Shown: in pieces, positions 1-54,176 of the stretch
How the letters are laid out: every line of letters starts with the position of its first letter
Numbering within the stretch: the first letter of the stretch is position 1
Virus record (IMG/VR): IMGVR_UViG_3300022666_000227
Coordinates: 1-54,176 of that record
Reading direction: 5' to 3' (one strand)
Source: a virus
Taxonomy: Duplodnaviria > Caudoviricetes
DNA length: 54,176 bases
Notes under the pieces: model-generated
What the model was told of the DNA's origin: nothing
The model's input: the letters and a program-made list of their open reading frames with translations, nothing else
Databases searched by the model: none
Made by a program: the position numbers and the translations under genes

Positions 1-1
1 C

Positions 2-268
2 AAGGTAAATTTTATAAACAGTGTCGATGGAATACCATCCATAAAGAACAGCGGAGATTATTTCATAGATTATCAGAATGGATATCTGCAGTCTAAGAAT
101 ACATCTGATATAGGACAAATTATAAAATACTCCTATATAGAGAAACCTTTTGTTGTAGAGTATTCAGACATATCTGTTAAGCCAGTAAATAATTGTTTTC
201 AGTATGGTATTACAAATGACTCTCTTGCATCAATTGAGTTTCTATTACATAGGAATACTTGGAGTTAA
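2..268 (+). CDS. 5'-truncated putative virion structural (baseplate/tail) protein, C-terminal part
   Basis: Open frame from window edge (KVNFINSVDG...GDYFIDYQNGYLQ...HRNTWS) to TAA at 266-268; next ATG at 271; not in ORF track. Confidence 0.7.
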   Translation, partial: KVNFINSVDGIPSIKNSGDYFIDYQNGYLQSKNTSDIGQIIKYSYIEKPFVVEYSDISVKPVNNCFQYGITNDSLASIEFLLHRNTWS

Positions 269-270
269 AT

Positions 271-996
271 ATGCGCGTAAACTGCAATAACATTCAATTT
301 GCAAATAATGCTATAGATATATTTAATGATCTAAATCATAAAATATATGCAATTGATATATATGTAACAAGTACAAATGCAGACTATTTATTAGACTCTG
401 CACTTGACTCAGGAGTAGAAGGGGGATATCGCTTCTCTTTAACGATTGATGGAATAGAGTTCCCAATTATGAGAGGAGCACCTGGAGAGTCACCATTAAA
501 TCCAATAACATATATTAAAGATGCAAATATAGCAAAGTTTATATTTAGAGAACCAAATACAGAAGAAATAGATGCAACATGTTTAGTAGGATCTTTTCTC
601 GGTGGGACATGGGAATATGGTACAAATATAGACAATGATGATTCAGTAACATTAATATTTACGCAAAATACTCCTTCCTCTGATACAGATAATCTTGTGG
701 GATATGGGGAATATGCTTATGGTTATGATGCTGATTTCATAGTAGGATATGGAGGAATGGTTGTAGAAAGTTCTCCAGGAGACTTGCAAATAGTAGCCGA
801 AGAGTCAAAACTTATAACAAAAGATCTTTTATATTTATATGAATCACTCAATCCATTTGCAAAAGAAGAACAAGATATAGGGATAAGCTATAATGCATAC
901 CAGCCTATATTATACACACTAGAAACTGGCAATATACAAAATGAGCAAGAACTTATAGTCGATCAATTTGGAGACTATTTGTACTTATCTAAATAA
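271..996 (+). CDS. hypothetical virion structural protein
   Basis: ORF 259..996; ATG at 271 follows GGAG and the upstream stop, so it is the likelier start; structural operon context. Confidence 0.6.
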   Translation: MRVNCNNIQFANNAIDIFNDLNHKIYAIDIYVTSTNADYLLDSALDSGVEGGYRFSLTIDGIEFPIMRGAPGESPLNPITYIKDANIAKFIFREPNTEEIDATCLVGSFLGGTWEYGTNIDNDDSVTLIFTQNTPSSDTDNLVGYGEYAYGYDADFIVGYGGMVVESSPGDLQIVAEESKLITKDLLYLYESLNPFAKEEQDIGISYNAYQPILYTLETGNIQNEQELIVDQFGDYLYLSK

Positions 997-1007
997 GTGG
1001 AGATAAT

Positions 1008-1895
1008 ATGAAAACAAAAACAATATCAGATTTACCCATATATCCTAATGTGTTAGATGGGACTGAAGAAATTCCAATATGGGCACTTGGGGCAACATAT
1101 AAAACTCCTTTAACTGGATTTAGCCATACGCTACTATCCAATAAAGGAGTAAATACTCACCTTCAGATTGATACATTTATAGCATCAAAAGGACAGGTCA
1201 ACGGTATTGCTTCTTTAAGTGGTACTGGAAAATTGATACAAGATGCCGATACACTTGATACATTCCATGCTTCTCAGTCTGCTGGAGCTAATCAAATCCC
1301 TGTACTAAATGCTGGTGGAAGATTACTGCTAGGAGCAACAGATGATACTGTAAACAAGCTACAAGTAAACGGTAGTGCTACAGTAAGCTCAATTCTCAAA
1401 GTAGGAACGACAACAGTAAGTAAAGATGTACAAAATGGAGATTTAGTCCTTAGGAGAACACCTAATACTGGAGCTATATATTTTGGAGATAGTTCATCTA
1501 ATCATTTCTATTTTGATGGATCAAGATATAGGTTTGGATTAGGGAATTTATATATAACAGCAAACGGTAATACACTTATTAACTCAACAACAGATGATGG
1601 GGTAAATGAGCTACAGGTAAGTGGATCAGCAAGTTTTGTCAATGGATATGAGCCAGGAACAATAACAGCAAATACGTTTTCATTATATTCAAAAGATATT
1701 AACATTGCCGGTGGCCCTATAGCAACAGCAGTCCCACATATGAAGTTAGAAAATGGAAACATAATTAAGTTTTATAAATCACATACATTAGTTCCTGCAC
1801 CAACTGGAGGAAGTGTAATAGACGTAGAGGCTAGAGCAGCGATTGGAGGAATAATTTCCATACTTCAAGAAATGGGATTTATGTACACCGTGTAA
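1008..1895 (+). CDS. tail fibre-like protein
   Basis: Gly/Thr/Asn-rich; internal repeat TDDTVNKLQVNGSA / TDDGVNELQVSGSA; DADTLDTFHAS module shared with the 19121 fibre; RBS GGAG. Confidence 0.65.
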   Translation: MKTKTISDLPIYPNVLDGTEEIPIWALGATYKTPLTGFSHTLLSNKGVNTHLQIDTFIASKGQVNGIASLSGTGKLIQDADTLDTFHASQSAGANQIPVLNAGGRLLLGATDDTVNKLQVNGSATVSSILKVGTTTVSKDVQNGDLVLRRTPNTGAIYFGDSSSNHFYFDGSRYRFGLGNLYITANGNTLINSTTDDGVNELQVSGSASFVNGYEPGTITANTFSLYSKDINIAGGPIATAVPHMKLENGNIIKFYKSHTLVPAPTGGSVIDVEARAAIGGIISILQEMGFMYTV

Positions 1896-1947
1896 TATAA
1901 TGCAGACTCTTATTAACAGCTATAAAAACTTATCTTAGGAGAAAAAT

Positions 1948-2127
1948 ATGAACGAAGATCTTAACAAAAAAATTATCAAACTTGAATTAACAGTAGAACA
2001 AATCAACACATGCATGGCAGCTTTGGCAAAACAGCCATATGAGATAGCAGAGCCTATCATTAGAGCTATCCATACACAAGCAACACCACAACTACAAATT
2101 GAAGAAGAGGGTCTAGAAGATGCCTAA
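1948..2127 (+). CDS. small tail-fibre-associated protein (59 aa)
   Basis: AGGAG RBS then MNEDLNKKIIKLELTVEQINTCMAALAKQPYEIAEPIIRAIHTQATPQLQ...; resembles small helical proteins that follow phage fibre genes; below ORF-track cutoff. Confidence 0.75.
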   Translation: MNEDLNKKIIKLELTVEQINTCMAALAKQPYEIAEPIIRAIHTQATPQLQIEEEGLEDA

Positions 2128-2434
2128 TTATAAAGAGTCAAATATTGCAGGAACACAATGGCAGAGAGCTACAAGAGTTGTATTAGAGAATCCATATAAT
2201 GGAGTGCCATCAATCAATTTCGTTGAAGAGAAAGCTATCCAAATAGACGAAGATGATGTAATAACTAGACCATGTGGAAATCTTATAGAGACTTTTGCTG
2301 AGAACAAAACATTCCCATTAGTAGATCCTACAACTGGTGAATCTTTAAATACCAATATGTCATACAGTGATCTTTATGGTATCGTCTATAGCTTATATAT
2401 GTATCTAGCAGCAAATAGGGATGCTCAAGCATAA
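2120..2434 (+). CDS. hypothetical tail-associated protein
   Basis: 104 aa ORF overlapping the previous stop; fibre-chaperone position. Confidence 0.6.
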   Translation: MPNYKESNIAGTQWQRATRVVLENPYNGVPSINFVEEKAIQIDEDDVITRPCGNLIETFAENKTFPLVDPTTGESLNTNMSYSDLYGIVYSLYMYLAANRDAQA

Positions 2435-2460
2435 TTAATAATTAAGGATTGGTAATTTAA

Positions 2461-4416
2461 ATGCCATTAAATGTAAAAAACTTTGTATCTACATTAAGGA
2501 AACAAAGCTTTGCAGCATTACTGCAGAACATGAAGATAGATTTCCTTAGTGTAAAGAATAAGATTTTTCTGTATTCTAGTACACAAGATTATGAAGTTGA
2601 TACATTATTAGATTTATTTCCAGTAGACTTGACCGTAGCTTCTTCAGCTACGGTCAATGCTTCTGTCCTAATATTATATTTAGATTTTTATTCCCTTTAT
2701 GTATGCCTATTTTCTCTTTACAATAATTATAAAGGGCTAGTGGATGTTTCAAGTAATAAATATCTGTATATAGAAAATCTAGTAAAGACACTTCAATCAA
2801 CTCTAAATCTTAAGAAAATCTCAAAAGAAAATAAATATGTCACATATATAGACTTTATAGACAAGAACTTTGTATCCATTTACAAGTCTGATATCCTATC
2901 AAGAACAGATGCATCACTGCAGTTTTTGTCATTTAGCAATATTATATCACTACCAATTGTTATAACAAAAGAGATGACACCATACTCTATTGTTGCAATT
3001 AATAATGATGCTACCAATAACTACAAAGATATAATAGACTATAAAGATGACACAATTTACTATAATATTGTAAGGCCAGATAATGACTTTGTTGGAATTG
3101 TATCTGAAATTAAGCCTGCCAGGATTAGTACATCTAGGACAATAGAAATAAGTATTTCTGGTATTTTAACAGATGTTGACATGTCATTTATGTATATGAA
3201 GGTTACAGGTGTATCTGATACAAATATTGATGTACAATTTTCATCAAACGGATCAGATTGGTCATCCGATATCAGGGCTAAATTGAATGAGGTAAAAGAT
3301 TTACTTATAGAAGAAGATATAAATACAGGACTGACATTCTCTGTCAAATTTGATCCATCAATTAAGCTGGAAGACACATGGATTATAAAAATAAATAAGA
3401 TACAGTTACCAAACCCGTCAACAGAATTTAGAATAAAGTTTAATAATTTTGACAAGATATCATATGTAACAATTGATGATATAAGCCCATACCAGTTAAA
3501 AAATGAGTCTTTGCTTTTAAAGAGAAAACAAGATCAGTTTGAATATAGCAATATACCGAAGTTTACAAATGACAATAAGGTTATAGCATTTCCAAGTGAT
3601 ACAATTGAAGAAATAAAAGCAGCATATACACAGGAAGATTCGTATTTTTATAATTACAATGGACAAGCATCATATAACTATCCATTTTATCTTTCAAATA
3701 TCAAAGCTGTAACAAATAAATATGCACAACAGGGTAGCCTATCATTCAACCCTATTGATGCAGTAGAAATAAACAATATCTATATAAGCTCAGATGAGTA
3801 CATTTACTGTCCAACTGAAGGCTATATAAAGAAGATGTTTATCGAGTACAATATCTATGCAGAAATAGATCTAGATAAAACATTGATCCCATGCATAAAA
3901 TATAATGATAAAGAGCAGTATGAGTATGTATTAGCTAACAGTATAGATGAAAACAACACTATTACATACATAACAAGAATGCCAGTAGAATTACCAAATG
4001 GTGATGAGAATAGAATATACTTATACAACATAAAAGATGAAGAGTATACAGAGGTTTTAGCAGAAAACCAAAATGAATTCTTGTCATATGAAGTTGTTGA
4101 TAATGATTTTGTGCGGATTATCATTCGGAATTATAATGCAGAAAAACAATATGCTGTAAAATATACAGCAAAGGTATATTCAAATAATGATATTTATGAT
4201 CTGAGCGATATGCAAAAATGGGTCAAAAAGAATAAGATCTACTATATGTATTACAAAGATATAAATAATGAATTTAAAACAGCGATTAAAGTAATAAATA
4301 GTAGCAATGAAGTTATTCCATTCACAGGAACAATATCTTCATTTATAGAAATGAGGTCTGCAGAGCAGCATTACCTCTCTCCATACATAATGAGATATCA
4401 ATTGGTATGTAACTAA
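2461..4416 (+). CDS. large putative baseplate/tail structural protein
   Basis: 651 aa, beta-rich composition, C-terminal YLSPYIMRYQL motif shared with the next two genes. Confidence 0.55.
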   Translation: MPLNVKNFVSTLRKQSFAALLQNMKIDFLSVKNKIFLYSSTQDYEVDTLLDLFPVDLTVASSATVNASVLILYLDFYSLYVCLFSLYNNYKGLVDVSSNKYLYIENLVKTLQSTLNLKKISKENKYVTYIDFIDKNFVSIYKSDILSRTDASLQFLSFSNIISLPIVITKEMTPYSIVAINNDATNNYKDIIDYKDDTIYYNIVRPDNDFVGIVSEIKPARISTSRTIEISISGILTDVDMSFMYMKVTGVSDTNIDVQFSSNGSDWSSDIRAKLNEVKDLLIEEDINTGLTFSVKFDPSIKLEDTWIIKINKIQLPNPSTEFRIKFNNFDKISYVTIDDISPYQLKNESLLLKRKQDQFEYSNIPKFTNDNKVIAFPSDTIEEIKAAYTQEDSYFYNYNGQASYNYPFYLSNIKAVTNKYAQQGSLSFNPIDAVEINNIYISSDEYIYCPTEGYIKKMFIEYNIYAEIDLDKTLIPCIKYNDKEQYEYVLANSIDENNTITYITRMPVELPNGDENRIYLYNIKDEEYTEVLAENQNEFLSYEVVDNDFVRIIIRNYNAEKQYAVKYTAKVYSNNDIYDLSDMQKWVKKNKIYYMYYKDINNEFKTAIKVINSSNEVIPFTGTISSFIEMRSAEQHYLSPYIMRYQLVCN

Positions 4417-4424
4417 GGAATAAT

Positions 4425-6281
4425 ATGATAACTAGAAAATCAACAATAACAAAAGATGATACATTTTCATACGTAACAAAGAGTAAGGAAGAATCGACTA
4501 AAGCATATTATTCATTGTTGAATTTAGTTGACAGCTCAAATACTACATATCTTGAGTCTTCAATTTTTGAAGATTGTATCCTGACTAAATATTTAGAGAC
4601 ATATAATTTGGTTAAAAATGTTACATTTAATCAAAAGCTTAATTATATGTTTATAGATTCATTTATATCAGAGAAGTATATAGATAAAAACTTCCATGTG
4701 GATAAAACACTAAACATAGATGTTCTAAATGGCGATTTGACCTTACCAATAAAGGCCAGCTCTAATCTCCCTGTTGCATCTGTAATTATAGAAAATTCAA
4801 GTAATGGAACTATAGGTAGTAGTCTAGGTGAAACAAAGTACGATAATATAAATGACATACTAACAACAGAGTCGTCAAAGCTTTTCGTTTATGAAAAAGT
4901 TGTAAGTGAATTAAATATGTCTGATTTAAATTTTAATATTACACTAAAGCTTAACGAAGAAAGTATCTGTAATGCTATTTATATAAAACTGTATACAGAC
5001 GAAGATGTCAACTACGCAAAAGTAAACAAGGTAAGAATTTCCAAGGATGGGATAACATATAGTGATGTAACCCATATAGATGTATCAGAAAACAAGGCAG
5101 ATAAATATATTAGATTCCTTCCATCGCTAACAAGATACATATCAATTTCTTTTTCACAAAATGCCTACAATGCCATACAGACAAATTTTGGTACAAGATA
5201 TAGATACTCAATAGGGATAAGAGAGATTACACCAAAGAGAATTGAATATGATTATTATGGCGAGTATGTTTCGATTCCATTATCTATGCCAAAGAATGTT
5301 AACAGCTTACATTTTTATACAAAAGATGTGTCAAACGATGATATAAAATATTATATATCTGCAAACAACGGTGGCTTATGGAATGAGCTAACAAAAAATG
5401 GGATTAATATACTAGACAATGAGAAACTAGGATTAGACCCATTATATGATATAGACTCGATTAGGGTTAAAATCTTAATGGATAAGACAGATATAAGTGT
5501 ATCTAATGCATCTAAAACTGAATATTATTCTTATAATTCTGAAGGACGATATATATTAGGTGATACTCCATTAAGCACAAATGCCTATGTAGGCAAACAT
5601 ATTTCATATGGGCCTAAGTTTAAGAATGATATATCTATAGGAAATATAGAATATATTGGAGAGGGAACAATAACAAACCCTACTCAGTTTATTACTCTCA
5701 ATAATGTCCCATATTATGACGGGATAAAGGATGACTTGATTATCGAAATAAATGGAAGTGTAATGGATACTGCATCTTACACTCTCATGAGAGATATAGG
5801 TCCAGAAAACTCAATACTAAAAATAACAAATGGCGCTTTATACGGAGTAACAATATCTGTATATTATAAGCCTTTTGAGTGGAGTGGATCTTTAGGAAAC
5901 ATAATCACGCTTCCTGCAAAACTATTTATTGAAGATAAAAATGACATAACAATATATTCAACACCACCAGCTTCAGGAGAGAGTGTATATATCTTTACAC
6001 CAAATGATTTCGAGATAACTGGACAAGATACAATAAAGCTAAATGAATCAGCATACTCACATTTGAATACATATCAGATATACTTTACTCCAAGCGTAGA
6101 TATAACAGAAAAATTAATTGTAAGTGAAAATATTGTATATCTACATTCACTACAAAATTCATCTCCTAAGACATCAGTTAGAATAGACTATGTATATAAA
6201 AAGTTTGATAATGAAAATGTTATAAAATACTACACACCAATATGCAACGAGTATAAGGTAGAATATATAGGGCTTACATAA
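4425..6281 (+). CDS. large putative baseplate/tail structural protein
   Basis: 618 aa; ISKDGITY and YYISANNGGLW motifs; C-terminal YYTPICNEYKV. Confidence 0.55.
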   Translation: MITRKSTITKDDTFSYVTKSKEESTKAYYSLLNLVDSSNTTYLESSIFEDCILTKYLETYNLVKNVTFNQKLNYMFIDSFISEKYIDKNFHVDKTLNIDVLNGDLTLPIKASSNLPVASVIIENSSNGTIGSSLGETKYDNINDILTTESSKLFVYEKVVSELNMSDLNFNITLKLNEESICNAIYIKLYTDEDVNYAKVNKVRISKDGITYSDVTHIDVSENKADKYIRFLPSLTRYISISFSQNAYNAIQTNFGTRYRYSIGIREITPKRIEYDYYGEYVSIPLSMPKNVNSLHFYTKDVSNDDIKYYISANNGGLWNELTKNGINILDNEKLGLDPLYDIDSIRVKILMDKTDISVSNASKTEYYSYNSEGRYILGDTPLSTNAYVGKHISYGPKFKNDISIGNIEYIGEGTITNPTQFITLNNVPYYDGIKDDLIIEINGSVMDTASYTLMRDIGPENSILKITNGALYGVTISVYYKPFEWSGSLGNIITLPAKLFIEDKNDITIYSTPPASGESVYIFTPNDFEITGQDTIKLNESAYSHLNTYQIYFTPSVDITEKLIVSENIVYLHSLQNSSPKTSVRIDYVYKKFDNENVIKYYTPICNEYKVEYIGLT

Positions 6282-8362
6282 TGATCATAAAAGATATTAT
6301 CAAAAATAACATACTAGATTTCTATATCTATAAGCACTCAAGCCAAGAGAGAATTTGTAAAGATATATATAATCTGAATTCACAAGTAAGTGGCTTTTTG
6401 TCAAATCTATTTATATTTAATACAGTACCTAAAGTAAATAGATTGTCTGAGATGAAAGGTGTTGAGTTTTATGAAACGTTTGAAAAAATAAACTTTATCC
6501 TTAAGTCTATATACGAATGCTCACAAAAGCTAAAGAGTGACTACGACAATATTTATAAGAAGTATAAAGCTTCATATAGCAGGCTAGATAATCTATTCTT
6601 AGAGATACAAGATAGAGCATCAGAACTGCTTGAATATAACTGTATAAATATATCAGTAAAGAAAAGCAATCAGACAGACAACTCTTCCTGCTCAAAGATA
6701 GGGAAATATATTGTATTACCTTTCTTCAGGAAAACAGTGTCTCTATATAATTCTCAAGCAGGAATAGCATGCTCTTCAAATGATGATTTAGTATTTTCAA
6801 ATACTGCTGATATCTCTAGTATTCCTCTAGAGAAATTTGTATCATTCAAAGTTTTATCAAACAAGGATTTGTTTACCTTAGATGTAATAGTATCCATAAA
6901 TGCTACAATAGCGAATATGATATATTTCAAAATGACAAATGAGGTAAGTTCTGTATCTGTAAAACTAAAGAAAGAAAATGCTGTCTTGAAATCATTCTCC
7001 TATAATACGAATGAGATAATTGCCAACTTTTCGCCAATAGAAATTGATAGTGTTGAATTTAGTATTACATGTAGCAATCTCAATAAAGATAAGCCATCTT
7101 CTATACAGATTGAAGATATCCAAATATTCTCTAATATAATTTTTCAAAAATATGGAGCATTTGAATCAAAGTCAAAGAAGATAGAAGACTTCAATAACAT
7201 CAATACCATAACTCTTGAATGCGAAAACTATGGAGACAAGACTAATACAAATACTATTGAAATGGTATCAATGTCTCCTAGTCAGTCTGTAATAAACTAC
7301 AATACGCTACAAGATAACAAGTTAGATATATCACTATATAAATACAAGTATAAGTACGATATATATAATGATGAAACTATCAACAATAATACACAAGAGA
7401 TAACAATTCAGAACAAAGATTTTGTTATCTATTCCTTTGATAATGCTAGCACTTTATGGGATGCAGATATTAAAAGGAGTAAGATTTTATATGGCCTAAA
7501 TGATTATTATTTAAATATAGACGATACTCCAACTGCCGACCAAAGATTCCAAACCTGGACGCTAGCTGGGAACTATTATATTACACATGTTCTTAACTAT
7601 GAAGATGGGGTATATGTCAATATTGGTGCAAAAACCTGTATATTCAATAATAAAGAAGTCACAGGCATTATAAATATTCCCATTGGAATATCAAAGATAA
7701 AAGTGCATGTTAAAGATATAGATCTATTTAAACAAGATAGTGTTCATATATTGTCAAAAGAGAACATATTAAATGATAACCTATATCCATACAACTTCAT
7801 GTATTTATTTGCAGGATTGCCTGAATACAATAATAGCGGAATTATTTCAAGAGTAACAAGAGGACCGTACTCAAAAGAAGAAAGTAAACTGATATCTTTG
7901 AGAGAGTCATTTATACCATTCACAGAAATAGTTTTAGACGATGTAGGAAGAAGGTATTCTTTACAGCTAACACGGACAACTGATATCCCAGGAACTTATA
8001 CAATAGAGCCTTATGCTGGAAATATAAGAGTTGTGCCTTTCGAATCAGCAAACAGTATTACAATTTCATTCATTAAAGCCCAGTATAATTATAAGCCTTG
8101 TGGAATACTATTTAATCGTTTATTAACATATGCGCCAATTGAAACAGTCTTAACAAATGATAATTCTGAATTATTTAGTTTAGACGGAAGCTCTATAGAA
8201 AGAGCTATAATCCTACCAAAGATTGTTCCTCAAGCAAACTCATCTCAAATAATATTCAATAAATCAGATGAATCATTATATGTTTCTACAAGAATAGAAC
8301 TACAGTCAATAGATAAATATCTTACTCCTATATTAAGCGATATTTATTTACAAACGAGATAA
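6281..8362 (+). CDS. large putative baseplate/tail structural protein
   Basis: 693 aa, coupled via TAATG; C-terminal YLTPILSDIYL. Confidence 0.55.
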   Translation: MIIKDIIKNNILDFYIYKHSSQERICKDIYNLNSQVSGFLSNLFIFNTVPKVNRLSEMKGVEFYETFEKINFILKSIYECSQKLKSDYDNIYKKYKASYSRLDNLFLEIQDRASELLEYNCINISVKKSNQTDNSSCSKIGKYIVLPFFRKTVSLYNSQAGIACSSNDDLVFSNTADISSIPLEKFVSFKVLSNKDLFTLDVIVSINATIANMIYFKMTNEVSSVSVKLKKENAVLKSFSYNTNEIIANFSPIEIDSVEFSITCSNLNKDKPSSIQIEDIQIFSNIIFQKYGAFESKSKKIEDFNNINTITLECENYGDKTNTNTIEMVSMSPSQSVINYNTLQDNKLDISLYKYKYKYDIYNDETINNNTQEITIQNKDFVIYSFDNASTLWDADIKRSKILYGLNDYYLNIDDTPTADQRFQTWTLAGNYYITHVLNYEDGVYVNIGAKTCIFNNKEVTGIINIPIGISKIKVHVKDIDLFKQDSVHILSKENILNDNLYPYNFMYLFAGLPEYNNSGIISRVTRGPYSKEESKLISLRESFIPFTEIVLDDVGRRYSLQLTRTTDIPGTYTIEPYAGNIRVVPFESANSITISFIKAQYNYKPCGILFNRLLTYAPIETVLTNDNSELFSLDGSSIERAIILPKIVPQANSSQIIFNKSDESLYVSTRIELQSIDKYLTPILSDIYLQTR

Positions 8363-8363
8363 A

Positions 8364-8642
8364 ATGGAAACTACTAAATATTTAGAAAAAGAATTCCTGT
8401 CTGAAGATGAGATAATAGACAGGAGCATAAAGACAAGAACTATCAATAATATAGCTGAAAAAATTAAAGACTTAAATACAAGAACTACTGATCCACAACT
8501 AATAGCTATGTTAGGATCCTTATCAAACTTGTTAAAAGATGCTTATGTTATTGATATGTATAAATTTCAATTTAAAATATTTACTTTAGCAATTCAGAAA
8601 GAGATATCTGCAATTCAAGAAGTAATTAGCGCAGAAGTATAA
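8364..8642 (+). CDS. hypothetical protein
   Basis: 92 aa helical-looking ORF tightly packed in the operon. Confidence 0.6.
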   Translation: METTKYLEKEFLSEDEIIDRSIKTRTINNIAEKIKDLNTRTTDPQLIAMLGSLSNLLKDAYVIDMYKFQFKIFTLAIQKEISAIQEVISAEV

Positions 8643-8644
8643 TA

Positions 8645-9487
8645 ATGATAAAAGAAATATTAGAGAAATATATAGAGAACAGAAAGAATAAACCGCTAGA
8701 GCATAGAGATAGGCTTTATCCAACATTTGCATCATGCTATGTAACATTTTCTAAATATAAAAGATTATATGGGAAATGTATGAGAGCAGCATATTATTCA
8801 TGCATAGGCGAAGAAGAGAGTACAGAGCCTGGGCTAAACTTATCCATGCAGAGAATGCTGGGAGAATATACAGAAAAAATGATTTTAGATTGTCTTAAAA
8901 GACAAGACAGCCTAAAAGATAAAAATGTACCATTCGCAGTAGATAAGTATAATATTTATGGTAAACTAGATGGAATAGTTTTATATAATGGAAAAGAGTA
9001 TGGTCTAGAAATAAAGAGTATAAGTGGAGCAAATGCTTATATAAATTATTTAATATTCGAAAACAATAATCCAAGATGGCAAGATTTATTTCAGACTATT
9101 ATATACTGCTATGCCTTTAGAGATACCTTACCTAATGGTTTTATACTCTTCTATATACGAAGAGATACCGGAGATATAAAAGAAATAACAGTACAAGTAG
9201 AGCCATATAACAATGAGCTTTCTGTAATAATCGATGGTAAAGTAGAATCAAGATATAAAGTAAAAGACTTATTAGATAGATATGTAACACTCTATAAATA
9301 TATACAAGCAAATAAGGTTCCACCTAGAGAATATATAGATATTTATCCAGTAGATATGATACCAGATTATTACAAACTTGGTATATTATCAAAAAAACAG
9401 GTTGATGCATATAACATAAAACCATTTGGAGATAGCGCCTGTATATATTGCGGGTACAAACACCTTTGTAAAAATGAGGAAAAATAA
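8645..9487 (+). CDS. Cas4-like / RecB-type PD-(D/E)XK exonuclease
   Basis: N-terminal KCMRAAYY, GKLDGI...LEIKS nuclease motif, QxxxY (QTIIY), C-terminal CIYCGYKHLC: 1+3 Cys cluster pattern of Cas4/AddB. Confidence 0.8.
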   Translation: MIKEILEKYIENRKNKPLEHRDRLYPTFASCYVTFSKYKRLYGKCMRAAYYSCIGEEESTEPGLNLSMQRMLGEYTEKMILDCLKRQDSLKDKNVPFAVDKYNIYGKLDGIVLYNGKEYGLEIKSISGANAYINYLIFENNNPRWQDLFQTIIYCYAFRDTLPNGFILFYIRRDTGDIKEITVQVEPYNNELSVIIDGKVESRYKVKDLLDRYVTLYKYIQANKVPPREYIDIYPVDMIPDYYKLGILSKKQVDAYNIKPFGDSACIYCGYKHLCKNEEK

Positions 9488-10272
9488 TGAGAATAAACTG
9501 GTCTAAAGATAATGGAGTTGCCTATATTTATAATAGTAATAGTGCAACAAGGACTTATATAAATACTGATAATGCTACAAAAATAGATAGCGATCTTTCA
9601 AATGCTACTCCTTTAGATATTTTTAATGGTGAGTACATTATGATTAATCTTCCTGTAGCAATAAGCTTATCAGCAATAAAAGCAAAAATGACACCTAGTG
9701 TATCTGGTCAAATAGCTCAATGCTCACTAGATTCTACAGATGGAATAGATGGCACATGGATAGATTTACTAGATAATCAATCTTATACAGGCCTAGAATA
9801 TAAAACATACACAACAACACCAACAAATTGCAAATGGATCAGACTAGGTCCAGTTGATTCATTATTTGCATTTCATATATTTGGTGAATATCAAAACCCT
9901 AGGTTTGAGGTGTGGAGTGCAGATGGTCTGTCAGAACTAACAGGTGACTATCCATTAGGGGTACAAGATATTCCAAATTCTTATGACTATACAGATAGGG
10001 CAAGATTTAAAATTAAAAATCTAGACATATATGCACATTCATATAGCGTAACAATTACACCAGTAAGATATGGTGGAGATTCTGTTATAGCTGATTACTG
10101 TACTGTATCTAAAGATAATGGAGCAACAAAAACCTCAACCCTGACCGTTTCAAATGTACAACCAAATTCATTATCGACTGAAACTATAGATGTGTGGATA
10201 GATATAACATCGGCCAATAATACAGCAGATGGATATCATTACTATTCCATAAGTATTGAAGAGCTTGTTTAA
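9487..10272 (+). CDS. putative virion protein, possible galactose-binding/discoidin-like domain
   Basis: SLDSTDGIDGTW...CKWIRL pattern; Ser/Thr-rich; structural context. Confidence 0.45.
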   Translation: MRINWSKDNGVAYIYNSNSATRTYINTDNATKIDSDLSNATPLDIFNGEYIMINLPVAISLSAIKAKMTPSVSGQIAQCSLDSTDGIDGTWIDLLDNQSYTGLEYKTYTTTPTNCKWIRLGPVDSLFAFHIFGEYQNPRFEVWSADGLSELTGDYPLGVQDIPNSYDYTDRARFKIKNLDIYAHSYSVTITPVRYGGDSVIADYCTVSKDNGATKTSTLTVSNVQPNSLSTETIDVWIDITSANNTADGYHYYSISIEELV

Positions 10273-10287
10273 TAACGGAGATTTTAT

Positions 10288-11277
10288 ATGGCAAGAGAAT
10301 TTATAGATGGATTTGAGACAGGGAGCATGCACCTATGGGACTATGCCTCTGTAGGATGGCAAATAAGAGAAGCGTTAAATATGGCAGGGGGTTCATACTG
10401 TGCATGGAGTGATGACGGGAGTCTTGCATATAAAAACTTAACCTCAAGAACTGAGTATTATGGTGCGATGAAGTTTAAAAGACAATGGACAAATGGTACA
10501 GAACCAGTGCTTTTAAAATTTGCAAATAACTCTACAATATTAGCAACAATAACTGCATCACTATCAGATCCAGGACTTATTAAGATTTATAGAGGAGACT
10601 CTACAAACCTAATTGCGACAGGAAGTATTCCTACGCCAATTACAACCTCATTTATATTAGAATGGAATTATAAGCCAGCAACAGATGCAACTGGAAAGTT
10701 TATATTAAAAATAAATGGAGCTATTGACCCTAATCTTAATCTGACAAACATACAGACATCAAACAATGCATTAAATATAAATAGAGTATATATTGGATTT
10801 AGGAATTCAAGTTCTTGGGATGATTTTGTTATAGATTCTTCCGAATGGGTAGGAACAACAAAAATAGCTGCACTTACTCCAGTATCAGATGGGAATAGTA
10901 CACAATTTACACCATCCGTAAGTGGCTCTTCTCATTATTCTCTTGTTGATGAAATAGGACCATCCGATACAGATTATGTTTATACAAACTCTGCAGACGT
11001 AATAGATACATATGCTATATCAAACCTACCATCTGATGCAAGTATTATAAAAAGTGTTGTAGCATGCCTTAGGGGTAAATATGATGGAGTCCCAACTCCA
11101 ACAAAGATAGCTCCAGTGTTTAGAATAAATGGGACAGACTATGCTGGAAGCGATATTCCAATGACATCAGTATCTGCAACATATTACCAGATATATAGTA
11201 CAAGTCCAGCAACAAGTAATCCATTCACGGTTAATGAAGTTAACAGCTTAGAAAGTGGAATTAAGGCGAGAGTATAA
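10288..11277 (+). CDS. putative receptor-binding/adhesin protein (ConA/LamG-like N-domain), paralog A
   Basis: Starts MAREFIDGFETG; LKINGAID...WDDFVID lectin-like pattern; paralogous to next gene. Confidence 0.55.
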   Translation: MAREFIDGFETGSMHLWDYASVGWQIREALNMAGGSYCAWSDDGSLAYKNLTSRTEYYGAMKFKRQWTNGTEPVLLKFANNSTILATITASLSDPGLIKIYRGDSTNLIATGSIPTPITTSFILEWNYKPATDATGKFILKINGAIDPNLNLTNIQTSNNALNINRVYIGFRNSSSWDDFVIDSSEWVGTTKIAALTPVSDGNSTQFTPSVSGSSHYSLVDEIGPSDTDYVYTNSADVIDTYAISNLPSDASIIKSVVACLRGKYDGVPTPTKIAPVFRINGTDYAGSDIPMTSVSATYYQIYSTSPATSNPFTVNEVNSLESGIKARV

Positions 11278-12260
11278 TGAGAGAATTTATAGACGGTTTT
11301 GAAACTGGAAATTTTAGCCTTTGGGATGCTCGGGATGGTTATAATGACAATATCTCTATTGTTGCTGGATTTACGTCTGCAGGCGGAAGCAAGGCTCTCT
11401 ACCTGCAATCTCCTGGTAGATATCTTCAAAAGTATTTGACAGCAAGGGATGAATATTATGTTGCTTTTCTTTATAAGTTTAATGTATTAGATACCGCTGG
11501 TAACTTCTTTAACTTCATGAATGGCTCTACAATTCTTGGCTCATTATATCATGGCTATAATGCAACTGTATTGACTGCAACAAAAGGCCCTTCATTCACT
11601 TCATTAGGTGTAGGTACAAAACAGTTTACTTCTGGACAAGAACTTTTAATTGAAATAAATTATAAACCTGCAACTGATGCTACAGGTAAATTTATTGTTA
11701 AGATCAATGGAATTATTGATTTGAATTTGACAAATATCATAAGTGCAAGTAATGCACTCCAAATTGATAGAATTCAAATTGGAGGAAATGTTCATAATAC
11801 AGCTTGTGATAATATAATAGTTGATAGTTCAGAATGGATTGGAAATACTAAAATTACAGGGGTGACGCCTAGTGCATCTGGTAATTATACACAATGGACT
11901 CCATCTGCAGGAGATAATTATGATTGTGTAAATGAAATACCAGCTTCAGATACAGATTATGTCTCTACAAATACAATAGACATGATTGATACATATGCTA
12001 TGGGAAATATGCCTTCAGAGGCAGTTAGCATAAAATGTGTATCGAGTCACTTTAGAGCAAAAACAGAGGGTGCTCCCACTCCAACAAAAATAGCCCCAGT
12101 ATTTAGGATTGGGGGAACAGACTATATAGGAACAGAAAATATAATAAGCACTAGCTTCTTATCATATTCACAGGTTTGGGAAAATAATCCAGCGACCTCT
12201 TCATCTTGGGCTGTTAACGAAGTTAACAGTTTAGAAGGTGGAGTTAAATCGAGGGCATAA
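11277..12260 (+). CDS. putative receptor-binding/adhesin protein, paralog B
   Basis: Starts MREFIDGFETG; shares NYKPATDATGKFI, SDTDYV, PTPTKIAPVFRI, VNEVNSLE with paralog A. Confidence 0.55.
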   Translation: MREFIDGFETGNFSLWDARDGYNDNISIVAGFTSAGGSKALYLQSPGRYLQKYLTARDEYYVAFLYKFNVLDTAGNFFNFMNGSTILGSLYHGYNATVLTATKGPSFTSLGVGTKQFTSGQELLIEINYKPATDATGKFIVKINGIIDLNLTNIISASNALQIDRIQIGGNVHNTACDNIIVDSSEWIGNTKITGVTPSASGNYTQWTPSAGDNYDCVNEIPASDTDYVSTNTIDMIDTYAMGNMPSEAVSIKCVSSHFRAKTEGAPTPTKIAPVFRIGGTDYIGTENIISTSFLSYSQVWENNPATSSSWAVNEVNSLEGGVKSRA

Positions 12261-13258
12261 TGGCAGATCAAATTTTAATATCTCAACTAGTAGATCAAGT
12301 AGAATACCAGGGAGCATCTGGCATATATCTTTCCCAGCTAGCTGACCAGGTTGAATATCTAGGACCATCAGGCATTTATACTTCCCAGAATATATTACAG
12401 GTAGAATACAAAGCCTACCCCAATATGACCTTTACAGGTGGGATTAATCTTGAAAATACTGCAATAGACAAAGGAAGCTTGGTCGGAGGAGCCAAGCTGC
12501 TAAATAACAAGAACAAGATATCTAATCTTGTTGGCGGATTTAATTTAGCAGACTCTCCATTATTTTTAACATTAAACTACTATACTCCATCTGCAAGTGG
12601 CATATATGTAACCCTATCAGGAACAGCATATAGTGCATCAACTCTGACAATCAACGATTCATCAGATAACATAACAAGAGACAGTGATAACTGGTCTTCA
12701 GTTGTTAAGCTTATCCCATATGAAACAGCTACGTTTATAATAAAGGCAGAATTCGAAGGTATTGCACTATATAAAACTGCAAAAATATATTGCGAACCAT
12801 CTTTAAGTTTTTCTCTCAGCATAAAGCCTTCAAGAATAGTAATGACGGAACTTTTAATAGACGAAGATACCGTTATTATAGACGATCCTACAGTTTTCAC
12901 AACATCACTAAGGCCTACTATAACAAACCTAACACAGACACCATTACGTGCGAAATATGGCTATTATGATATTGAATTCTTGATTGAAGATTTAAATGTT
13001 GATGATTCATCTACTTTGGTTTTTGTTGAGGATAGAGAAACAATAACAGTTATAGATACAGAGCAATCTCTATTATATAAAATCTATTACAATATAGACT
13101 TAGCACCATTAGGGAAAGATACGGAAACTTTATTAAATGGCATAACATTTATGTACAATACATACAGCAATGATGCTGACAGAAAACAGATATATGAATA
13201 TGTCATCGATGAAAATAAATATGTTATACATAAAGCACGAAAGATGAATATCTTATAA
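12260..13258 (+). CDS. virion protein with N-terminal 3x17-aa SQxxxQVEY repeats
   Basis: ISQLVDQVEY-QGASG / LSQLADQVEY-LGPSG / TSQNILQVEY, then three (F/L)xGGxxL repeats; TAATG coupling to paralog B. Confidence 0.6.
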   Translation: MADQILISQLVDQVEYQGASGIYLSQLADQVEYLGPSGIYTSQNILQVEYKAYPNMTFTGGINLENTAIDKGSLVGGAKLLNNKNKISNLVGGFNLADSPLFLTLNYYTPSASGIYVTLSGTAYSASTLTINDSSDNITRDSDNWSSVVKLIPYETATFIIKAEFEGIALYKTAKIYCEPSLSFSLSIKPSRIVMTELLIDEDTVIIDDPTVFTTSLRPTITNLTQTPLRAKYGYYDIEFLIEDLNVDDSSTLVFVEDRETITVIDTEQSLLYKIYYNIDLAPLGKDTETLLNGITFMYNTYSNDADRKQIYEYVIDENKYVIHKARKMNIL

Positions 13259-13270
13259 AAAGGTTTAGAC

Positions 13271-15361
13271 ATGAGATTCGATTTAGAGATACATAAAGTT
13301 TCAGAATTAGATCATGAAGGACTGAAGTATATATCAGAAGTATTATATAATAATAGTGACAATACAATACTGCCAGCCTTATATGACAGGAAAACATTAT
13401 TCTACTCCTCTTTGTCAAATAGAGGAAAGATAAATACAGACTCTTTCAATAACTTCAAAGAAGTTCCAACCTACTTATTCCAATCATACATAGACAAAGA
13501 TATAAGTATTTTTGATACAGTTCCACATGCCTCTATTATTTATCCATTTTTTAATGGAGGCACATTCTATTCATGTAATAAAAAGTTTGTATGGTCAGAT
13601 CTATATATTAAGCAACCAATTTCTTATAATGAGATAGATGGATACTATAAGTTTGAGATGACAGATGATGTGATAGAGAACTCTATATCAATATACACTT
13701 TGGCATTTTTACATCCAGGATATATAGATAAGAGTAAAGAGTTTGTATTTAGAGAGTTCAGCACATCACTAAAGAATACTTTTTCAAACACAAAAGAAGA
13801 TTATTTATATACAATCTACAACAATGCCATATATTTAAATGTAAAGAAAATAGAGTATAGTGATTATATTATTGGACAATCAACTGAGACCAGTAGAGCT
13901 TTCCCATTGCCAGAATTTCCTGTTGTTGATGTATCTGTAAATGGATTTTCACAATCAGAATATACAATAATAAGTGGGCTATTAACATTTAATCAGGATA
14001 GCTCTTTGATTGCGGGAGAAACAATTAAGATCTCCTGTGTAGCAACCCCTGTTATATCGTATAAAAGATCAACTGATGTAAGATCAAATATAGTATCTTT
14101 AAATGACAGTATTACACCAAACTCACTAGGTTTTGAGAATGGTATATTATGTATTTATAACTCATACAACAATGTCAATATTCCATCTAACATAACGTTG
14201 GAGGTTGAGACTGTAAATGAATATAACAATATTTTTAAGCTTACATCAAGGCTAGAAAATAGCTTAGGCATCCCAATAAAAAATAAGAGTATTGAATTTA
14301 ATATATTAGATGAAGGCGCTCTTTTTAGTGCAACAAATAGCAACAAATTTACTGGAACAACAGCTATGAATGGAGAGGTTTCTTGTACTCTATTTAGTGA
14401 TTTTTCTAATGCTGGCATTTATATACAAAAAGAATGGGTTGATGGTACAGTTCTAACTATCCCAAAAGATATAAATATAGATAATATAGATAATGCATTT
14501 TTGTATATTGTTACAAATGACGATCCTATTCTTGGTAAGACATATTCTTATGGATATGAAGCCCCAATTACAGAATGGTATAAAGATCTAGATGTTTCAT
14601 CATACTATGTTTCAGGAAGGAAGATTGCTTACATAGAACTTGTAAATAACAACGGAAGGCTAGAGCAAAAATATTGCAAGCCAGTATCAGCAACAAAGGT
14701 AGAAAACAAGAGTATATTGTTTAGGAATTTATTTGTTGAAAAACAAGAATATACAATACTAAGCAACATAACAGACGCAACATATGATTCAGATCTAGTG
14801 ATAGATACATCAATGTATAAAAGCGGGAGTATTCCTTTTAACAGAATTCAACTATACAGTAGAGAGATTCCTGTTTGCACAGAGCTTGATTTTGGGAAGT
14901 CTATTCCAAAGACAAGTACTGTAAGTGGATACTATTTAGTTCTTAACAAGACCATAAGGGTTCAGACTACACATAAAGATGCAGAATTTTCAATATCCTC
15001 AGACATAAAAGATATTTTGATAAGGAATATCAAATCAGAATCTCCTTTCATAATTAGCGGTATAGCAATCAAAGATAGAAATACAGCACTAAATGATTTA
15101 GGATATTATACAGTATCAGACTATATACAGAATGAGTATAATCTATATCCTTGTACTTATGGATGTATTTACTCTGATGTTATTGATAAAAAGTGTAACA
15201 ATAAAAACAAAAGCTATCAAACATACTATCAGCCAGATAGCAATAATACAATGTGCATACACACACCAGAGTACGATGCAACACTTGAAGAACAAGATAG
15301 GTGTCCAGGATTAGATGCAAGAATAACAAACCCATTTGTATTACCAGTAGAAGGAGAATAA
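13271..15361 (+). CDS. large putative structural protein (Ig-like middle, Cys-rich C-terminus)
   Basis: 696 aa; begins MRFDLEI; ENSLGIPIKNKSIEF...TTAMNGEV Ig/Big-like motif. Confidence 0.5.
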   Translation: MRFDLEIHKVSELDHEGLKYISEVLYNNSDNTILPALYDRKTLFYSSLSNRGKINTDSFNNFKEVPTYLFQSYIDKDISIFDTVPHASIIYPFFNGGTFYSCNKKFVWSDLYIKQPISYNEIDGYYKFEMTDDVIENSISIYTLAFLHPGYIDKSKEFVFREFSTSLKNTFSNTKEDYLYTIYNNAIYLNVKKIEYSDYIIGQSTETSRAFPLPEFPVVDVSVNGFSQSEYTIISGLLTFNQDSSLIAGETIKISCVATPVISYKRSTDVRSNIVSLNDSITPNSLGFENGILCIYNSYNNVNIPSNITLEVETVNEYNNIFKLTSRLENSLGIPIKNKSIEFNILDEGALFSATNSNKFTGTTAMNGEVSCTLFSDFSNAGIYIQKEWVDGTVLTIPKDINIDNIDNAFLYIVTNDDPILGKTYSYGYEAPITEWYKDLDVSSYYVSGRKIAYIELVNNNGRLEQKYCKPVSATKVENKSILFRNLFVEKQEYTILSNITDATYDSDLVIDTSMYKSGSIPFNRIQLYSREIPVCTELDFGKSIPKTSTVSGYYLVLNKTIRVQTTHKDAEFSISSDIKDILIRNIKSESPFIISGIAIKDRNTALNDLGYYTVSDYIQNEYNLYPCTYGCIYSDVIDKKCNNKNKSYQTYYQPDSNNTMCIHTPEYDATLEEQDRCPGLDARITNPFVLPVEGE

Positions 15362-15364
15362 TGA

Positions 15365-16558
15365 ATGGCTTCATATATGTTTACAAAATTACTACCAAAG
15401 GATGTATCATTTGTTAGAGGAGAATCTCCTTCTCCTGACAAGCTAAATGGTATATTCAACCAACTATCATCTGCAATGTTTGTTTTAGAATCTTTCTTGG
15501 GTAACGGAATAGATTATAGAATTACAGATGATGGCGATAGAAAGATGTTGTTTAATCTATCCTCTGCAATAGGAAGGGTAGATAAATTATATAAACCCAC
15601 TAATAGACTCCCAGATTTACGAAGGATCTTTAAGAAATATGGTGGCGTATATGGTACATGGGACAGCATAAATAAAACACTAGAGTTTACAGGACCAGTT
15701 ATGACACCGGCTAATCTTGAACCAGGGGATAAGCTTGCGATGTATTATACTGGAGAACCTGTAATAAATGTAAATGGTACAGACTATCCACTGGCTGCGA
15801 AAGCTGAGTTTGGGTGGTCCACACTTAATATTACCGATAGTGTAGACTACATCATTACGGCTCCTGCATCTGGACAGTCGCTTGTTGTAAAAAGTTTTTA
15901 TATTTCAGATACCTTTGATGATGATGAGTGCTATAATACAGGTTATTCTTTGCCATTAGCTAATGCAACATACTATAGCGTAAAGACACCATGCGTATAC
16001 TCGAGCCCTTCAGCTTCAGGAAATGCTAATATATGTGCAAACAAAACATGCAATTATTGCATAGGCAATACATATAACTATGATCTAAATGACTCAATTT
16101 CATATGGATCACCTATATGTTCTGGAGCAAGGAATTTAGACAACGAGCTTATAACATATACTGCAGAAGTGGGAAATTTAAGAGCTACATACCTTACATT
16201 ACAATGTCCTCTTAATACCACAGAGAACTCATATGCCTTAAAATATAGACCATTCTCAATGCATTCAAACATTGTTGATAGTCAGATTATGCTAAATCAG
16301 TGCATGATATATGACATCAAAGACGCTGTGTCACCAGTCAAATATAACACTTATCTATATTCTGCTGGAGGAGTAGACGGTAATGTAAGAGGTGACATTT
16401 TCTATGTCACAGACAACCTAACTATTCAGGCAGGCGATAATAAAAGATATATTGTACTAGGTGGAAGCTATGGAATGATTGATCTATTATATGATATGAT
16501 TCAGTTTGTAGAGAAGCCTATTCCTCCAGTATTAAGCTCTGCTGTATATGATATTTAA
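15365..16558 (+). CDS. putative tail structural protein
   Basis: FVRGESPSPDKLN N-terminal fibre-attachment-like motif; Cys cluster. Confidence 0.5.
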   Translation: MASYMFTKLLPKDVSFVRGESPSPDKLNGIFNQLSSAMFVLESFLGNGIDYRITDDGDRKMLFNLSSAIGRVDKLYKPTNRLPDLRRIFKKYGGVYGTWDSINKTLEFTGPVMTPANLEPGDKLAMYYTGEPVINVNGTDYPLAAKAEFGWSTLNITDSVDYIITAPASGQSLVVKSFYISDTFDDDECYNTGYSLPLANATYYSVKTPCVYSSPSASGNANICANKTCNYCIGNTYNYDLNDSISYGSPICSGARNLDNELITYTAEVGNLRATYLTLQCPLNTTENSYALKYRPFSMHSNIVDSQIMLNQCMIYDIKDAVSPVKYNTYLYSAGGVDGNVRGDIFYVTDNLTIQAGDNKRYIVLGGSYGMIDLLYDMIQFVEKPIPPVLSSAVYDI

Positions 16559-16570
16559 TAGAGAGGATAT

Positions 16571-18172
16571 ATGAGATTTGATTTAGAAATACCTCAATTT
16601 AATATAGATGTATGTTTTATAAAAAATGGAGATAGTATTCCAAATGTAGCAGTACCAACCTACTACATTAAAATAAACTCTTCTGACAAAATACCTTCAG
16701 ACTATGTTACATATGATAATTATTATTCGGAAGAAGATCATCTATATAATGGGTATGAAATTAAAAACGGTCCATATTTAGATAACATAAAGTCATCTAA
16801 ATTTCTCATTACAAACATTGCTAAATTTTCCTTAGTGAGAAATACAAAGATGCCATTATTTTATAGACATTTTATCCCTGTAATAATAAAACAAGAGGGC
16901 ATAATTATAGAAGACTATTATGGGACTATTGTACCTTCAGAAGACTATCTGATAGATTACAGTGATAATGGCACATATGTATACATGAATAAGACAAGCA
17001 AAGTTCTCTTCATAAAGTATGCATTAAACAATAGTTCAAGAAAAGAGCTTTTAAACCTTTTGCCAGTTTTTGAAGAAGCAGAATGGTCTGACATTCAAGC
17101 AAATCAAATACTCAAGCCTAATAAATATATATACAGAGAAGGCGCAATAGACACATCATATAATGGAGAGTTATATATAACATACTTAAGCAATACAGGA
17201 TTGTTTAGGCCTCCTCTTGGTAACATAGACGATCCTTGGTACATTGGAATATTAAACTGTGAATTAACAATAGATGATAATATTTACAAGATACCAGAGT
17301 ATTACTTTCAGCAGATGAATGCAGACGGAAAATATAAATTTGTTGAATTTAAAAAGTGCAAAAAGATATACAACAGATATGTAAAGTCACAGTACAATAT
17401 CCATGATAAATACTATGATGACATTTATCTTTATATAAAGGATGGAAATACCAATAAGGTAAAGTATGCCTTTTCATATAATAAATCTAAAATTGGTACA
17501 ATCTACAAAGACAATATTGTTTATGGAGAGTTAAAATTCTACAATAACGATGGAGTAATAGAGAGTCCAGTTGAGATACTCGATACTGATGAGGTATTTG
17601 CCTCACATTATACAAGAGAGAATTATTATGAATATAATCTTCTTGATATAAAATCACTAAACTTAAATAGCTTTAATTATTATGCGATATATATTAAGCC
17701 AAATGTTACAGAAGGAAGATCTGTTTTCCATGCTATAATTGGTGACAGAAAAGATGAAGATGATCAAAACTTATACTTCAACTCATTTGACGAATATAAA
17801 GCATACATAGATAATGAGGATAGAAAATATTATCATGTAGGAATTTTTAATACACTATTTAAAAAAGACGATATTGCACTATTAAGTGTACTAGATCAAG
17901 ATACAGTAATGCTATCAAAAGAAGAAATAGCTAATATAAATGTAGATATGTTATATTATGATGTTTTAAATAATAAAATTAACATTCCAGCAAATGATGC
18001 AGTAATCGTTTCAATGGATACCTCAAAGCTGCAAGATAAGGGGATTATACAACAGGATAATAATGGTGTAATCGACAATAGCAGTAAAGACTATATTAGA
18101 ATACTTGAAGGTTATACAACAAGAACCTTACAAGTATCTACAAAATCTATATATGAAATAATAAAGGATTAA
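16571..18172 (+). CDS. large putative structural protein
   Basis: 533 aa; begins MRFDLEI like 13271; GAGG RBS. Confidence 0.5.
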   Translation: MRFDLEIPQFNIDVCFIKNGDSIPNVAVPTYYIKINSSDKIPSDYVTYDNYYSEEDHLYNGYEIKNGPYLDNIKSSKFLITNIAKFSLVRNTKMPLFYRHFIPVIIKQEGIIIEDYYGTIVPSEDYLIDYSDNGTYVYMNKTSKVLFIKYALNNSSRKELLNLLPVFEEAEWSDIQANQILKPNKYIYREGAIDTSYNGELYITYLSNTGLFRPPLGNIDDPWYIGILNCELTIDDNIYKIPEYYFQQMNADGKYKFVEFKKCKKIYNRYVKSQYNIHDKYYDDIYLYIKDGNTNKVKYAFSYNKSKIGTIYKDNIVYGELKFYNNDGVIESPVEILDTDEVFASHYTRENYYEYNLLDIKSLNLNSFNYYAIYIKPNVTEGRSVFHAIIGDRKDEDDQNLYFNSFDEYKAYIDNEDRKYYHVGIFNTLFKKDDIALLSVLDQDTVMLSKEEIANINVDMLYYDVLNNKINIPANDAVIVSMDTSKLQDKGIIQQDNNGVIDNSSKDYIRILEGYTTRTLQVSTKSIYEIIKD

Positions 18173-18176
18173 AGAT

Positions 18177-19106
18177 ATGACATGGACAGATGTACCAATA
18201 GTTGCTCATATAACAAGAATTAGGAAAATACATATTGATGAAATAAGAGCTGCCATAGATGGACACTTCGGAACTGGAGGATCAACCCATCCAAATGCTA
18301 CACAGTCCGTATCAGGCTTTATGTCATCTACAGACAAACAAATACTAGATGGATTAGCTATCACTGCAGGAACAATTATAGCAGTTACAGGATCTTTGCC
18401 AATTGTATCAAGTGGTGGAACTACACCAAATATATCTATATTAACAGCATCTGCATCTGGCATGGGAGCAATGAGTGCAGCGGATAAGATTAAATTAGAC
18501 TCTATAGATATGGCAGGGGTAGGAATAGGGTCTTTAAATGTAACAGCTCCTATCACATCTACTGGTGGTTCTAGCCCTACTCTTGGTATTTTACCAGCTT
18601 CTCAGTCTGCAGCTGGATCTATGAGCCTAGAAGATAAAACAAAGCTAGATAATATGGCAGCTACACCAAAGGGAACAGTGTTAATGTTTTACCCTCCTGC
18701 TCCATATGCAATAACAGATTATTTTGACCTTGGAACAGGGAGAGGAAAGTCCATTGCTCAAGGTGGAGTTGTGGACATGTCTCAGTGGAGTATTTGTAAT
18801 GGGATGAATGGTACTCCAAATCTTATAGATAGATTCCCTCTTGGAGCAGGGAACAAGGCGCTCGGAGTAACTGGTGGGGAAGCAGAGGTTAAACTAACAG
18901 AGGCTACTATGCCTACACATACCCATAGCTTAAATCATGTAAGTGCTCCAGTAGCAATGTCATTACAAATAACTTACCAAGATCAAGTTGTTCCAGCATC
19001 AGACTTACCAATAGGAGATTTCCCCGTAGAACCAGCAGGTGGAGATCAGGCACATAACAATATGCCACCATATTTAGTTCTATGGTTTATAATGAGAACA
19101 CATTAA
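18177..19106 (+). CDS. tail fibre protein with collar-like C-terminal domain
   Basis: Repeats MSxxDKxxLD and PIxSxGGxxP; WSICNGMNGTPNLIDRFPLGAG...MPTHTH...AHNNMPPY collar/tip motifs. Confidence 0.75.
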   Translation: MTWTDVPIVAHITRIRKIHIDEIRAAIDGHFGTGGSTHPNATQSVSGFMSSTDKQILDGLAITAGTIIAVTGSLPIVSSGGTTPNISILTASASGMGAMSAADKIKLDSIDMAGVGIGSLNVTAPITSTGGSSPTLGILPASQSAAGSMSLEDKTKLDNMAATPKGTVLMFYPPAPYAITDYFDLGTGRGKSIAQGGVVDMSQWSICNGMNGTPNLIDRFPLGAGNKALGVTGGEAEVKLTEATMPTHTHSLNHVSAPVAMSLQITYQDQVVPASDLPIGDFPVEPAGGDQAHNNMPPYLVLWFIMRTH

Positions 19107-19120
19107 TAGGAGAAGGATAA

Positions 19121-20473
19121 ATGGCTTCAACATCAAAATGGCAATTAGAAAAACCTATAAGAACATCTCTATATTGGGATGTACCATTAAATGCAAACTT
19201 TGACACAATAGATACGATTTTATATAAACTACGAACAAGCTTTGCAGGATCATCTCAACCAACTGAAAATTCTGACAATGGATCATTATGGTTTGATTCT
19301 TTAAGCTCAATCCTCAATGTAAAATATGCCTCAGGATATAAAGAGCTTTTAACACTAGAAAAAGCTGATGGAAGATATGTAAAACTAGGTGGTGGCGAAG
19401 GCGGAGATGATGGTGGGATAGTATTTACAGGGATACAAGACTTCTCAAATGCATCTCTTCGATGGTTTGATATAGCAACAAATAATATAGCTCATATTTA
19501 TTTTAGTGCAGCAAAGCATCTAACAATTGATTTCGGAGATACACCAGGTACAGATAAGATGGCATTTAGATGGACTGGTACAGATGGAGGATACGAAATA
19601 TTAGAATTATTTTCTAATAGGATTGTAGCAAGTAAAAATATCAACTCTCCAAATGCCACAGATGCAACTCATCTTATAACAAAAGGACAGTGTGATGCTG
19701 CATATGTTCCACTTGTAAACTATACAGCAGCAGATGTTCTTTCAAAAATAAAAACAGTAGACGGATCCACATCTGGTCTAGATGCAGATGTTGTAGATAG
19801 TTTCCATGCCTCTAAAACGCCAGCAGCAAATACTATACCGGTATCAGAAACAGATGGCAAAATAAATAATGCATGGATTAACCTAACAGGATTGGATGCA
19901 GATAAGGTTGACGGAAAACACGCATCTGAATTTCAATTAGCGATGTCTGATACAGACGTATTAAATAAGATAAAGAATGTAGATGGAACAGGCTCTGGAT
20001 TAGATGCAGATACAGTAGATGGGAAGCATGCTGATGAGTTTACTCCAGTAGGAACAGTTGTATACGTAGCATATAATACTGCACCTACAGGCTGGCTTAA
20101 GTGTAATGGAGCAGCAATAAGCAGAACCACATATGCTGACCTATTTACAAAAATAGGAACAACATTTGGAGTAGGAAATGGGTCTACAACCTTTAACTTA
20201 CCTGATCTACGTGGAGAGTTCATTAGAGGATGGGATGACGGAAGAGGCGTTGATAGTGGTCGTACATTCGGATCAGCTCAGGCTCAGGCAACTGGACCAC
20301 ATAATCACGATGTAGCATATGGAGTTGGGGGATATTATCCTACTGCATATGGTGGATATGTCCTTAACTCAAAAAATTATACTGCAACAAACCAGGCTCT
20401 AAATACTGGAACAGGTATAGGAACCGAGACGCGCCCAAGAAATATTTCGTTATTACCATGTATCAAATATTAA
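19121..20473 (+). CDS. tail fibre protein with phage tail collar domain
   Basis: Three GLDADxVD repeats; PVGTVV...APTGWLKCNGAAISRTTYADLF...FNLPDLRGEFIRGWDDGRGVD; ends ETRPRNISLLPCIKY. Confidence 0.9.
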   Translation: MASTSKWQLEKPIRTSLYWDVPLNANFDTIDTILYKLRTSFAGSSQPTENSDNGSLWFDSLSSILNVKYASGYKELLTLEKADGRYVKLGGGEGGDDGGIVFTGIQDFSNASLRWFDIATNNIAHIYFSAAKHLTIDFGDTPGTDKMAFRWTGTDGGYEILELFSNRIVASKNINSPNATDATHLITKGQCDAAYVPLVNYTAADVLSKIKTVDGSTSGLDADVVDSFHASKTPAANTIPVSETDGKINNAWINLTGLDADKVDGKHASEFQLAMSDTDVLNKIKNVDGTGSGLDADTVDGKHADEFTPVGTVVYVAYNTAPTGWLKCNGAAISRTTYADLFTKIGTTFGVGNGSTTFNLPDLRGEFIRGWDDGRGVDSGRTFGSAQAQATGPHNHDVAYGVGGYYPTAYGGYVLNSKNYTATNQALNTGTGIGTETRPRNISLLPCIKY

Positions 20474-20483
20474 AGGATTAGAT

Positions 20484-20771
20484 ATGAAGATATATAACTA
20501 TGACAAAGAAACTTTTGAGTATGTTGGAACTGAAATAGCTGACGAATCCCCACTTGAGCCAGGAACATTTTTAATCCCAGCAAATTCTACAACAATTAAA
20601 GTCCCTGCATATGACCCAAAATATATCATATGCAAATGGCATGAAGATCTACAGAGCTGGACAGTTCTTCCAAGGCAAAGAGAAAAGATAACGCTAAGAA
20701 AAATACTTATAATGATTCTCGCATTTGTGAATAAAAAGACGTACCAAGCTCTTATGTTTTTAGATAGGTGA
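20484..20771 (+). CDS. tail fibre assembly chaperone (Tfa-like), short form
   Basis: MKIYNYDKETFEYVG...DESPLEPGTFLIPANSTT N-terminus typical of Tfa; immediately after fibre gene. Confidence 0.75.
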   Translation: MKIYNYDKETFEYVGTEIADESPLEPGTFLIPANSTTIKVPAYDPKYIICKWHEDLQSWTVLPRQREKITLRKILIMILAFVNKKTYQALMFLDR

Positions 20772-20775
20772 TAAT

Positions 20776-21330
20776 ATGGAAACAATAGATAGAGAAAAAT
20801 TTTTTAATGAATATAGAAATGTTTTTGGACCACTAAAGCAAAGTCAGGTTGATGGCATCTCATCTATACTTAATTGCCTTGAAGGTGATGAAGCAGTCAG
20901 TAAAGTTGAATGGGCAGCATATATGTTTGCAACAGTGAAACATGAGACAGCTGGAACATATCAACCAATTGAAGAATATGGAAAAGGCAAAGGTAGGAAA
21001 TACGGTATACGATCTGCTAACGGAAAAACCTATTATGGAAGAGGTTACGTCCAGCTTACATGGGAAGCTAACTATTCTACAATGGGTAAATATGTAAAGC
21101 AAGACTTAGTAGCACATCCAGAGAAAGCTCTAGACCCTTCTGTTGCATATTCAATTATGTCAATAGGAATGAGGAAAGGACTTTTTACAGGAAAGAAACT
21201 AGGGGATTATATCAAAGAAGGTGTCACCGATTATAAGAACGCAAGACGAATTATAAACGGGATGGACTGTGCAGAGTTGATAGCAAAATATGCTACTAAG
21301 TTTGAAGGGATATTGAAAGCTTCAATATAA
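20776..21330 (+). CDS. endolysin, glycoside hydrolase family 19-like (lysozyme fold)
   Basis: AYMFATVKHET, YYGRGYVQLTWEANY, ARRIING motifs. Confidence 0.9.
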   Translation: METIDREKFFNEYRNVFGPLKQSQVDGISSILNCLEGDEAVSKVEWAAYMFATVKHETAGTYQPIEEYGKGKGRKYGIRSANGKTYYGRGYVQLTWEANYSTMGKYVKQDLVAHPEKALDPSVAYSIMSIGMRKGLFTGKKLGDYIKEGVTDYKNARRIINGMDCAELIAKYATKFEGILKASI

Positions 21331-21339
21331 TTAAACTTC

Positions 21340-21738
21340 ATGAAGATAACAAGGCAGAGTAAGGAGTACAAAGAGTGGAGAATACACGCTCTAAATAGAG
21401 ACAAATGGAAATGCAAAATATGCGGATCCACCAAATTCCTCCACGTACACCACATTATTCCTCTGTCTAAAAACAAAAAGTTAATCATAGATAGAAACAA
21501 CTCAGTAACTTTATGTAAAAAATGCCATGCATTCTTAAGATATAAAGAATTAGCATTTGTATCTTTATTCAGGAATCTAATTAACAACAAGAGCTTAAAT
21601 AAAACAGATCAGACTTTATTTAATATGATTTTGAAAAGTAGTAAAATAAAACTATATAGGGGTACAGTAAAGATGAAGAAGACAACAAAGGGAATGGGGA
21701 AGAAGACAAAATCAGGTGGGAAGAGTAAGGGTTGTTAA
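21340..21738 (+). CDS. HNH endonuclease
   Basis: RDKWKCKICG...LHVHHIIP...NSVTLCKKCH. Confidence 0.85.
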   Translation: MKITRQSKEYKEWRIHALNRDKWKCKICGSTKFLHVHHIIPLSKNKKLIIDRNNSVTLCKKCHAFLRYKELAFVSLFRNLINNKSLNKTDQTLFNMILKSSKIKLYRGTVKMKKTTKGMGKKTKSGGKSKGC

Positions 21739-21751
21739 TTAGAGGTGTAAT

Positions 21752-22147
21752 ATGAATTGGATCAGAGATCAAATAAGTAAGTATATTAATATTGTCGCAC
21801 CAATTATGGTAGCAATACTATTAATATTAGGATTAATGTTATTCAAATCATGCAGTTATTCAAGTAAACTAAATGACTATAAAGAGGAAATAGCTAAGCA
21901 ACAACAGAAGATAGCAGAGATAGAAAAACAACAGAAAACAATACAAGAAAACGAAAAGCTATATCCTGTTATAGACAATAAAGTTGACAGCTTAACAAGC
22001 AATATAAATAACATAAATAAAAAAATATCCAGCATCAAAGATGTGAATAAAAAGGAAATAGACGATGAAGTTAACTCGACTAATCTCAATGATCTTAGTA
22101 ATAAGTTTCGCAATGCAGGTTACGATAACACCGTTATTTGCAGGTGA
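21752..22147 (+). CDS. spanin-like membrane-anchored coiled-coil protein
   Basis: N-terminal hydrophobic helix ending LFKSC, then coiled coil; lysis block; overlaps next gene. Confidence 0.5.
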   Translation: MNWIRDQISKYINIVAPIMVAILLILGLMLFKSCSYSSKLNDYKEEIAKQQQKIAEIEKQQKTIQENEKLYPVIDNKVDSLTSNINNINKKISSIKDVNKKEIDDEVNSTNLNDLSNKFRNAGYDNTVICR

Positions 22148-22490
22148 TAATGGGCTATACTTCTCAGAACCAGTAGCCAAGAAACTATATTCTGATATAA
22201 CTTATTACAAGGAAGTAATAAAGGTAGAACAAGAAAAGAATGAACTTCTAAAGAAGGACATAGAACTCTTAACAGAAAGAGATAAACTATATACTCAAAA
22301 AATAAATCTTCTACAAAAAGATAAAGAAATATTAACAAAAGAAAGAGACGATTATAAAGAAGAGTATTTAAGAGTAAGTGATGAAAAAACTGAATTAGAA
22401 GCAAATAAACCATCTAGGCTAAATTGGTTTTTAACAGGTGTTGCAACAGCAGCAATAATAGCATTAGGTGGAGCAATAGCGATAAAATAA
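22065..22490 (+). CDS. spanin-like partner (signal peptide, coiled coil, C-terminal TM helix)
   Basis: 83-nt out-of-frame overlap with previous gene; MKLTRLISMILVISFA signal-like; C-terminal WFLTGVATAAIIALGGAIAIK. Confidence 0.5.
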   Translation: MKLTRLISMILVISFAMQVTITPLFAGDNGLYFSEPVAKKLYSDITYYKEVIKVEQEKNELLKKDIELLTERDKLYTQKINLLQKDKEILTKERDDYKEEYLRVSDEKTELEANKPSRLNWFLTGVATAAIIALGGAIAIK

Positions 22491-22502
22491 GGATTTAGAA
22501 AG

Positions 22503-22850
22503 ATGTTATTAGAACAAAAAGATAGGCCTATTTGTCCAAACTGTCTAAAAAGACCTGTTCGCAAAAATGGAGTTACAAAAATAGGAATTCAAAAATGGGC
22601 TAAATTATGTACAACATGCCATAGGATAAAATATAAAACACATCCAGGACAAGAATATAAACGAAATAAAAGTAACATTTGTGAAATATGTGGATTTATA
22701 GCAAAAGATCCTTGTCAAATAGATATTCATCACATAGATGGAGATCATAAAAATAATAAAAAAGAAAACATCCAAGAACTATGCGTTAATTGTCATAGGC
22801 TAATAACAAGATACGAAAAGCAAGGAATGTATAAAGGGAAGGGAGAATAA
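22503..22850 (+). CDS. zinc-finger HNH endonuclease
   Basis: CPNC/CTTC, CEICG, DIHHIDGDHKNNKKENIQELCVNCH. Confidence 0.85.
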   Translation: MLLEQKDRPICPNCLKRPVRKNGVTKIGIQKWAKLCTTCHRIKYKTHPGQEYKRNKSNICEICGFIAKDPCQIDIHHIDGDHKNNKKENIQELCVNCHRLITRYEKQGMYKGKGE

Positions 22851-22866
22851 ACTCCCCTCCCTTTTT
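22833..22866. terminator. bidirectional intrinsic terminator between the convergent arms
   Basis: AAAGGGAAGGGAG-AATAAA-CTCCCCTCCCTTTTT hairpin with A/T tracts at the point where + and - operons meet. Confidence 0.8.
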
Positions 22867-23886
22867 CTATTTTAGAATTCTTTTATAAATATCTGATACT
22901 TCTCTAATCGTATTGTCATTCCAGGTATATTTAGACTGAACTAACTCTTTTGCACTATCATACATAAGCTCTCTAAAACAACGGTCTTTAATAAGAATTT
23001 CAAGTGCAGTTTTCCAATCAGAATATTTTTTACATAAAAAACCATTAACACCATGAGATATAACATTTTCATATGGATATATCTTACTCGCAATACTTAC
23101 ACATCCAGCTAATGTAGACTCATAGTATTTTAAAGCAGACTTACATACATTAAAGTGATTATCAGCCAAAGGCATAATGCTAATATCACAATTTAAGTAC
23201 TGCAAAGTAGGGATATAATTTTTAATCTCTATGCCCTTATAAAATTTAACCTTATCATAATACTTTTTACGGATAAACTCATCAGGTAAACACCCAACAA
23301 AATATAACTCAATATCATAATTATCAAGGATATACTTGAGAGCACTTATAACAGGCTTTTCAAAATCTCCACTATGAGTTATACTTCCTGCATAAAGTAT
23401 TCGAACTTTTTCATTTTCTCTTTTATCACAAAATAGATTTTCAACTAGATTTGGAACCACATGTACACTATCATTAAATCGTTTAAGATATTTAGCTAAA
23501 GGTTCTGTAGATGTTGTTACAGCATCACATTTAGAAATAATCTTATTCATAGACTGGAACATTTGTTTAGTCCAATGTTTACGTGAATAATTATAACTTG
23601 GAATATCCCAAACTAAATCATCTATATCAAACCATACTTGCCTATCAACATTATGAGCAGTATCAATAAAATCAATAAGACCTGGCATACAATGTCTTTG
23701 TAAAATAACCACATCATTAGAAAGATATTCTAATACACTGTTTGGCTTAAATCCTATAGTAACAGATGTATCAAAATTCTTACTTAAATACACAGATGGT
23801 AAATAAGACCTATACCAAAAACAACCAGAATTATCAGCCGACGTAAAAACAATTTTCTTATCCATTAAACATAATCCCACATTCAT
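22867..23886 (-). CDS. GT-B (GT4-like) glycosyltransferase
   Basis: SGCFWYR, VILQR, FDIDD, YAGSITH, DISIMPLADNHFNVCKSALKYYE, VNGFL motifs; true start may be MDKK. Confidence 0.8.
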   Translation of the reverse strand: MNVGLCLMDKKIVFTSADNSGCFWYRSYLPSVYLSKNFDTSVTIGFKPNSVLEYLSNDVVILQRHCMPGLIDFIDTAHNVDRQVWFDIDDLVWDIPSYNYSRKHWTKQMFQSMNKIISKCDAVTTSTEPLAKYLKRFNDSVHVVPNLVENLFCDKRENEKVRILYAGSITHSGDFEKPVISALKYILDNYDIELYFVGCLPDEFIRKKYYDKVKFYKGIEIKNYIPTLQYLNCDISIMPLADNHFNVCKSALKYYESTLAGCVSIASKIYPYENVISHGVNGFLCKKYSDWKTALEILIKDRCFRELMYDSAKELVQSKYTWNDNTIREVSDIYKRILK

Positions 23887-24706
23887 AATTTGAATAATCT
23901 TTAAATTTTCTCATAACCATATCATTATACATAATACCAAATGAATTTAAAAACTTAATATCATATTCATCAAAGGTTTTTCTACTATTAATAAAGCTAC
24001 TGGCTTTAGAAATAAAAGAATTATTAAAAGTATCTTTAGTCCTAGTATATAGATTATCATACATAAGATATTTAAAATTATTAGTAGATGCTAGTATGGC
24101 AGAAATCATTCTCTCAAAAATAAATGGAAAGAAAGCAACGTCTCCACCTCCACCATATACACTTATATCAAATAATAACTTTTTAGTATCATCATCATCA
24201 GCCTCATAAATAGCCTTATAAAGCTTTTCACAATAATACATATATTTATACCAGAACTTTTTATTTGCAACCCAATAATTACAAAAAGAACAGTTATCAA
24301 AAGAGTTTCTTGTAGATCTAATATCTATATCAATACCAGCATCTTTAAATAGCTTCTCAGTTAATTCAATTAATCCTGGATGCCAATACTCTCCTTGGTA
24401 CCAAACATTATAGTTAATAAAAGATTGCTCAGGATAAGGATTGATAACATAGACATCATATCCTTTATTTTTATTGATCCATGATACAAAATCAGAACCT
24501 CTTAAGCCTGTTTTTTCTTTAAACTTCCAAGACAAAACTCCAAAATATTTATTATTCTTAAATGGATCATGATTGAAATAAATATCTCTCATAACACCAT
24601 ATTCAAATTCTTTTTCCTTTATAGGATTAGAGTTATCATATGGGGTAAATGTTTTATCTAAACTTTGCCTACTTTTATCATCAAAATAAACTTGATATAT
24701 CTTCAA
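23858..24706 (-). CDS. putative glycosyltransferase-like protein
   Basis: KIYQVYF, YFGVLSWKF, HPGL, FCNYWV, FIFERM; resembles uncharacterised GT-A-like proteins of glycan loci; TTG start with GGAG RBS. Confidence 0.5.
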   Translation of the reverse strand: MKIYQVYFDDKSRQSLDKTFTPYDNSNPIKEKEFEYGVMRDIYFNHDPFKNNKYFGVLSWKFKEKTGLRGSDFVSWINKNKGYDVYVINPYPEQSFINYNVWYQGEYWHPGLIELTEKLFKDAGIDIDIRSTRNSFDNCSFCNYWVANKKFWYKYMYYCEKLYKAIYEADDDDTKKLLFDISVYGGGGDVAFFPFIFERMISAILASTNNFKYLMYDNLYTRTKDTFNNSFISKASSFINSRKTFDEYDIKFLNSFGIMYNDMVMRKFKDYSNYECGIMFNG

Positions 24707-24721
24707 TTATACACTCCATCT

Positions 24722-25468
24722 TTATATTATACAAGGCTCATACTTATCTAAATTTATATTAAAGTATTTACCATTTTCTCTACATTGCTCTTCATAATCA
24801 TCTGGAACAGTTGTCACTGCTTTAGACTCATTAATATGATTAAGATATTCGAGAGAGTCAGCTAGATCTAAGAACCCAGGAATTATACCTTGATACATAA
24901 CCCTAAGTGTAAAGTTAGTATGTTCATGACCAAGCTTACGAGGTAATACTTTATAATAACCTATCTTCTCTATAAGTGATCTTGAAAACGTAAGCATACC
25001 ACCTTGTAACAAAGGAGTCAAACGTAATTTAACATCATTATGAAAAAATATTTCTCCTATACCTAATCCATCATCATAATAAGTATGATTATAAAAAGAG
25101 TAATGAGGAAAACCAGTTTTTTCATATGCATCAATATAATAATTCCACCAACCTTTAGTATATAACAAATCATCATCACATAAGAATCCAAACTCACAAT
25201 CAGATTCCAATATAGATTTTATACCAAGATTTTTAATCCTAGCATATCCTCTGTTCTCAGGTTGTCTATAAATAGATATATTATCGCAATCAAGATTATC
25301 AATAATATCCATATGCTCAGTTGTATTAGATCCATCATCACATATATAAATATGACCATTATACCCAGAGTCTAAGAGAGAATATATACTCTTTTTAAAT
25401 ATATTGAGCCTTTCAGGATTAATACCATATCTAAAATATGTAGATATAGCAAGAGCATGCTTAGTCAT
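24722..25468 (-). CDS. GT-A (GT2-like) glycosyltransferase
   Basis: ICDDGS, NRGYARIKNLG, FLCDDD (DxD) motifs. Confidence 0.8.
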   Translation of the reverse strand: MTKHALAISTYFRYGINPERLNIFKKSIYSLLDSGYNGHIYICDDGSNTTEHMDIIDNLDCDNISIYRQPENRGYARIKNLGIKSILESDCEFGFLCDDDLLYTKGWWNYYIDAYEKTGFPHYSFYNHTYYDDGLGIGEIFFHNDVKLRLTPLLQGGMLTFSRSLIEKIGYYKVLPRKLGHEHTNFTLRVMYQGIIPGFLDLADSLEYLNHINESKAVTTVPDDYEEQCRENGKYFNINLDKYEPCII

Positions 25469-26060
25469 GTTTTCTGTCCTTAAATGCTATAAATGAAAAT
25501 ACACCAGTAGAATCATATATGGTAGGAAGATTTAAGCGAAAAATAGTATTATATCCATAATTGCCTAATAAGCTCTTCCATCCTTTTTTATCTTTACAAT
25601 TTATATGAGTAGGATCAGAACGAGAGATACCTAAATAAAAATCATTTTGATTATAGTCAGCACATGGAATTCTACCTATAATAATTTTAGACTCAACATT
25701 TGTAAGCAAAGTATCAATTTCTTTATCAGTCATATGCTCAAGAACATCAAGCATTATTACTATTTCAGAATATCCTTTTGCTTCTTTCAAATATAGATTA
25801 CCACGATTTTTACCAATTTCCTCAGCATACTTAGAAATATCATATCCAACTACTTTAAGGCTATGATGTCCAAGCTTTTTAAAACCTTCCATCAAAAAGC
25901 CAAAAGCACAACCATAATCTAATATACTAGTAAAACTAGAATAAAGAGATAGTGATTCAAGTAGATTTTTTAAATCTTTAGCTAAATAATAATATCTTTC
26001 AGCTCTTTCGGTATAATCAGTATAATTATTTGTTTTATAATATTCTTCATTATATATCAT
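25461..26060 (-). CDS. class I SAM-dependent methyltransferase
   Basis: ILDYGCAFG motif I, GYDIS, DVLEHM, DPTHIN. Confidence 0.85.
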   Translation of the reverse strand: MIYNEEYYKTNNYTDYTERAERYYYLAKDLKNLLESLSLYSSFTSILDYGCAFGFLMEGFKKLGHHSLKVVGYDISKYAEEIGKNRGNLYLKEAKGYSEIVIMLDVLEHMTDKEIDTLLTNVESKIIIGRIPCADYNQNDFYLGISRSDPTHINCKDKKGWKSLLGNYGYNTIFRLNLPTIYDSTGVFSFIAFKDRKHD

Positions 26061-27046
26061 GCGAAATTCCTATCTGGCAACTCAGATGCTACAGTATGCA
26101 ATAGCTTATTATTGTTATAGTAATAACAATGATAGCATTTATCTATATCAATATTATAAGGCGGAAGCCCATCTCTAAAACGACTATTACATTGATCATA
26201 AAACCCTTTAACGTCTTCTATATTAGTCATCTTCCAGTCATCTTCATAATTTCTTGTCTTAAGTACATGAGATGTACAGATATAAACTCCATTATAATTC
26301 CAATATGGTCTTATTAAACCAACATAGCAGCCATTAGGATAAGGATGATAATTATCATTAATTTCTTTAATAAATAACTTACCTTTATTATTATACTTAA
26401 CAATAACATTATCCCATTTTTCATTTATAGTAAGAGAATCATCATTCAAACAATCAGGAGCTAGTCTAACAAATTTAACATCATAAGTAGCAGCAATAGT
26501 TGATATTAATTCTATAATGCCTTCAGTAGTTTTTTCATTAATAATATATGAAAGTCCTAGTTTTTCTTTAGGTATTGTTTTTAATTTAATATCTGTAAAC
26601 AATTTACCAGAATCCAATACTGATAATGATATGCGAATCCAAGAAGTCTTATTAATTGATTCGGCTGTTAAATATTTACCAGGATCAACAGAGTTAGTTA
26701 TAATGCCAATATCATAACCTAGATCATATGCAAAAGATATAATTTCATTTATATAAGGATGCAGAAGTGGATTACCACCACCAGTTATCTCAACTGCTTT
26801 TGCGCCCAATAGTTTAAAATCTCTTAATCCTTTTTTGATAACTCCAAAAGGTATAAACCCCTTTTTATCTCTATTCCCAACAGAGCAATAATGACAATTT
26901 AGATCACATGCTTCAATAGGAGATAGTTGAACAGTAATAGGCTTAAAGATTTTATCATTTTGTATACTATAAAGAACGTCAGTATGCTGTAATAACTTAT
27001 CACCAAATGTAGAATACATCTGAGTCATTTCTTCATTTTTTAACAA
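26057..27046 (-). CDS. radical SAM enzyme with C-terminal SPASM/Twitch-like Cys
   Basis: CDLNCHYC (CxxxCxxC), ITGGGNPLLHP, ITNS, later CYVG...VYIC...CYHCYY. Confidence 0.9.
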   Translation of the reverse strand: MLKNEEMTQMYSTFGDKLLQHTDVLYSIQNDKIFKPITVQLSPIEACDLNCHYCSVGNRDKKGFIPFGVIKKGLRDFKLLGAKAVEITGGGNPLLHPYINEIISFAYDLGYDIGIITNSVDPGKYLTAESINKTSWIRISLSVLDSGKLFTDIKLKTIPKEKLGLSYIINEKTTEGIIELISTIAATYDVKFVRLAPDCLNDDSLTINEKWDNVIVKYNNKGKLFIKEINDNYHPYPNGCYVGLIRPYWNYNGVYICTSHVLKTRNYEDDWKMTNIEDVKGFYDQCNSRFRDGLPPYNIDIDKCYHCYYYNNNKLLHTVASELPDRNFA

Positions 27047-27063
27047 TTTTTACTCCTTAAAAT

Positions 27064-27089
27064 ATAGGGGCTAAATTAATAGCCCCTAT
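27064..27089 (-). terminator. hairpin / probable terminator after nrdJ
   Basis: ATAGGGGCTA-TTAATT-TAGCCCCTAT followed by ATTTT then AAGGAG RBS. Confidence 0.65.
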
Positions 27090-27091
27090 CA

Positions 27092-29296
27092 TTACCCACA
27101 GGATGAATGTCCACAAGCGAGACATTTATTACATCCACCATCTTTTATAAACATTTCTTCCTTGCACTCTGGACAAGTAGAATATTCTACTACCTTATCC
27201 TCATTTTTTCCAGAAATACATTGAACAAACTCTTCAATAATAAGACCAATATGCTGAGGTCTACTTTTAACAAATCCATACTCTTGAGTAAAATAGCCAC
27301 CAGACTCAGTTGATGATTTAATAGACTTAAGATCTTCTATAATAAAAGAAATATCATCATTCCTTCTCATAATTGCAGAAAGCGTCTTACCTAAAGCAGC
27401 ATACATTTCTTGATTTTCATTTGAAGAGAAGATAAAGATTTCCCAAGGTTTAAGAATACCATTATCATCAAAAGAATTAATAGTTACATATACATTACCA
27501 TGAATATCTTTAATCTTATATGTCTTACCATCAAGAACTCTAGGGCGAGGAGCTAAGGTGCTAGAAGCAACAGGAGCAACTTCTTCTTCAACCTTAACCT
27601 CTTCTTTCTTTTCTACAAGAACACCTTCTCTTGTACCAGATCTAAATGTAGTAAATCCATGAAGCCCTTTATCATAAGCATACATAAGAAGATCTTTATA
27701 GCCATTAAGAGAATAGTCATTAGGAAGATTATTTGTTTTGGAGATATTTCCATCACAATATTCTTGGATAGCAGCCTGCATATTAACATGATCCATTGGA
27801 TCAATTTCCATAGATGTCTTAAAGAAACTAGGTTTATCTCCATCAGGCTTATTGAGTTTCTTATATGCTCTCCAAGCATAATCTTCTACAGCTTCAGTCT
27901 TTTTACTACCATCAGGTTGAAGAATATTACGATTATACTCAAGACAAAAGATAGGCTCACAACCATTAGATATATTACCAGCTAATAGAGATCCTGTACC
28001 AACAGGAGGAATAGTAATAATTGCTATATTCCTAATGCCATATTTTAGGATATCAGGAATAATAGTATCATCTTCTTTATTTAATTTGGTAATAAAATCA
28101 GATTTAACATACTCTTCAGCATTAAACTTAGGGAAAGAACCAAGCTCTTTAGCTAAATTGATAGAAGCTTTATATGCAGTAATAGCAAATACTTTTTGAA
28201 TCTCATTTGCTACTTCTCTACCAAGCTCACTATCATATGGAATTTTCATCATTGCCAAAAAGGATCCTAATCCAGCAATACCATTCAAGCCAATACGTCT
28301 TTCATTCTGAGCTATTTCCCTATTAGATTCATACGGATAAGAACCAACATCTAACACGCTATCTAAAAATCTAACAGCTAAACGAATAGTCTCTATATAT
28401 TTTGTCCACTTAAAATTATCTTTCCAATTAAGACAATCGCTAAATGGTACTTTTATAAATTTAGTAAGATTAATATTACCAAGACAACAAGCAGCTTCAG
28501 GAGGAAGAGAAAGCTCTCCACAAGGATTACTTGCCTTTAATTCATATAGATACCTAGAATTGCTATCTCTATTAATTGTATCATGGAAAATAAGTCCTGG
28601 ATCATTATACATCCATCCAGAATAACATAATTTATCCCATAGCTCTCTAGCCTTAATTACCTTATAGACCTTACCTTTAAATTGAAGTGCCCAAGGTCCA
28701 TCTTCTTTAACAGCCTTAATAAAAGCATCAGTAATACCAACGCTAATATTGAAATTAGTAAGAACACCTTCTGATCTTTTTGCATCAATAAACTCAAAGA
28801 TTTCTGGATGATCACAATCTAAAATAGCAATAAGAGCAGCACGTCTATTTTTGCTACCAGTTTTGATTACATCACAAGATGCATCAAAAACTTTAAGGAA
28901 AGATACTACACCAGAAGATACTCCACCACCAGACAATGGAGAGTCAACAGGACGAAGTTTAGATACATTAAATCCAACTCCACCATTCTTTTTGCTAATC
29001 ATAGCAACCTTTTTAATTGCATCATAGATATCTTCTAAAGAGTCTTCAATATCAATTACAAAACAATTCATCATATATGAATTTTTTGTACCTGCAGCTT
29101 CGGTTATTCTTCCACCAGGAATAAACTTAAAGTCTTCTAGGATATCATAAAAATCATTAGCATAACCAGATTTATTAGATACAAATAAAGATACCCTATC
29201 CCATGTACCTTCAATATTATCATCATTGTCACTCTTATATTTCTTTTCCCAAATTTCTTCAGCTAATACAAAATCTTCAAAATAATTCTTACTCAT
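27092..29296 (-). CDS. nrdJ: class II (adenosylcobalamin-dependent) ribonucleotide reductase
   Basis: PGGRI, NCFV, GGVG, RRAA, ASNPCGEL, CCLGNINL, RRIGL, PPVGT; C-terminal RPRVLDGKT domain and CPEC...GGCNKCLACGHSSCG; no nrdB in window. Confidence 0.9.
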   Translation of the reverse strand: MSKNYFEDFVLAEEIWEKKYKSDNDDNIEGTWDRVSLFVSNKSGYANDFYDILEDFKFIPGGRITEAAGTKNSYMMNCFVIDIEDSLEDIYDAIKKVAMISKKNGGVGFNVSKLRPVDSPLSGGGVSSGVVSFLKVFDASCDVIKTGSKNRRAALIAILDCDHPEIFEFIDAKRSEGVLTNFNISVGITDAFIKAVKEDGPWALQFKGKVYKVIKARELWDKLCYSGWMYNDPGLIFHDTINRDSNSRYLYELKASNPCGELSLPPEAACCLGNINLTKFIKVPFSDCLNWKDNFKWTKYIETIRLAVRFLDSVLDVGSYPYESNREIAQNERRIGLNGIAGLGSFLAMMKIPYDSELGREVANEIQKVFAITAYKASINLAKELGSFPKFNAEEYVKSDFITKLNKEDDTIIPDILKYGIRNIAIITIPPVGTGSLLAGNISNGCEPIFCLEYNRNILQPDGSKKTEAVEDYAWRAYKKLNKPDGDKPSFFKTSMEIDPMDHVNMQAAIQEYCDGNISKTNNLPNDYSLNGYKDLLMYAYDKGLHGFTTFRSGTREGVLVEKKEEVKVEEEVAPVASSTLAPRPRVLDGKTYKIKDIHGNVYVTINSFDDNGILKPWEIFIFSSNENQEMYAALGKTLSAIMRRNDDISFIIEDLKSIKSSTESGGYFTQEYGFVKSRPQHIGLIIEEFVQCISGKNEDKVVEYSTCPECKEEMFIKDGGCNKCLACGHSSCG

Positions 29297-29304
29297 AAAA
29301 TCCT

Positions 29305-29562
29305 TTACTCAGCAGTTTCTTCAGTAGTTAATAGTTCAACAATTTGACTAGTCTCAGCATTAATAAGCTCAAACTCTTCCTTATTCTTTTTAAGCTGCTT
29401 ATATTCTTTATAAGCTTTCTTAATAGACTTAACATCAATTTCTTTTTGTTCTGCAAATGTTTCAAATGCTTCCTTTATTAAAGCTCTTGTATCTTTAAGA
29501 GTATCTTCAAAGTCTTCTAACCTGCTAAATAAAGCATCAATATTTTCTTTTTCAATAGCCAT
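29305..29562 (-). CDS. GapR/DsbA-like dsDNA-binding protein
   Basis: RLEDFEDTLKDTRALIKEAF...IDVKSIKKAYKEYK helical pattern of DUF2312/T4 DsbA. Confidence 0.55.
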   Translation of the reverse strand: MAIEKENIDALFSRLEDFEDTLKDTRALIKEAFETFAEQKEIDVKSIKKAYKEYKQLKKNKEEFELINAETSQIVELLTTEETAE

Positions 29563-29564
29563 AA

Positions 29565-29870
29565 CTAATCCTTATCTACAATAATAAATGGAGATGTAAT
29601 CTCTTTACGAAATTCAGCCATCATATCAATATCATCTTCACCAAACTCATCGCATCTACCATCTTGCTTAATTGTAATCATACCAAGAGAGCATTTGCCA
29701 TTTTCCCAATCCAAACATTTAGGATTATTACAATATACAATAAGCCTATTATATACTTCTTTTTGTAGATCATTTATCTTATCTTTATATTGATCTATCT
29801 CACTTTTAAAGATAATACTAAAGATCTTTTTGTAAATTCTTTTAAACATTTTTCCCTCAGTAAAATTCAT
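29565..29870 (-). CDS. hypothetical protein with Cys cluster
   Basis: CNNPKC...GKC...GRC. Confidence 0.55.
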   Translation of the reverse strand: MNFTEGKMFKRIYKKIFSIIFKSEIDQYKDKINDLQKEVYNRLIVYCNNPKCLDWENGKCSLGMITIKQDGRCDEFGEDDIDMMAEFRKEITSPFIIVDKD

Positions 29871-30432
29871 CAGCTATTTTTAATTTAATACATTCTGTAC
29901 TAAGCCAATGCATATCTAATTTTTCTCTATGGATCTTATCTAACATCTTTTGGGTAATCTTAGTATACTTGAGGAGAATGCCTTGATATATTAGTACTAA
30001 CTTTTTCTGTTCAATAACATCTTCTTCTCGCTCTTGTGTTTTACCAATACCACCACCAGTCATATCATGATACATAAGAATGCTATATGGCTGAATAAAC
30101 CTTTTATGCCCAACAACAAAAATCATAAAGGCTGCAGATGCAACAATACCAAGAGCATAGGTATATACTGGAGTCTTAGATGTAGCCATAGCTGAAATTA
30201 ATGCTAAGCTACTTGTTACAATTCCACCAATAGAATGAATATAGATTTTAATAGGGCATTCTTTTCGATCATAACCTTTAGAATCTGATTCAATTAAATC
30301 ATCTTCTTCATTCCATTTAATGATCTGCATAACTGCGCCTTCAATTAATCTATCATCTATTGTGCCTTTTATAATAATTGTCCTATCTTTTAAAAACTCT
30401 AAATGAGTTTTATCTAATATTTCATCAGTCAT
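29857..30432 (-). CDS. clpP: ClpP-like serine protease
   Basis: RTIIIKGTID, PIKIYIHSIGG, GIVASAA (catalytic Ser), LMYHD (His), IADE. Confidence 0.85.
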   Translation of the reverse strand: MTDEILDKTHLEFLKDRTIIIKGTIDDRLIEGAVMQIIKWNEEDDLIESDSKGYDRKECPIKIYIHSIGGIVTSSLALISAMATSKTPVYTYALGIVASAAFMIFVVGHKRFIQPYSILMYHDMTGGGIGKTQEREEDVIEQKKLVLIYQGILLKYTKITQKMLDKIHREKLDMHWLSTECIKLKIADEFY

Positions 30433-30760
30433 CAGATTCCTCTTCTAGTTCATTTAAAATAAGATCACATATAACATCTTTATCTTCAATAGTCAATGAT
30501 CTTTGCCCAAAATTATAAAGATTGATACGAATTCTCTCTTCTCCACTATATAAAACCATACTATCTAAAATATAAACAAAGCTTTCAGTCAAGGCAGGAT
30601 CCGGAACAATATACAGTAGACCTTTTGCTTTAGGATTTAAATTATGCTTAAGATAAAGACTTGCTACACCTTTAGGAGCAATATTAATATGGGCCTTATT
30701 CTCATAATAAAGATTTGCAATACCATCAGAAATAATATCATAATCAGAATCTTCTATCAT
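30425..30760 (-). CDS. degenerate dUTPase-fold protein
   Basis: INIAPKG and IRINLYNFGQRSLTIEDKDVICDLIL resemble the trimeric dUTPase scaffold; catalytic RSS, GxxDxxY and RGxxGFGSTG motifs absent. Confidence 0.45.
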   Translation of the reverse strand: MIEDSDYDIISDGIANLYYENKAHINIAPKGVASLYLKHNLNPKAKGLLYIVPDPALTESFVYILDSMVLYSGEERIRINLYNFGQRSLTIEDKDVICDLILNELEEESDD

Positions 30761-31188
30761 TTTACACCTGTGCTTCCATGTCCACCACGATTTTCATCTT
30801 CCATCTCATCAACTTCAATAATATTAACAGATGGCATTTTTTGCATAATTCTAAACTGACAAATCCTATTATTTTTAGGGATAGTAGTATCTTTATGAGC
30901 CAATGCATTAAGAAACCACTGATCATCATTCCCACAGTATGACTCATCAACAATACCAATTGAGTTAACAACTGTAATACCATAATTCTTAAAAGTAGAA
31001 GATCGAGGAGCTATCCAAGCTTCATATCCTTCAGGTAATTTCATAGCTACACCAAGAGGAATAAGCTTCCGTTCTCCAGCTTTCATCTCAATTGTTTCTG
31101 CAGCACGAAGGTCAATCCAATCACCAACAGCAATTTTTGCTATCTTATCGATTTCTTTATTAAAATATTTAACTTTAATATCTAACAT
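30757..31188 (-). CDS. dut: trimeric dUTPase
   Basis: WIDLRA, PRSS, GIVDESYCG, RICQF, NRGGHGSTG. Confidence 0.95.
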   Translation of the reverse strand: MLDIKVKYFNKEIDKIAKIAVGDWIDLRAAETIEMKAGERKLIPLGVAMKLPEGYEAWIAPRSSTFKNYGITVVNSIGIVDESYCGNDDQWFLNALAHKDTTIPKNNRICQFRIMQKMPSVNIIEVDEMEDENRGGHGSTGVK

Positions 31189-31206
31189 AATTCTCCTGAA
31201 AAAGAT

Positions 31207-31230
31207 ATAGGAGAGATTTCTCTCTCCTAT
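31207..31230 (-). terminator. GAAA-loop hairpin / probable terminator
   Basis: ATAGGAGAGA-GAAA-TCTCTCCTAT then ATCTTTTT and AGGAG RBS of dut. Confidence 0.7.
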
Positions 31231-31258
31231 TCTTAATTAATCTTTCCTTTATTAAAGC

Positions 31259-31507
31259 TTATTCTACAGTTGGCTCTTCAGTCTGAACCAATTCTTTAGT
31301 TAGCTGATATAGCTTCTCATTAAGATCATCCATTTCTTTTGCAAGATCATCTTTGTTTACAATGCCTGCATCACTAAGGATTTTAATAAGAGCATTAATC
31401 ATTAGATAGCTAATATATCCCTGGTTCTCTAGGGAAAGAAGCCTATCTTCAAGAGGGATACCTGGCTGCTCTTCAGTTAATGCATCAGTCTTAATTTCTT
31501 CTGTCAT
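31259..31507 (-). CDS. hypothetical acidic protein
   Basis: 82 aa ORF with AGGAG RBS. Confidence 0.65.
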   Translation of the reverse strand: MTEEIKTDALTEEQPGIPLEDRLLSLENQGYISYLMINALIKILSDAGIVNKDDLAKEMDDLNEKLYQLTKELVQTEEPTVE

Positions 31508-31519
31508 TTAAATCTCCTG

Positions 31520-32371
31520 TTACTCGTTTGATAGTATTTTGATTTTATAGAGAATATCCTCTATTCGCTCATTCAGTTCTTCTTGTGTTTCATATTTTAA
31601 CACAGAAAGTATTTGTTTTGTATCTAATCCAAGATATTCAATCATATAGAGGATATATTTTTCATAGTATGTTAAACATTTAAAGATATCATCTTCTCTA
31701 ACTAATGCAGAAATTTGTATGTTATCATATATAGAGTTTAATATCTTATCTTCTTCATCATTTACTAACGATGAATAATAATAGTTCAATCTATCAATCT
31801 GATCATTAGTCTCACCATTTTCATCTTCAAACTTATCTGGCATATCTTTTACATTAACAATTGCATCATTAGAATGCTTCATAATTCTAGAGTGCAATTG
31901 AAACTTAGTTATAAACTGTATATAATAGATACAATCACATCCTTCTATGACTTGCATCTTTCTAACAGTCTCAGTAATAATAGATATAACCATATTATAT
32001 ATATCTTCATATGAAAAATGTCTCATAATCCATCTAATCCTATATACAGCTTGCATATACGTCTGATATGTTAGATTAGCCTTCTCTTCTGGTGAAAGAA
32101 AGAGATAGAGAAATTTCTTCATATATGGATTAAGGAATATCTGTTGACTAGCATTTCCAGGAGTAATAATTATAGTATAAGTATTAATTATACCTTCTAA
32201 TGCTTTGATTACTTCAAGCAAATCATTTTCATTATTACTCTTTTTATACTTTTCAACTAGTCTAGTTACTAGACCATAATCATTCCAATCTCGTTTTTTA
32301 GATCTTTTTTTATTCTTGGATATATTACTAAGAATATCAACACTAGGTTCTTTTACTTCTTCAGACATCAC
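31520..32371 (-). CDS. divergent sigma-70-like factor (putative)
   Basis: LVEKYK...DLLEVIK and SYEDIYN (region 2-like); CLTYYEKYIL...GLDTKQI (region 4-like HTH). Confidence 0.45.
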   Translation of the reverse strand: MMSEEVKEPSVDILSNISKNKKRSKKRDWNDYGLVTRLVEKYKKSNNENDLLEVIKALEGIINTYTIIITPGNASQQIFLNPYMKKFLYLFLSPEEKANLTYQTYMQAVYRIRWIMRHFSYEDIYNMVISIITETVRKMQVIEGCDCIYYIQFITKFQLHSRIMKHSNDAIVNVKDMPDKFEDENGETNDQIDRLNYYYSSLVNDEEDKILNSIYDNIQISALVREDDIFKCLTYYEKYILYMIEYLGLDTKQILSVLKYETQEELNERIEDILYKIKILSNE

Positions 32372-33000
32372 TTACCCTTATCTACTAACCATTTAGCAAT
32401 AAAATATGCATCAGCTAAATCACATAATGCAATAGACTTTATTTTAGCAGAAGATAAATAGTCTGTAAAGCTTTTTTTAATATTATCTGGTAATTTTGAT
32501 ATAGTTAATTCTTTTGTCTTTTCTTTTATCTCTTGTTTATTCTTATTGTTAACCTTCTGTTCTTCTTTAGTTAACTTCTGTCCACGCTTAGCTCTTATAA
32601 TAGGATATGTATCATTAATAAGCCTTTGTTCAACAGCAGTTATAACATCAGCTCTCCACTCTTTAACAGATACTATATCTACCTTAACATTAGGGAATAA
32701 GTCTAATAACTTCACCCTAAGTATCCAACTATTAGCACTGATAAGATCAGCCATACTAGATGGACTATTATAAGATAGTCTTTCCAAAGCTATATGAAGT
32801 GTAACAATCTCATTCTTAGGGATATTATCAAGTATAAAGCTACTTATTTGAGTGCTATTATATAACAACAATTTCTCATCATTATATTCACTAGTAGTAG
32901 AGCTAACAATCTTCTGGCTAATAAGATTATACTCTTTATCAAGAATAACAATTGCAGTAGATCTAAGAGAAAGGTCTATTGATACATATACATCACTCAT
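32368..33000 (-). CDS. RuvC-like Holliday junction resolvase
   Basis: VSIDLSLRSTAIV, IALER, DLADAYFIA RNase H-fold motifs. Confidence 0.75.
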   Translation of the reverse strand: MSDVYVSIDLSLRSTAIVILDKEYNLISQKIVSSTTSEYNDEKLLLYNSTQISSFILDNIPKNEIVTLHIALERLSYNSPSSMADLISANSWILRVKLLDLFPNVKVDIVSVKEWRADVITAVEQRLINDTYPIIRAKRGQKLTKEEQKVNNKNKQEIKEKTKELTISKLPDNIKKSFTDYLSSAKIKSIALCDLADAYFIAKWLVDKGK

Positions 33001-33289
33001 CTTCTACCTTTTCATATGTAGCAAAAAATATATCTCTTTTACAAGGATATCTTTCACCAGCAACACCAGTTATAATAAAATCACCTGCTGTAATCTCATG
33101 GAATCCTTCAAGAGTTTTAATAGCAGGGATTCTATTACACTTAGGAAGAGGACCATTTTTATCATAATATCCTACAAATTTACCCATAAGATCATAACAA
33201 GCATATCCATCTTCCATGCCATATTCATACTCAGCTGCATCTATAACTACTGGTTTTTTCCTGTATTTAGCCATTTTCATTATCCTCAA
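32993..33289 (-). CDS. conserved phage protein (PGDYG-like)
   Basis: KYRKKPVVIDA...IKTLEG...GDFIITGVAGERYPCKRDIFFATYE. Confidence 0.75.
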   Translation of the reverse strand: MRIMKMAKYRKKPVVIDAAEYEYGMEDGYACYDLMGKFVGYYDKNGPLPKCNRIPAIKTLEGFHEITAGDFIITGVAGERYPCKRDIFFATYEKVEDE

Positions 33290-33722
33290 GAGACTTCTTA
33301 CTCCGCTTGCCTACTTTAGTGCCTACAATCTCTTTAAGCTTTTCTTTTAAGATTTCTTGCTCTTTAATTATATCATTATGTTCAAGAAATAACTGGAGAA
33401 TTTGCTTATCAAAACTATCTAATACCTCTTCAGCCCTACACTCATGAGAGCACTGGCTATTATCTTTATTATATGCCTCAACAACACCAATAAGTTCTCT
33501 ATATATCTGAACATCTTTATCTAGAGCATTTTTACCAACCAAAGAGCAGGATGGTATAATAATAGTACCACATTTAATACACTTTAATAGTGTTACACTA
33601 GTATGTTCTGAAGGAATAGGATCTCCAGCATTCCATACTCTAACACCATTAGCCCCAAAAACTTGAGGATTAATTTGTTCAAACAATACAGATTCACATT
33701 TAGAACATTTAAAATAACTCAT
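33267..33722 (-). CDS. zinc-ribbon protein
   Basis: Likely start MSYFKCSKC at 33722; second CIKC pair; C-terminal coiled coil. Confidence 0.6.
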   Translation of the reverse strand: MSYFKCSKCESVLFEQINPQVFGANGVRVWNAGDPIPSEHTSVTLLKCIKCGTIIIPSCSLVGKNALDKDVQIYRELIGVVEAYNKDNSQCSHECRAEEVLDSFDKQILQLFLEHNDIIKEQEILKEKLKEIVGTKVGKRSKKSLEDNENG

Positions 33723-33732
33723 ATTTTTCCTT

Positions 33733-34434
33733 TTATTGACATGAAATAGAATCAGAACATATTTTACAATTATACAGATTTTTGTATAAATATGCATCTT
33801 TAATTGGTGTAATTAAATTACATAATTCTTGATAGTCATCTTCAAACCTACTTGGAATAAACTTCATCTCAATAATATCATTTACATCAGGATCAATAAT
33901 CTTAACCTTAATATCTTTATTGAATGAAGAAGACAAAAAGCTATATGTTGTATAGTAATGTGCCCAATATTTAATCTTATCTTTTATAGCAATAGCATTT
34001 GAAAAATCTTCAAATTCAATAAAAGTAAGGTTCTTTTCATCATCAATTAATCCAAAGTCAACGATATCTCTATAGATAATATTAGTATTATAAATACTAA
34101 TATCTATAGGGATGTTATATCCAATAAACACTTCATTAGAAAAGTTGGCAAATAGATTATTCAATTTTGTAATTAATACTTCAGAATCTAATATAGAGAC
34201 TATGCTTTTCTTATTTGTGAAATATTTATTAGTATACTTAGTCCTATATTCTGCTAGGTCTAATTTTACATTTTCTTTCATTTCATAGGAAGCAATAGAT
34301 TTAATATGATCTTTCATCCTTACAATAGATTCTTTTGGCTTTGATATATCTGTATATTTATCATTAAGAACATATTTGCCAAACTTAAACCTACATTCTA
34401 AGAATGCATCAATATGATACTTGCTAATTATCAT
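33733..34434 (-). CDS. degenerate PD-(D/E)XK/RecB-like protein
   Basis: FLECRFKF, DIVDF...FIEFE (Lys missing), C-terminal CKICSDSISC. Confidence 0.5.
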   Translation of the reverse strand: MIISKYHIDAFLECRFKFGKYVLNDKYTDISKPKESIVRMKDHIKSIASYEMKENVKLDLAEYRTKYTNKYFTNKKSIVSILDSEVLITKLNNLFANFSNEVFIGYNIPIDISIYNTNIIYRDIVDFGLIDDEKNLTFIEFEDFSNAIAIKDKIKYWAHYYTTYSFLSSSFNKDIKVKIIDPDVNDIIEMKFIPSRFEDDYQELCNLITPIKDAYLYKNLYNCKICSDSISCQ

Positions 34435-36874
34435 TTTTTGAGCTCTCCTCTTGTGTCTTTCTAGCGTCTACTATACTCTTTACTTCTCTTGCACTTATAT
34501 GATCATATATAGCAAGCTCTGGATGGAATTTAAAGAATACAGACTTTTTATACGTAGAAAATTTATTCTTAAGGATCAAGCCTTCAACTATAGGCTTAAC
34601 TTCATCTCTAAAATAATAACCAGCATCTTTATCATATTCCATAGTTTTAGCATCAAAGCATAATTCAGCTTCTTCTCTTAATGAATTGATCTCATTCCAT
34701 AAGAATATAATCATGTTAGCATCATACTGTAGAGAACCAGCAGACTTAATAGTACTTGCATCAGTATGCTTCTTATACATATCCATTTTATTAAGCTCTA
34801 CTGTACATATTTCAACACAATCATATTTATTTGTAAATGTTTTTAATTGCTGTGAAATATATTGATACTTTAGATTTTGATCATCATATCCCATTTCAGT
34901 TGTAAGCTTGTGGAAGTTATCACAAAACACAACAATATTTCTATTAGGATATTTATTGCGGTAATACTTAATAAGATTCTCATGATATTCTACATCAGTT
35001 TTATGAGTGCTATCTTTTATGACCAATCTATCATTTCGTACCCACTCAGAAACAAGCCTATATGCTTCTTTCCTCTTCCTATTCATTTCTACATCCAAAT
35101 AATATCCTGGATTTTTAAGCCAATTCATATTTATAGATGTAAGATTTGAGATAATCCTATTTTGATATACTCCTCGACTATCATCAATTGTATGAATAAT
35201 ACACATAGCATTATCATTTAGTCTAATAATATTATTCAATAATGAAACAAATAATGATGATTTACCAGCATTAGGAGAGCTAGGAACAAGAATAAACGCT
35301 TCATTTGCTGGAATAGGAGAATACTTATCAATATCCTCAATCCCAGTTAAGATCACAGGACTTTGCTCACCAGAATCCTCATTCTCTTCCATAGCATGTA
35401 ATGCCTTTAGACATTCATTACTAGAAAACAATTCTTCATCATTACTATTAGAATTCAACATACCAATCTTTGTTTCAATAAGATTGACAGCAGCACTTAA
35501 TGCTTCAGGATTCATAGAAATAAGCTCTTTTGCTTCATCAAATACTTTTAAAGCATATTCGCTTTTCCTATCTTTAGAAGAAGAGATCTTTTGTTCAACC
35601 TCAGAATGGATAACGCTTTTGTCAATATCGGTCATATCAGCAATAATGGTCTCAATCTTAAGTCGATTAATAGGACTTCTTTCTGATGCTATAAGAGGGA
35701 TAACAGCTTCAACAGCAGCATATACATCACTTCTGGCATATAGCTCTTGAGTAGCATACCATTCTAGTGCATTACGCTCAGGTATTTGTCTGAATGCATC
35801 AGCACTATATTTACGGATAAACTCATCAGGATCCTTTATTTCAGGAAAGCCTGACATATCAATAATATACCAATCTACAGGCTTCTTACCATAATACTTC
35901 TCAATAATCTCTTTTGCTCTAGCTCTCCCTTTATCATCATTATCTAGAGTAAGAACAAGAGCAGTAGCTCCTAAGCTAATAAGCTTATCAATAGTTACAT
36001 CCGATAAAGCTAAGCCACCTAAAGCAATAGCATTATGTATTCCATTTAGCTTAAGAGAATGCTTACATCCATGACCTTCAACAAGCATAATTTTATGAAA
36101 ATCTTTAACATCATTTATTCCATAAGGACATAATGACTTTTCATAGATACCAGTAAAATTTGCCGTTGAATTATATTTCATTGGAGCTTTAGGTTTAATA
36201 ATTTCAAGAGAGTTTAATGCCTTTTCATATTCAGCCTTTTTCTCTTCAAACTTAACATCTCTACTATAGAAAGCACAAACATAATTGTACTCATTCTTTA
36301 TAGTAAAGATAATATTATCAGGATTAAAAATATCAGCTCTATCTAAACCAGATAGCTCAATAAAATCTTTTGTAAATCCATGATTATATAATAGATCCAT
36401 TATATCTTTAAAGCTATTTACACAACCTAGTCCATATTCAATTGAGTTTTTCCTATCCCACTTACGCTTGTTACATTCTTTTTTAAAACAATCTGTAGGA
36501 TTATTCTTTGCTTCTAACTCAATAAAATCTGCTACAATTTTATATGCCCTAAAGTAATTATATTTTAATGCTACTTTTTCTTCATTAGTATGAGCAATAC
36601 TATATTTTATATCATATCTTTCTGCAAGCTTAAAAACATTCTCAGAAAGAAAATCATTCCCAGAAATAGGAAAGTCTTCTAGCTCATGAGCGAGACTAAA
36701 TATATCATAGCTTTTATTGCAACGTCCAAAACAAGTCACAAAGATACCTGATTTATGAAGAGACATACTAGGATCAGAGTCACCTTCGTGAACAATACAA
36801 CTAAATTTTTTATAGGGATCTGATACCCCATGCTCTATAAGATAATCTGGAAGCTTAAGCCTTACAGAATTCAT
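34424..36874 (-). CDS. DnaG-type primase / DnaB-type helicase fusion
   Basis: CHC2 zinc finger CIVH...DPSM...CFGRC, TOPRIM LVEG and LDNDDKG, KDPDE, Walker A SPNAGKS, CDNFHKL, SLQYDAN. Confidence 0.9.
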   Translation of the reverse strand: MNSVRLKLPDYLIEHGVSDPYKKFSCIVHEGDSDPSMSLHKSGIFVTCFGRCNKSYDIFSLAHELEDFPISGNDFLSENVFKLAERYDIKYSIAHTNEEKVALKYNYFRAYKIVADFIELEAKNNPTDCFKKECNKRKWDRKNSIEYGLGCVNSFKDIMDLLYNHGFTKDFIELSGLDRADIFNPDNIIFTIKNEYNYVCAFYSRDVKFEEKKAEYEKALNSLEIIKPKAPMKYNSTANFTGIYEKSLCPYGINDVKDFHKIMLVEGHGCKHSLKLNGIHNAIALGGLALSDVTIDKLISLGATALVLTLDNDDKGRARAKEIIEKYYGKKPVDWYIIDMSGFPEIKDPDEFIRKYSADAFRQIPERNALEWYATQELYARSDVYAAVEAVIPLIASERSPINRLKIETIIADMTDIDKSVIHSEVEQKISSSKDRKSEYALKVFDEAKELISMNPEALSAAVNLIETKIGMLNSNSNDEELFSSNECLKALHAMEENEDSGEQSPVILTGIEDIDKYSPIPANEAFILVPSSPNAGKSSLFVSLLNNIIRLNDNAMCIIHTIDDSRGVYQNRIISNLTSINMNWLKNPGYYLDVEMNRKRKEAYRLVSEWVRNDRLVIKDSTHKTDVEYHENLIKYYRNKYPNRNIVVFCDNFHKLTTEMGYDDQNLKYQYISQQLKTFTNKYDCVEICTVELNKMDMYKKHTDASTIKSAGSLQYDANMIIFLWNEINSLREEAELCFDAKTMEYDKDAGYYFRDEVKPIVEGLILKNKFSTYKKSVFFKFHPELAIYDHISAREVKSIVDARKTQEESSKNDN

Positions 36875-36912
36875 TACCTCTTCAACTGACGTTAAAATAA
36901 AGCACCTCCCAA

Positions 36913-37209
36913 TTAAAGAATTATACTATTATCTGGTTGAATAATAATATTGTGGAATTTATTTACATACTTTTCATATAGATTAAGGAAGGCATCTTCC
37001 ATAGAAATTTCTGCAATCACATGATGAAGGATAACATATTTTTCTTCTTTCATAAACAACGGAGCAACAGATACCTCTCCTGGTTGCATACCAGGAACAA
37101 GCTTAAATGGATATTTAAGTTTTATCCTTCCATTATCATACTCTTTTTCGCCAATAATATACCCTAGACCTGTTGCATAAATTTTTACATTATCTTTATT
37201 AATATCCAT
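36913..37209 (-). CDS. hypothetical protein (possible Sm-like fold)
   Basis: Likely start MDINKD at 37209 (TAATG overlap); IIGEK...LKYPF pattern. Confidence 0.55.
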   Translation of the reverse strand: MDINKDNVKIYATGLGYIIGEKEYDNGRIKLKYPFKLVPGMQPGEVSVAPLFMKEEKYVILHHVIAEISMEDAFLNLYEKYVNKFHNIIIQPDNSIIL

Positions 37210-37358
37210 TATTTCTCCCAACTATTACTTTTACTGAAGTCTATATATCCATCAGTCTTAATTTTGTCGTATTTCATAATAATTCCTAGGCTAACTACAG
37301 CACCTAGTACTTTTATAACTCCAGCTATCTTTCGTAAAGTCCCTATTTCTAAATTCAT
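37209..37358 (-). CDS. small hypothetical protein (49 aa) with hydrophobic segment
   Basis: MNLEIGTLRKIAGVIKVLGAVVSLGIIMK...WEK fills the gap, AAGGTG RBS, stop overlaps next ATG; below ORF-track cutoff. Confidence 0.6.
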   Translation of the reverse strand: MNLEIGTLRKIAGVIKVLGAVVSLGIIMKYDKIKTDGYIDFSKSNSWEK

Positions 37359-37367
37359 CAAACACCT

Positions 37368-38411
37368 TTAAAAAAATTTATGTATATTCTTAATTGCAGT
37401 ATATAATTCAAGCTCTTTTAATTCATTATAGAATCCACTATAATTATTTGTATTTTCTACTTTGTAATATTTTGCCTCAGTATTTAGATATGCCAACTTA
37501 AGACTAGTATTTAATTGGTCAACTAGCTGAATTGTAGGCGATTGAGGGACAGCAAAGTCAGCAAAACTATCACATGTTTTACACTTTATACATGTATTCC
37601 CATTACAATTACTTACCAATTTCTTTTTATATTTATCAGGAACGTTTTTCCAATCATCCCATAAATCAGATATATGGTCATATTTATTTATAAAATATTC
37701 AGCAGCCTTCGGTCCTAATCCTACAATAAGATTATAATTATCAGCTATATCTCCTATAATAGCAAGAAACTCGCTAAACCTTTCAGGGCCAGGAATAGAA
37801 ACATTCCATTTCTTTTTCATATATCTATGAAATTCAGGAATACCAAATATTTCTTTTGCTTTATGCAATTTAATGTTTTCATACATAAGTAAAGGAAACA
37901 TATCTTTATCATCAGAAGAGACAACAACATCATGACCTTCTTCTGCAAGCTCAATAGCTCTACATGCCAACACATCATCTGACTCATCTGTTTCAGAAGT
38001 ATAACAAGCTATCTTACTCGTCATAGGAAATAGCTCTAATGCTTTTTCCATTTGATATGTAATAAACTCTGGCTTCTCACCTCTATTTGCCTTATAGCCA
38101 TCTATAAGATTACTTCTATCTAATTGTCCCTTTGGTGGGTCAAATACCATTTCAATTTTATATCCCTCATCTATTCTAGTAATAAGCTGAAGGAATATAC
38201 CATATAATCCACCTGTTACAATTCCACTAGATGTCTGTAAAGGAATTTTACCTTTACCGCCACATATAGAGCATTCTTTATTTGAATTAGCTCGTTTTTG
38301 ACAGATACAGTCACGAACTTGAGCAAAGGTACTATTATATACATGGAAGCTTGTATCAACTAACCAATATTTTTTTTTCTTATTTTCATCATTCTTAAAT
38401 TTATGAAACAT
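37368..38411 (-). CDS. 5'-3' exonuclease / flap endonuclease (PolA N-domain-like)
   Basis: LVDTS, FDPP, YKANR, ESDDVLA, SDDKDM, IGDIADN, GLGPKAA; two Cys-rich insertions. Confidence 0.9.
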   Translation of the reverse strand: MFHKFKNDENKKKKYWLVDTSFHVYNSTFAQVRDCICQKRANSNKECSICGGKGKIPLQTSSGIVTGGLYGIFLQLITRIDEGYKIEMVFDPPKGQLDRSNLIDGYKANRGEKPEFITYQMEKALELFPMTSKIACYTSETDESDDVLACRAIELAEEGHDVVVSSDDKDMFPLLMYENIKLHKAKEIFGIPEFHRYMKKKWNVSIPGPERFSEFLAIIGDIADNYNLIVGLGPKAAEYFINKYDHISDLWDDWKNVPDKYKKKLVSNCNGNTCIKCKTCDSFADFAVPQSPTIQLVDQLNTSLKLAYLNTEAKYYKVENTNNYSGFYNELKELELYTAIKNIHKFF

Positions 38412-39420
38412 CTCGTTCTCTTAAAATATTTATTAAAGGTTCATGCTTTTTATTCTTGTCAACGCTTAATATATTTTTATGTACATTAACATTACGCAAC
38501 ATAGGAGATATATTAGGATTATATTTACCTAATGGGTTGTCAAATAGACAACAATTATCATGTTTACATACAAGCTTATTTACAACTGAATTACAACATA
38601 TTCCTATATAAACATCTTCTAAATTTTGTATTTTTTCTAGGATAGGCAAAAGTGCTCCAAGATATACCATATTATCATATGTATAAAATTTATTTGCATA
38701 TTTATCAGATAGTATATCAATAAACTTCTTATCAATCATCTTAGATAAAAATGACTTAAAGTAATCAGTAGCAAACAATTGCTTAATGGTAAATTTGCTA
38801 ATCCCTTTACTATAAGCTTTAGAAATTATATTTGCAACATCACCATCATTTATTCCAATGATAAAAGGATCAATAATTATAGATACATTTAATCCCTTAT
38901 TTACAAGCTCTTCAGCTTTATCTAGAATATTTTTAGTTGAAGAAAATTTAGGAGATATAGAACCTCTAACTATATCTCCCAAATATGAATCATCAACAAC
39001 CACCCTAAATTGGATGAGTACATCTTCTTTAGATTTTTCAAATAGTTCTATAAATCTTTCTGGTATTTCATGTATTGCAGTTTTGAATATTACTTGTGAC
39101 TTATTATCTAAAAAATCCTTACACATAAAGTAAGAATTATTAGTTGTACCCTCACTATACAATGGATCACAATTTCTAGATATAGTAATAGGAGTCTTGT
39201 ATAAATTTGTATTATACAATTTTTCAGATGGAAATCTAGTATTAAATTGTCTATCTAACATTTTTAATGGAGGGTCAACTTTAGAATAACAAAATTCACA
39301 ATCTAAGCATTTATGATTTATAAAATATGAATAATCTAATCGAAAACAACATGCTCTCTGTTGAGCTGTATTTGTTGCATATTGTTTTGTAGGTTTTTTA
39401 TTCTGTGTCATCTTCTTCAC
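38401..39420 (-). CDS. divergent radical SAM-like protein (SplB-like)
   Basis: RLDYSY...KCLDCEFCY, NCDP, IDPFIIGIND, late GICC and NCC. Confidence 0.55.
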   Translation of the reverse strand: MKKMTQNKKPTKQYATNTAQQRACCFRLDYSYFINHKCLDCEFCYSKVDPPLKMLDRQFNTRFPSEKLYNTNLYKTPITISRNCDPLYSEGTTNNSYFMCKDFLDNKSQVIFKTAIHEIPERFIELFEKSKEDVLIQFRVVVDDSYLGDIVRGSISPKFSSTKNILDKAEELVNKGLNVSIIIDPFIIGINDGDVANIISKAYSKGISKFTIKQLFATDYFKSFLSKMIDKKFIDILSDKYANKFYTYDNMVYLGALLPILEKIQNLEDVYIGICCNSVVNKLVCKHDNCCLFDNPLGKYNPNISPMLRNVNVHKNILSVDKNKKHEPLINILRERDVS

Positions 39421-39775
39421 TTGTTACATATTTATTGAATTTATTGAAAATATAAATAAAGCTTACTTTCTCATTGTAATCTATTTGTTCGTAATTTATC
39501 CCAAATTGTTTACAAATCCGAATTAGCCTATCATCCCTATTCTGTTGTTTATTAAAATCTATCAGTGTATTTATCTTGCTTTTACCAAACCCAGATGGTT
39601 TATGATGTTGAATACCATGTATTTCAACAACAAGATTTTTAGATGGAATCCAAATATCAACTCTAATCCCTTTATGTAAACAATTGTTTGTAATTTTATC
39701 TAAAGTCGTTTCAGATTTGATATCGGCAAACAACATCTTCAAATAGGTATATGCCTCAGTCTGTTGTTTTGACAT
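39398..39775 (-). CDS. Vsr/DUF559-like endonuclease
   Basis: RVDIWIPSKNLVVEIHGIQHH...QQNRDDRL. Confidence 0.7.
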   Translation of the reverse strand: MSKQQTEAYTYLKMLFADIKSETTLDKITNNCLHKGIRVDIWIPSKNLVVEIHGIQHHKPSGFGKSKINTLIDFNKQQNRDDRLIRICKQFGINYEQIDYNEKVSFIYIFNKFNKYVTSEEDDTE

Positions 39776-40847
39776 TTTCTTCTTCAGAACTCAATTCTGT
39801 AGCCATAGTAAATTCAGACGCAAAAACAATACCAGTACTATTTAGTATATATTTATCATATATATACTTTAAATACTCTTGGAATAAAGCATTATCTTCT
39901 CTAAATTCATCAATAATATTTTCTTGACCCTGAACTTTAAATTCTTTTCCATTAATAGTAAAATTATACCAAGATCCAGCCTTATTGAAAAAACCTACAA
40001 GCGCTCCAAGATTTACAGCATCTCTTACAATATCAAATCCACATTCAGATAATGGAAGTTCTAGTACCATACCTATTTTAGATGATCTAGCTTTCTCACA
40101 TTTAATTTGTACGGGAGTATAAGTAAGATTGTAATTACTCATTCTTTTAAAGAAATATATATTATCTGGAATATGCTCTAGAATCTTACCGCCATTCATA
40201 TGTAAGATTTCTGCACCTGATTGCGAGTAACCACCTTGTTTTACCCTTGCTTGTTTGATCCAATAGCTAGTTACCTCAAATTCAAGTAAAGCATTATAAA
40301 ACTTAGGTAGATGGTCAGAATATGCACCAGCATTAGAACCTCTAGTGGCTTCATAAGCATTATCTTCAATTTTACGAGCAATAGTCATATCAAGAGAATC
40401 CCACATCATTGCTTTAACAATGCCCAAACGAATTAACTCTTCACACTCTTTAAGCCCATCTTCCAGTACTTTAGTTCTTTTTATAATAACATATTTATTA
40501 TTAACCCCAAGAGACGAGGCATATGCAGCATCATATCCTTCTGTTGCCCAAACTAATACGAATTTAGTTTCTCCAGATTCATCAATTTCTCTAGTATGCT
40601 TAGCAATTAAAAGATAGCATGCAGTAGACTTTGCAGAGCTTTTAGGCCCAACAAACATATTTACCCTACCTTTTGTTACACCACCAAGGAAGTCAAGGGT
40701 AGGAATATTAGTAATATATCTTTCTATAGAACATGCTTTATTTATTTCTTCACCAACAATACTTTGCGATCCTTTAAAGGACTTTATTAATTTAACAGCA
40801 TCTTCGTAAGAAATATTTTCGTTAATTTTAACTGGTGCTTTCGCCAT
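39756..40847 (-). CDS. recA: RecA/UvsX-like recombinase
   Basis: TNIPTLD..GGVTKGR, GPKSSAKST Walker A, YASSLGV, MWDSL Walker B, QARVK, GGKIL, KAGSWY. Confidence 0.85.
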   Translation of the reverse strand: MAKAPVKINENISYEDAVKLIKSFKGSQSIVGEEINKACSIERYITNIPTLDFLGGVTKGRVNMFVGPKSSAKSTACYLLIAKHTREIDESGETKFVLVWATEGYDAAYASSLGVNNKYVIIKRTKVLEDGLKECEELIRLGIVKAMMWDSLDMTIARKIEDNAYEATRGSNAGAYSDHLPKFYNALLEFEVTSYWIKQARVKQGGYSQSGAEILHMNGGKILEHIPDNIYFFKRMSNYNLTYTPVQIKCEKARSSKIGMVLELPLSECGFDIVRDAVNLGALVGFFNKAGSWYNFTINGKEFKVQGQENIIDEFREDNALFQEYLKYIYDKYILNSTGIVFASEFTMATELSSEEENVKTTD

Positions 40848-41046
40848 TCATTTCCTCTTTTAATTTTAGTTTTAAAGCATCTAATTGCCAAAGAAGAATA
40901 GCTTTATAGGTTCCATTGACAGAGTTTTTCTGTTTATAAACTCTACATAAACCTTTTAATTCTTCATCTGAGACATTAGCCTGCTTTTTGAACAGGCTAA
41001 TATACTCTTCCTTTTTCTTTTTGTCAAGATTTCTTTTTATATTCAT
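40828..41046 (-). CDS. hypothetical protein
   Basis: 72 aa ORF packed between phoH and recA. Confidence 0.55.
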   Translation of the reverse strand: MNIKRNLDKKKKEEYISLFKKQANVSDEELKGLCRVYKQKNSVNGTYKAILLWQLDALKLKLKEEMNGESTS

Positions 41047-42201
41047 TTAATCTAAATCTGCAAACACCTTACTTGCAGAACTCCTAACATCTGTATCTAA
41101 TACAACTGCTCCAACCAAAGGATTATTCTTAGTTTTATTGATTAGATAAAGAAGGCCATTATCTCTCATATATTTACTTTCAGCTTGTTTCCAGTCTCCA
41201 GAAAAACAAATACATGAATTCTCAGCAACCCTTGTTCCAATAAGCTTAATAATTTTCTTATTCATATCTTCAGCTTCATCAACTAACATATATGTACTAG
41301 AGATAGATTGGCCCTTAATATGATAAGGAATTTCATATTCTAGCTGTCTATACTGAAGAAGCCTTTGAAGTTCTAGCTCTCCACCTTCAAGCTGTTGCTC
41401 TATAACTTTATAAAAAGGTCCAATCTTTTCATCTTTTGTTCCAGGTAGATGACCAATTTCTTCCCCACTACCAATAGGATTCCTGATAAATAGGATCTTA
41501 GAATAATTACCTTTTTGTAATAGATGATATAAAGCCATTCGAATATTAATAAAGCTCTTACCTGATCCATATGTTCCAGCTAAAATCTTGATTGGAATAT
41601 CAGTATCATTTAGGAGATCAATAGCAAAAGCTTGAAGATCATTTAATGGTTTAATAATCTTATTGGGAGGCAATTTAAGATTAACCAATTTATTACTAAT
41701 CCATTTCATCTTATCAACTGTATGACCTTCATCATTCTTAACTAAAAGATATTGATTAGGGCAAAGGTTAAAAATATTATCATATGGATTTTCATACATA
41801 TTAGACATATCAGCATCAGACAAATATACAGTCTTAATACCAGTATAGATACTATCCCCTTCAGGATATGGATCTATAGCTTCTACGCCAAACTGATTAG
41901 CTTTAATCCCTAAGCAAATGTCTTTGGTGTATAGCTTTGAATCATGAGTTTTAGCGCATTGGAGAATAATATCATCATTCTTTACTTCATCACATCCAAA
42001 ATCAATATCTATCTTGACAGAAGAAGATTTAATCTCCCTAATTGCCCTTCGTGCTTCAAATCCTATACAATCATCATTTTTTAACTTGTCTAGTTCTTGC
42101 AAAACGACAAGTGGGATAATAATATTTTCTTCTTGTGAAAGAATATCGATATTATGTAACAATAAATTTGTATCAACTACATAGTGTTCAGAACTATTCA
42201 T
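41047..42201 (-). CDS. phoH: PIN domain-PhoH ATPase fusion
   Basis: VVDTNLL, VLQELDKLK, NDDIIL, TKD (PIN); GTYGSGKS, IGHLPG, VDEAED, GDWKQ (PhoH). Confidence 0.9.
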   Translation of the reverse strand: MNSSEHYVVDTNLLLHNIDILSQEENIIIPLVVLQELDKLKNDDCIGFEARRAIREIKSSSVKIDIDFGCDEVKNDDIILQCAKTHDSKLYTKDICLGIKANQFGVEAIDPYPEGDSIYTGIKTVYLSDADMSNMYENPYDNIFNLCPNQYLLVKNDEGHTVDKMKWISNKLVNLKLPPNKIIKPLNDLQAFAIDLLNDTDIPIKILAGTYGSGKSFINIRMALYHLLQKGNYSKILFIRNPIGSGEEIGHLPGTKDEKIGPFYKVIEQQLEGGELELQRLLQYRQLEYEIPYHIKGQSISSTYMLVDEAEDMNKKIIKLIGTRVAENSCICFSGDWKQAESKYMRDNGLLYLINKTKNNPLVGAVVLDTDVRSSASKVFADLD

Positions 42202-43805
42202 TTATTCTCCAGTTTTCTCAGTATAAATTTTAATCTACTATTTATAATAAACTCTTCAGTCTCTTTCTTTTTCATCTTTTTATATGCATAACCTTTTAAA
42301 TTATCAGTTATATCATTTACTATGAGAACTCGTTCATTATTTTCAACCTTAACAAATGCATGAGAGATAACAACAACCTTCCCTTCTTGCAATAAATCCA
42401 TAATTTTACTATATGTTTTAGGAAAACATATACATTCAATACTAGATTCACATGAGTCAAGATTAAATGAAGCCATATTAAGCTTTGCTTTTGTTTTTCT
42501 TACTTCTATACATGATAATGCGCCAACTGTTATAACAGTCATACCATCATCATACTTTTTCAAATCAGAAATTTCAATACATTTATGGGGATCTAATATA
42601 TAATCCTCCATAGGATGCTTCTTAATATAAAGTCCTAAAGCATCAATTTCATAAGACATAGAATCTTCAACATTGATTCTTTTAAGAATGCAATTATTGA
42701 TAAACTCAGAATAATCAATCTTGCATAAATCAAATATAGTATATGTCTTTATGTCTTTAATAATACTATTATAGTCTAACATATCTCTAATAGATTGAAG
42801 AATAGACTCTTTATTACCAAAATCAGAGAATACTCCAGCTTTAGCATAAGACTCCAATACTTTAGAATTAATTAAATCCTTATTCCTTTCAACAAAATGT
42901 CCTAAAGATTTATATCCAGATTTAGGCCTATTCTTTATAACCTTTTTAGAAACATTTGCTCCAACACCCTTAATTGCATTCAAGCCAAATATAATAGAAT
43001 TACCATCTACTATAAAGCTATCTTGAGATTTATTGATATTAGGAGCAGATAAAGTAAAGCCTCTATCTTTAATTGCCTTTATATATCTTCTTACATCATC
43101 AGTATTCCCTGCATCTATAGTAAGAGCTGCAGTATAAAACTCTAATGGATAGTAGTGAGAAAGATACGCAGTATAACACGTAATATAAGAGTAACAAACT
43201 GCATGAGATAGATTAAATCCGTAACCACTAAATCCTTCTACTTGATGAAATAATATACTTAAATCATCTTCATCATATCCATTCTTTACTCCACCTTCAA
43301 CAAACTTTGTTTTTAAAGCAGCCATTTCTTCAGGCTTCTTTTTACCCATAGCTCGTCTAGCATTATCCCCTTCAATCTCATTAAAGCCAGCTATCTCAGT
43401 AAAACACTTAATAACCTGCTCTTGATATATAAGAAGTCCATATGAGATATTACATATATCCCAAACTTTCTCAAGAAGCTTTTGGTCACTTAGTTCATAT
43501 GTAAATTTTTCACCATTAAACTTTGCATTTACATATTGCTCAACCATACCCATAGACATTGGGCCAGGACGTAATATAGAAGTTAAATCGCTAATTTCGT
43601 TAATATTCTCTGGCTGTACTTTTGGTAAATAAGCTGCAGCAGTACCGTCAAACTGAAAAACACATGTAACATATCCATTATTAAGTAGATCATATATTCC
43701 TTTATCATTTACATCAATTTCAGACAATACAATATCTATACCTTTAGATTTCTTGACTAGTTTAATAGTCTCATTAATAACATCAAGAGTTTTAAGCCCT
43801 AAGAT
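42198..43805 (-). CDS. dnaE: DNA polymerase III alpha catalytic gene, exon 2
   Basis: Begins ATC TTA GGG CTT AAA ACT CTT (ILGLKTL), in frame with ORF 42198..43727; VFQF, RPGPM, IYQEQ, RRAMGKK, YGFNLSHA, HhH and OB fold. Confidence 0.9.
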   Translation of the reverse strand: MLGLKTLDVINETIKLVKKSKGIDIVLSEIDVNDKGIYDLLNNGYVTCVFQFDGTAAAYLPKVQPENINEISDLTSILRPGPMSMGMVEQYVNAKFNGEKFTYELSDQKLLEKVWDICNISYGLLIYQEQVIKCFTEIAGFNEIEGDNARRAMGKKKPEEMAALKTKFVEGGVKNGYDEDDLSILFHQVEGFSGYGFNLSHAVCYSYITCYTAYLSHYYPLEFYTAALTIDAGNTDDVRRYIKAIKDRGFTLSAPNINKSQDSFIVDGNSIIFGLNAIKGVGANVSKKVIKNRPKSGYKSLGHFVERNKDLINSKVLESYAKAGVFSDFGNKESILQSIRDMLDYNSIIKDIKTYTIFDLCKIDYSEFINNCILKRINVEDSMSYEIDALGLYIKKHPMEDYILDPHKCIEISDLKKYDDGMTVITVGALSCIEVRKTKAKLNMASFNLDSCESSIECICFPKTYSKIMDLLQEGKVVVISHAFVKVENNERVLIVNDITDNLKGYAYKKMKKKETEEFIINSRLKFILRKLENK

Positions 43806-44980
<1,175 letters not shown>

Positions 44981-45718
44981 ATCGTATTTTAAAAGGCCTT
45001 TACTTTCAACATCCTTCATATCAAACTGTGACATTATTTCAGCATTTTCTTTTCTTGTTGCTGTCATAATAGGAAGATGATTAGTAGTAGCCACATCTGA
45101 TATAATACCTGCAGAGGCATGCATACCAATACTATTAGGAAGGCCCTCTAGTTTTCTTGCTACATCTACAATGTGCCTTACTTCTGCATCAGTTAATATA
45201 AGAGTTTGAAATTCCTTATTTGCATCTATAGAATCCTGAATAGTAACACCAGGAAGGTCAGGAATAAATTTAGCTACTTTATTTTGTAATTCAATAGAAT
45301 ATCCTAACGCTCTTGCTGCATTCCTAATAGCTCCTTTCGCAGCCATAGTTCCAAATGTAGCAATATGCCCAACTCTATCTTGTCCATATTTTTCAGCAAG
45401 ATACTCAAATATCTTTCCTCTTTTCTGTTGAGAGAAATCCAAATCAATATCACAATAAGAACCTTCAGATTTAATCTTTTGTGGACCAGTAGGTTTCTGA
45501 TCAGTTAATCCTAATACCCACAATAGAAGAGAATTAACATCATTATCAACCTTTACTTTAGAAAGAACATTAAAACATAGTCTATTATCAATGCCTTGAA
45601 GAGTTGCATTTTTTACTTCAGTATATAACCTAATATGCTCTTCTTCAGTTAAACCTTCGAATCTCTCTGAGTCTTCAATCAGCCTAGTTAGATTATTTCG
45701 TATATGATATTTAATCAT
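44981..45718 (-). CDS. dnaE: DNA polymerase III alpha catalytic gene, exon 1
   Basis: CDIDLDF catalytic motif, KYGQDRV..IATFGT, LEGLP...GMHASAGII, SQFDM...GLLKYD. Confidence 0.9.
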
Positions 45719-45899
45719 TATTAATCTCTATTACCTTGCCCCATCTATCAGAAGGAATAATATCTGAGATAGGTCTATGGAAAACAACCATACTCCTTTC
45801 TATTAAAAGAACCTTCTTTGCATTCTTCAAAGCAAATAATTCTGTACCATTTTCAGCTTCTACAACTACAACGCCTTCACTAGTCATCCATGCTTTCAT
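45711..45899 (-). CDS. hypothetical protein
   Basis: 62 aa, GGGAG RBS, overlaps start of dnaE exon 1. Confidence 0.6.
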   Translation of the reverse strand: MKAWMTSEGVVVVEAENGTELFALKNAKKVLLIERSMVVFHRPISDIIPSDRWGKVIEINND

Positions 45900-45928
45900 T
45901 TAATCTCCCTTGTAGATTATAATTATCC

Positions 45929-46384
45929 TCATATATTATATGTATACCCCATAGGATCAAAATAGTCGCAAACGGCATGAGGTGCAAATTTTACATCCCA
46001 TACAAATACTGGATTAGAATGACCAATGCAAACATGATCTTTGCCTTTTAGTACAGATGAATCATTAGCAACTCTTACTTCTGGCAACCTGCATCCAAAA
46101 GCATGCTCATGAGAATATTTTCCTTTAGAATTTTTACAGTTTATACAGCACTCTTTTGGATATAAACCTTTATCATCATCAAATCCTTCTTCTACTAATT
46201 TAAAACTAGGAGGAAACCATTCTATCCAGTTGTCATCTGGATTTATTTCATCTCTAAATGATTCAGGCCACCATCTTTTATATGGCTCAGACCAATAATA
46301 CTTAGGAGTCCATCCTTTATCTAAAAAATACTGCTTATCACGGTTAATGCTTTTAAGAAAAGCAAAACATGCTTCGTCACTCAT
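45929..46384 (-). CDS. hypothetical Trp/Cys-rich protein
   Basis: 151 aa; CCINC...C...VCDYF. Confidence 0.6.
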   Translation of the reverse strand: MSDEACFAFLKSINRDKQYFLDKGWTPKYYWSEPYKRWWPESFRDEINPDDNWIEWFPPSFKLVEEGFDDDKGLYPKECCINCKNSKGKYSHEHAFGCRLPEVRVANDSSVLKGKDHVCIGHSNPVFVWDVKFAPHAVCDYFDPMGYTYNI

Positions 46385-46387
46385 ATA

Positions 46388-47560
46388 TTATACCCCAAAA
46401 TCATACTGTAGAGATCGACCTACATTTATTGCCCTAGAAAACAAAAGACCATATTTGACAGGATCAACCTCAGTAATGCCAGTAAGCCAAGACACAATAC
46501 TTCCTCCCATTGATCCCCTTCCAGGTCCAACAGGAATATCATTATTCTTAGCCCAATTACAATAGTCAGAAACAATAAGGAGATAGTTCTCAAGATCAGC
46601 CATATGTAACATATTAAGTTCATGCTCTAGCTTATCTATATATAATTGATTACCTCTTAATCCTTTTGCATCTAAACTAGTATAACATACTTCTCTTAAA
46701 TGCTCATATACATCTTTATCTGAGTTTTCTACTTCATATTTAGGAAGATAATATCCAGTAAAGTCAAATTTGATATTGCATTTATCAGCTATCTCATTTG
46801 TATTATGGATTTCTTCTTCTTCAAACCTTTCAAGCATTTCGTCATAAGATAACAGATGATATCCATTACCATCAAATCCATCATCAGATTTACCAACACT
46901 ATTATAAGCAATTTGTTTAAATATAGTATGAATATCTTTATCGGACTTATTCACCATATGAACATCAGTACCAGCAATAATTTTTATACCTTTTTCTCTA
47001 CCATAATTTCTAAAGTGATCTTTAATAATTACTTCTTCGGCTATATTATGGTTATGAACTTCTAAATAAAAATCATTCCTAAATAGATCATAGAACTCAT
47101 CTATTTTTTGATTAGCTTTATCAATCTCTCCAGCTAATACTAATTGTTGGAAAATACCCTGCATACATCCAGTAGACACAATAATATCATCCTTATATCT
47201 TTTCAATATCTCAAAATTAACTCTAGGCTTTTTATAAAAATTATTTATATAAGCTTCAGATGATATTGCACAAAGATTTTTATACCCATTGTTATTCTTT
47301 GCAAATAAACATAGATGATAATTGTTTTTATCATCTATAACAGAATCAGAATAATATGCTTCCATTCCAAGAATAGGTTTTATATTCTGCTTCTTACATT
47401 CTTTATAAAATTTATAACTACTTCCAAAAAAACCATGTTCTGTAACAGCTAAAGATTCACATCCAAGCTCTTTAGATCTAGATACTAGATCAGGAATTTT
47501 AGCAATACTATCTCTGATAGAATATGCTGTATGAACATGAATCGGTGTATAATTAGACAT
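46388..47560 (-). CDS. dnaE: DNA polymerase III alpha N-terminal part (PHP domain) as a separate gene
   Basis: IHVHTAYSIRD, TEHG, KPILGMEAY, HLCLFAKN, TGCMQG, TDVH, GPGRGS, GITEVDP; stops before the DxD catalytic motif. Confidence 0.9.
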   Translation of the reverse strand: MSNYTPIHVHTAYSIRDSIAKIPDLVSRSKELGCESLAVTEHGFFGSSYKFYKECKKQNIKPILGMEAYYSDSVIDDKNNYHLCLFAKNNNGYKNLCAISSEAYINNFYKKPRVNFEILKRYKDDIIVSTGCMQGIFQQLVLAGEIDKANQKIDEFYDLFRNDFYLEVHNHNIAEEVIIKDHFRNYGREKGIKIIAGTDVHMVNKSDKDIHTIFKQIAYNSVGKSDDGFDGNGYHLLSYDEMLERFEEEEIHNTNEIADKCNIKFDFTGYYLPKYEVENSDKDVYEHLREVCYTSLDAKGLRGNQLYIDKLEHELNMLHMADLENYLLIVSDYCNWAKNNDIPVGPGRGSMGGSIVSWLTGITEVDPVKYGLLFSRAINVGRSLQYDFGV

Positions 47561-47759
47561 GAAATCCTCTATTCAATACTCTATGTAGCTCATTAGTAAT
47601 TGTTTCATCATAATAATATATAGGTATTTTTATTGTAAGCTCCATTGCATATGTTGGATAATCAGTAGTATCTACAGCATTTATATCAATAGAAGTAACA
47701 TATCTATTTCCCAATTTATTTATCTTAAACAATAGTCCTGCTATATCAGATGTTTTCAT
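47553..47759 (-). CDS. hypothetical protein
   Basis: 68 aa, overlapping neighbours. Confidence 0.55.
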   Translation of the reverse strand: MKTSDIAGLLFKINKLGNRYVTSIDINAVDTTDYPTYAMELTIKIPIYYYDETITNELHRVLNRGFHV

Positions 47760-48019
47760 ATTACCAATCCATTAAAATTCATACGACCCAACTCTACTAC
47801 TCCGGTTTCAGGTTCGTCAATAGGAGAGCCATTTATTCTCTCCATTTGTCTAGCTAACGCCCTAAACATATTACAGTACCAATATAGATTCTGAGTAGAT
47901 TTAGACAGTCTTACTCCATATTTTTTACCATTAGGATACTCACTATCTTCTATAAAAACATGAAGAGCAATAGATTCATCATCATACTTTTTTACATTAA
48001 TATCCAATACCTTTTTCAT
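47756..48019 (-). CDS. hypothetical protein
   Basis: 87 aa, coupled stops/starts. Confidence 0.6.
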   Translation of the reverse strand: MKKVLDINVKKYDDESIALHVFIEDSEYPNGKKYGVRLSKSTQNLYWYCNMFRALARQMERINGSPIDEPETGVVELGRMNFNGLVI

Positions 48020-48330
48020 TAAAGCCTTATCTTTCCTAACTTTTCTAGTATATCATTTATTTTTCTAATAAGGAAGAATTTAAGAGGTTCATATTCATTT
48101 TTGGATTCATCAAAATCTCTCTCATCATTATCTTCATCCCAGATAACGATATCTAAGAATTTAATTATACTAGAATATCCTACAGAAGAGAATTCTAAAT
48201 ATATGCCATAATTACTAATTAAAATAGGATTTTGATCATACAATTCATCATTAAGCCTATTGACTATTTTGATTATGTCATCATTATTCATATTTTTCCT
48301 TGTCAAAAACAATAGGAATATTATAAGCAA
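48019..48330 (-). CDS. hypothetical protein
   Basis: Likely start MNNDDII near the thyX stop; acidic motif IWDEDNDERDFDE. Confidence 0.6.
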   Translation of the reverse strand: MLIIFLLFLTRKNMNNDDIIKIVNRLNDELYDQNPILISNYGIYLEFSSVGYSSIIKFLDIVIWDEDNDERDFDESKNEYEPLKFFLIRKINDILEKLGKIRL

Positions 48331-48958
48331 AATCTTGAAATAAAGGATTCATTAGCTCTCTCATTTCAGGAGAAGCAGTATGATGATCTCTAAGGCCCTT
48401 AACATGCATCCATTCTCTTAAATTAGTATTAATCCAAATTTCAGTTTTAGCTGCATTAGGAAGAACTGTTCTAGCTTGTTCTGGTTTCCATCCCCAATTA
48501 AGTAAATCTCTATAGTATTTTGCAGAGTTAACCATTGATCTAATCCAAGAGTGTTCAGGACAGGCAAGATCTCTAATCATAAATCCATCTAGGTCTTGTT
48601 CTTCATTCTCTATAAGAATTGCATTACTAGCCCAAGGAGGAATAATAAACTCAATACAGTCTCCATATCCAACATATCTCTGAGACTCTTGGGCAAAACT
48701 TGCAACCCTATGTCGTACTAGCTCATGAGTAAAAGCCCTATTAGCAATAAATTTAACAGCAACAGATGCATGCTCAAGCATAGCCAAATGACCATTCTTT
48801 ACAAGATGCCTAATAAGCTTTTCATAACTATTGTCAGTAATCCTATCTTCAGTCTTATAACAAAGCCTAGCAACTTTCTCTATATGCTTTAGCTTCTCAA
48901 TCCCAGTCTGTCCAAGCATATCAATTTCATAACTAGCTTTAATAAACTTGATTCTCAT
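48284..48958 (-). CDS. thyX: flavin-dependent thymidylate synthase
   Basis: GHLAMLEH, THELVRHRVASFAQESQRY, EQARTVLPN, NLREW. Confidence 0.95.
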   Translation of the reverse strand: MRIKFIKASYEIDMLGQTGIEKLKHIEKVARLCYKTEDRITDNSYEKLIRHLVKNGHLAMLEHASVAVKFIANRAFTHELVRHRVASFAQESQRYVGYGDCIEFIIPPWASNAILIENEEQDLDGFMIRDLACPEHSWIRSMVNSAKYYRDLLNWGWKPEQARTVLPNAAKTEIWINTNLREWMHVKGLRDHHTASPEMRELMNPLFQDFAYNIPIVFDKEKYE

Positions 48959-49131
48959 TATTCACCTACGCTATTATAATCTTGTTCAAACTCTTCAAAC
49001 TCTTCAATTGCAAATTGGATATTGTTTTGAGCTTCTTCTAGATATTCAACTACACCAAACATACTTCCTTTTTCTGCTCTAGCAATAAGAGAAGCACACA
49101 TTTTTAGAAGTTCATTTAATTTATTTTCCAT
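48958..49131 (-). CDS. small hypothetical protein (57 aa)
   Basis: GGAG RBS, MENKLNELLKMCASL...SVGE, TAATG overlap with thyX; below ORF-track cutoff. Confidence 0.65.
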   Translation of the reverse strand: MENKLNELLKMCASLIARAEKGSMFGVVEYLEEAQNNIQFAIEEFEEFEQDYNSVGE

Positions 49132-49146
49132 TATATCTCCAGAAAG

Positions 49147-49174
49147 ATATAGCCCCTATTTCTAGGGGCTATAT
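49147..49174 (-). terminator. GAAA-loop hairpin / probable terminator
   Basis: ATATAGCCCCTA-GAAA-TAGGGGCTATAT then CTTTCT, just after the Hc1-like gene. Confidence 0.75.
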
Positions 49175-49182
49175 ATCATTTA

Positions 49183-49362
49183 TTAATCTTCTTTTTTGTA
49201 AAGAGATAGAACATCTTTCCTAAACTCTTTAAGCAGTTTCTGGATTTTAGAGGATGTCCCACGAACTCTTTTTGCTGCAGATTTATTACCATTTGTAGCT
49301 TTAAGGTAATCTTGTTTAAGTACTTCAAATAAGTTTTCTAGTGCTTCAAAATTCTCTTGCAT
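49183..49362 (-). CDS. histone H1-like Hc1-family protein (59 aa)
   Basis: MQENFEALENLFEVLKQDYLKATNGNKSAAKRVRGTSSKIQKLLKEFRKDVL...; GNKxAxxRxR...LLKEFRK Hc1 signature; GGAG RBS; below ORF-track cutoff. Confidence 0.75.
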   Translation of the reverse strand: MQENFEALENLFEVLKQDYLKATNGNKSAAKRVRGTSSKIQKLLKEFRKDVLSLYKKED

Positions 49363-49386
49363 TACAATCTCCGTTTTTGTTTTATA

Positions 49387-49758
49387 TTAGCGATTAGCTG
49401 CAGCTTTTACAGCAGCTACACTTCCAGCAGATACTTCATCACCAAAGAATGCTGTAATAAAATTAGCAATCTTCCAAGAAGGAATATCACCATTTCCATT
49501 TGCAATTACATCATATACAAATTCTTTCCAAGTATAATCAATTTCATCATTCTCACAAAAGATATCTTCTAGAATTTCATCATCTTCATCAATTTCTTCA
49601 GTAGTGACATCACTATCACAATCATCTTCAAAAAGTTCATCAAAAATATAAACTTCAGATTCATTTTCAACTGGTTGATAATCATAGATTTTTTCAACTA
49701 CAAGTTGGCGAAGATTGGCAAGACGAAGAAACTCTTCTTTAGTTATTACTTTAGCCAT
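49387..49758 (-). CDS. highly acidic hypothetical protein
   Basis: 123 aa, long D/E tract, GGAG RBS. Confidence 0.65.
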   Translation of the reverse strand: MAKVITKEEFLRLANLRQLVVEKIYDYQPVENESEVYIFDELFEDDCDSDVTTEEIDEDDEILEDIFCENDEIDYTWKEFVYDVIANGNGDIPSWKIANFITAFFGDEVSAGSVAAVKAAANR

Positions 49759-49759
49759 T

Positions 49760-49954
49760 TTATTTTTCTCCAGTTAATTTTTTAATTATTTTTTCAGCAT
49801 CTTCATATTCATCACAAATAGATATAAGATCACCATTAACAGTTATACAATTGTTAATAGTCAATATTGAATCTTGATTTGTTCTTATGACATAAAATCT
49901 GGCATTATTGCCAGTTATATCAGCTATTATTAATAGTTTTACTTTTATTGACAT
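49760..49954 (-). CDS. hypothetical protein
   Basis: 64 aa, AGGAG just upstream. Confidence 0.55.
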   Translation of the reverse strand: MSIKVKLLIIADITGNNARFYVIRTNQDSILTINNCITVNGDLISICDEYEDAEKIIKKLTGEK

Positions 49955-50888
49955 GTCTCCTACTTACAAATGGAATATTTAAAAATTGAAATATTATTGG
50001 ATAACCTAAACCATAAAGATATAATCTAACTACCATATCCTCAAATATTTTTCTAAATTTCTTATTTTTTATTTGATCTAACGCAACTTCACTTTTTATT
50101 ACACGTGAACTATATGTATCGCCACATATATGACTAACAATTTCATACTCATTTGCCAGAAACATATAAAAAAACCAATTTAGAGTAAAAGGAACAACAA
50201 TCTTTTTATCATTCAACAATCCATCAATATTTATTCCATAGTTAAATAAATGATTAATCATTAATACGGAATCAAAATAGGAGCTATATACATTACGATC
50301 AAATGGAAATAATGTCAATGAATTATATTCATGAAGCAAAGTATTAGTATCTGTATTTATTAGACTAAAATTAATCTTATCTCCATCTAGTTTGATATCT
50401 ATGATCCTAGTCCGCTGGTCATACAAATCATCATAACACTCTTTGATAGATTTATCAATTATAGTTATTTTCCCGATTTTATAAGATACAGTTGTCCTAT
50501 ATGCCAAATCGCTTACATATAACGATAGTAGCATACTATCAAGCATATTTTTATTTTTTTGGAATATATTTGGCTTGTAAGAAGATATAATGTATGGAGA
50601 TTCACTAAGGCTATAATGTTTAAAGAAACATTTGCCATACATCTTACTATATTTCAAATTATATTCAACTTTTAATTTTTTCCATTTTACTTTTTCTGTT
50701 TTTGCTAAACGTAGAAATTCACATTCTTTATTGTCATTAGTAGACAATATGTATATTTTATCTATAAACTTGTCTTTATATATATAAGTTAAGTGTCTTG
50801 GAGATACTTTTTGATATGCCCAAACACCGTTCTTTGCCAAAACTTTAATTATAATTTCATTATATCCCAGTACTGTTATCATCAACAA
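49920..50888 (-). CDS. hypothetical protein
   Basis: 322 aa ORF, no recognised motif. Confidence 0.6.
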   Translation of the reverse strand: MLMITVLGYNEIIIKVLAKNGVWAYQKVSPRHLTYIYKDKFIDKIYILSTNDNKECEFLRLAKTEKVKWKKLKVEYNLKYSKMYGKCFFKHYSLSESPYIISSYKPNIFQKNKNMLDSMLLSLYVSDLAYRTTVSYKIGKITIIDKSIKECYDDLYDQRTRIIDIKLDGDKINFSLINTDTNTLLHEYNSLTLFPFDRNVYSSYFDSVLMINHLFNYGINIDGLLNDKKIVVPFTLNWFFYMFLANEYEIVSHICGDTYSSRVIKSEVALDQIKNKKFRKIFEDMVVRLYLYGLGYPIIFQFLNIPFVSRRHVNKSKTINNS

Positions 50889-51462
50889 TCACATCTACAA
50901 TTTCATAATTAAGAGTTTTAACTAATTCAATTAATTCTTTAAGCTTAAAGGCATCTTCCTTATTTAAGGTTACTTCTTTTTCCGGACTAATCCGTATATT
51001 GATACCAATAAGTCTAGAAGGATTATGACCAATAATATTGTCAGTGTCAATTTCGCCATTGACAGGAACATCAATATCGTCAGGATTAGTACTGCCAATA
51101 GAAATCCCGCTACTAGAGTCATTGATGTTATGAATGTCAATGCTTTCAGAAATGTTGTCATTTGTATCTCCAATTAATTTATTTGCTAGTTCCGATAATG
51201 CATCTACAATATCTTGTTCAGAAGCAGATGCTTTTAAATGTACATATATTTTATCTTTAGACTTAGGAACAGTAGCTAAATAAATATAACCATCATAATT
51301 TACATTATCTTCACTAAACTTCTTTTCCCATTTAGAATTAGAGATGTCATACATATTGTATGATGCCTCATCCTCTATTTGGTTTAGCATATCATATAAT
51401 ATGCTCCATTTAGGGTTTCTTATATCCCTACCAATTATAGCAATATTTATTTTTTCATCCAT
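50860..51462 (-). CDS. hypothetical protein with low-complexity D/N/I/S linker
   Basis: 200 aa ORF; linker hosts a nested alternative-frame ORF. Confidence 0.6.
   Translation of the reverse strand: MDEKINIAIIGRDIRNPKWSILYDMLNQIEDEASYNMYDISNSKWEKKFSEDNVNYDGYIYLATVPKSKDKIYVHLKASASEQDIVDALSELANKLIGDTNDNISESIDIHNINDSSSGISIGSTNPDDIDVPVNGEIDTDNIIGHNPSRLIGINIRISPEKEVTLNKEDAFKLKELIELVKTLNYEIVDVIVDDNSTGI
50970..51161 (-). CDS. candidate nested two-TM membrane protein (63 aa)
   Basis: GGAG-6nt-ATG; MTTFLKALTFITSMTLVAGFLLAVLILTILMFLSMAKLTLTILLVIILLDLLVSIYGLVRKKK. Confidence 0.45.
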   Translation of the reverse strand: MTTFLKALTFITSMTLVAGFLLAVLILTILMFLSMAKLTLTILLVIILLDLLVSIYGLVRKKK

Positions 51463-51465
51463 AAT

Positions 51466-51993
51466 TTAAAGACCCTGATTTTCTTTACCTGAAGAATATC
51501 TTGATTCGCTTTGGTTTACTCCATAGCTAACAGATCTGACTAACTCCATAATTCTTTCTAGCTTATTCTTATTGTTAAGGAAAAAGTCTTTTATGATTGT
51601 ATAAACCTGACACAACTCATTAAGTTGCTGCAACTCTTCACTAGAATTTAGAGCTAGAACTTCTAGCTTTTCTATAGTAGGAGTTTTAGTAACATTTCTA
51701 GCTGCATACTCTTCAAGCTTATTGCTTACAACAATATCTCTTTTTTGTTTAAAAGCTCTCTCAGCTCTATTTGTTAAAACAAGTAATTTAGATAAACAGT
51801 TATAAGCAATTTGGTAATTATTATTTAAGTCAATTATCTTTTGTGTTATTACATGACTTGAGCATGGCAAAGGAGGAAGTATAATAGTTAAGTCCTCCTG
51901 CCATTGCTTTAAAGTCTTTCCATCAAATTCTATATCACTTAAACTAAACTCTTCAATATCTTGCTCATTTAAAGCTTCAACTTCTTCACTCAT
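51466..51993 (-). CDS. helical coiled-coil hypothetical protein
   Basis: 175 aa; loosely UvsY-like in size and helical character (unverified). Confidence 0.55.
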   Translation of the reverse strand: MSEEVEALNEQDIEEFSLSDIEFDGKTLKQWQEDLTIILPPLPCSSHVITQKIIDLNNNYQIAYNCLSKLLVLTNRAERAFKQKRDIVVSNKLEEYAARNVTKTPTIEKLEVLALNSSEELQQLNELCQVYTIIKDFFLNNKNKLERIMELVRSVSYGVNQSESRYSSGKENQGL

Positions 51994-52810
51994 ATTTGTC
52001 TTTCATAAGATATAAAATTAGACGATCATCATAAAACATTTTTACATATTTATCATCTATACAATTTAATACATCGCCAAATGCTCTGCTAAAATTCTTG
52101 AATAAAGCTCCATTACTTTCTAATGCAGTTTTCTTAAATAATTCAGTAGAAGAAAGCTTTTTATTTATAATATAAGCCTCTTTAATTTCAGGAATTGTCA
52201 TACACTTATAAAACAAAGCAGTATTTGCTACATCACAAAAAACATAAAAATCTCTATCTTTATTTGTGATACAATATTTTCTTTTATCATAGAACTCTGA
52301 CACTAGAACTGTATCAGTTTTCTTACCAGATAGATGTTTAGTCATTTGGAATAAATAATAAAATATATTATAATCAGCAAAATATATAAAAGGATCCTTA
52401 TCTCTGTCAATTATTATATTGCCATATTCAACAGCAAAATTCAATCCATAAACAAATGATTTAAAATTTTTATGATTATCTATATCTAGTAGTCCTGTCC
52501 AAAATAAATCTTCTCCAGCCCCAGAAATAGAACTAAAAAAACTATTGTCTCTAGCATTTATCTCTACTTCAAAATATTTTAAAGATTCTGGGAGATTGAT
52601 ATCATATATATCATTTGTTGCATTATCAAAATCATTATTATATAGGCTTTTATGATCAATACAAACACAATCCTTTGTTCTTACTCCTATACCCTCATAA
52701 GCAACAACATCAACTGCTCCAAAATTTAATATAACTTTATCATTATAAATATAAGCTTTATTTGATTCACTCAGACGTTTTGGTTTTATGAGATTAAGGA
52801 TTGCACTCAT
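51986..52810 (-). CDS. hypothetical protein
   Basis: 274 aa ORF overlapping neighbours. Confidence 0.6.
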   Translation of the reverse strand: MSAILNLIKPKRLSESNKAYIYNDKVILNFGAVDVVAYEGIGVRTKDCVCIDHKSLYNNDFDNATNDIYDINLPESLKYFEVEINARDNSFFSSISGAGEDLFWTGLLDIDNHKNFKSFVYGLNFAVEYGNIIIDRDKDPFIYFADYNIFYYLFQMTKHLSGKKTDTVLVSEFYDKRKYCITNKDRDFYVFCDVANTALFYKCMTIPEIKEAYIINKKLSSTELFKKTALESNGALFKNFSRAFGDVLNCIDDKYVKMFYDDRLILYLMKDKYE

Positions 52811-53163
52811 AGCACTCTATAATGAAAGTCAAGGCTAATATTTTTAATATCTTCAACAACTACTTCTTTAGCTCTTTCTTCTTTGAAAGAACCAGTAAAT
52901 GAAATAGTAACAACCTTATCTATATTACCGAGAAACTCACTAGATGTCTTCTTGGATTGAGACATACCTTCATTAAGGAAATAGTACCATAATGTTTTAG
53001 CTAATTCATTTTTTACTATAGCCTTAACTGGTTTATTAGAATTTTCAGGTTTAACAGTAAATGCTATTACTGGATTAGTAGTATTTGATAAAATACTACC
53101 TTTTTCAACTGATACAATTTCGCACTTATCAATTGTAACAGTTATTATTGCTTTATTCGCCAT
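52807..53163 (-). CDS. hypothetical protein (possible OB-fold/SSB-like)
   Basis: IAFTVK...VKAIVKNELAK...VTISFTGSFKE pattern loosely like SSB; GGAG RBS. Confidence 0.45.
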   Translation of the reverse strand: MANKAIITVTIDKCEIVSVEKGSILSNTTNPVIAFTVKPENSNKPVKAIVKNELAKTLWYYFLNEGMSQSKKTSSEFLGNIDKVVTISFTGSFKEERAKEVVVEDIKNISLDFHYRVL

Positions 53164-53695
53164 CTATATAACTCCTAAACTCTTTATAAGAGTCAAATTT
53201 TGTTTTAATTTCATCTAATAGATTTTTATTAGTTTCATTATACTTTTTATAGAGATAAAATATCATATCCTGTGGTGTAACACTCTTAAAATTACATATA
53301 GGACAAAGACTTTCAGGGATATTATAAATCCATTCTTCGTCAATAGTATCAAGAGTAACCATTTCGTCAGATAGGTCAATTGATTTTAGATACTCTAAAT
53401 GCTGCTTTTGATATTCAAGAGACCTTGTATATTTTTCAGGAGTCTTCTCCATATCAGCTATTTGATAAACAAATCTTTTAATTTCAGATTCTAATAAAGT
53501 TTTTATCATATCTTTATTATATTGTAAATCATCAAAATTTTTAATATGGTCTTGACAGATAGTATGATTATTTTCGCACTCACACATACCTGCTTCAGAA
53601 AGACTCATATCCCAGCCAGACTCTACTCCACCACAATAGTCACAAGTATAACTAGAAGAATTACTATTAGTTACAAACCCATTTCTGTACTTCAT
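53153..53695 (-). CDS. FVTNSxSSS-motif phage protein with zinc-binding Cys/His
   Basis: MKYRNGFVTNSNSSSYTCDYCG...CENNHTIC..H...CPIC. Confidence 0.7.
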   Translation of the reverse strand: MKYRNGFVTNSNSSSYTCDYCGGVESGWDMSLSEAGMCECENNHTICQDHIKNFDDLQYNKDMIKTLLESEIKRFVYQIADMEKTPEKYTRSLEYQKQHLEYLKSIDLSDEMVTLDTIDEEWIYNIPESLCPICNFKSVTPQDMIFYLYKKYNETNKNLLDEIKTKFDSYKEFRSYIDGE

Positions 53696-54174
53696 TACAT
53701 CCAGTCTCCCTTATGAATTTGTCTTGCCATATTATATTTAGAGAGTAGATCTCCAATTATTACAGAAGTATCATCTTTAATATCAGACTCTCCACCATAT
53801 CCGCAATTTGAATACCCTATAAGATAATATGCATCTTTTTCAATTTTGATTTTATATGTATCTTCAACATAATTCTTGATCATTTCATTTGTAACATTTG
53901 GTATACAATCATTACAATATTTACCATCACAATTAAAACAAATATCATCCTGAATCTGGTCTTTAATATATTCGATATCAAGACCTGAAGAAGAAGTGCA
54001 TATATCAGTGTCTCCATAGAAAGCATAGTCTCTCAGTATATTTTTACCAAGTTCACCAAGCTTTTCCTCAACATCTTCTTTTGATATACTTATCTTATAA
54101 ATACACAAATAAGAAGAGCTACTACTATTTGTTACAAAACTACCACGTATCTTTATATATATATATATATATAT
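53695..54174 (-). CDS. second FVTNSSSSS-motif phage protein (start lies in the AT repeat or beyond the window)
   Basis: Frame of ORF 53695..54108 stays open upstream and reads (I)KIRGSFVTNSSSSSYLCIY. Confidence 0.65.
   Translation of the reverse strand: MYIYIYIKIRGSFVTNSSSSSYLCIYKISISKEDVEEKLGELGKNILRDYAFYGDTDICTSSSGLDIEYIKDQIQDDICFNCDGKYCNDCIPNVTNEMIKNYVEDTYKIKIEKDAYYLIGYSNCGYGGESDIKDDTSVIIGDLLSKYNMARQIHKGDWM
54154..54174. repeat. (TA)10 dinucleotide microsatellite at window end
   Basis: tatatatatatatatatatat, 21 nt. Confidence 0.9.
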
Positions 54175-54176
54175 CT

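What the first reader, a model, noticed from the sequence alone, without database searches (positions are those of the whole stretch)
10288..12409. Possible donor-strand-complementation hub: a repeat protein supplying the missing last beta-strand to upstream adhesins
Seen: both paralogs stop abruptly at the same point (NSLESGIKARV*, NSLEGGVKSRA*). The next, translationally coupled gene starts with three 17-aa units I(L/Y)xSQxxxQVEY joined by G(A/P)SG linkers (12272-12409). My unverified recollection is that related phage jelly-roll domains continue after 'ALExGVK' with a final strand like '(S/T)QxxxEVEY'. Inference: each repeat docks into and completes one adhesin domain in trans, as in pilus donor-strand exchange. 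That would give a plug-in branched receptor-binding array with up to three heads per hub.
Basis: inference. Interest (0 to 1): 0.75.

Follow-up and report, generated by a model that had tools for sequence, protein, structure and literature searches.

The report
Repeat scaffold beside phage lectin-like tail proteins
Two sugar-binding-type phage tail proteins are followed by a gene that starts with three short repeats, a pairing seen in many other phages, so the repeats are probably docking sites for such proteins rather than a missing piece of their fold.

Summary
The sequence facts hold. Two paralogs (329 and 327 aa, 46% identical) end at the same point. The overlapping next gene opens with three 17-aa units ..SQxxxQVEY.

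The "missing last strand" idea does not hold. The paralogs belong to a huge unnamed phage family (9531 cluster representatives). Its members nearly all end at this same point, and AlphaFold2 models paralog 2 as a complete two-domain protein (pLDDT 95.9): a ConA/LamG-like jelly roll plus a conserved C-terminal beta-sandwich.

The link between the family and the repeats is real. In 31 of 43 informative non-redundant IMG/VR loci, a gene within 500 nt of the family gene carries two to five such 17-aa-periodic units. These sit at the N-terminus, inside, or at the C-terminus of otherwise unrelated proteins. Some of these proteins are only 65-86 aa long.

One natural protein (P0108) fuses one unit to a family member through a 130-aa Pro/Thr linker. 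AF2 models that unit as a confident strand paired to the fold.

Best reading (about 0.45): the repeats are docking strands that bind the family's C-domain by edge-strand addition, making a multivalent lectin array on the tail tip. Binding itself is not shown. Repeat number does not track paralog number.

The parts
10288..11277 (+). Paralog 1 (329 aa). It has an N-terminal ConA/LamG-like jelly roll plus a conserved C-terminal beta-sandwich and belongs to an unnamed phage family.
   Evidence: ORF. It matches phrog_2448 (E 1.2e-17) and phrog_6368 (E 3e-17), with both alignments running to the end of the profile. It is 46% identical to paralog 2 and scores E 4e-97 against the family HMM.
11277..12260 (+). 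Paralog 2 (327 aa), with the same architecture. The N-domain is roughly residues 1-185 (11277-11831) and the C-domain roughly residues 190-327 (11844-12257).
   Evidence: It matches phrog_6368 (E 1.1e-23). The AF2 model has pLDDT 95.9 and pTM 0.92. The N-domain scores Z 18.1 against glucuronan lyase 2zzj and sialidase 5mqs. The library holds 9531 representatives at E<=1e-3.
12030..12086 (+). Candidate docking edge strand and loop of paralog 2 (residues 252-270, SIKCVSSHFRAKTEGAPTP; family consensus IKCVQVQAR...EG.PTP).
   Evidence: This is an inference. In the AF2 model of the natural fusion P0108, the equivalent stretch (406-421) is one 16-residue strand. It is the only strand long enough to pair with the docked 15-residue N-terminal unit. 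In the unit-free paralog 2 model the stretch is a 7-residue strand plus loop. No coordinates could be inspected.
12260..13258 (+). Repeat-bearing 'hub' protein (332 aa). Outside the repeats it is an orphan.
   Evidence: ORF. It has no Pfam or PHROG family. It has no relative in GenBank phages or in IMG/VR. In the 5.8-billion-protein collection it matched only itself.
12269..12421 (+). Three 17-aa repeat units (12269-12319, 12320-12370, 12371-12421), each with the core (S)Q-x3-Q-V-E-Y, joined by G(A/P)SG turns.
   Evidence: Searches show the units. They align with the N-terminal repeats of 17 neighbour proteins from other loci, where the E of QVE in units 1 and 2 is invariant and the first Q nearly so.
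11275..11279 (+). TAATG stop/start overlap between paralog 1 and paralog 2.
   Evidence: Read from the sequence.
12258..12262 (+). TAATG stop/start overlap between paralog 2 and the hub gene.
   Evidence: Read from the sequence.

Best explanation
The region encodes a lectin-type adhesin module of a phage tail.

Shown:
- The two paralogs are complete two-domain proteins of a very large, unnamed phage family. The N-domain is a variable ConA/LamG-like carbohydrate-binding or lyase-like jelly roll. The C-domain is a more conserved beta-sandwich.
- The next gene starts with three 17-aa units. These units are a conserved companion of the family in many phages.

Inferred:
- Each unit is an extended beta-strand that docks onto the conserved C-domain of one family protein. 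It would add to an edge strand of an already complete sheet, probably the IKCVQVQAR..EG.PTP segment.
- One hub chain would therefore carry several lectin heads, here up to three drawn from two paralogs.
- The rest of the hub (a tail-tip domain, another binding domain, or only a short tail in the smallest versions) would tie the array to the virion.

It would work like a scaffoldin or a branched receptor-binding-protein assembly. It is not pilus-type donor-strand complementation.
For: (1) Family and fold.
- Both paralogs match PHROG families end to end.
- The family has 9531 representatives at E<=1e-3.
- The AF2 model has pLDDT 95.9.
- The N-domain matches ConA-like lyases, lectins and carbohydrate-binding modules at Z 13-18. 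These include phage baseplate and tailspike chains 8zdo_a (Z 15.0), 9vyh_q (Z 14.2) and the evolved-Dit CBM 5ly8 (Z 13.4).

(2) Association of repeats with the family.
- Periodic motif pairs (spacing 15-21 aa) occur in 35 of 857 ORFs lying within 500 nt of a family gene, against 1 of 3441 other ORFs in the same loci. That one ORF lies 1012 nt from a family gene.
- At locus level, 31 of 43 non-redundant IMG/VR loci with at least 300 nt downstream have such a gene. Units are N-terminal in 23, internal in 6 and C-terminal in 2.
- By eye, a further 6 loci have one unit or degenerate units (L005, L037, L042, L047, L056, L058).
- More distant relatives keep the same layout. Brevundimonas phage Strzyga has 2 paralogs followed by a DUF2460 (Dit-like) protein with about 14 short repeats. 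Achromobacter phage AchV4 has 3 paralogs followed by gp28 with about 11 repeats.
- A reverse scan of IMG/VR for two in-phase units gave 42 pattern matches. I judged 15 of them in-frame and motif-like by eye. Of these, 12 have a family gene within 916 nt, but only 2 of those 12 come from contigs not already in the first set.

(3) The repeats look like the working part.
- Proteins of 65-86 aa consist of 2-4 units plus a short tail (L011, L013, L015, L021, L028, L039).
- Single units sit between Pro/Thr linkers (L005; P0108).
- The other domains attached to the repeats vary: fn3, Laminin_G_3 with F5/8 type C, Sipho_Gp37, and DUF2460.

(4) Docking.
- In the AF2 model of the natural protein P0108 (one unit, a 130-aa Pro/Thr linker, then a family member), residues 3-17 form a 15-residue DSSP strand with pLDDT about 85, while the linker scores below 50.
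- C-domain strand 406-421 is lengthened compared with the paralog 2 model.

(5) Conservation. The C-domain is more conserved than the N-domain: 41% against 31% mean pairwise identity over 2000 random pairs. This is what a shared docking module beside a variable binding head would show.

(6) Virion presence. Two family members of AchV4 (gp25, gp26) were found in virions by LC-MS/MS (PMC7996906, passages and Table 1).

(7) Weak and confounded by phylogeny.
- Loci whose units read QVE mostly have Q at family positions 256 and 258 (18 of 22 and 13 of 22).
- Loci whose units read E-V-D/E or E-x-L have Q258 in 0 of 10, and K or R at position 256 in 4.
- R260 is lost in L050 and L053-55, whose units lack the acidic residue.
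Against: - No physical or structural evidence of binding exists. No coordinates of the P0108 model could be inspected, so the pairing partner of its N-terminal strand is inferred from DSSP strings only.
- That model is an in-cis prediction for one distant family member (33% identical to paralog 2).
- In AchV4 the proteomics table lists gp25 and gp26 but not the third paralog gp27 or the repeat-bearing gp28. In that relative the scaffold was therefore not shown to be in virions.
- Repeat number does not follow paralog number.
- The window's own paralogs lack the Q256 and Q258 residues that go with QVE-type units elsewhere.
- Five informative loci have a family gene but no repeats in the neighbouring genes examined (L024, L033, L041, L048, L049). 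The same holds for roseophage DSS3phi2 and the 595-kb uncultured phage. The family can therefore exist without the repeats.
- A mutual-information scan between unit positions and family columns did not single out the C-domain: of the top 60 pairs, 34 fell in the N-domain and 26 in the C-domain.
Confidence: 0.45

Rival explanations
1. The repeats are an anchor for the hub itself. They dock the variable downstream protein onto a different tail-tip component, such as Dit, the tail tube end or a hub protein. The family gene is only a neighbour within the same adhesion-device cassette.
For: - The repeats sit mostly at the extreme N-terminus behind a conserved MAD(Q) start, as known N-terminal anchor peptides do.
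- P0108 and the 1000-aa protein of L031 place units in front of family-type domains, as if the units anchor those domains to something else.
- AchV4 virions contain family proteins, yet gp28 was not listed.
- In L094 the gene upstream of a three-unit protein is not a family member.
Against: - The 65-86-aa proteins would be anchoring almost nothing.
- Units also occur inside or at the C-terminus of proteins.
- The tight and nearly exclusive adjacency to the family gene, across otherwise unrelated cassettes, is not explained.
- The AF2 model of P0108 pairs the unit with the family fold.
Confidence: 0.25
2. The repeat protein is an assembly scaffold or chaperone. It holds family proteins, or is held by them, during tail morphogenesis and is absent or rare in the finished virion.
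For: - AchV4 gp28 is not in the LC-MS/MS table, while gp25 and gp26 are.
- The genes are tightly coupled in translation.
Against: - Many repeat-bearing proteins carry typical virion surface domains (fn3, LamG, discoidin) or tail-tip domains (DUF2460, Sipho_Gp37).
- Non-detection in one proteome is weak evidence.
Confidence: 0.1
3. The 17-aa units associate with each other to build a short fibrous beta-structure, for example a trimeric shaft. They do not bind the family protein.
For: - The period is regular (17 aa), with Pro or Gly at the unit borders as in fibrous phage repeats.
- Three units is the commonest count: 14 of the 27 single-family-gene loci that carry units.
Against: - Single units flanked by disordered Pro/Thr linkers occur.
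- Unit counts of 1-2 are common.
- The conserved residues are polar (Q, Q, E) rather than a hydrophobic core pattern.
- This reading does not explain the association with the family gene.
Confidence: 0.1
4. The paralog C-domains are incomplete jelly rolls that lack their last strand, and each repeat supplies that strand in trans, as in pilus donor-strand complementation.
For: - The association of the repeats with the family is real.
- The unit is strand-like in the P0108 model.
Against: - The AF2 monomer model is complete at pLDDT 95.9, and its final strand 320-326 is the protein's own.
- The stop is the family's native end in 122 of 150 representatives and at both PHROG profile ends.
- No homolog continues into a unit at the C-terminus: 0 of 150 representatives, and none in the search for longer proteins (weak evidence).
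Confidence: 0.03

Closest known systems
Branched receptor-binding-protein systems of Klebsiella podophages KP32, K11 and KP34 (branching domain of RBP1 plus a conserved N-terminal docking peptide of RBP2)
   Same: A short conserved peptide at the N-terminus of one tail protein serves as the docking element to a domain of a neighbouring-gene product. This gives a branched, modular host-binding device (PMC13352976, abstract read).
   Different: - Here the peptide is a tandem array of 1-5 or more 17-aa units, and it can sit N-terminally, internally or C-terminally.
- The presumed acceptor is the C-domain of a LamG-type family, not a tailspike branching domain. No such domain was detected.
- Binding is not demonstrated here.
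Chaperone-usher pilus donor-strand complementation and exchange
   Same: A beta-strand from one polypeptide would join the sheet of another (established knowledge). P0108 resembles a subunit that carries its own N-terminal donor extension.
   Different: - The acceptor fold is predicted to be complete without the strand, so this would be edge augmentation, not completion of a missing strand.
- There is no chaperone or usher context among the 8 neighbouring proteins scanned.
Cellulosome scaffoldin (cohesin-dockerin)
   Same: The logic is the same: a scaffold with repeated docking sites collects several carbohydrate-active or carbohydrate-binding subunits, each of which carries a conserved docking module (established knowledge).
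   Different: - The docking sites here are 17-residue peptides, not about 150-residue cohesin domains.
- There is no sequence relation, with no cohesin or dockerin Pfam match.
- The setting is a virion.
Evolved Dit proteins and Bpp-type adhesion devices of siphophages (for example the CBM2 of phage J-1 evolved Dit)
   Same: - ConA-like or CBM modules are displayed at the tail tip for saccharide binding. 5ly8 matches the N-domain at Z 13.4, rmsd 3.3, over 170 aligned residues.
- In Strzyga and L040 the repeats lie on Dit-like (DUF2460) and Sipho_Gp37 proteins.
   Different: In evolved Dits the CBM is inserted covalently. Here the lectin-like protein is a separate gene product that would be recruited non-covalently by the repeats.
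PilC1/PilC2 C-terminal tails joining the type IV pilus minor-pilin complex by beta-strand augmentation
   Same: A conserved terminal peptide links an adhesin to a fibre by strand augmentation (PMC13711793; title and start of abstract seen in the listing only).
   Different: It belongs to a bacterial pilus rather than a phage tail, it has a single tail rather than tandem units, and there is no sequence relation.

Membership tests
phrog_2448 / phrog_6368 (unnamed phage family, MARxFIDGFE.G ... E.G.K..A) | Significant match to the family profile that runs to the end of the profile | tested here: met
   Paralog 1 scores 1.2e-17 and 3e-17. Paralog 2 scores 5.1e-17 and 1.1e-23. The alignments end at profile positions 334/335 and 327-328/328. 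Against the HMM built from 134 representatives the paralogs score 4e-97 and 2e-115.
phrog_2448 / phrog_6368 (unnamed phage family) | Two-domain architecture with conserved N- and C-termini | tested here: met
   The consensus was obtained. The AF2 model shows two domains. Of 150 representatives, 122 end exactly 3 residues after G.K, as both paralogs do.
Concanavalin A-like lectin/glucanase (LamG-like) fold, N-domain | Jelly-roll fold similarity to solved members | tested here: met
   Model residues 1-193 match 2zzj at Z 18.1 (rmsd 2.8, 185 aligned). They match 5mqs at Z 18.1 and 5gmt at Z 16.8. Foldseek gives 6kcw at E 1.2e-07.
Concanavalin A-like lectin/glucanase (LamG-like) fold, N-domain | Sequence match to Pfam Laminin_G_3 or a related model | tested here: not met
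   Both paralogs match 0 Pfam families at E<=0.1.
Concanavalin A-like lectin/glucanase (LamG-like) fold, N-domain | Sugar-binding or lyase catalytic residues | not tested
   No residue-level superposition was available.
Chaperone-usher type donor-strand complementation | Acceptor domain lacks a strand and cannot close its sheet alone | tested here: not met
   The AF2 monomer model is complete, with pLDDT 95.9 and its own last strand at 320-326. This is a prediction, not an experiment.
Chaperone-usher type donor-strand complementation | Donor strand supplied by another chain or an N-terminal extension | tested here: inconclusive
   The N-terminal unit of P0108 is modelled as a paired strand with pLDDT about 85. 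No coordinates were available. No verdict on binding in trans could be obtained with the tools available.
Chaperone-usher type donor-strand complementation | Dedicated chaperone and usher genes | tested here: not met
   None appeared among the 8 proteins of 6281-16558 scanned against Pfam. The rest of the window was not scanned against Pfam.
Branched RBP with docking peptide (KP32 type) | Short conserved N-terminal peptide on the secondary protein | tested here: met
   The MAD(Q) start and the units are conserved in 18 aligned neighbour proteins.
Branched RBP with docking peptide (KP32 type) | Branching domain in a primary tailspike or fibre that accepts the peptide | tested here: inconclusive
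   No Pfam or PHROG match of that kind was found in the paralogs. The fold-search lists are filled by the N-domain, so the C-domain fold was barely tested.
Cohesin-dockerin scaffoldin | Cohesin and dockerin domains | tested here: not met
   No Pfam match was found in the hub or the paralogs.

The most novel reading that the evidence does not exclude
A widespread plug-in system in phage tails that appears undescribed in the papers searched. Tandem 17-residue beta-strand 'sockets' sit on scaffold proteins: tiny adaptors, Dit-like tail-tip proteins or large fibres. Each socket captures one lectin-like head through the conserved C-terminal beta-sandwich of a family with thousands of members. The number of units would set the valency, and paralogous heads would mix on one scaffold. 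The natural fusion of a unit to a head (P0108) would allow the heads to form chains.
Probability: 0.35. Interest if true: 0.8.

Novelty: new variant of a known kind. Interest (0 to 1): 0.62.

Why it matters
If the repeats are docking sites, three things follow.
- A family of "hypothetical proteins" with 9531 cluster representatives would gain a role, as would a short peptide repeat that no library names.
- Phage adhesion devices would gain a scaffoldin-like design principle: valency set by the number of units, and specificity set by exchangeable lectin heads.
- Annotators would get a simple sequence signature (a family gene followed by 17-aa Q-x3-Q-V-E units) for finding host-binding modules in metagenomic phages.

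The claim can be tested directly with peptides and recombinant proteins.

Tried and rejected
- Complex prediction. I submitted paralog 1, paralog 2 and hub residues 1-56, each with its own alignment. The result was no verdict (score 0.01, mark 0.32, controls not run). The tool states that this is neither support for nor evidence against binding.
- Relatives of the hub protein. There was no match in GenBank phages or IMG/VR. The 5.8-billion-protein collection returned only the protein itself. Outside the repeats it is an orphan.
- Fused long homologs of paralog 2. None scored among 4421 candidates. The tool itself calls this weak evidence.
- Profile of the repeat region against longer proteins. 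It found 13 proteins, all unnamed, so no annotation was gained.
- PDB sequence searches. The family profile gave only a chance-level hit (E 0.3). The repeat profile gave nothing below E 0.45. No solved relative exists by sequence.
- C-domain fold. Both fold searches were filled by the N-domain.
- Covariation between unit residues and family columns over 32 pairs. The signal was spread over both domains and is confounded by phylogeny. I rejected it as a test and kept only the descriptive reading.
- HMM iteration on the units. It was too conservative for counting degenerate units, and one iteration failed on a file format. Counts in this report use the regex, plus reading by eye where stated.
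- The search for related loci with large alignments. I replaced these with a 20-sequence alignment and a degenerate DNA pattern.
- Literature. I searched 'donor strand' + bacteriophage + baseplate, 'strand augmentation' + phage + tail, DUF2460 + phage, the string AQVEY, and a six-term adhesion-device search. None of the listed titles or abstract openings describes this family or these repeats.
- Earlier-findings look-up.
Full report
**What is there**

The window is a 54-kb, 31% G+C phage contig. It carries a rightward tail and lysis block. That block includes proteins matching tail collar fibre and tail fibre families at 1008-1895, 18177-19106 and 19121-20473, and an endolysin at 20776-21330. 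A leftward replication block follows, with RNR, primase-helicase and DNA polymerase.

Inside the tail block lie ORFs 10288-11277 (329 aa) and 11277-12260 (327 aa). They are 46% identical paralogs. Each is joined to the next gene by a TAATG overlap.

ORF 12260-13258 (332 aa) starts MAD, followed by three 17-aa units with the core SQ-x3-QVEY. The units are far beyond chance: 1 of 20000 shuffles gave a single match, against three observed. They are conserved as protein, not as a recent DNA duplication.

**The paralogs are whole, not truncated**

- Neither paralog has a Pfam family.
- Both match phrog_2448 and phrog_6368 right to the end of those profiles.
- A search of 1.84 billion cluster representatives found 9531 relatives at E<=1e-3.
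- The 150 best typically start MARxFIDGFE.G. Of these, 122 of 150 end exactly three residues after the G.K motif, as both paralogs do.
- AlphaFold2 with 134 sequences gives pLDDT 95.9 and pTM 0.92. The model has an N-terminal jelly roll (about residues 1-185) and a C-terminal beta-sandwich whose last strand (320-326) is the protein's own C-terminus.
- The N-domain is ConA/LamG-like. It matches glucuronan and alginate lyases, sialidase lectin modules and calreticulin at Z up to 18.1. It also matches phage chains 8zdo_a, 9vyh_q and 5ly8 at Z 13-15.

So the "missing last strand" premise fails. No relative continues past the common end into a unit: 0 of 150 representatives, and none in a search for longer proteins (weak evidence).

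**The repeats are a conserved companion of the family**

This is the main positive result. A 20-sequence profile retrieved 56 IMG/VR loci. In most of them, the gene that starts just after the family gene begins MAD(Q) followed by 17-aa-periodic units such as KVSQVxAQVEY (alignment).

- With a regex for the core and a spacing of 15-21 residues, periodic pairs occur in 35 of 857 ORFs within 500 nt of a family gene. They occur in 1 of 3441 other ORFs of the same loci, and that one ORF lies 1012 nt from a family gene.
- After removing duplicate loci, 49 remain. Of these, 43 have at least 300 nt downstream, and 31 of the 43 have such a gene.
- Of the 12 misses, six show one unit or degenerate units by eye (L005, L037, L042, L047, L056, L058). 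One has the units two genes away (L046). Five show none (L024, L033, L041, L048, L049).
- Units are N-terminal in 23 loci, internal in 6 and C-terminal in 2.
- A reverse scan of IMG/VR for two in-phase units gave 42 pattern matches. Fifteen have in-frame stops, 12 are low-complexity or otherwise unlike the units, and 15 are motif-like (my judgement by eye). Of these 15, 12 have a family gene within 916 nt. Two lie at truncated loci. One (L094) has a different gene upstream. Only four of the 15 come from contigs not seen before, so this check is only partly independent.
- More distant cultured phages keep the same layout with divergent repeats. Strzyga has the order TMP, two paralogs, then an 816-aa protein with a glycine-rich domain, about 14 short repeats and a DUF2460 Dit-like domain. 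AchV4 has three paralogs followed by gp28 with about 11 repeats.

**What the repeats are attached to**

The attached parts are almost arbitrary:
- nothing but a 20-28-aa tail, in 65-86-aa proteins (L011, L013, L015, L021, L028, L039);
- fn3, Laminin_G_3 plus F5/8 type C, or Sipho_Gp37;
- DUF2460;
- family-type jelly rolls (L031);
- in the window, an orphan 280-aa region.

Single units also occur between Pro/Thr linkers (L005; P0108). This pattern fits a portable docking element better than a structural shaft.

**Does a unit dock on the family fold?**

The complex-prediction job gave no verdict and is set aside (see Tried and rejected).

It reads: one unit, a roughly 130-aa Pro/Thr linker, then a family member.

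- Residues 3-17 come out as one 15-residue DSSP strand with pLDDT about 85, even though the linker scores below 50. A continuous DSSP strand must be hydrogen-bonded to another strand, and the only other structure in the model is the family fold.
- Aligned against the paralog 2 model, the clearest differences lie in the C-domain. The segment equivalent to paralog 2 residues 252-268 becomes a single 16-residue strand, and the strand that opens the C-domain is extended.
- I infer edge-strand augmentation on that segment. I could not inspect coordinates, so the partner strand is an inference.

Two further observations are consistent with this:
- The C-domain is the more conserved half of the family, at 41% against 31% mean pairwise identity.
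- There is a suggestive but phylogeny-confounded pattern. QVE-type units go with Q256 and Q258 on that strand (18 of 22 and 13 of 22 loci). E-type units go with no Q258 (0 of 10) and with K or R at 256 in four loci. R260 is lost where the unit lacks its acidic residue.
- A mutual-information scan was not discriminating.

**Evidence that cuts the other way**

- Unit number does not follow paralog number. Loci with one family gene have 2 units (9 loci), 3 (14), 4 (1) or 5 (3). Loci with two family genes have 4 or 5 units, and loci with three have 3 or 5. "One unit per paralog" is therefore wrong. "One unit per protein copy" remains possible.
- In AchV4, LC-MS/MS found the family proteins gp25 and gp26 in virions. 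Table 1 of that paper stops at gp26, so the third paralog and the repeat protein gp28 are not listed (PMC7996906, passages and table read).
- Some phages have the family without repeats.
- The window's own paralogs lack Q256 and Q258.

**Conclusion**

With high confidence, the finding is a genuine and widespread two-part module: a lectin-like tail protein family plus a repeat-bearing neighbour.

With moderate confidence (about 0.45), the repeats are docking strands for the family's C-domain. The hub would then be a scaffold that displays several lectin heads at the tail tip.

Rivals are:
- an anchor to another tail component (0.25);
- an assembly-only scaffold (0.1);
- a self-associating fibre (0.1);
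- strict donor-strand complementation (0.03).

**Comparison with known systems**

In logic it works like the docking-peptide and branching-domain pairs of Klebsiella podophages (PMC13352976, abstract) and like a scaffoldin. It is a member of neither. The searches returned no paper describing the family or the repeats. No solved structure is related by sequence. I rate it a new variant of a known kind.

Noticed in passing
window 8645-9487 (+): A 280-aa Cas4-like PD-(D/E)XK nuclease sits in the middle of the tail-gene block. It matches phrog_1706 'CRISPR/Cas system associated' at E 4.2e-21 and more weakly a Cas4-domain exonuclease family. This is an unusual place for a nuclease gene.
   Followed up: no
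window 13271-15361 and 16571-18172 (+): Two large tail-block proteins (696 and 533 aa) share an identical N-terminal heptapeptide, MRFDLEI, and show no other similarity. This may be a second kind of conserved terminal peptide in the same cassette.
   Followed up: partly
window 42198-43727 and 46388-47560 (-): The DNA polymerase is split. The two ORFs match phrog_405 profile positions 625-1082 and 43-440. They are separated by about 2.6 kb holding three ORFs (43806-44747, 44954-45718, 45929-46384). This could be an intervening element or a naturally split polymerase.
   Followed up: no
window 12425-12560 (hub residues about 56-100): Directly after the three units, the hub has three spaced 'x-(T/V)-G-G' segments (FTGG, LVGG, LVGG). 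Similar GG-rich stretches follow the units in L004, L007 and L020. This may be a second conserved element of the hubs.
   Followed up: no
L011:8979-9227, L015:8979-9227, L021:8974-9171, L013:8986-9234, L019:9002-9904: The tiny repeat proteins end in short conserved tails. One type is ..LLRHG.WF....K.RFWWAR (L011, L015, L021). The other is ..GKR.FPV(V/I)(I/V) (L013, and the C-terminus of the 300-aa L019 protein). These could be a second docking peptide at the other end of the adaptor.
   Followed up: no
L006:8698-9894, L014:8988-11195, L019:9002-9904, L026:7577-9787, L070:654-2699: A second conserved neighbour family was seen, with an N-terminus like M(A/P)TR(F/L)YF.. and the motif ..AQTISG.VKGQ. 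It carries two or three units internally, at about residue 210-260, after a roughly 200-aa domain.
   Followed up: partly
L030:7995-9053, L031:7995-9056 and L031:6883-7980: These family proteins end in a 15-18-residue poly-Thr/Ser tail just before the stop. For L030:7995-9053 and L031:7995-9056 the repeat gene starts 10-18 nt later, and its own units are followed by another poly-Thr linker. This might be the trace of a former fusion, or recoding. It was not examined.
   Followed up: no
L002:3129-5579 (Brevundimonas phage Strzyga): The 816-aa protein after the two paralogs combines three parts. The first is an ALK/LTK-type glycine-rich domain (PF12810, E 6.7e-12). The second is about 14 short repeats of two types (..K.x.GY..L.. 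and ..G.EV..). The third is a DUF2460 Dit-like domain (PF09343, E 1.6e-28).
   Followed up: partly
P0084, P0131, P0141 (family representatives): Some family members carry insertions. P0084 has a roughly 150-aa extra domain just before the last strand. P0131 has a Pro/Ser-rich linker inside the N-domain. P0141 has a roughly 130-aa insertion in the C-domain. The fold evidently tolerates added modules.
   Followed up: no
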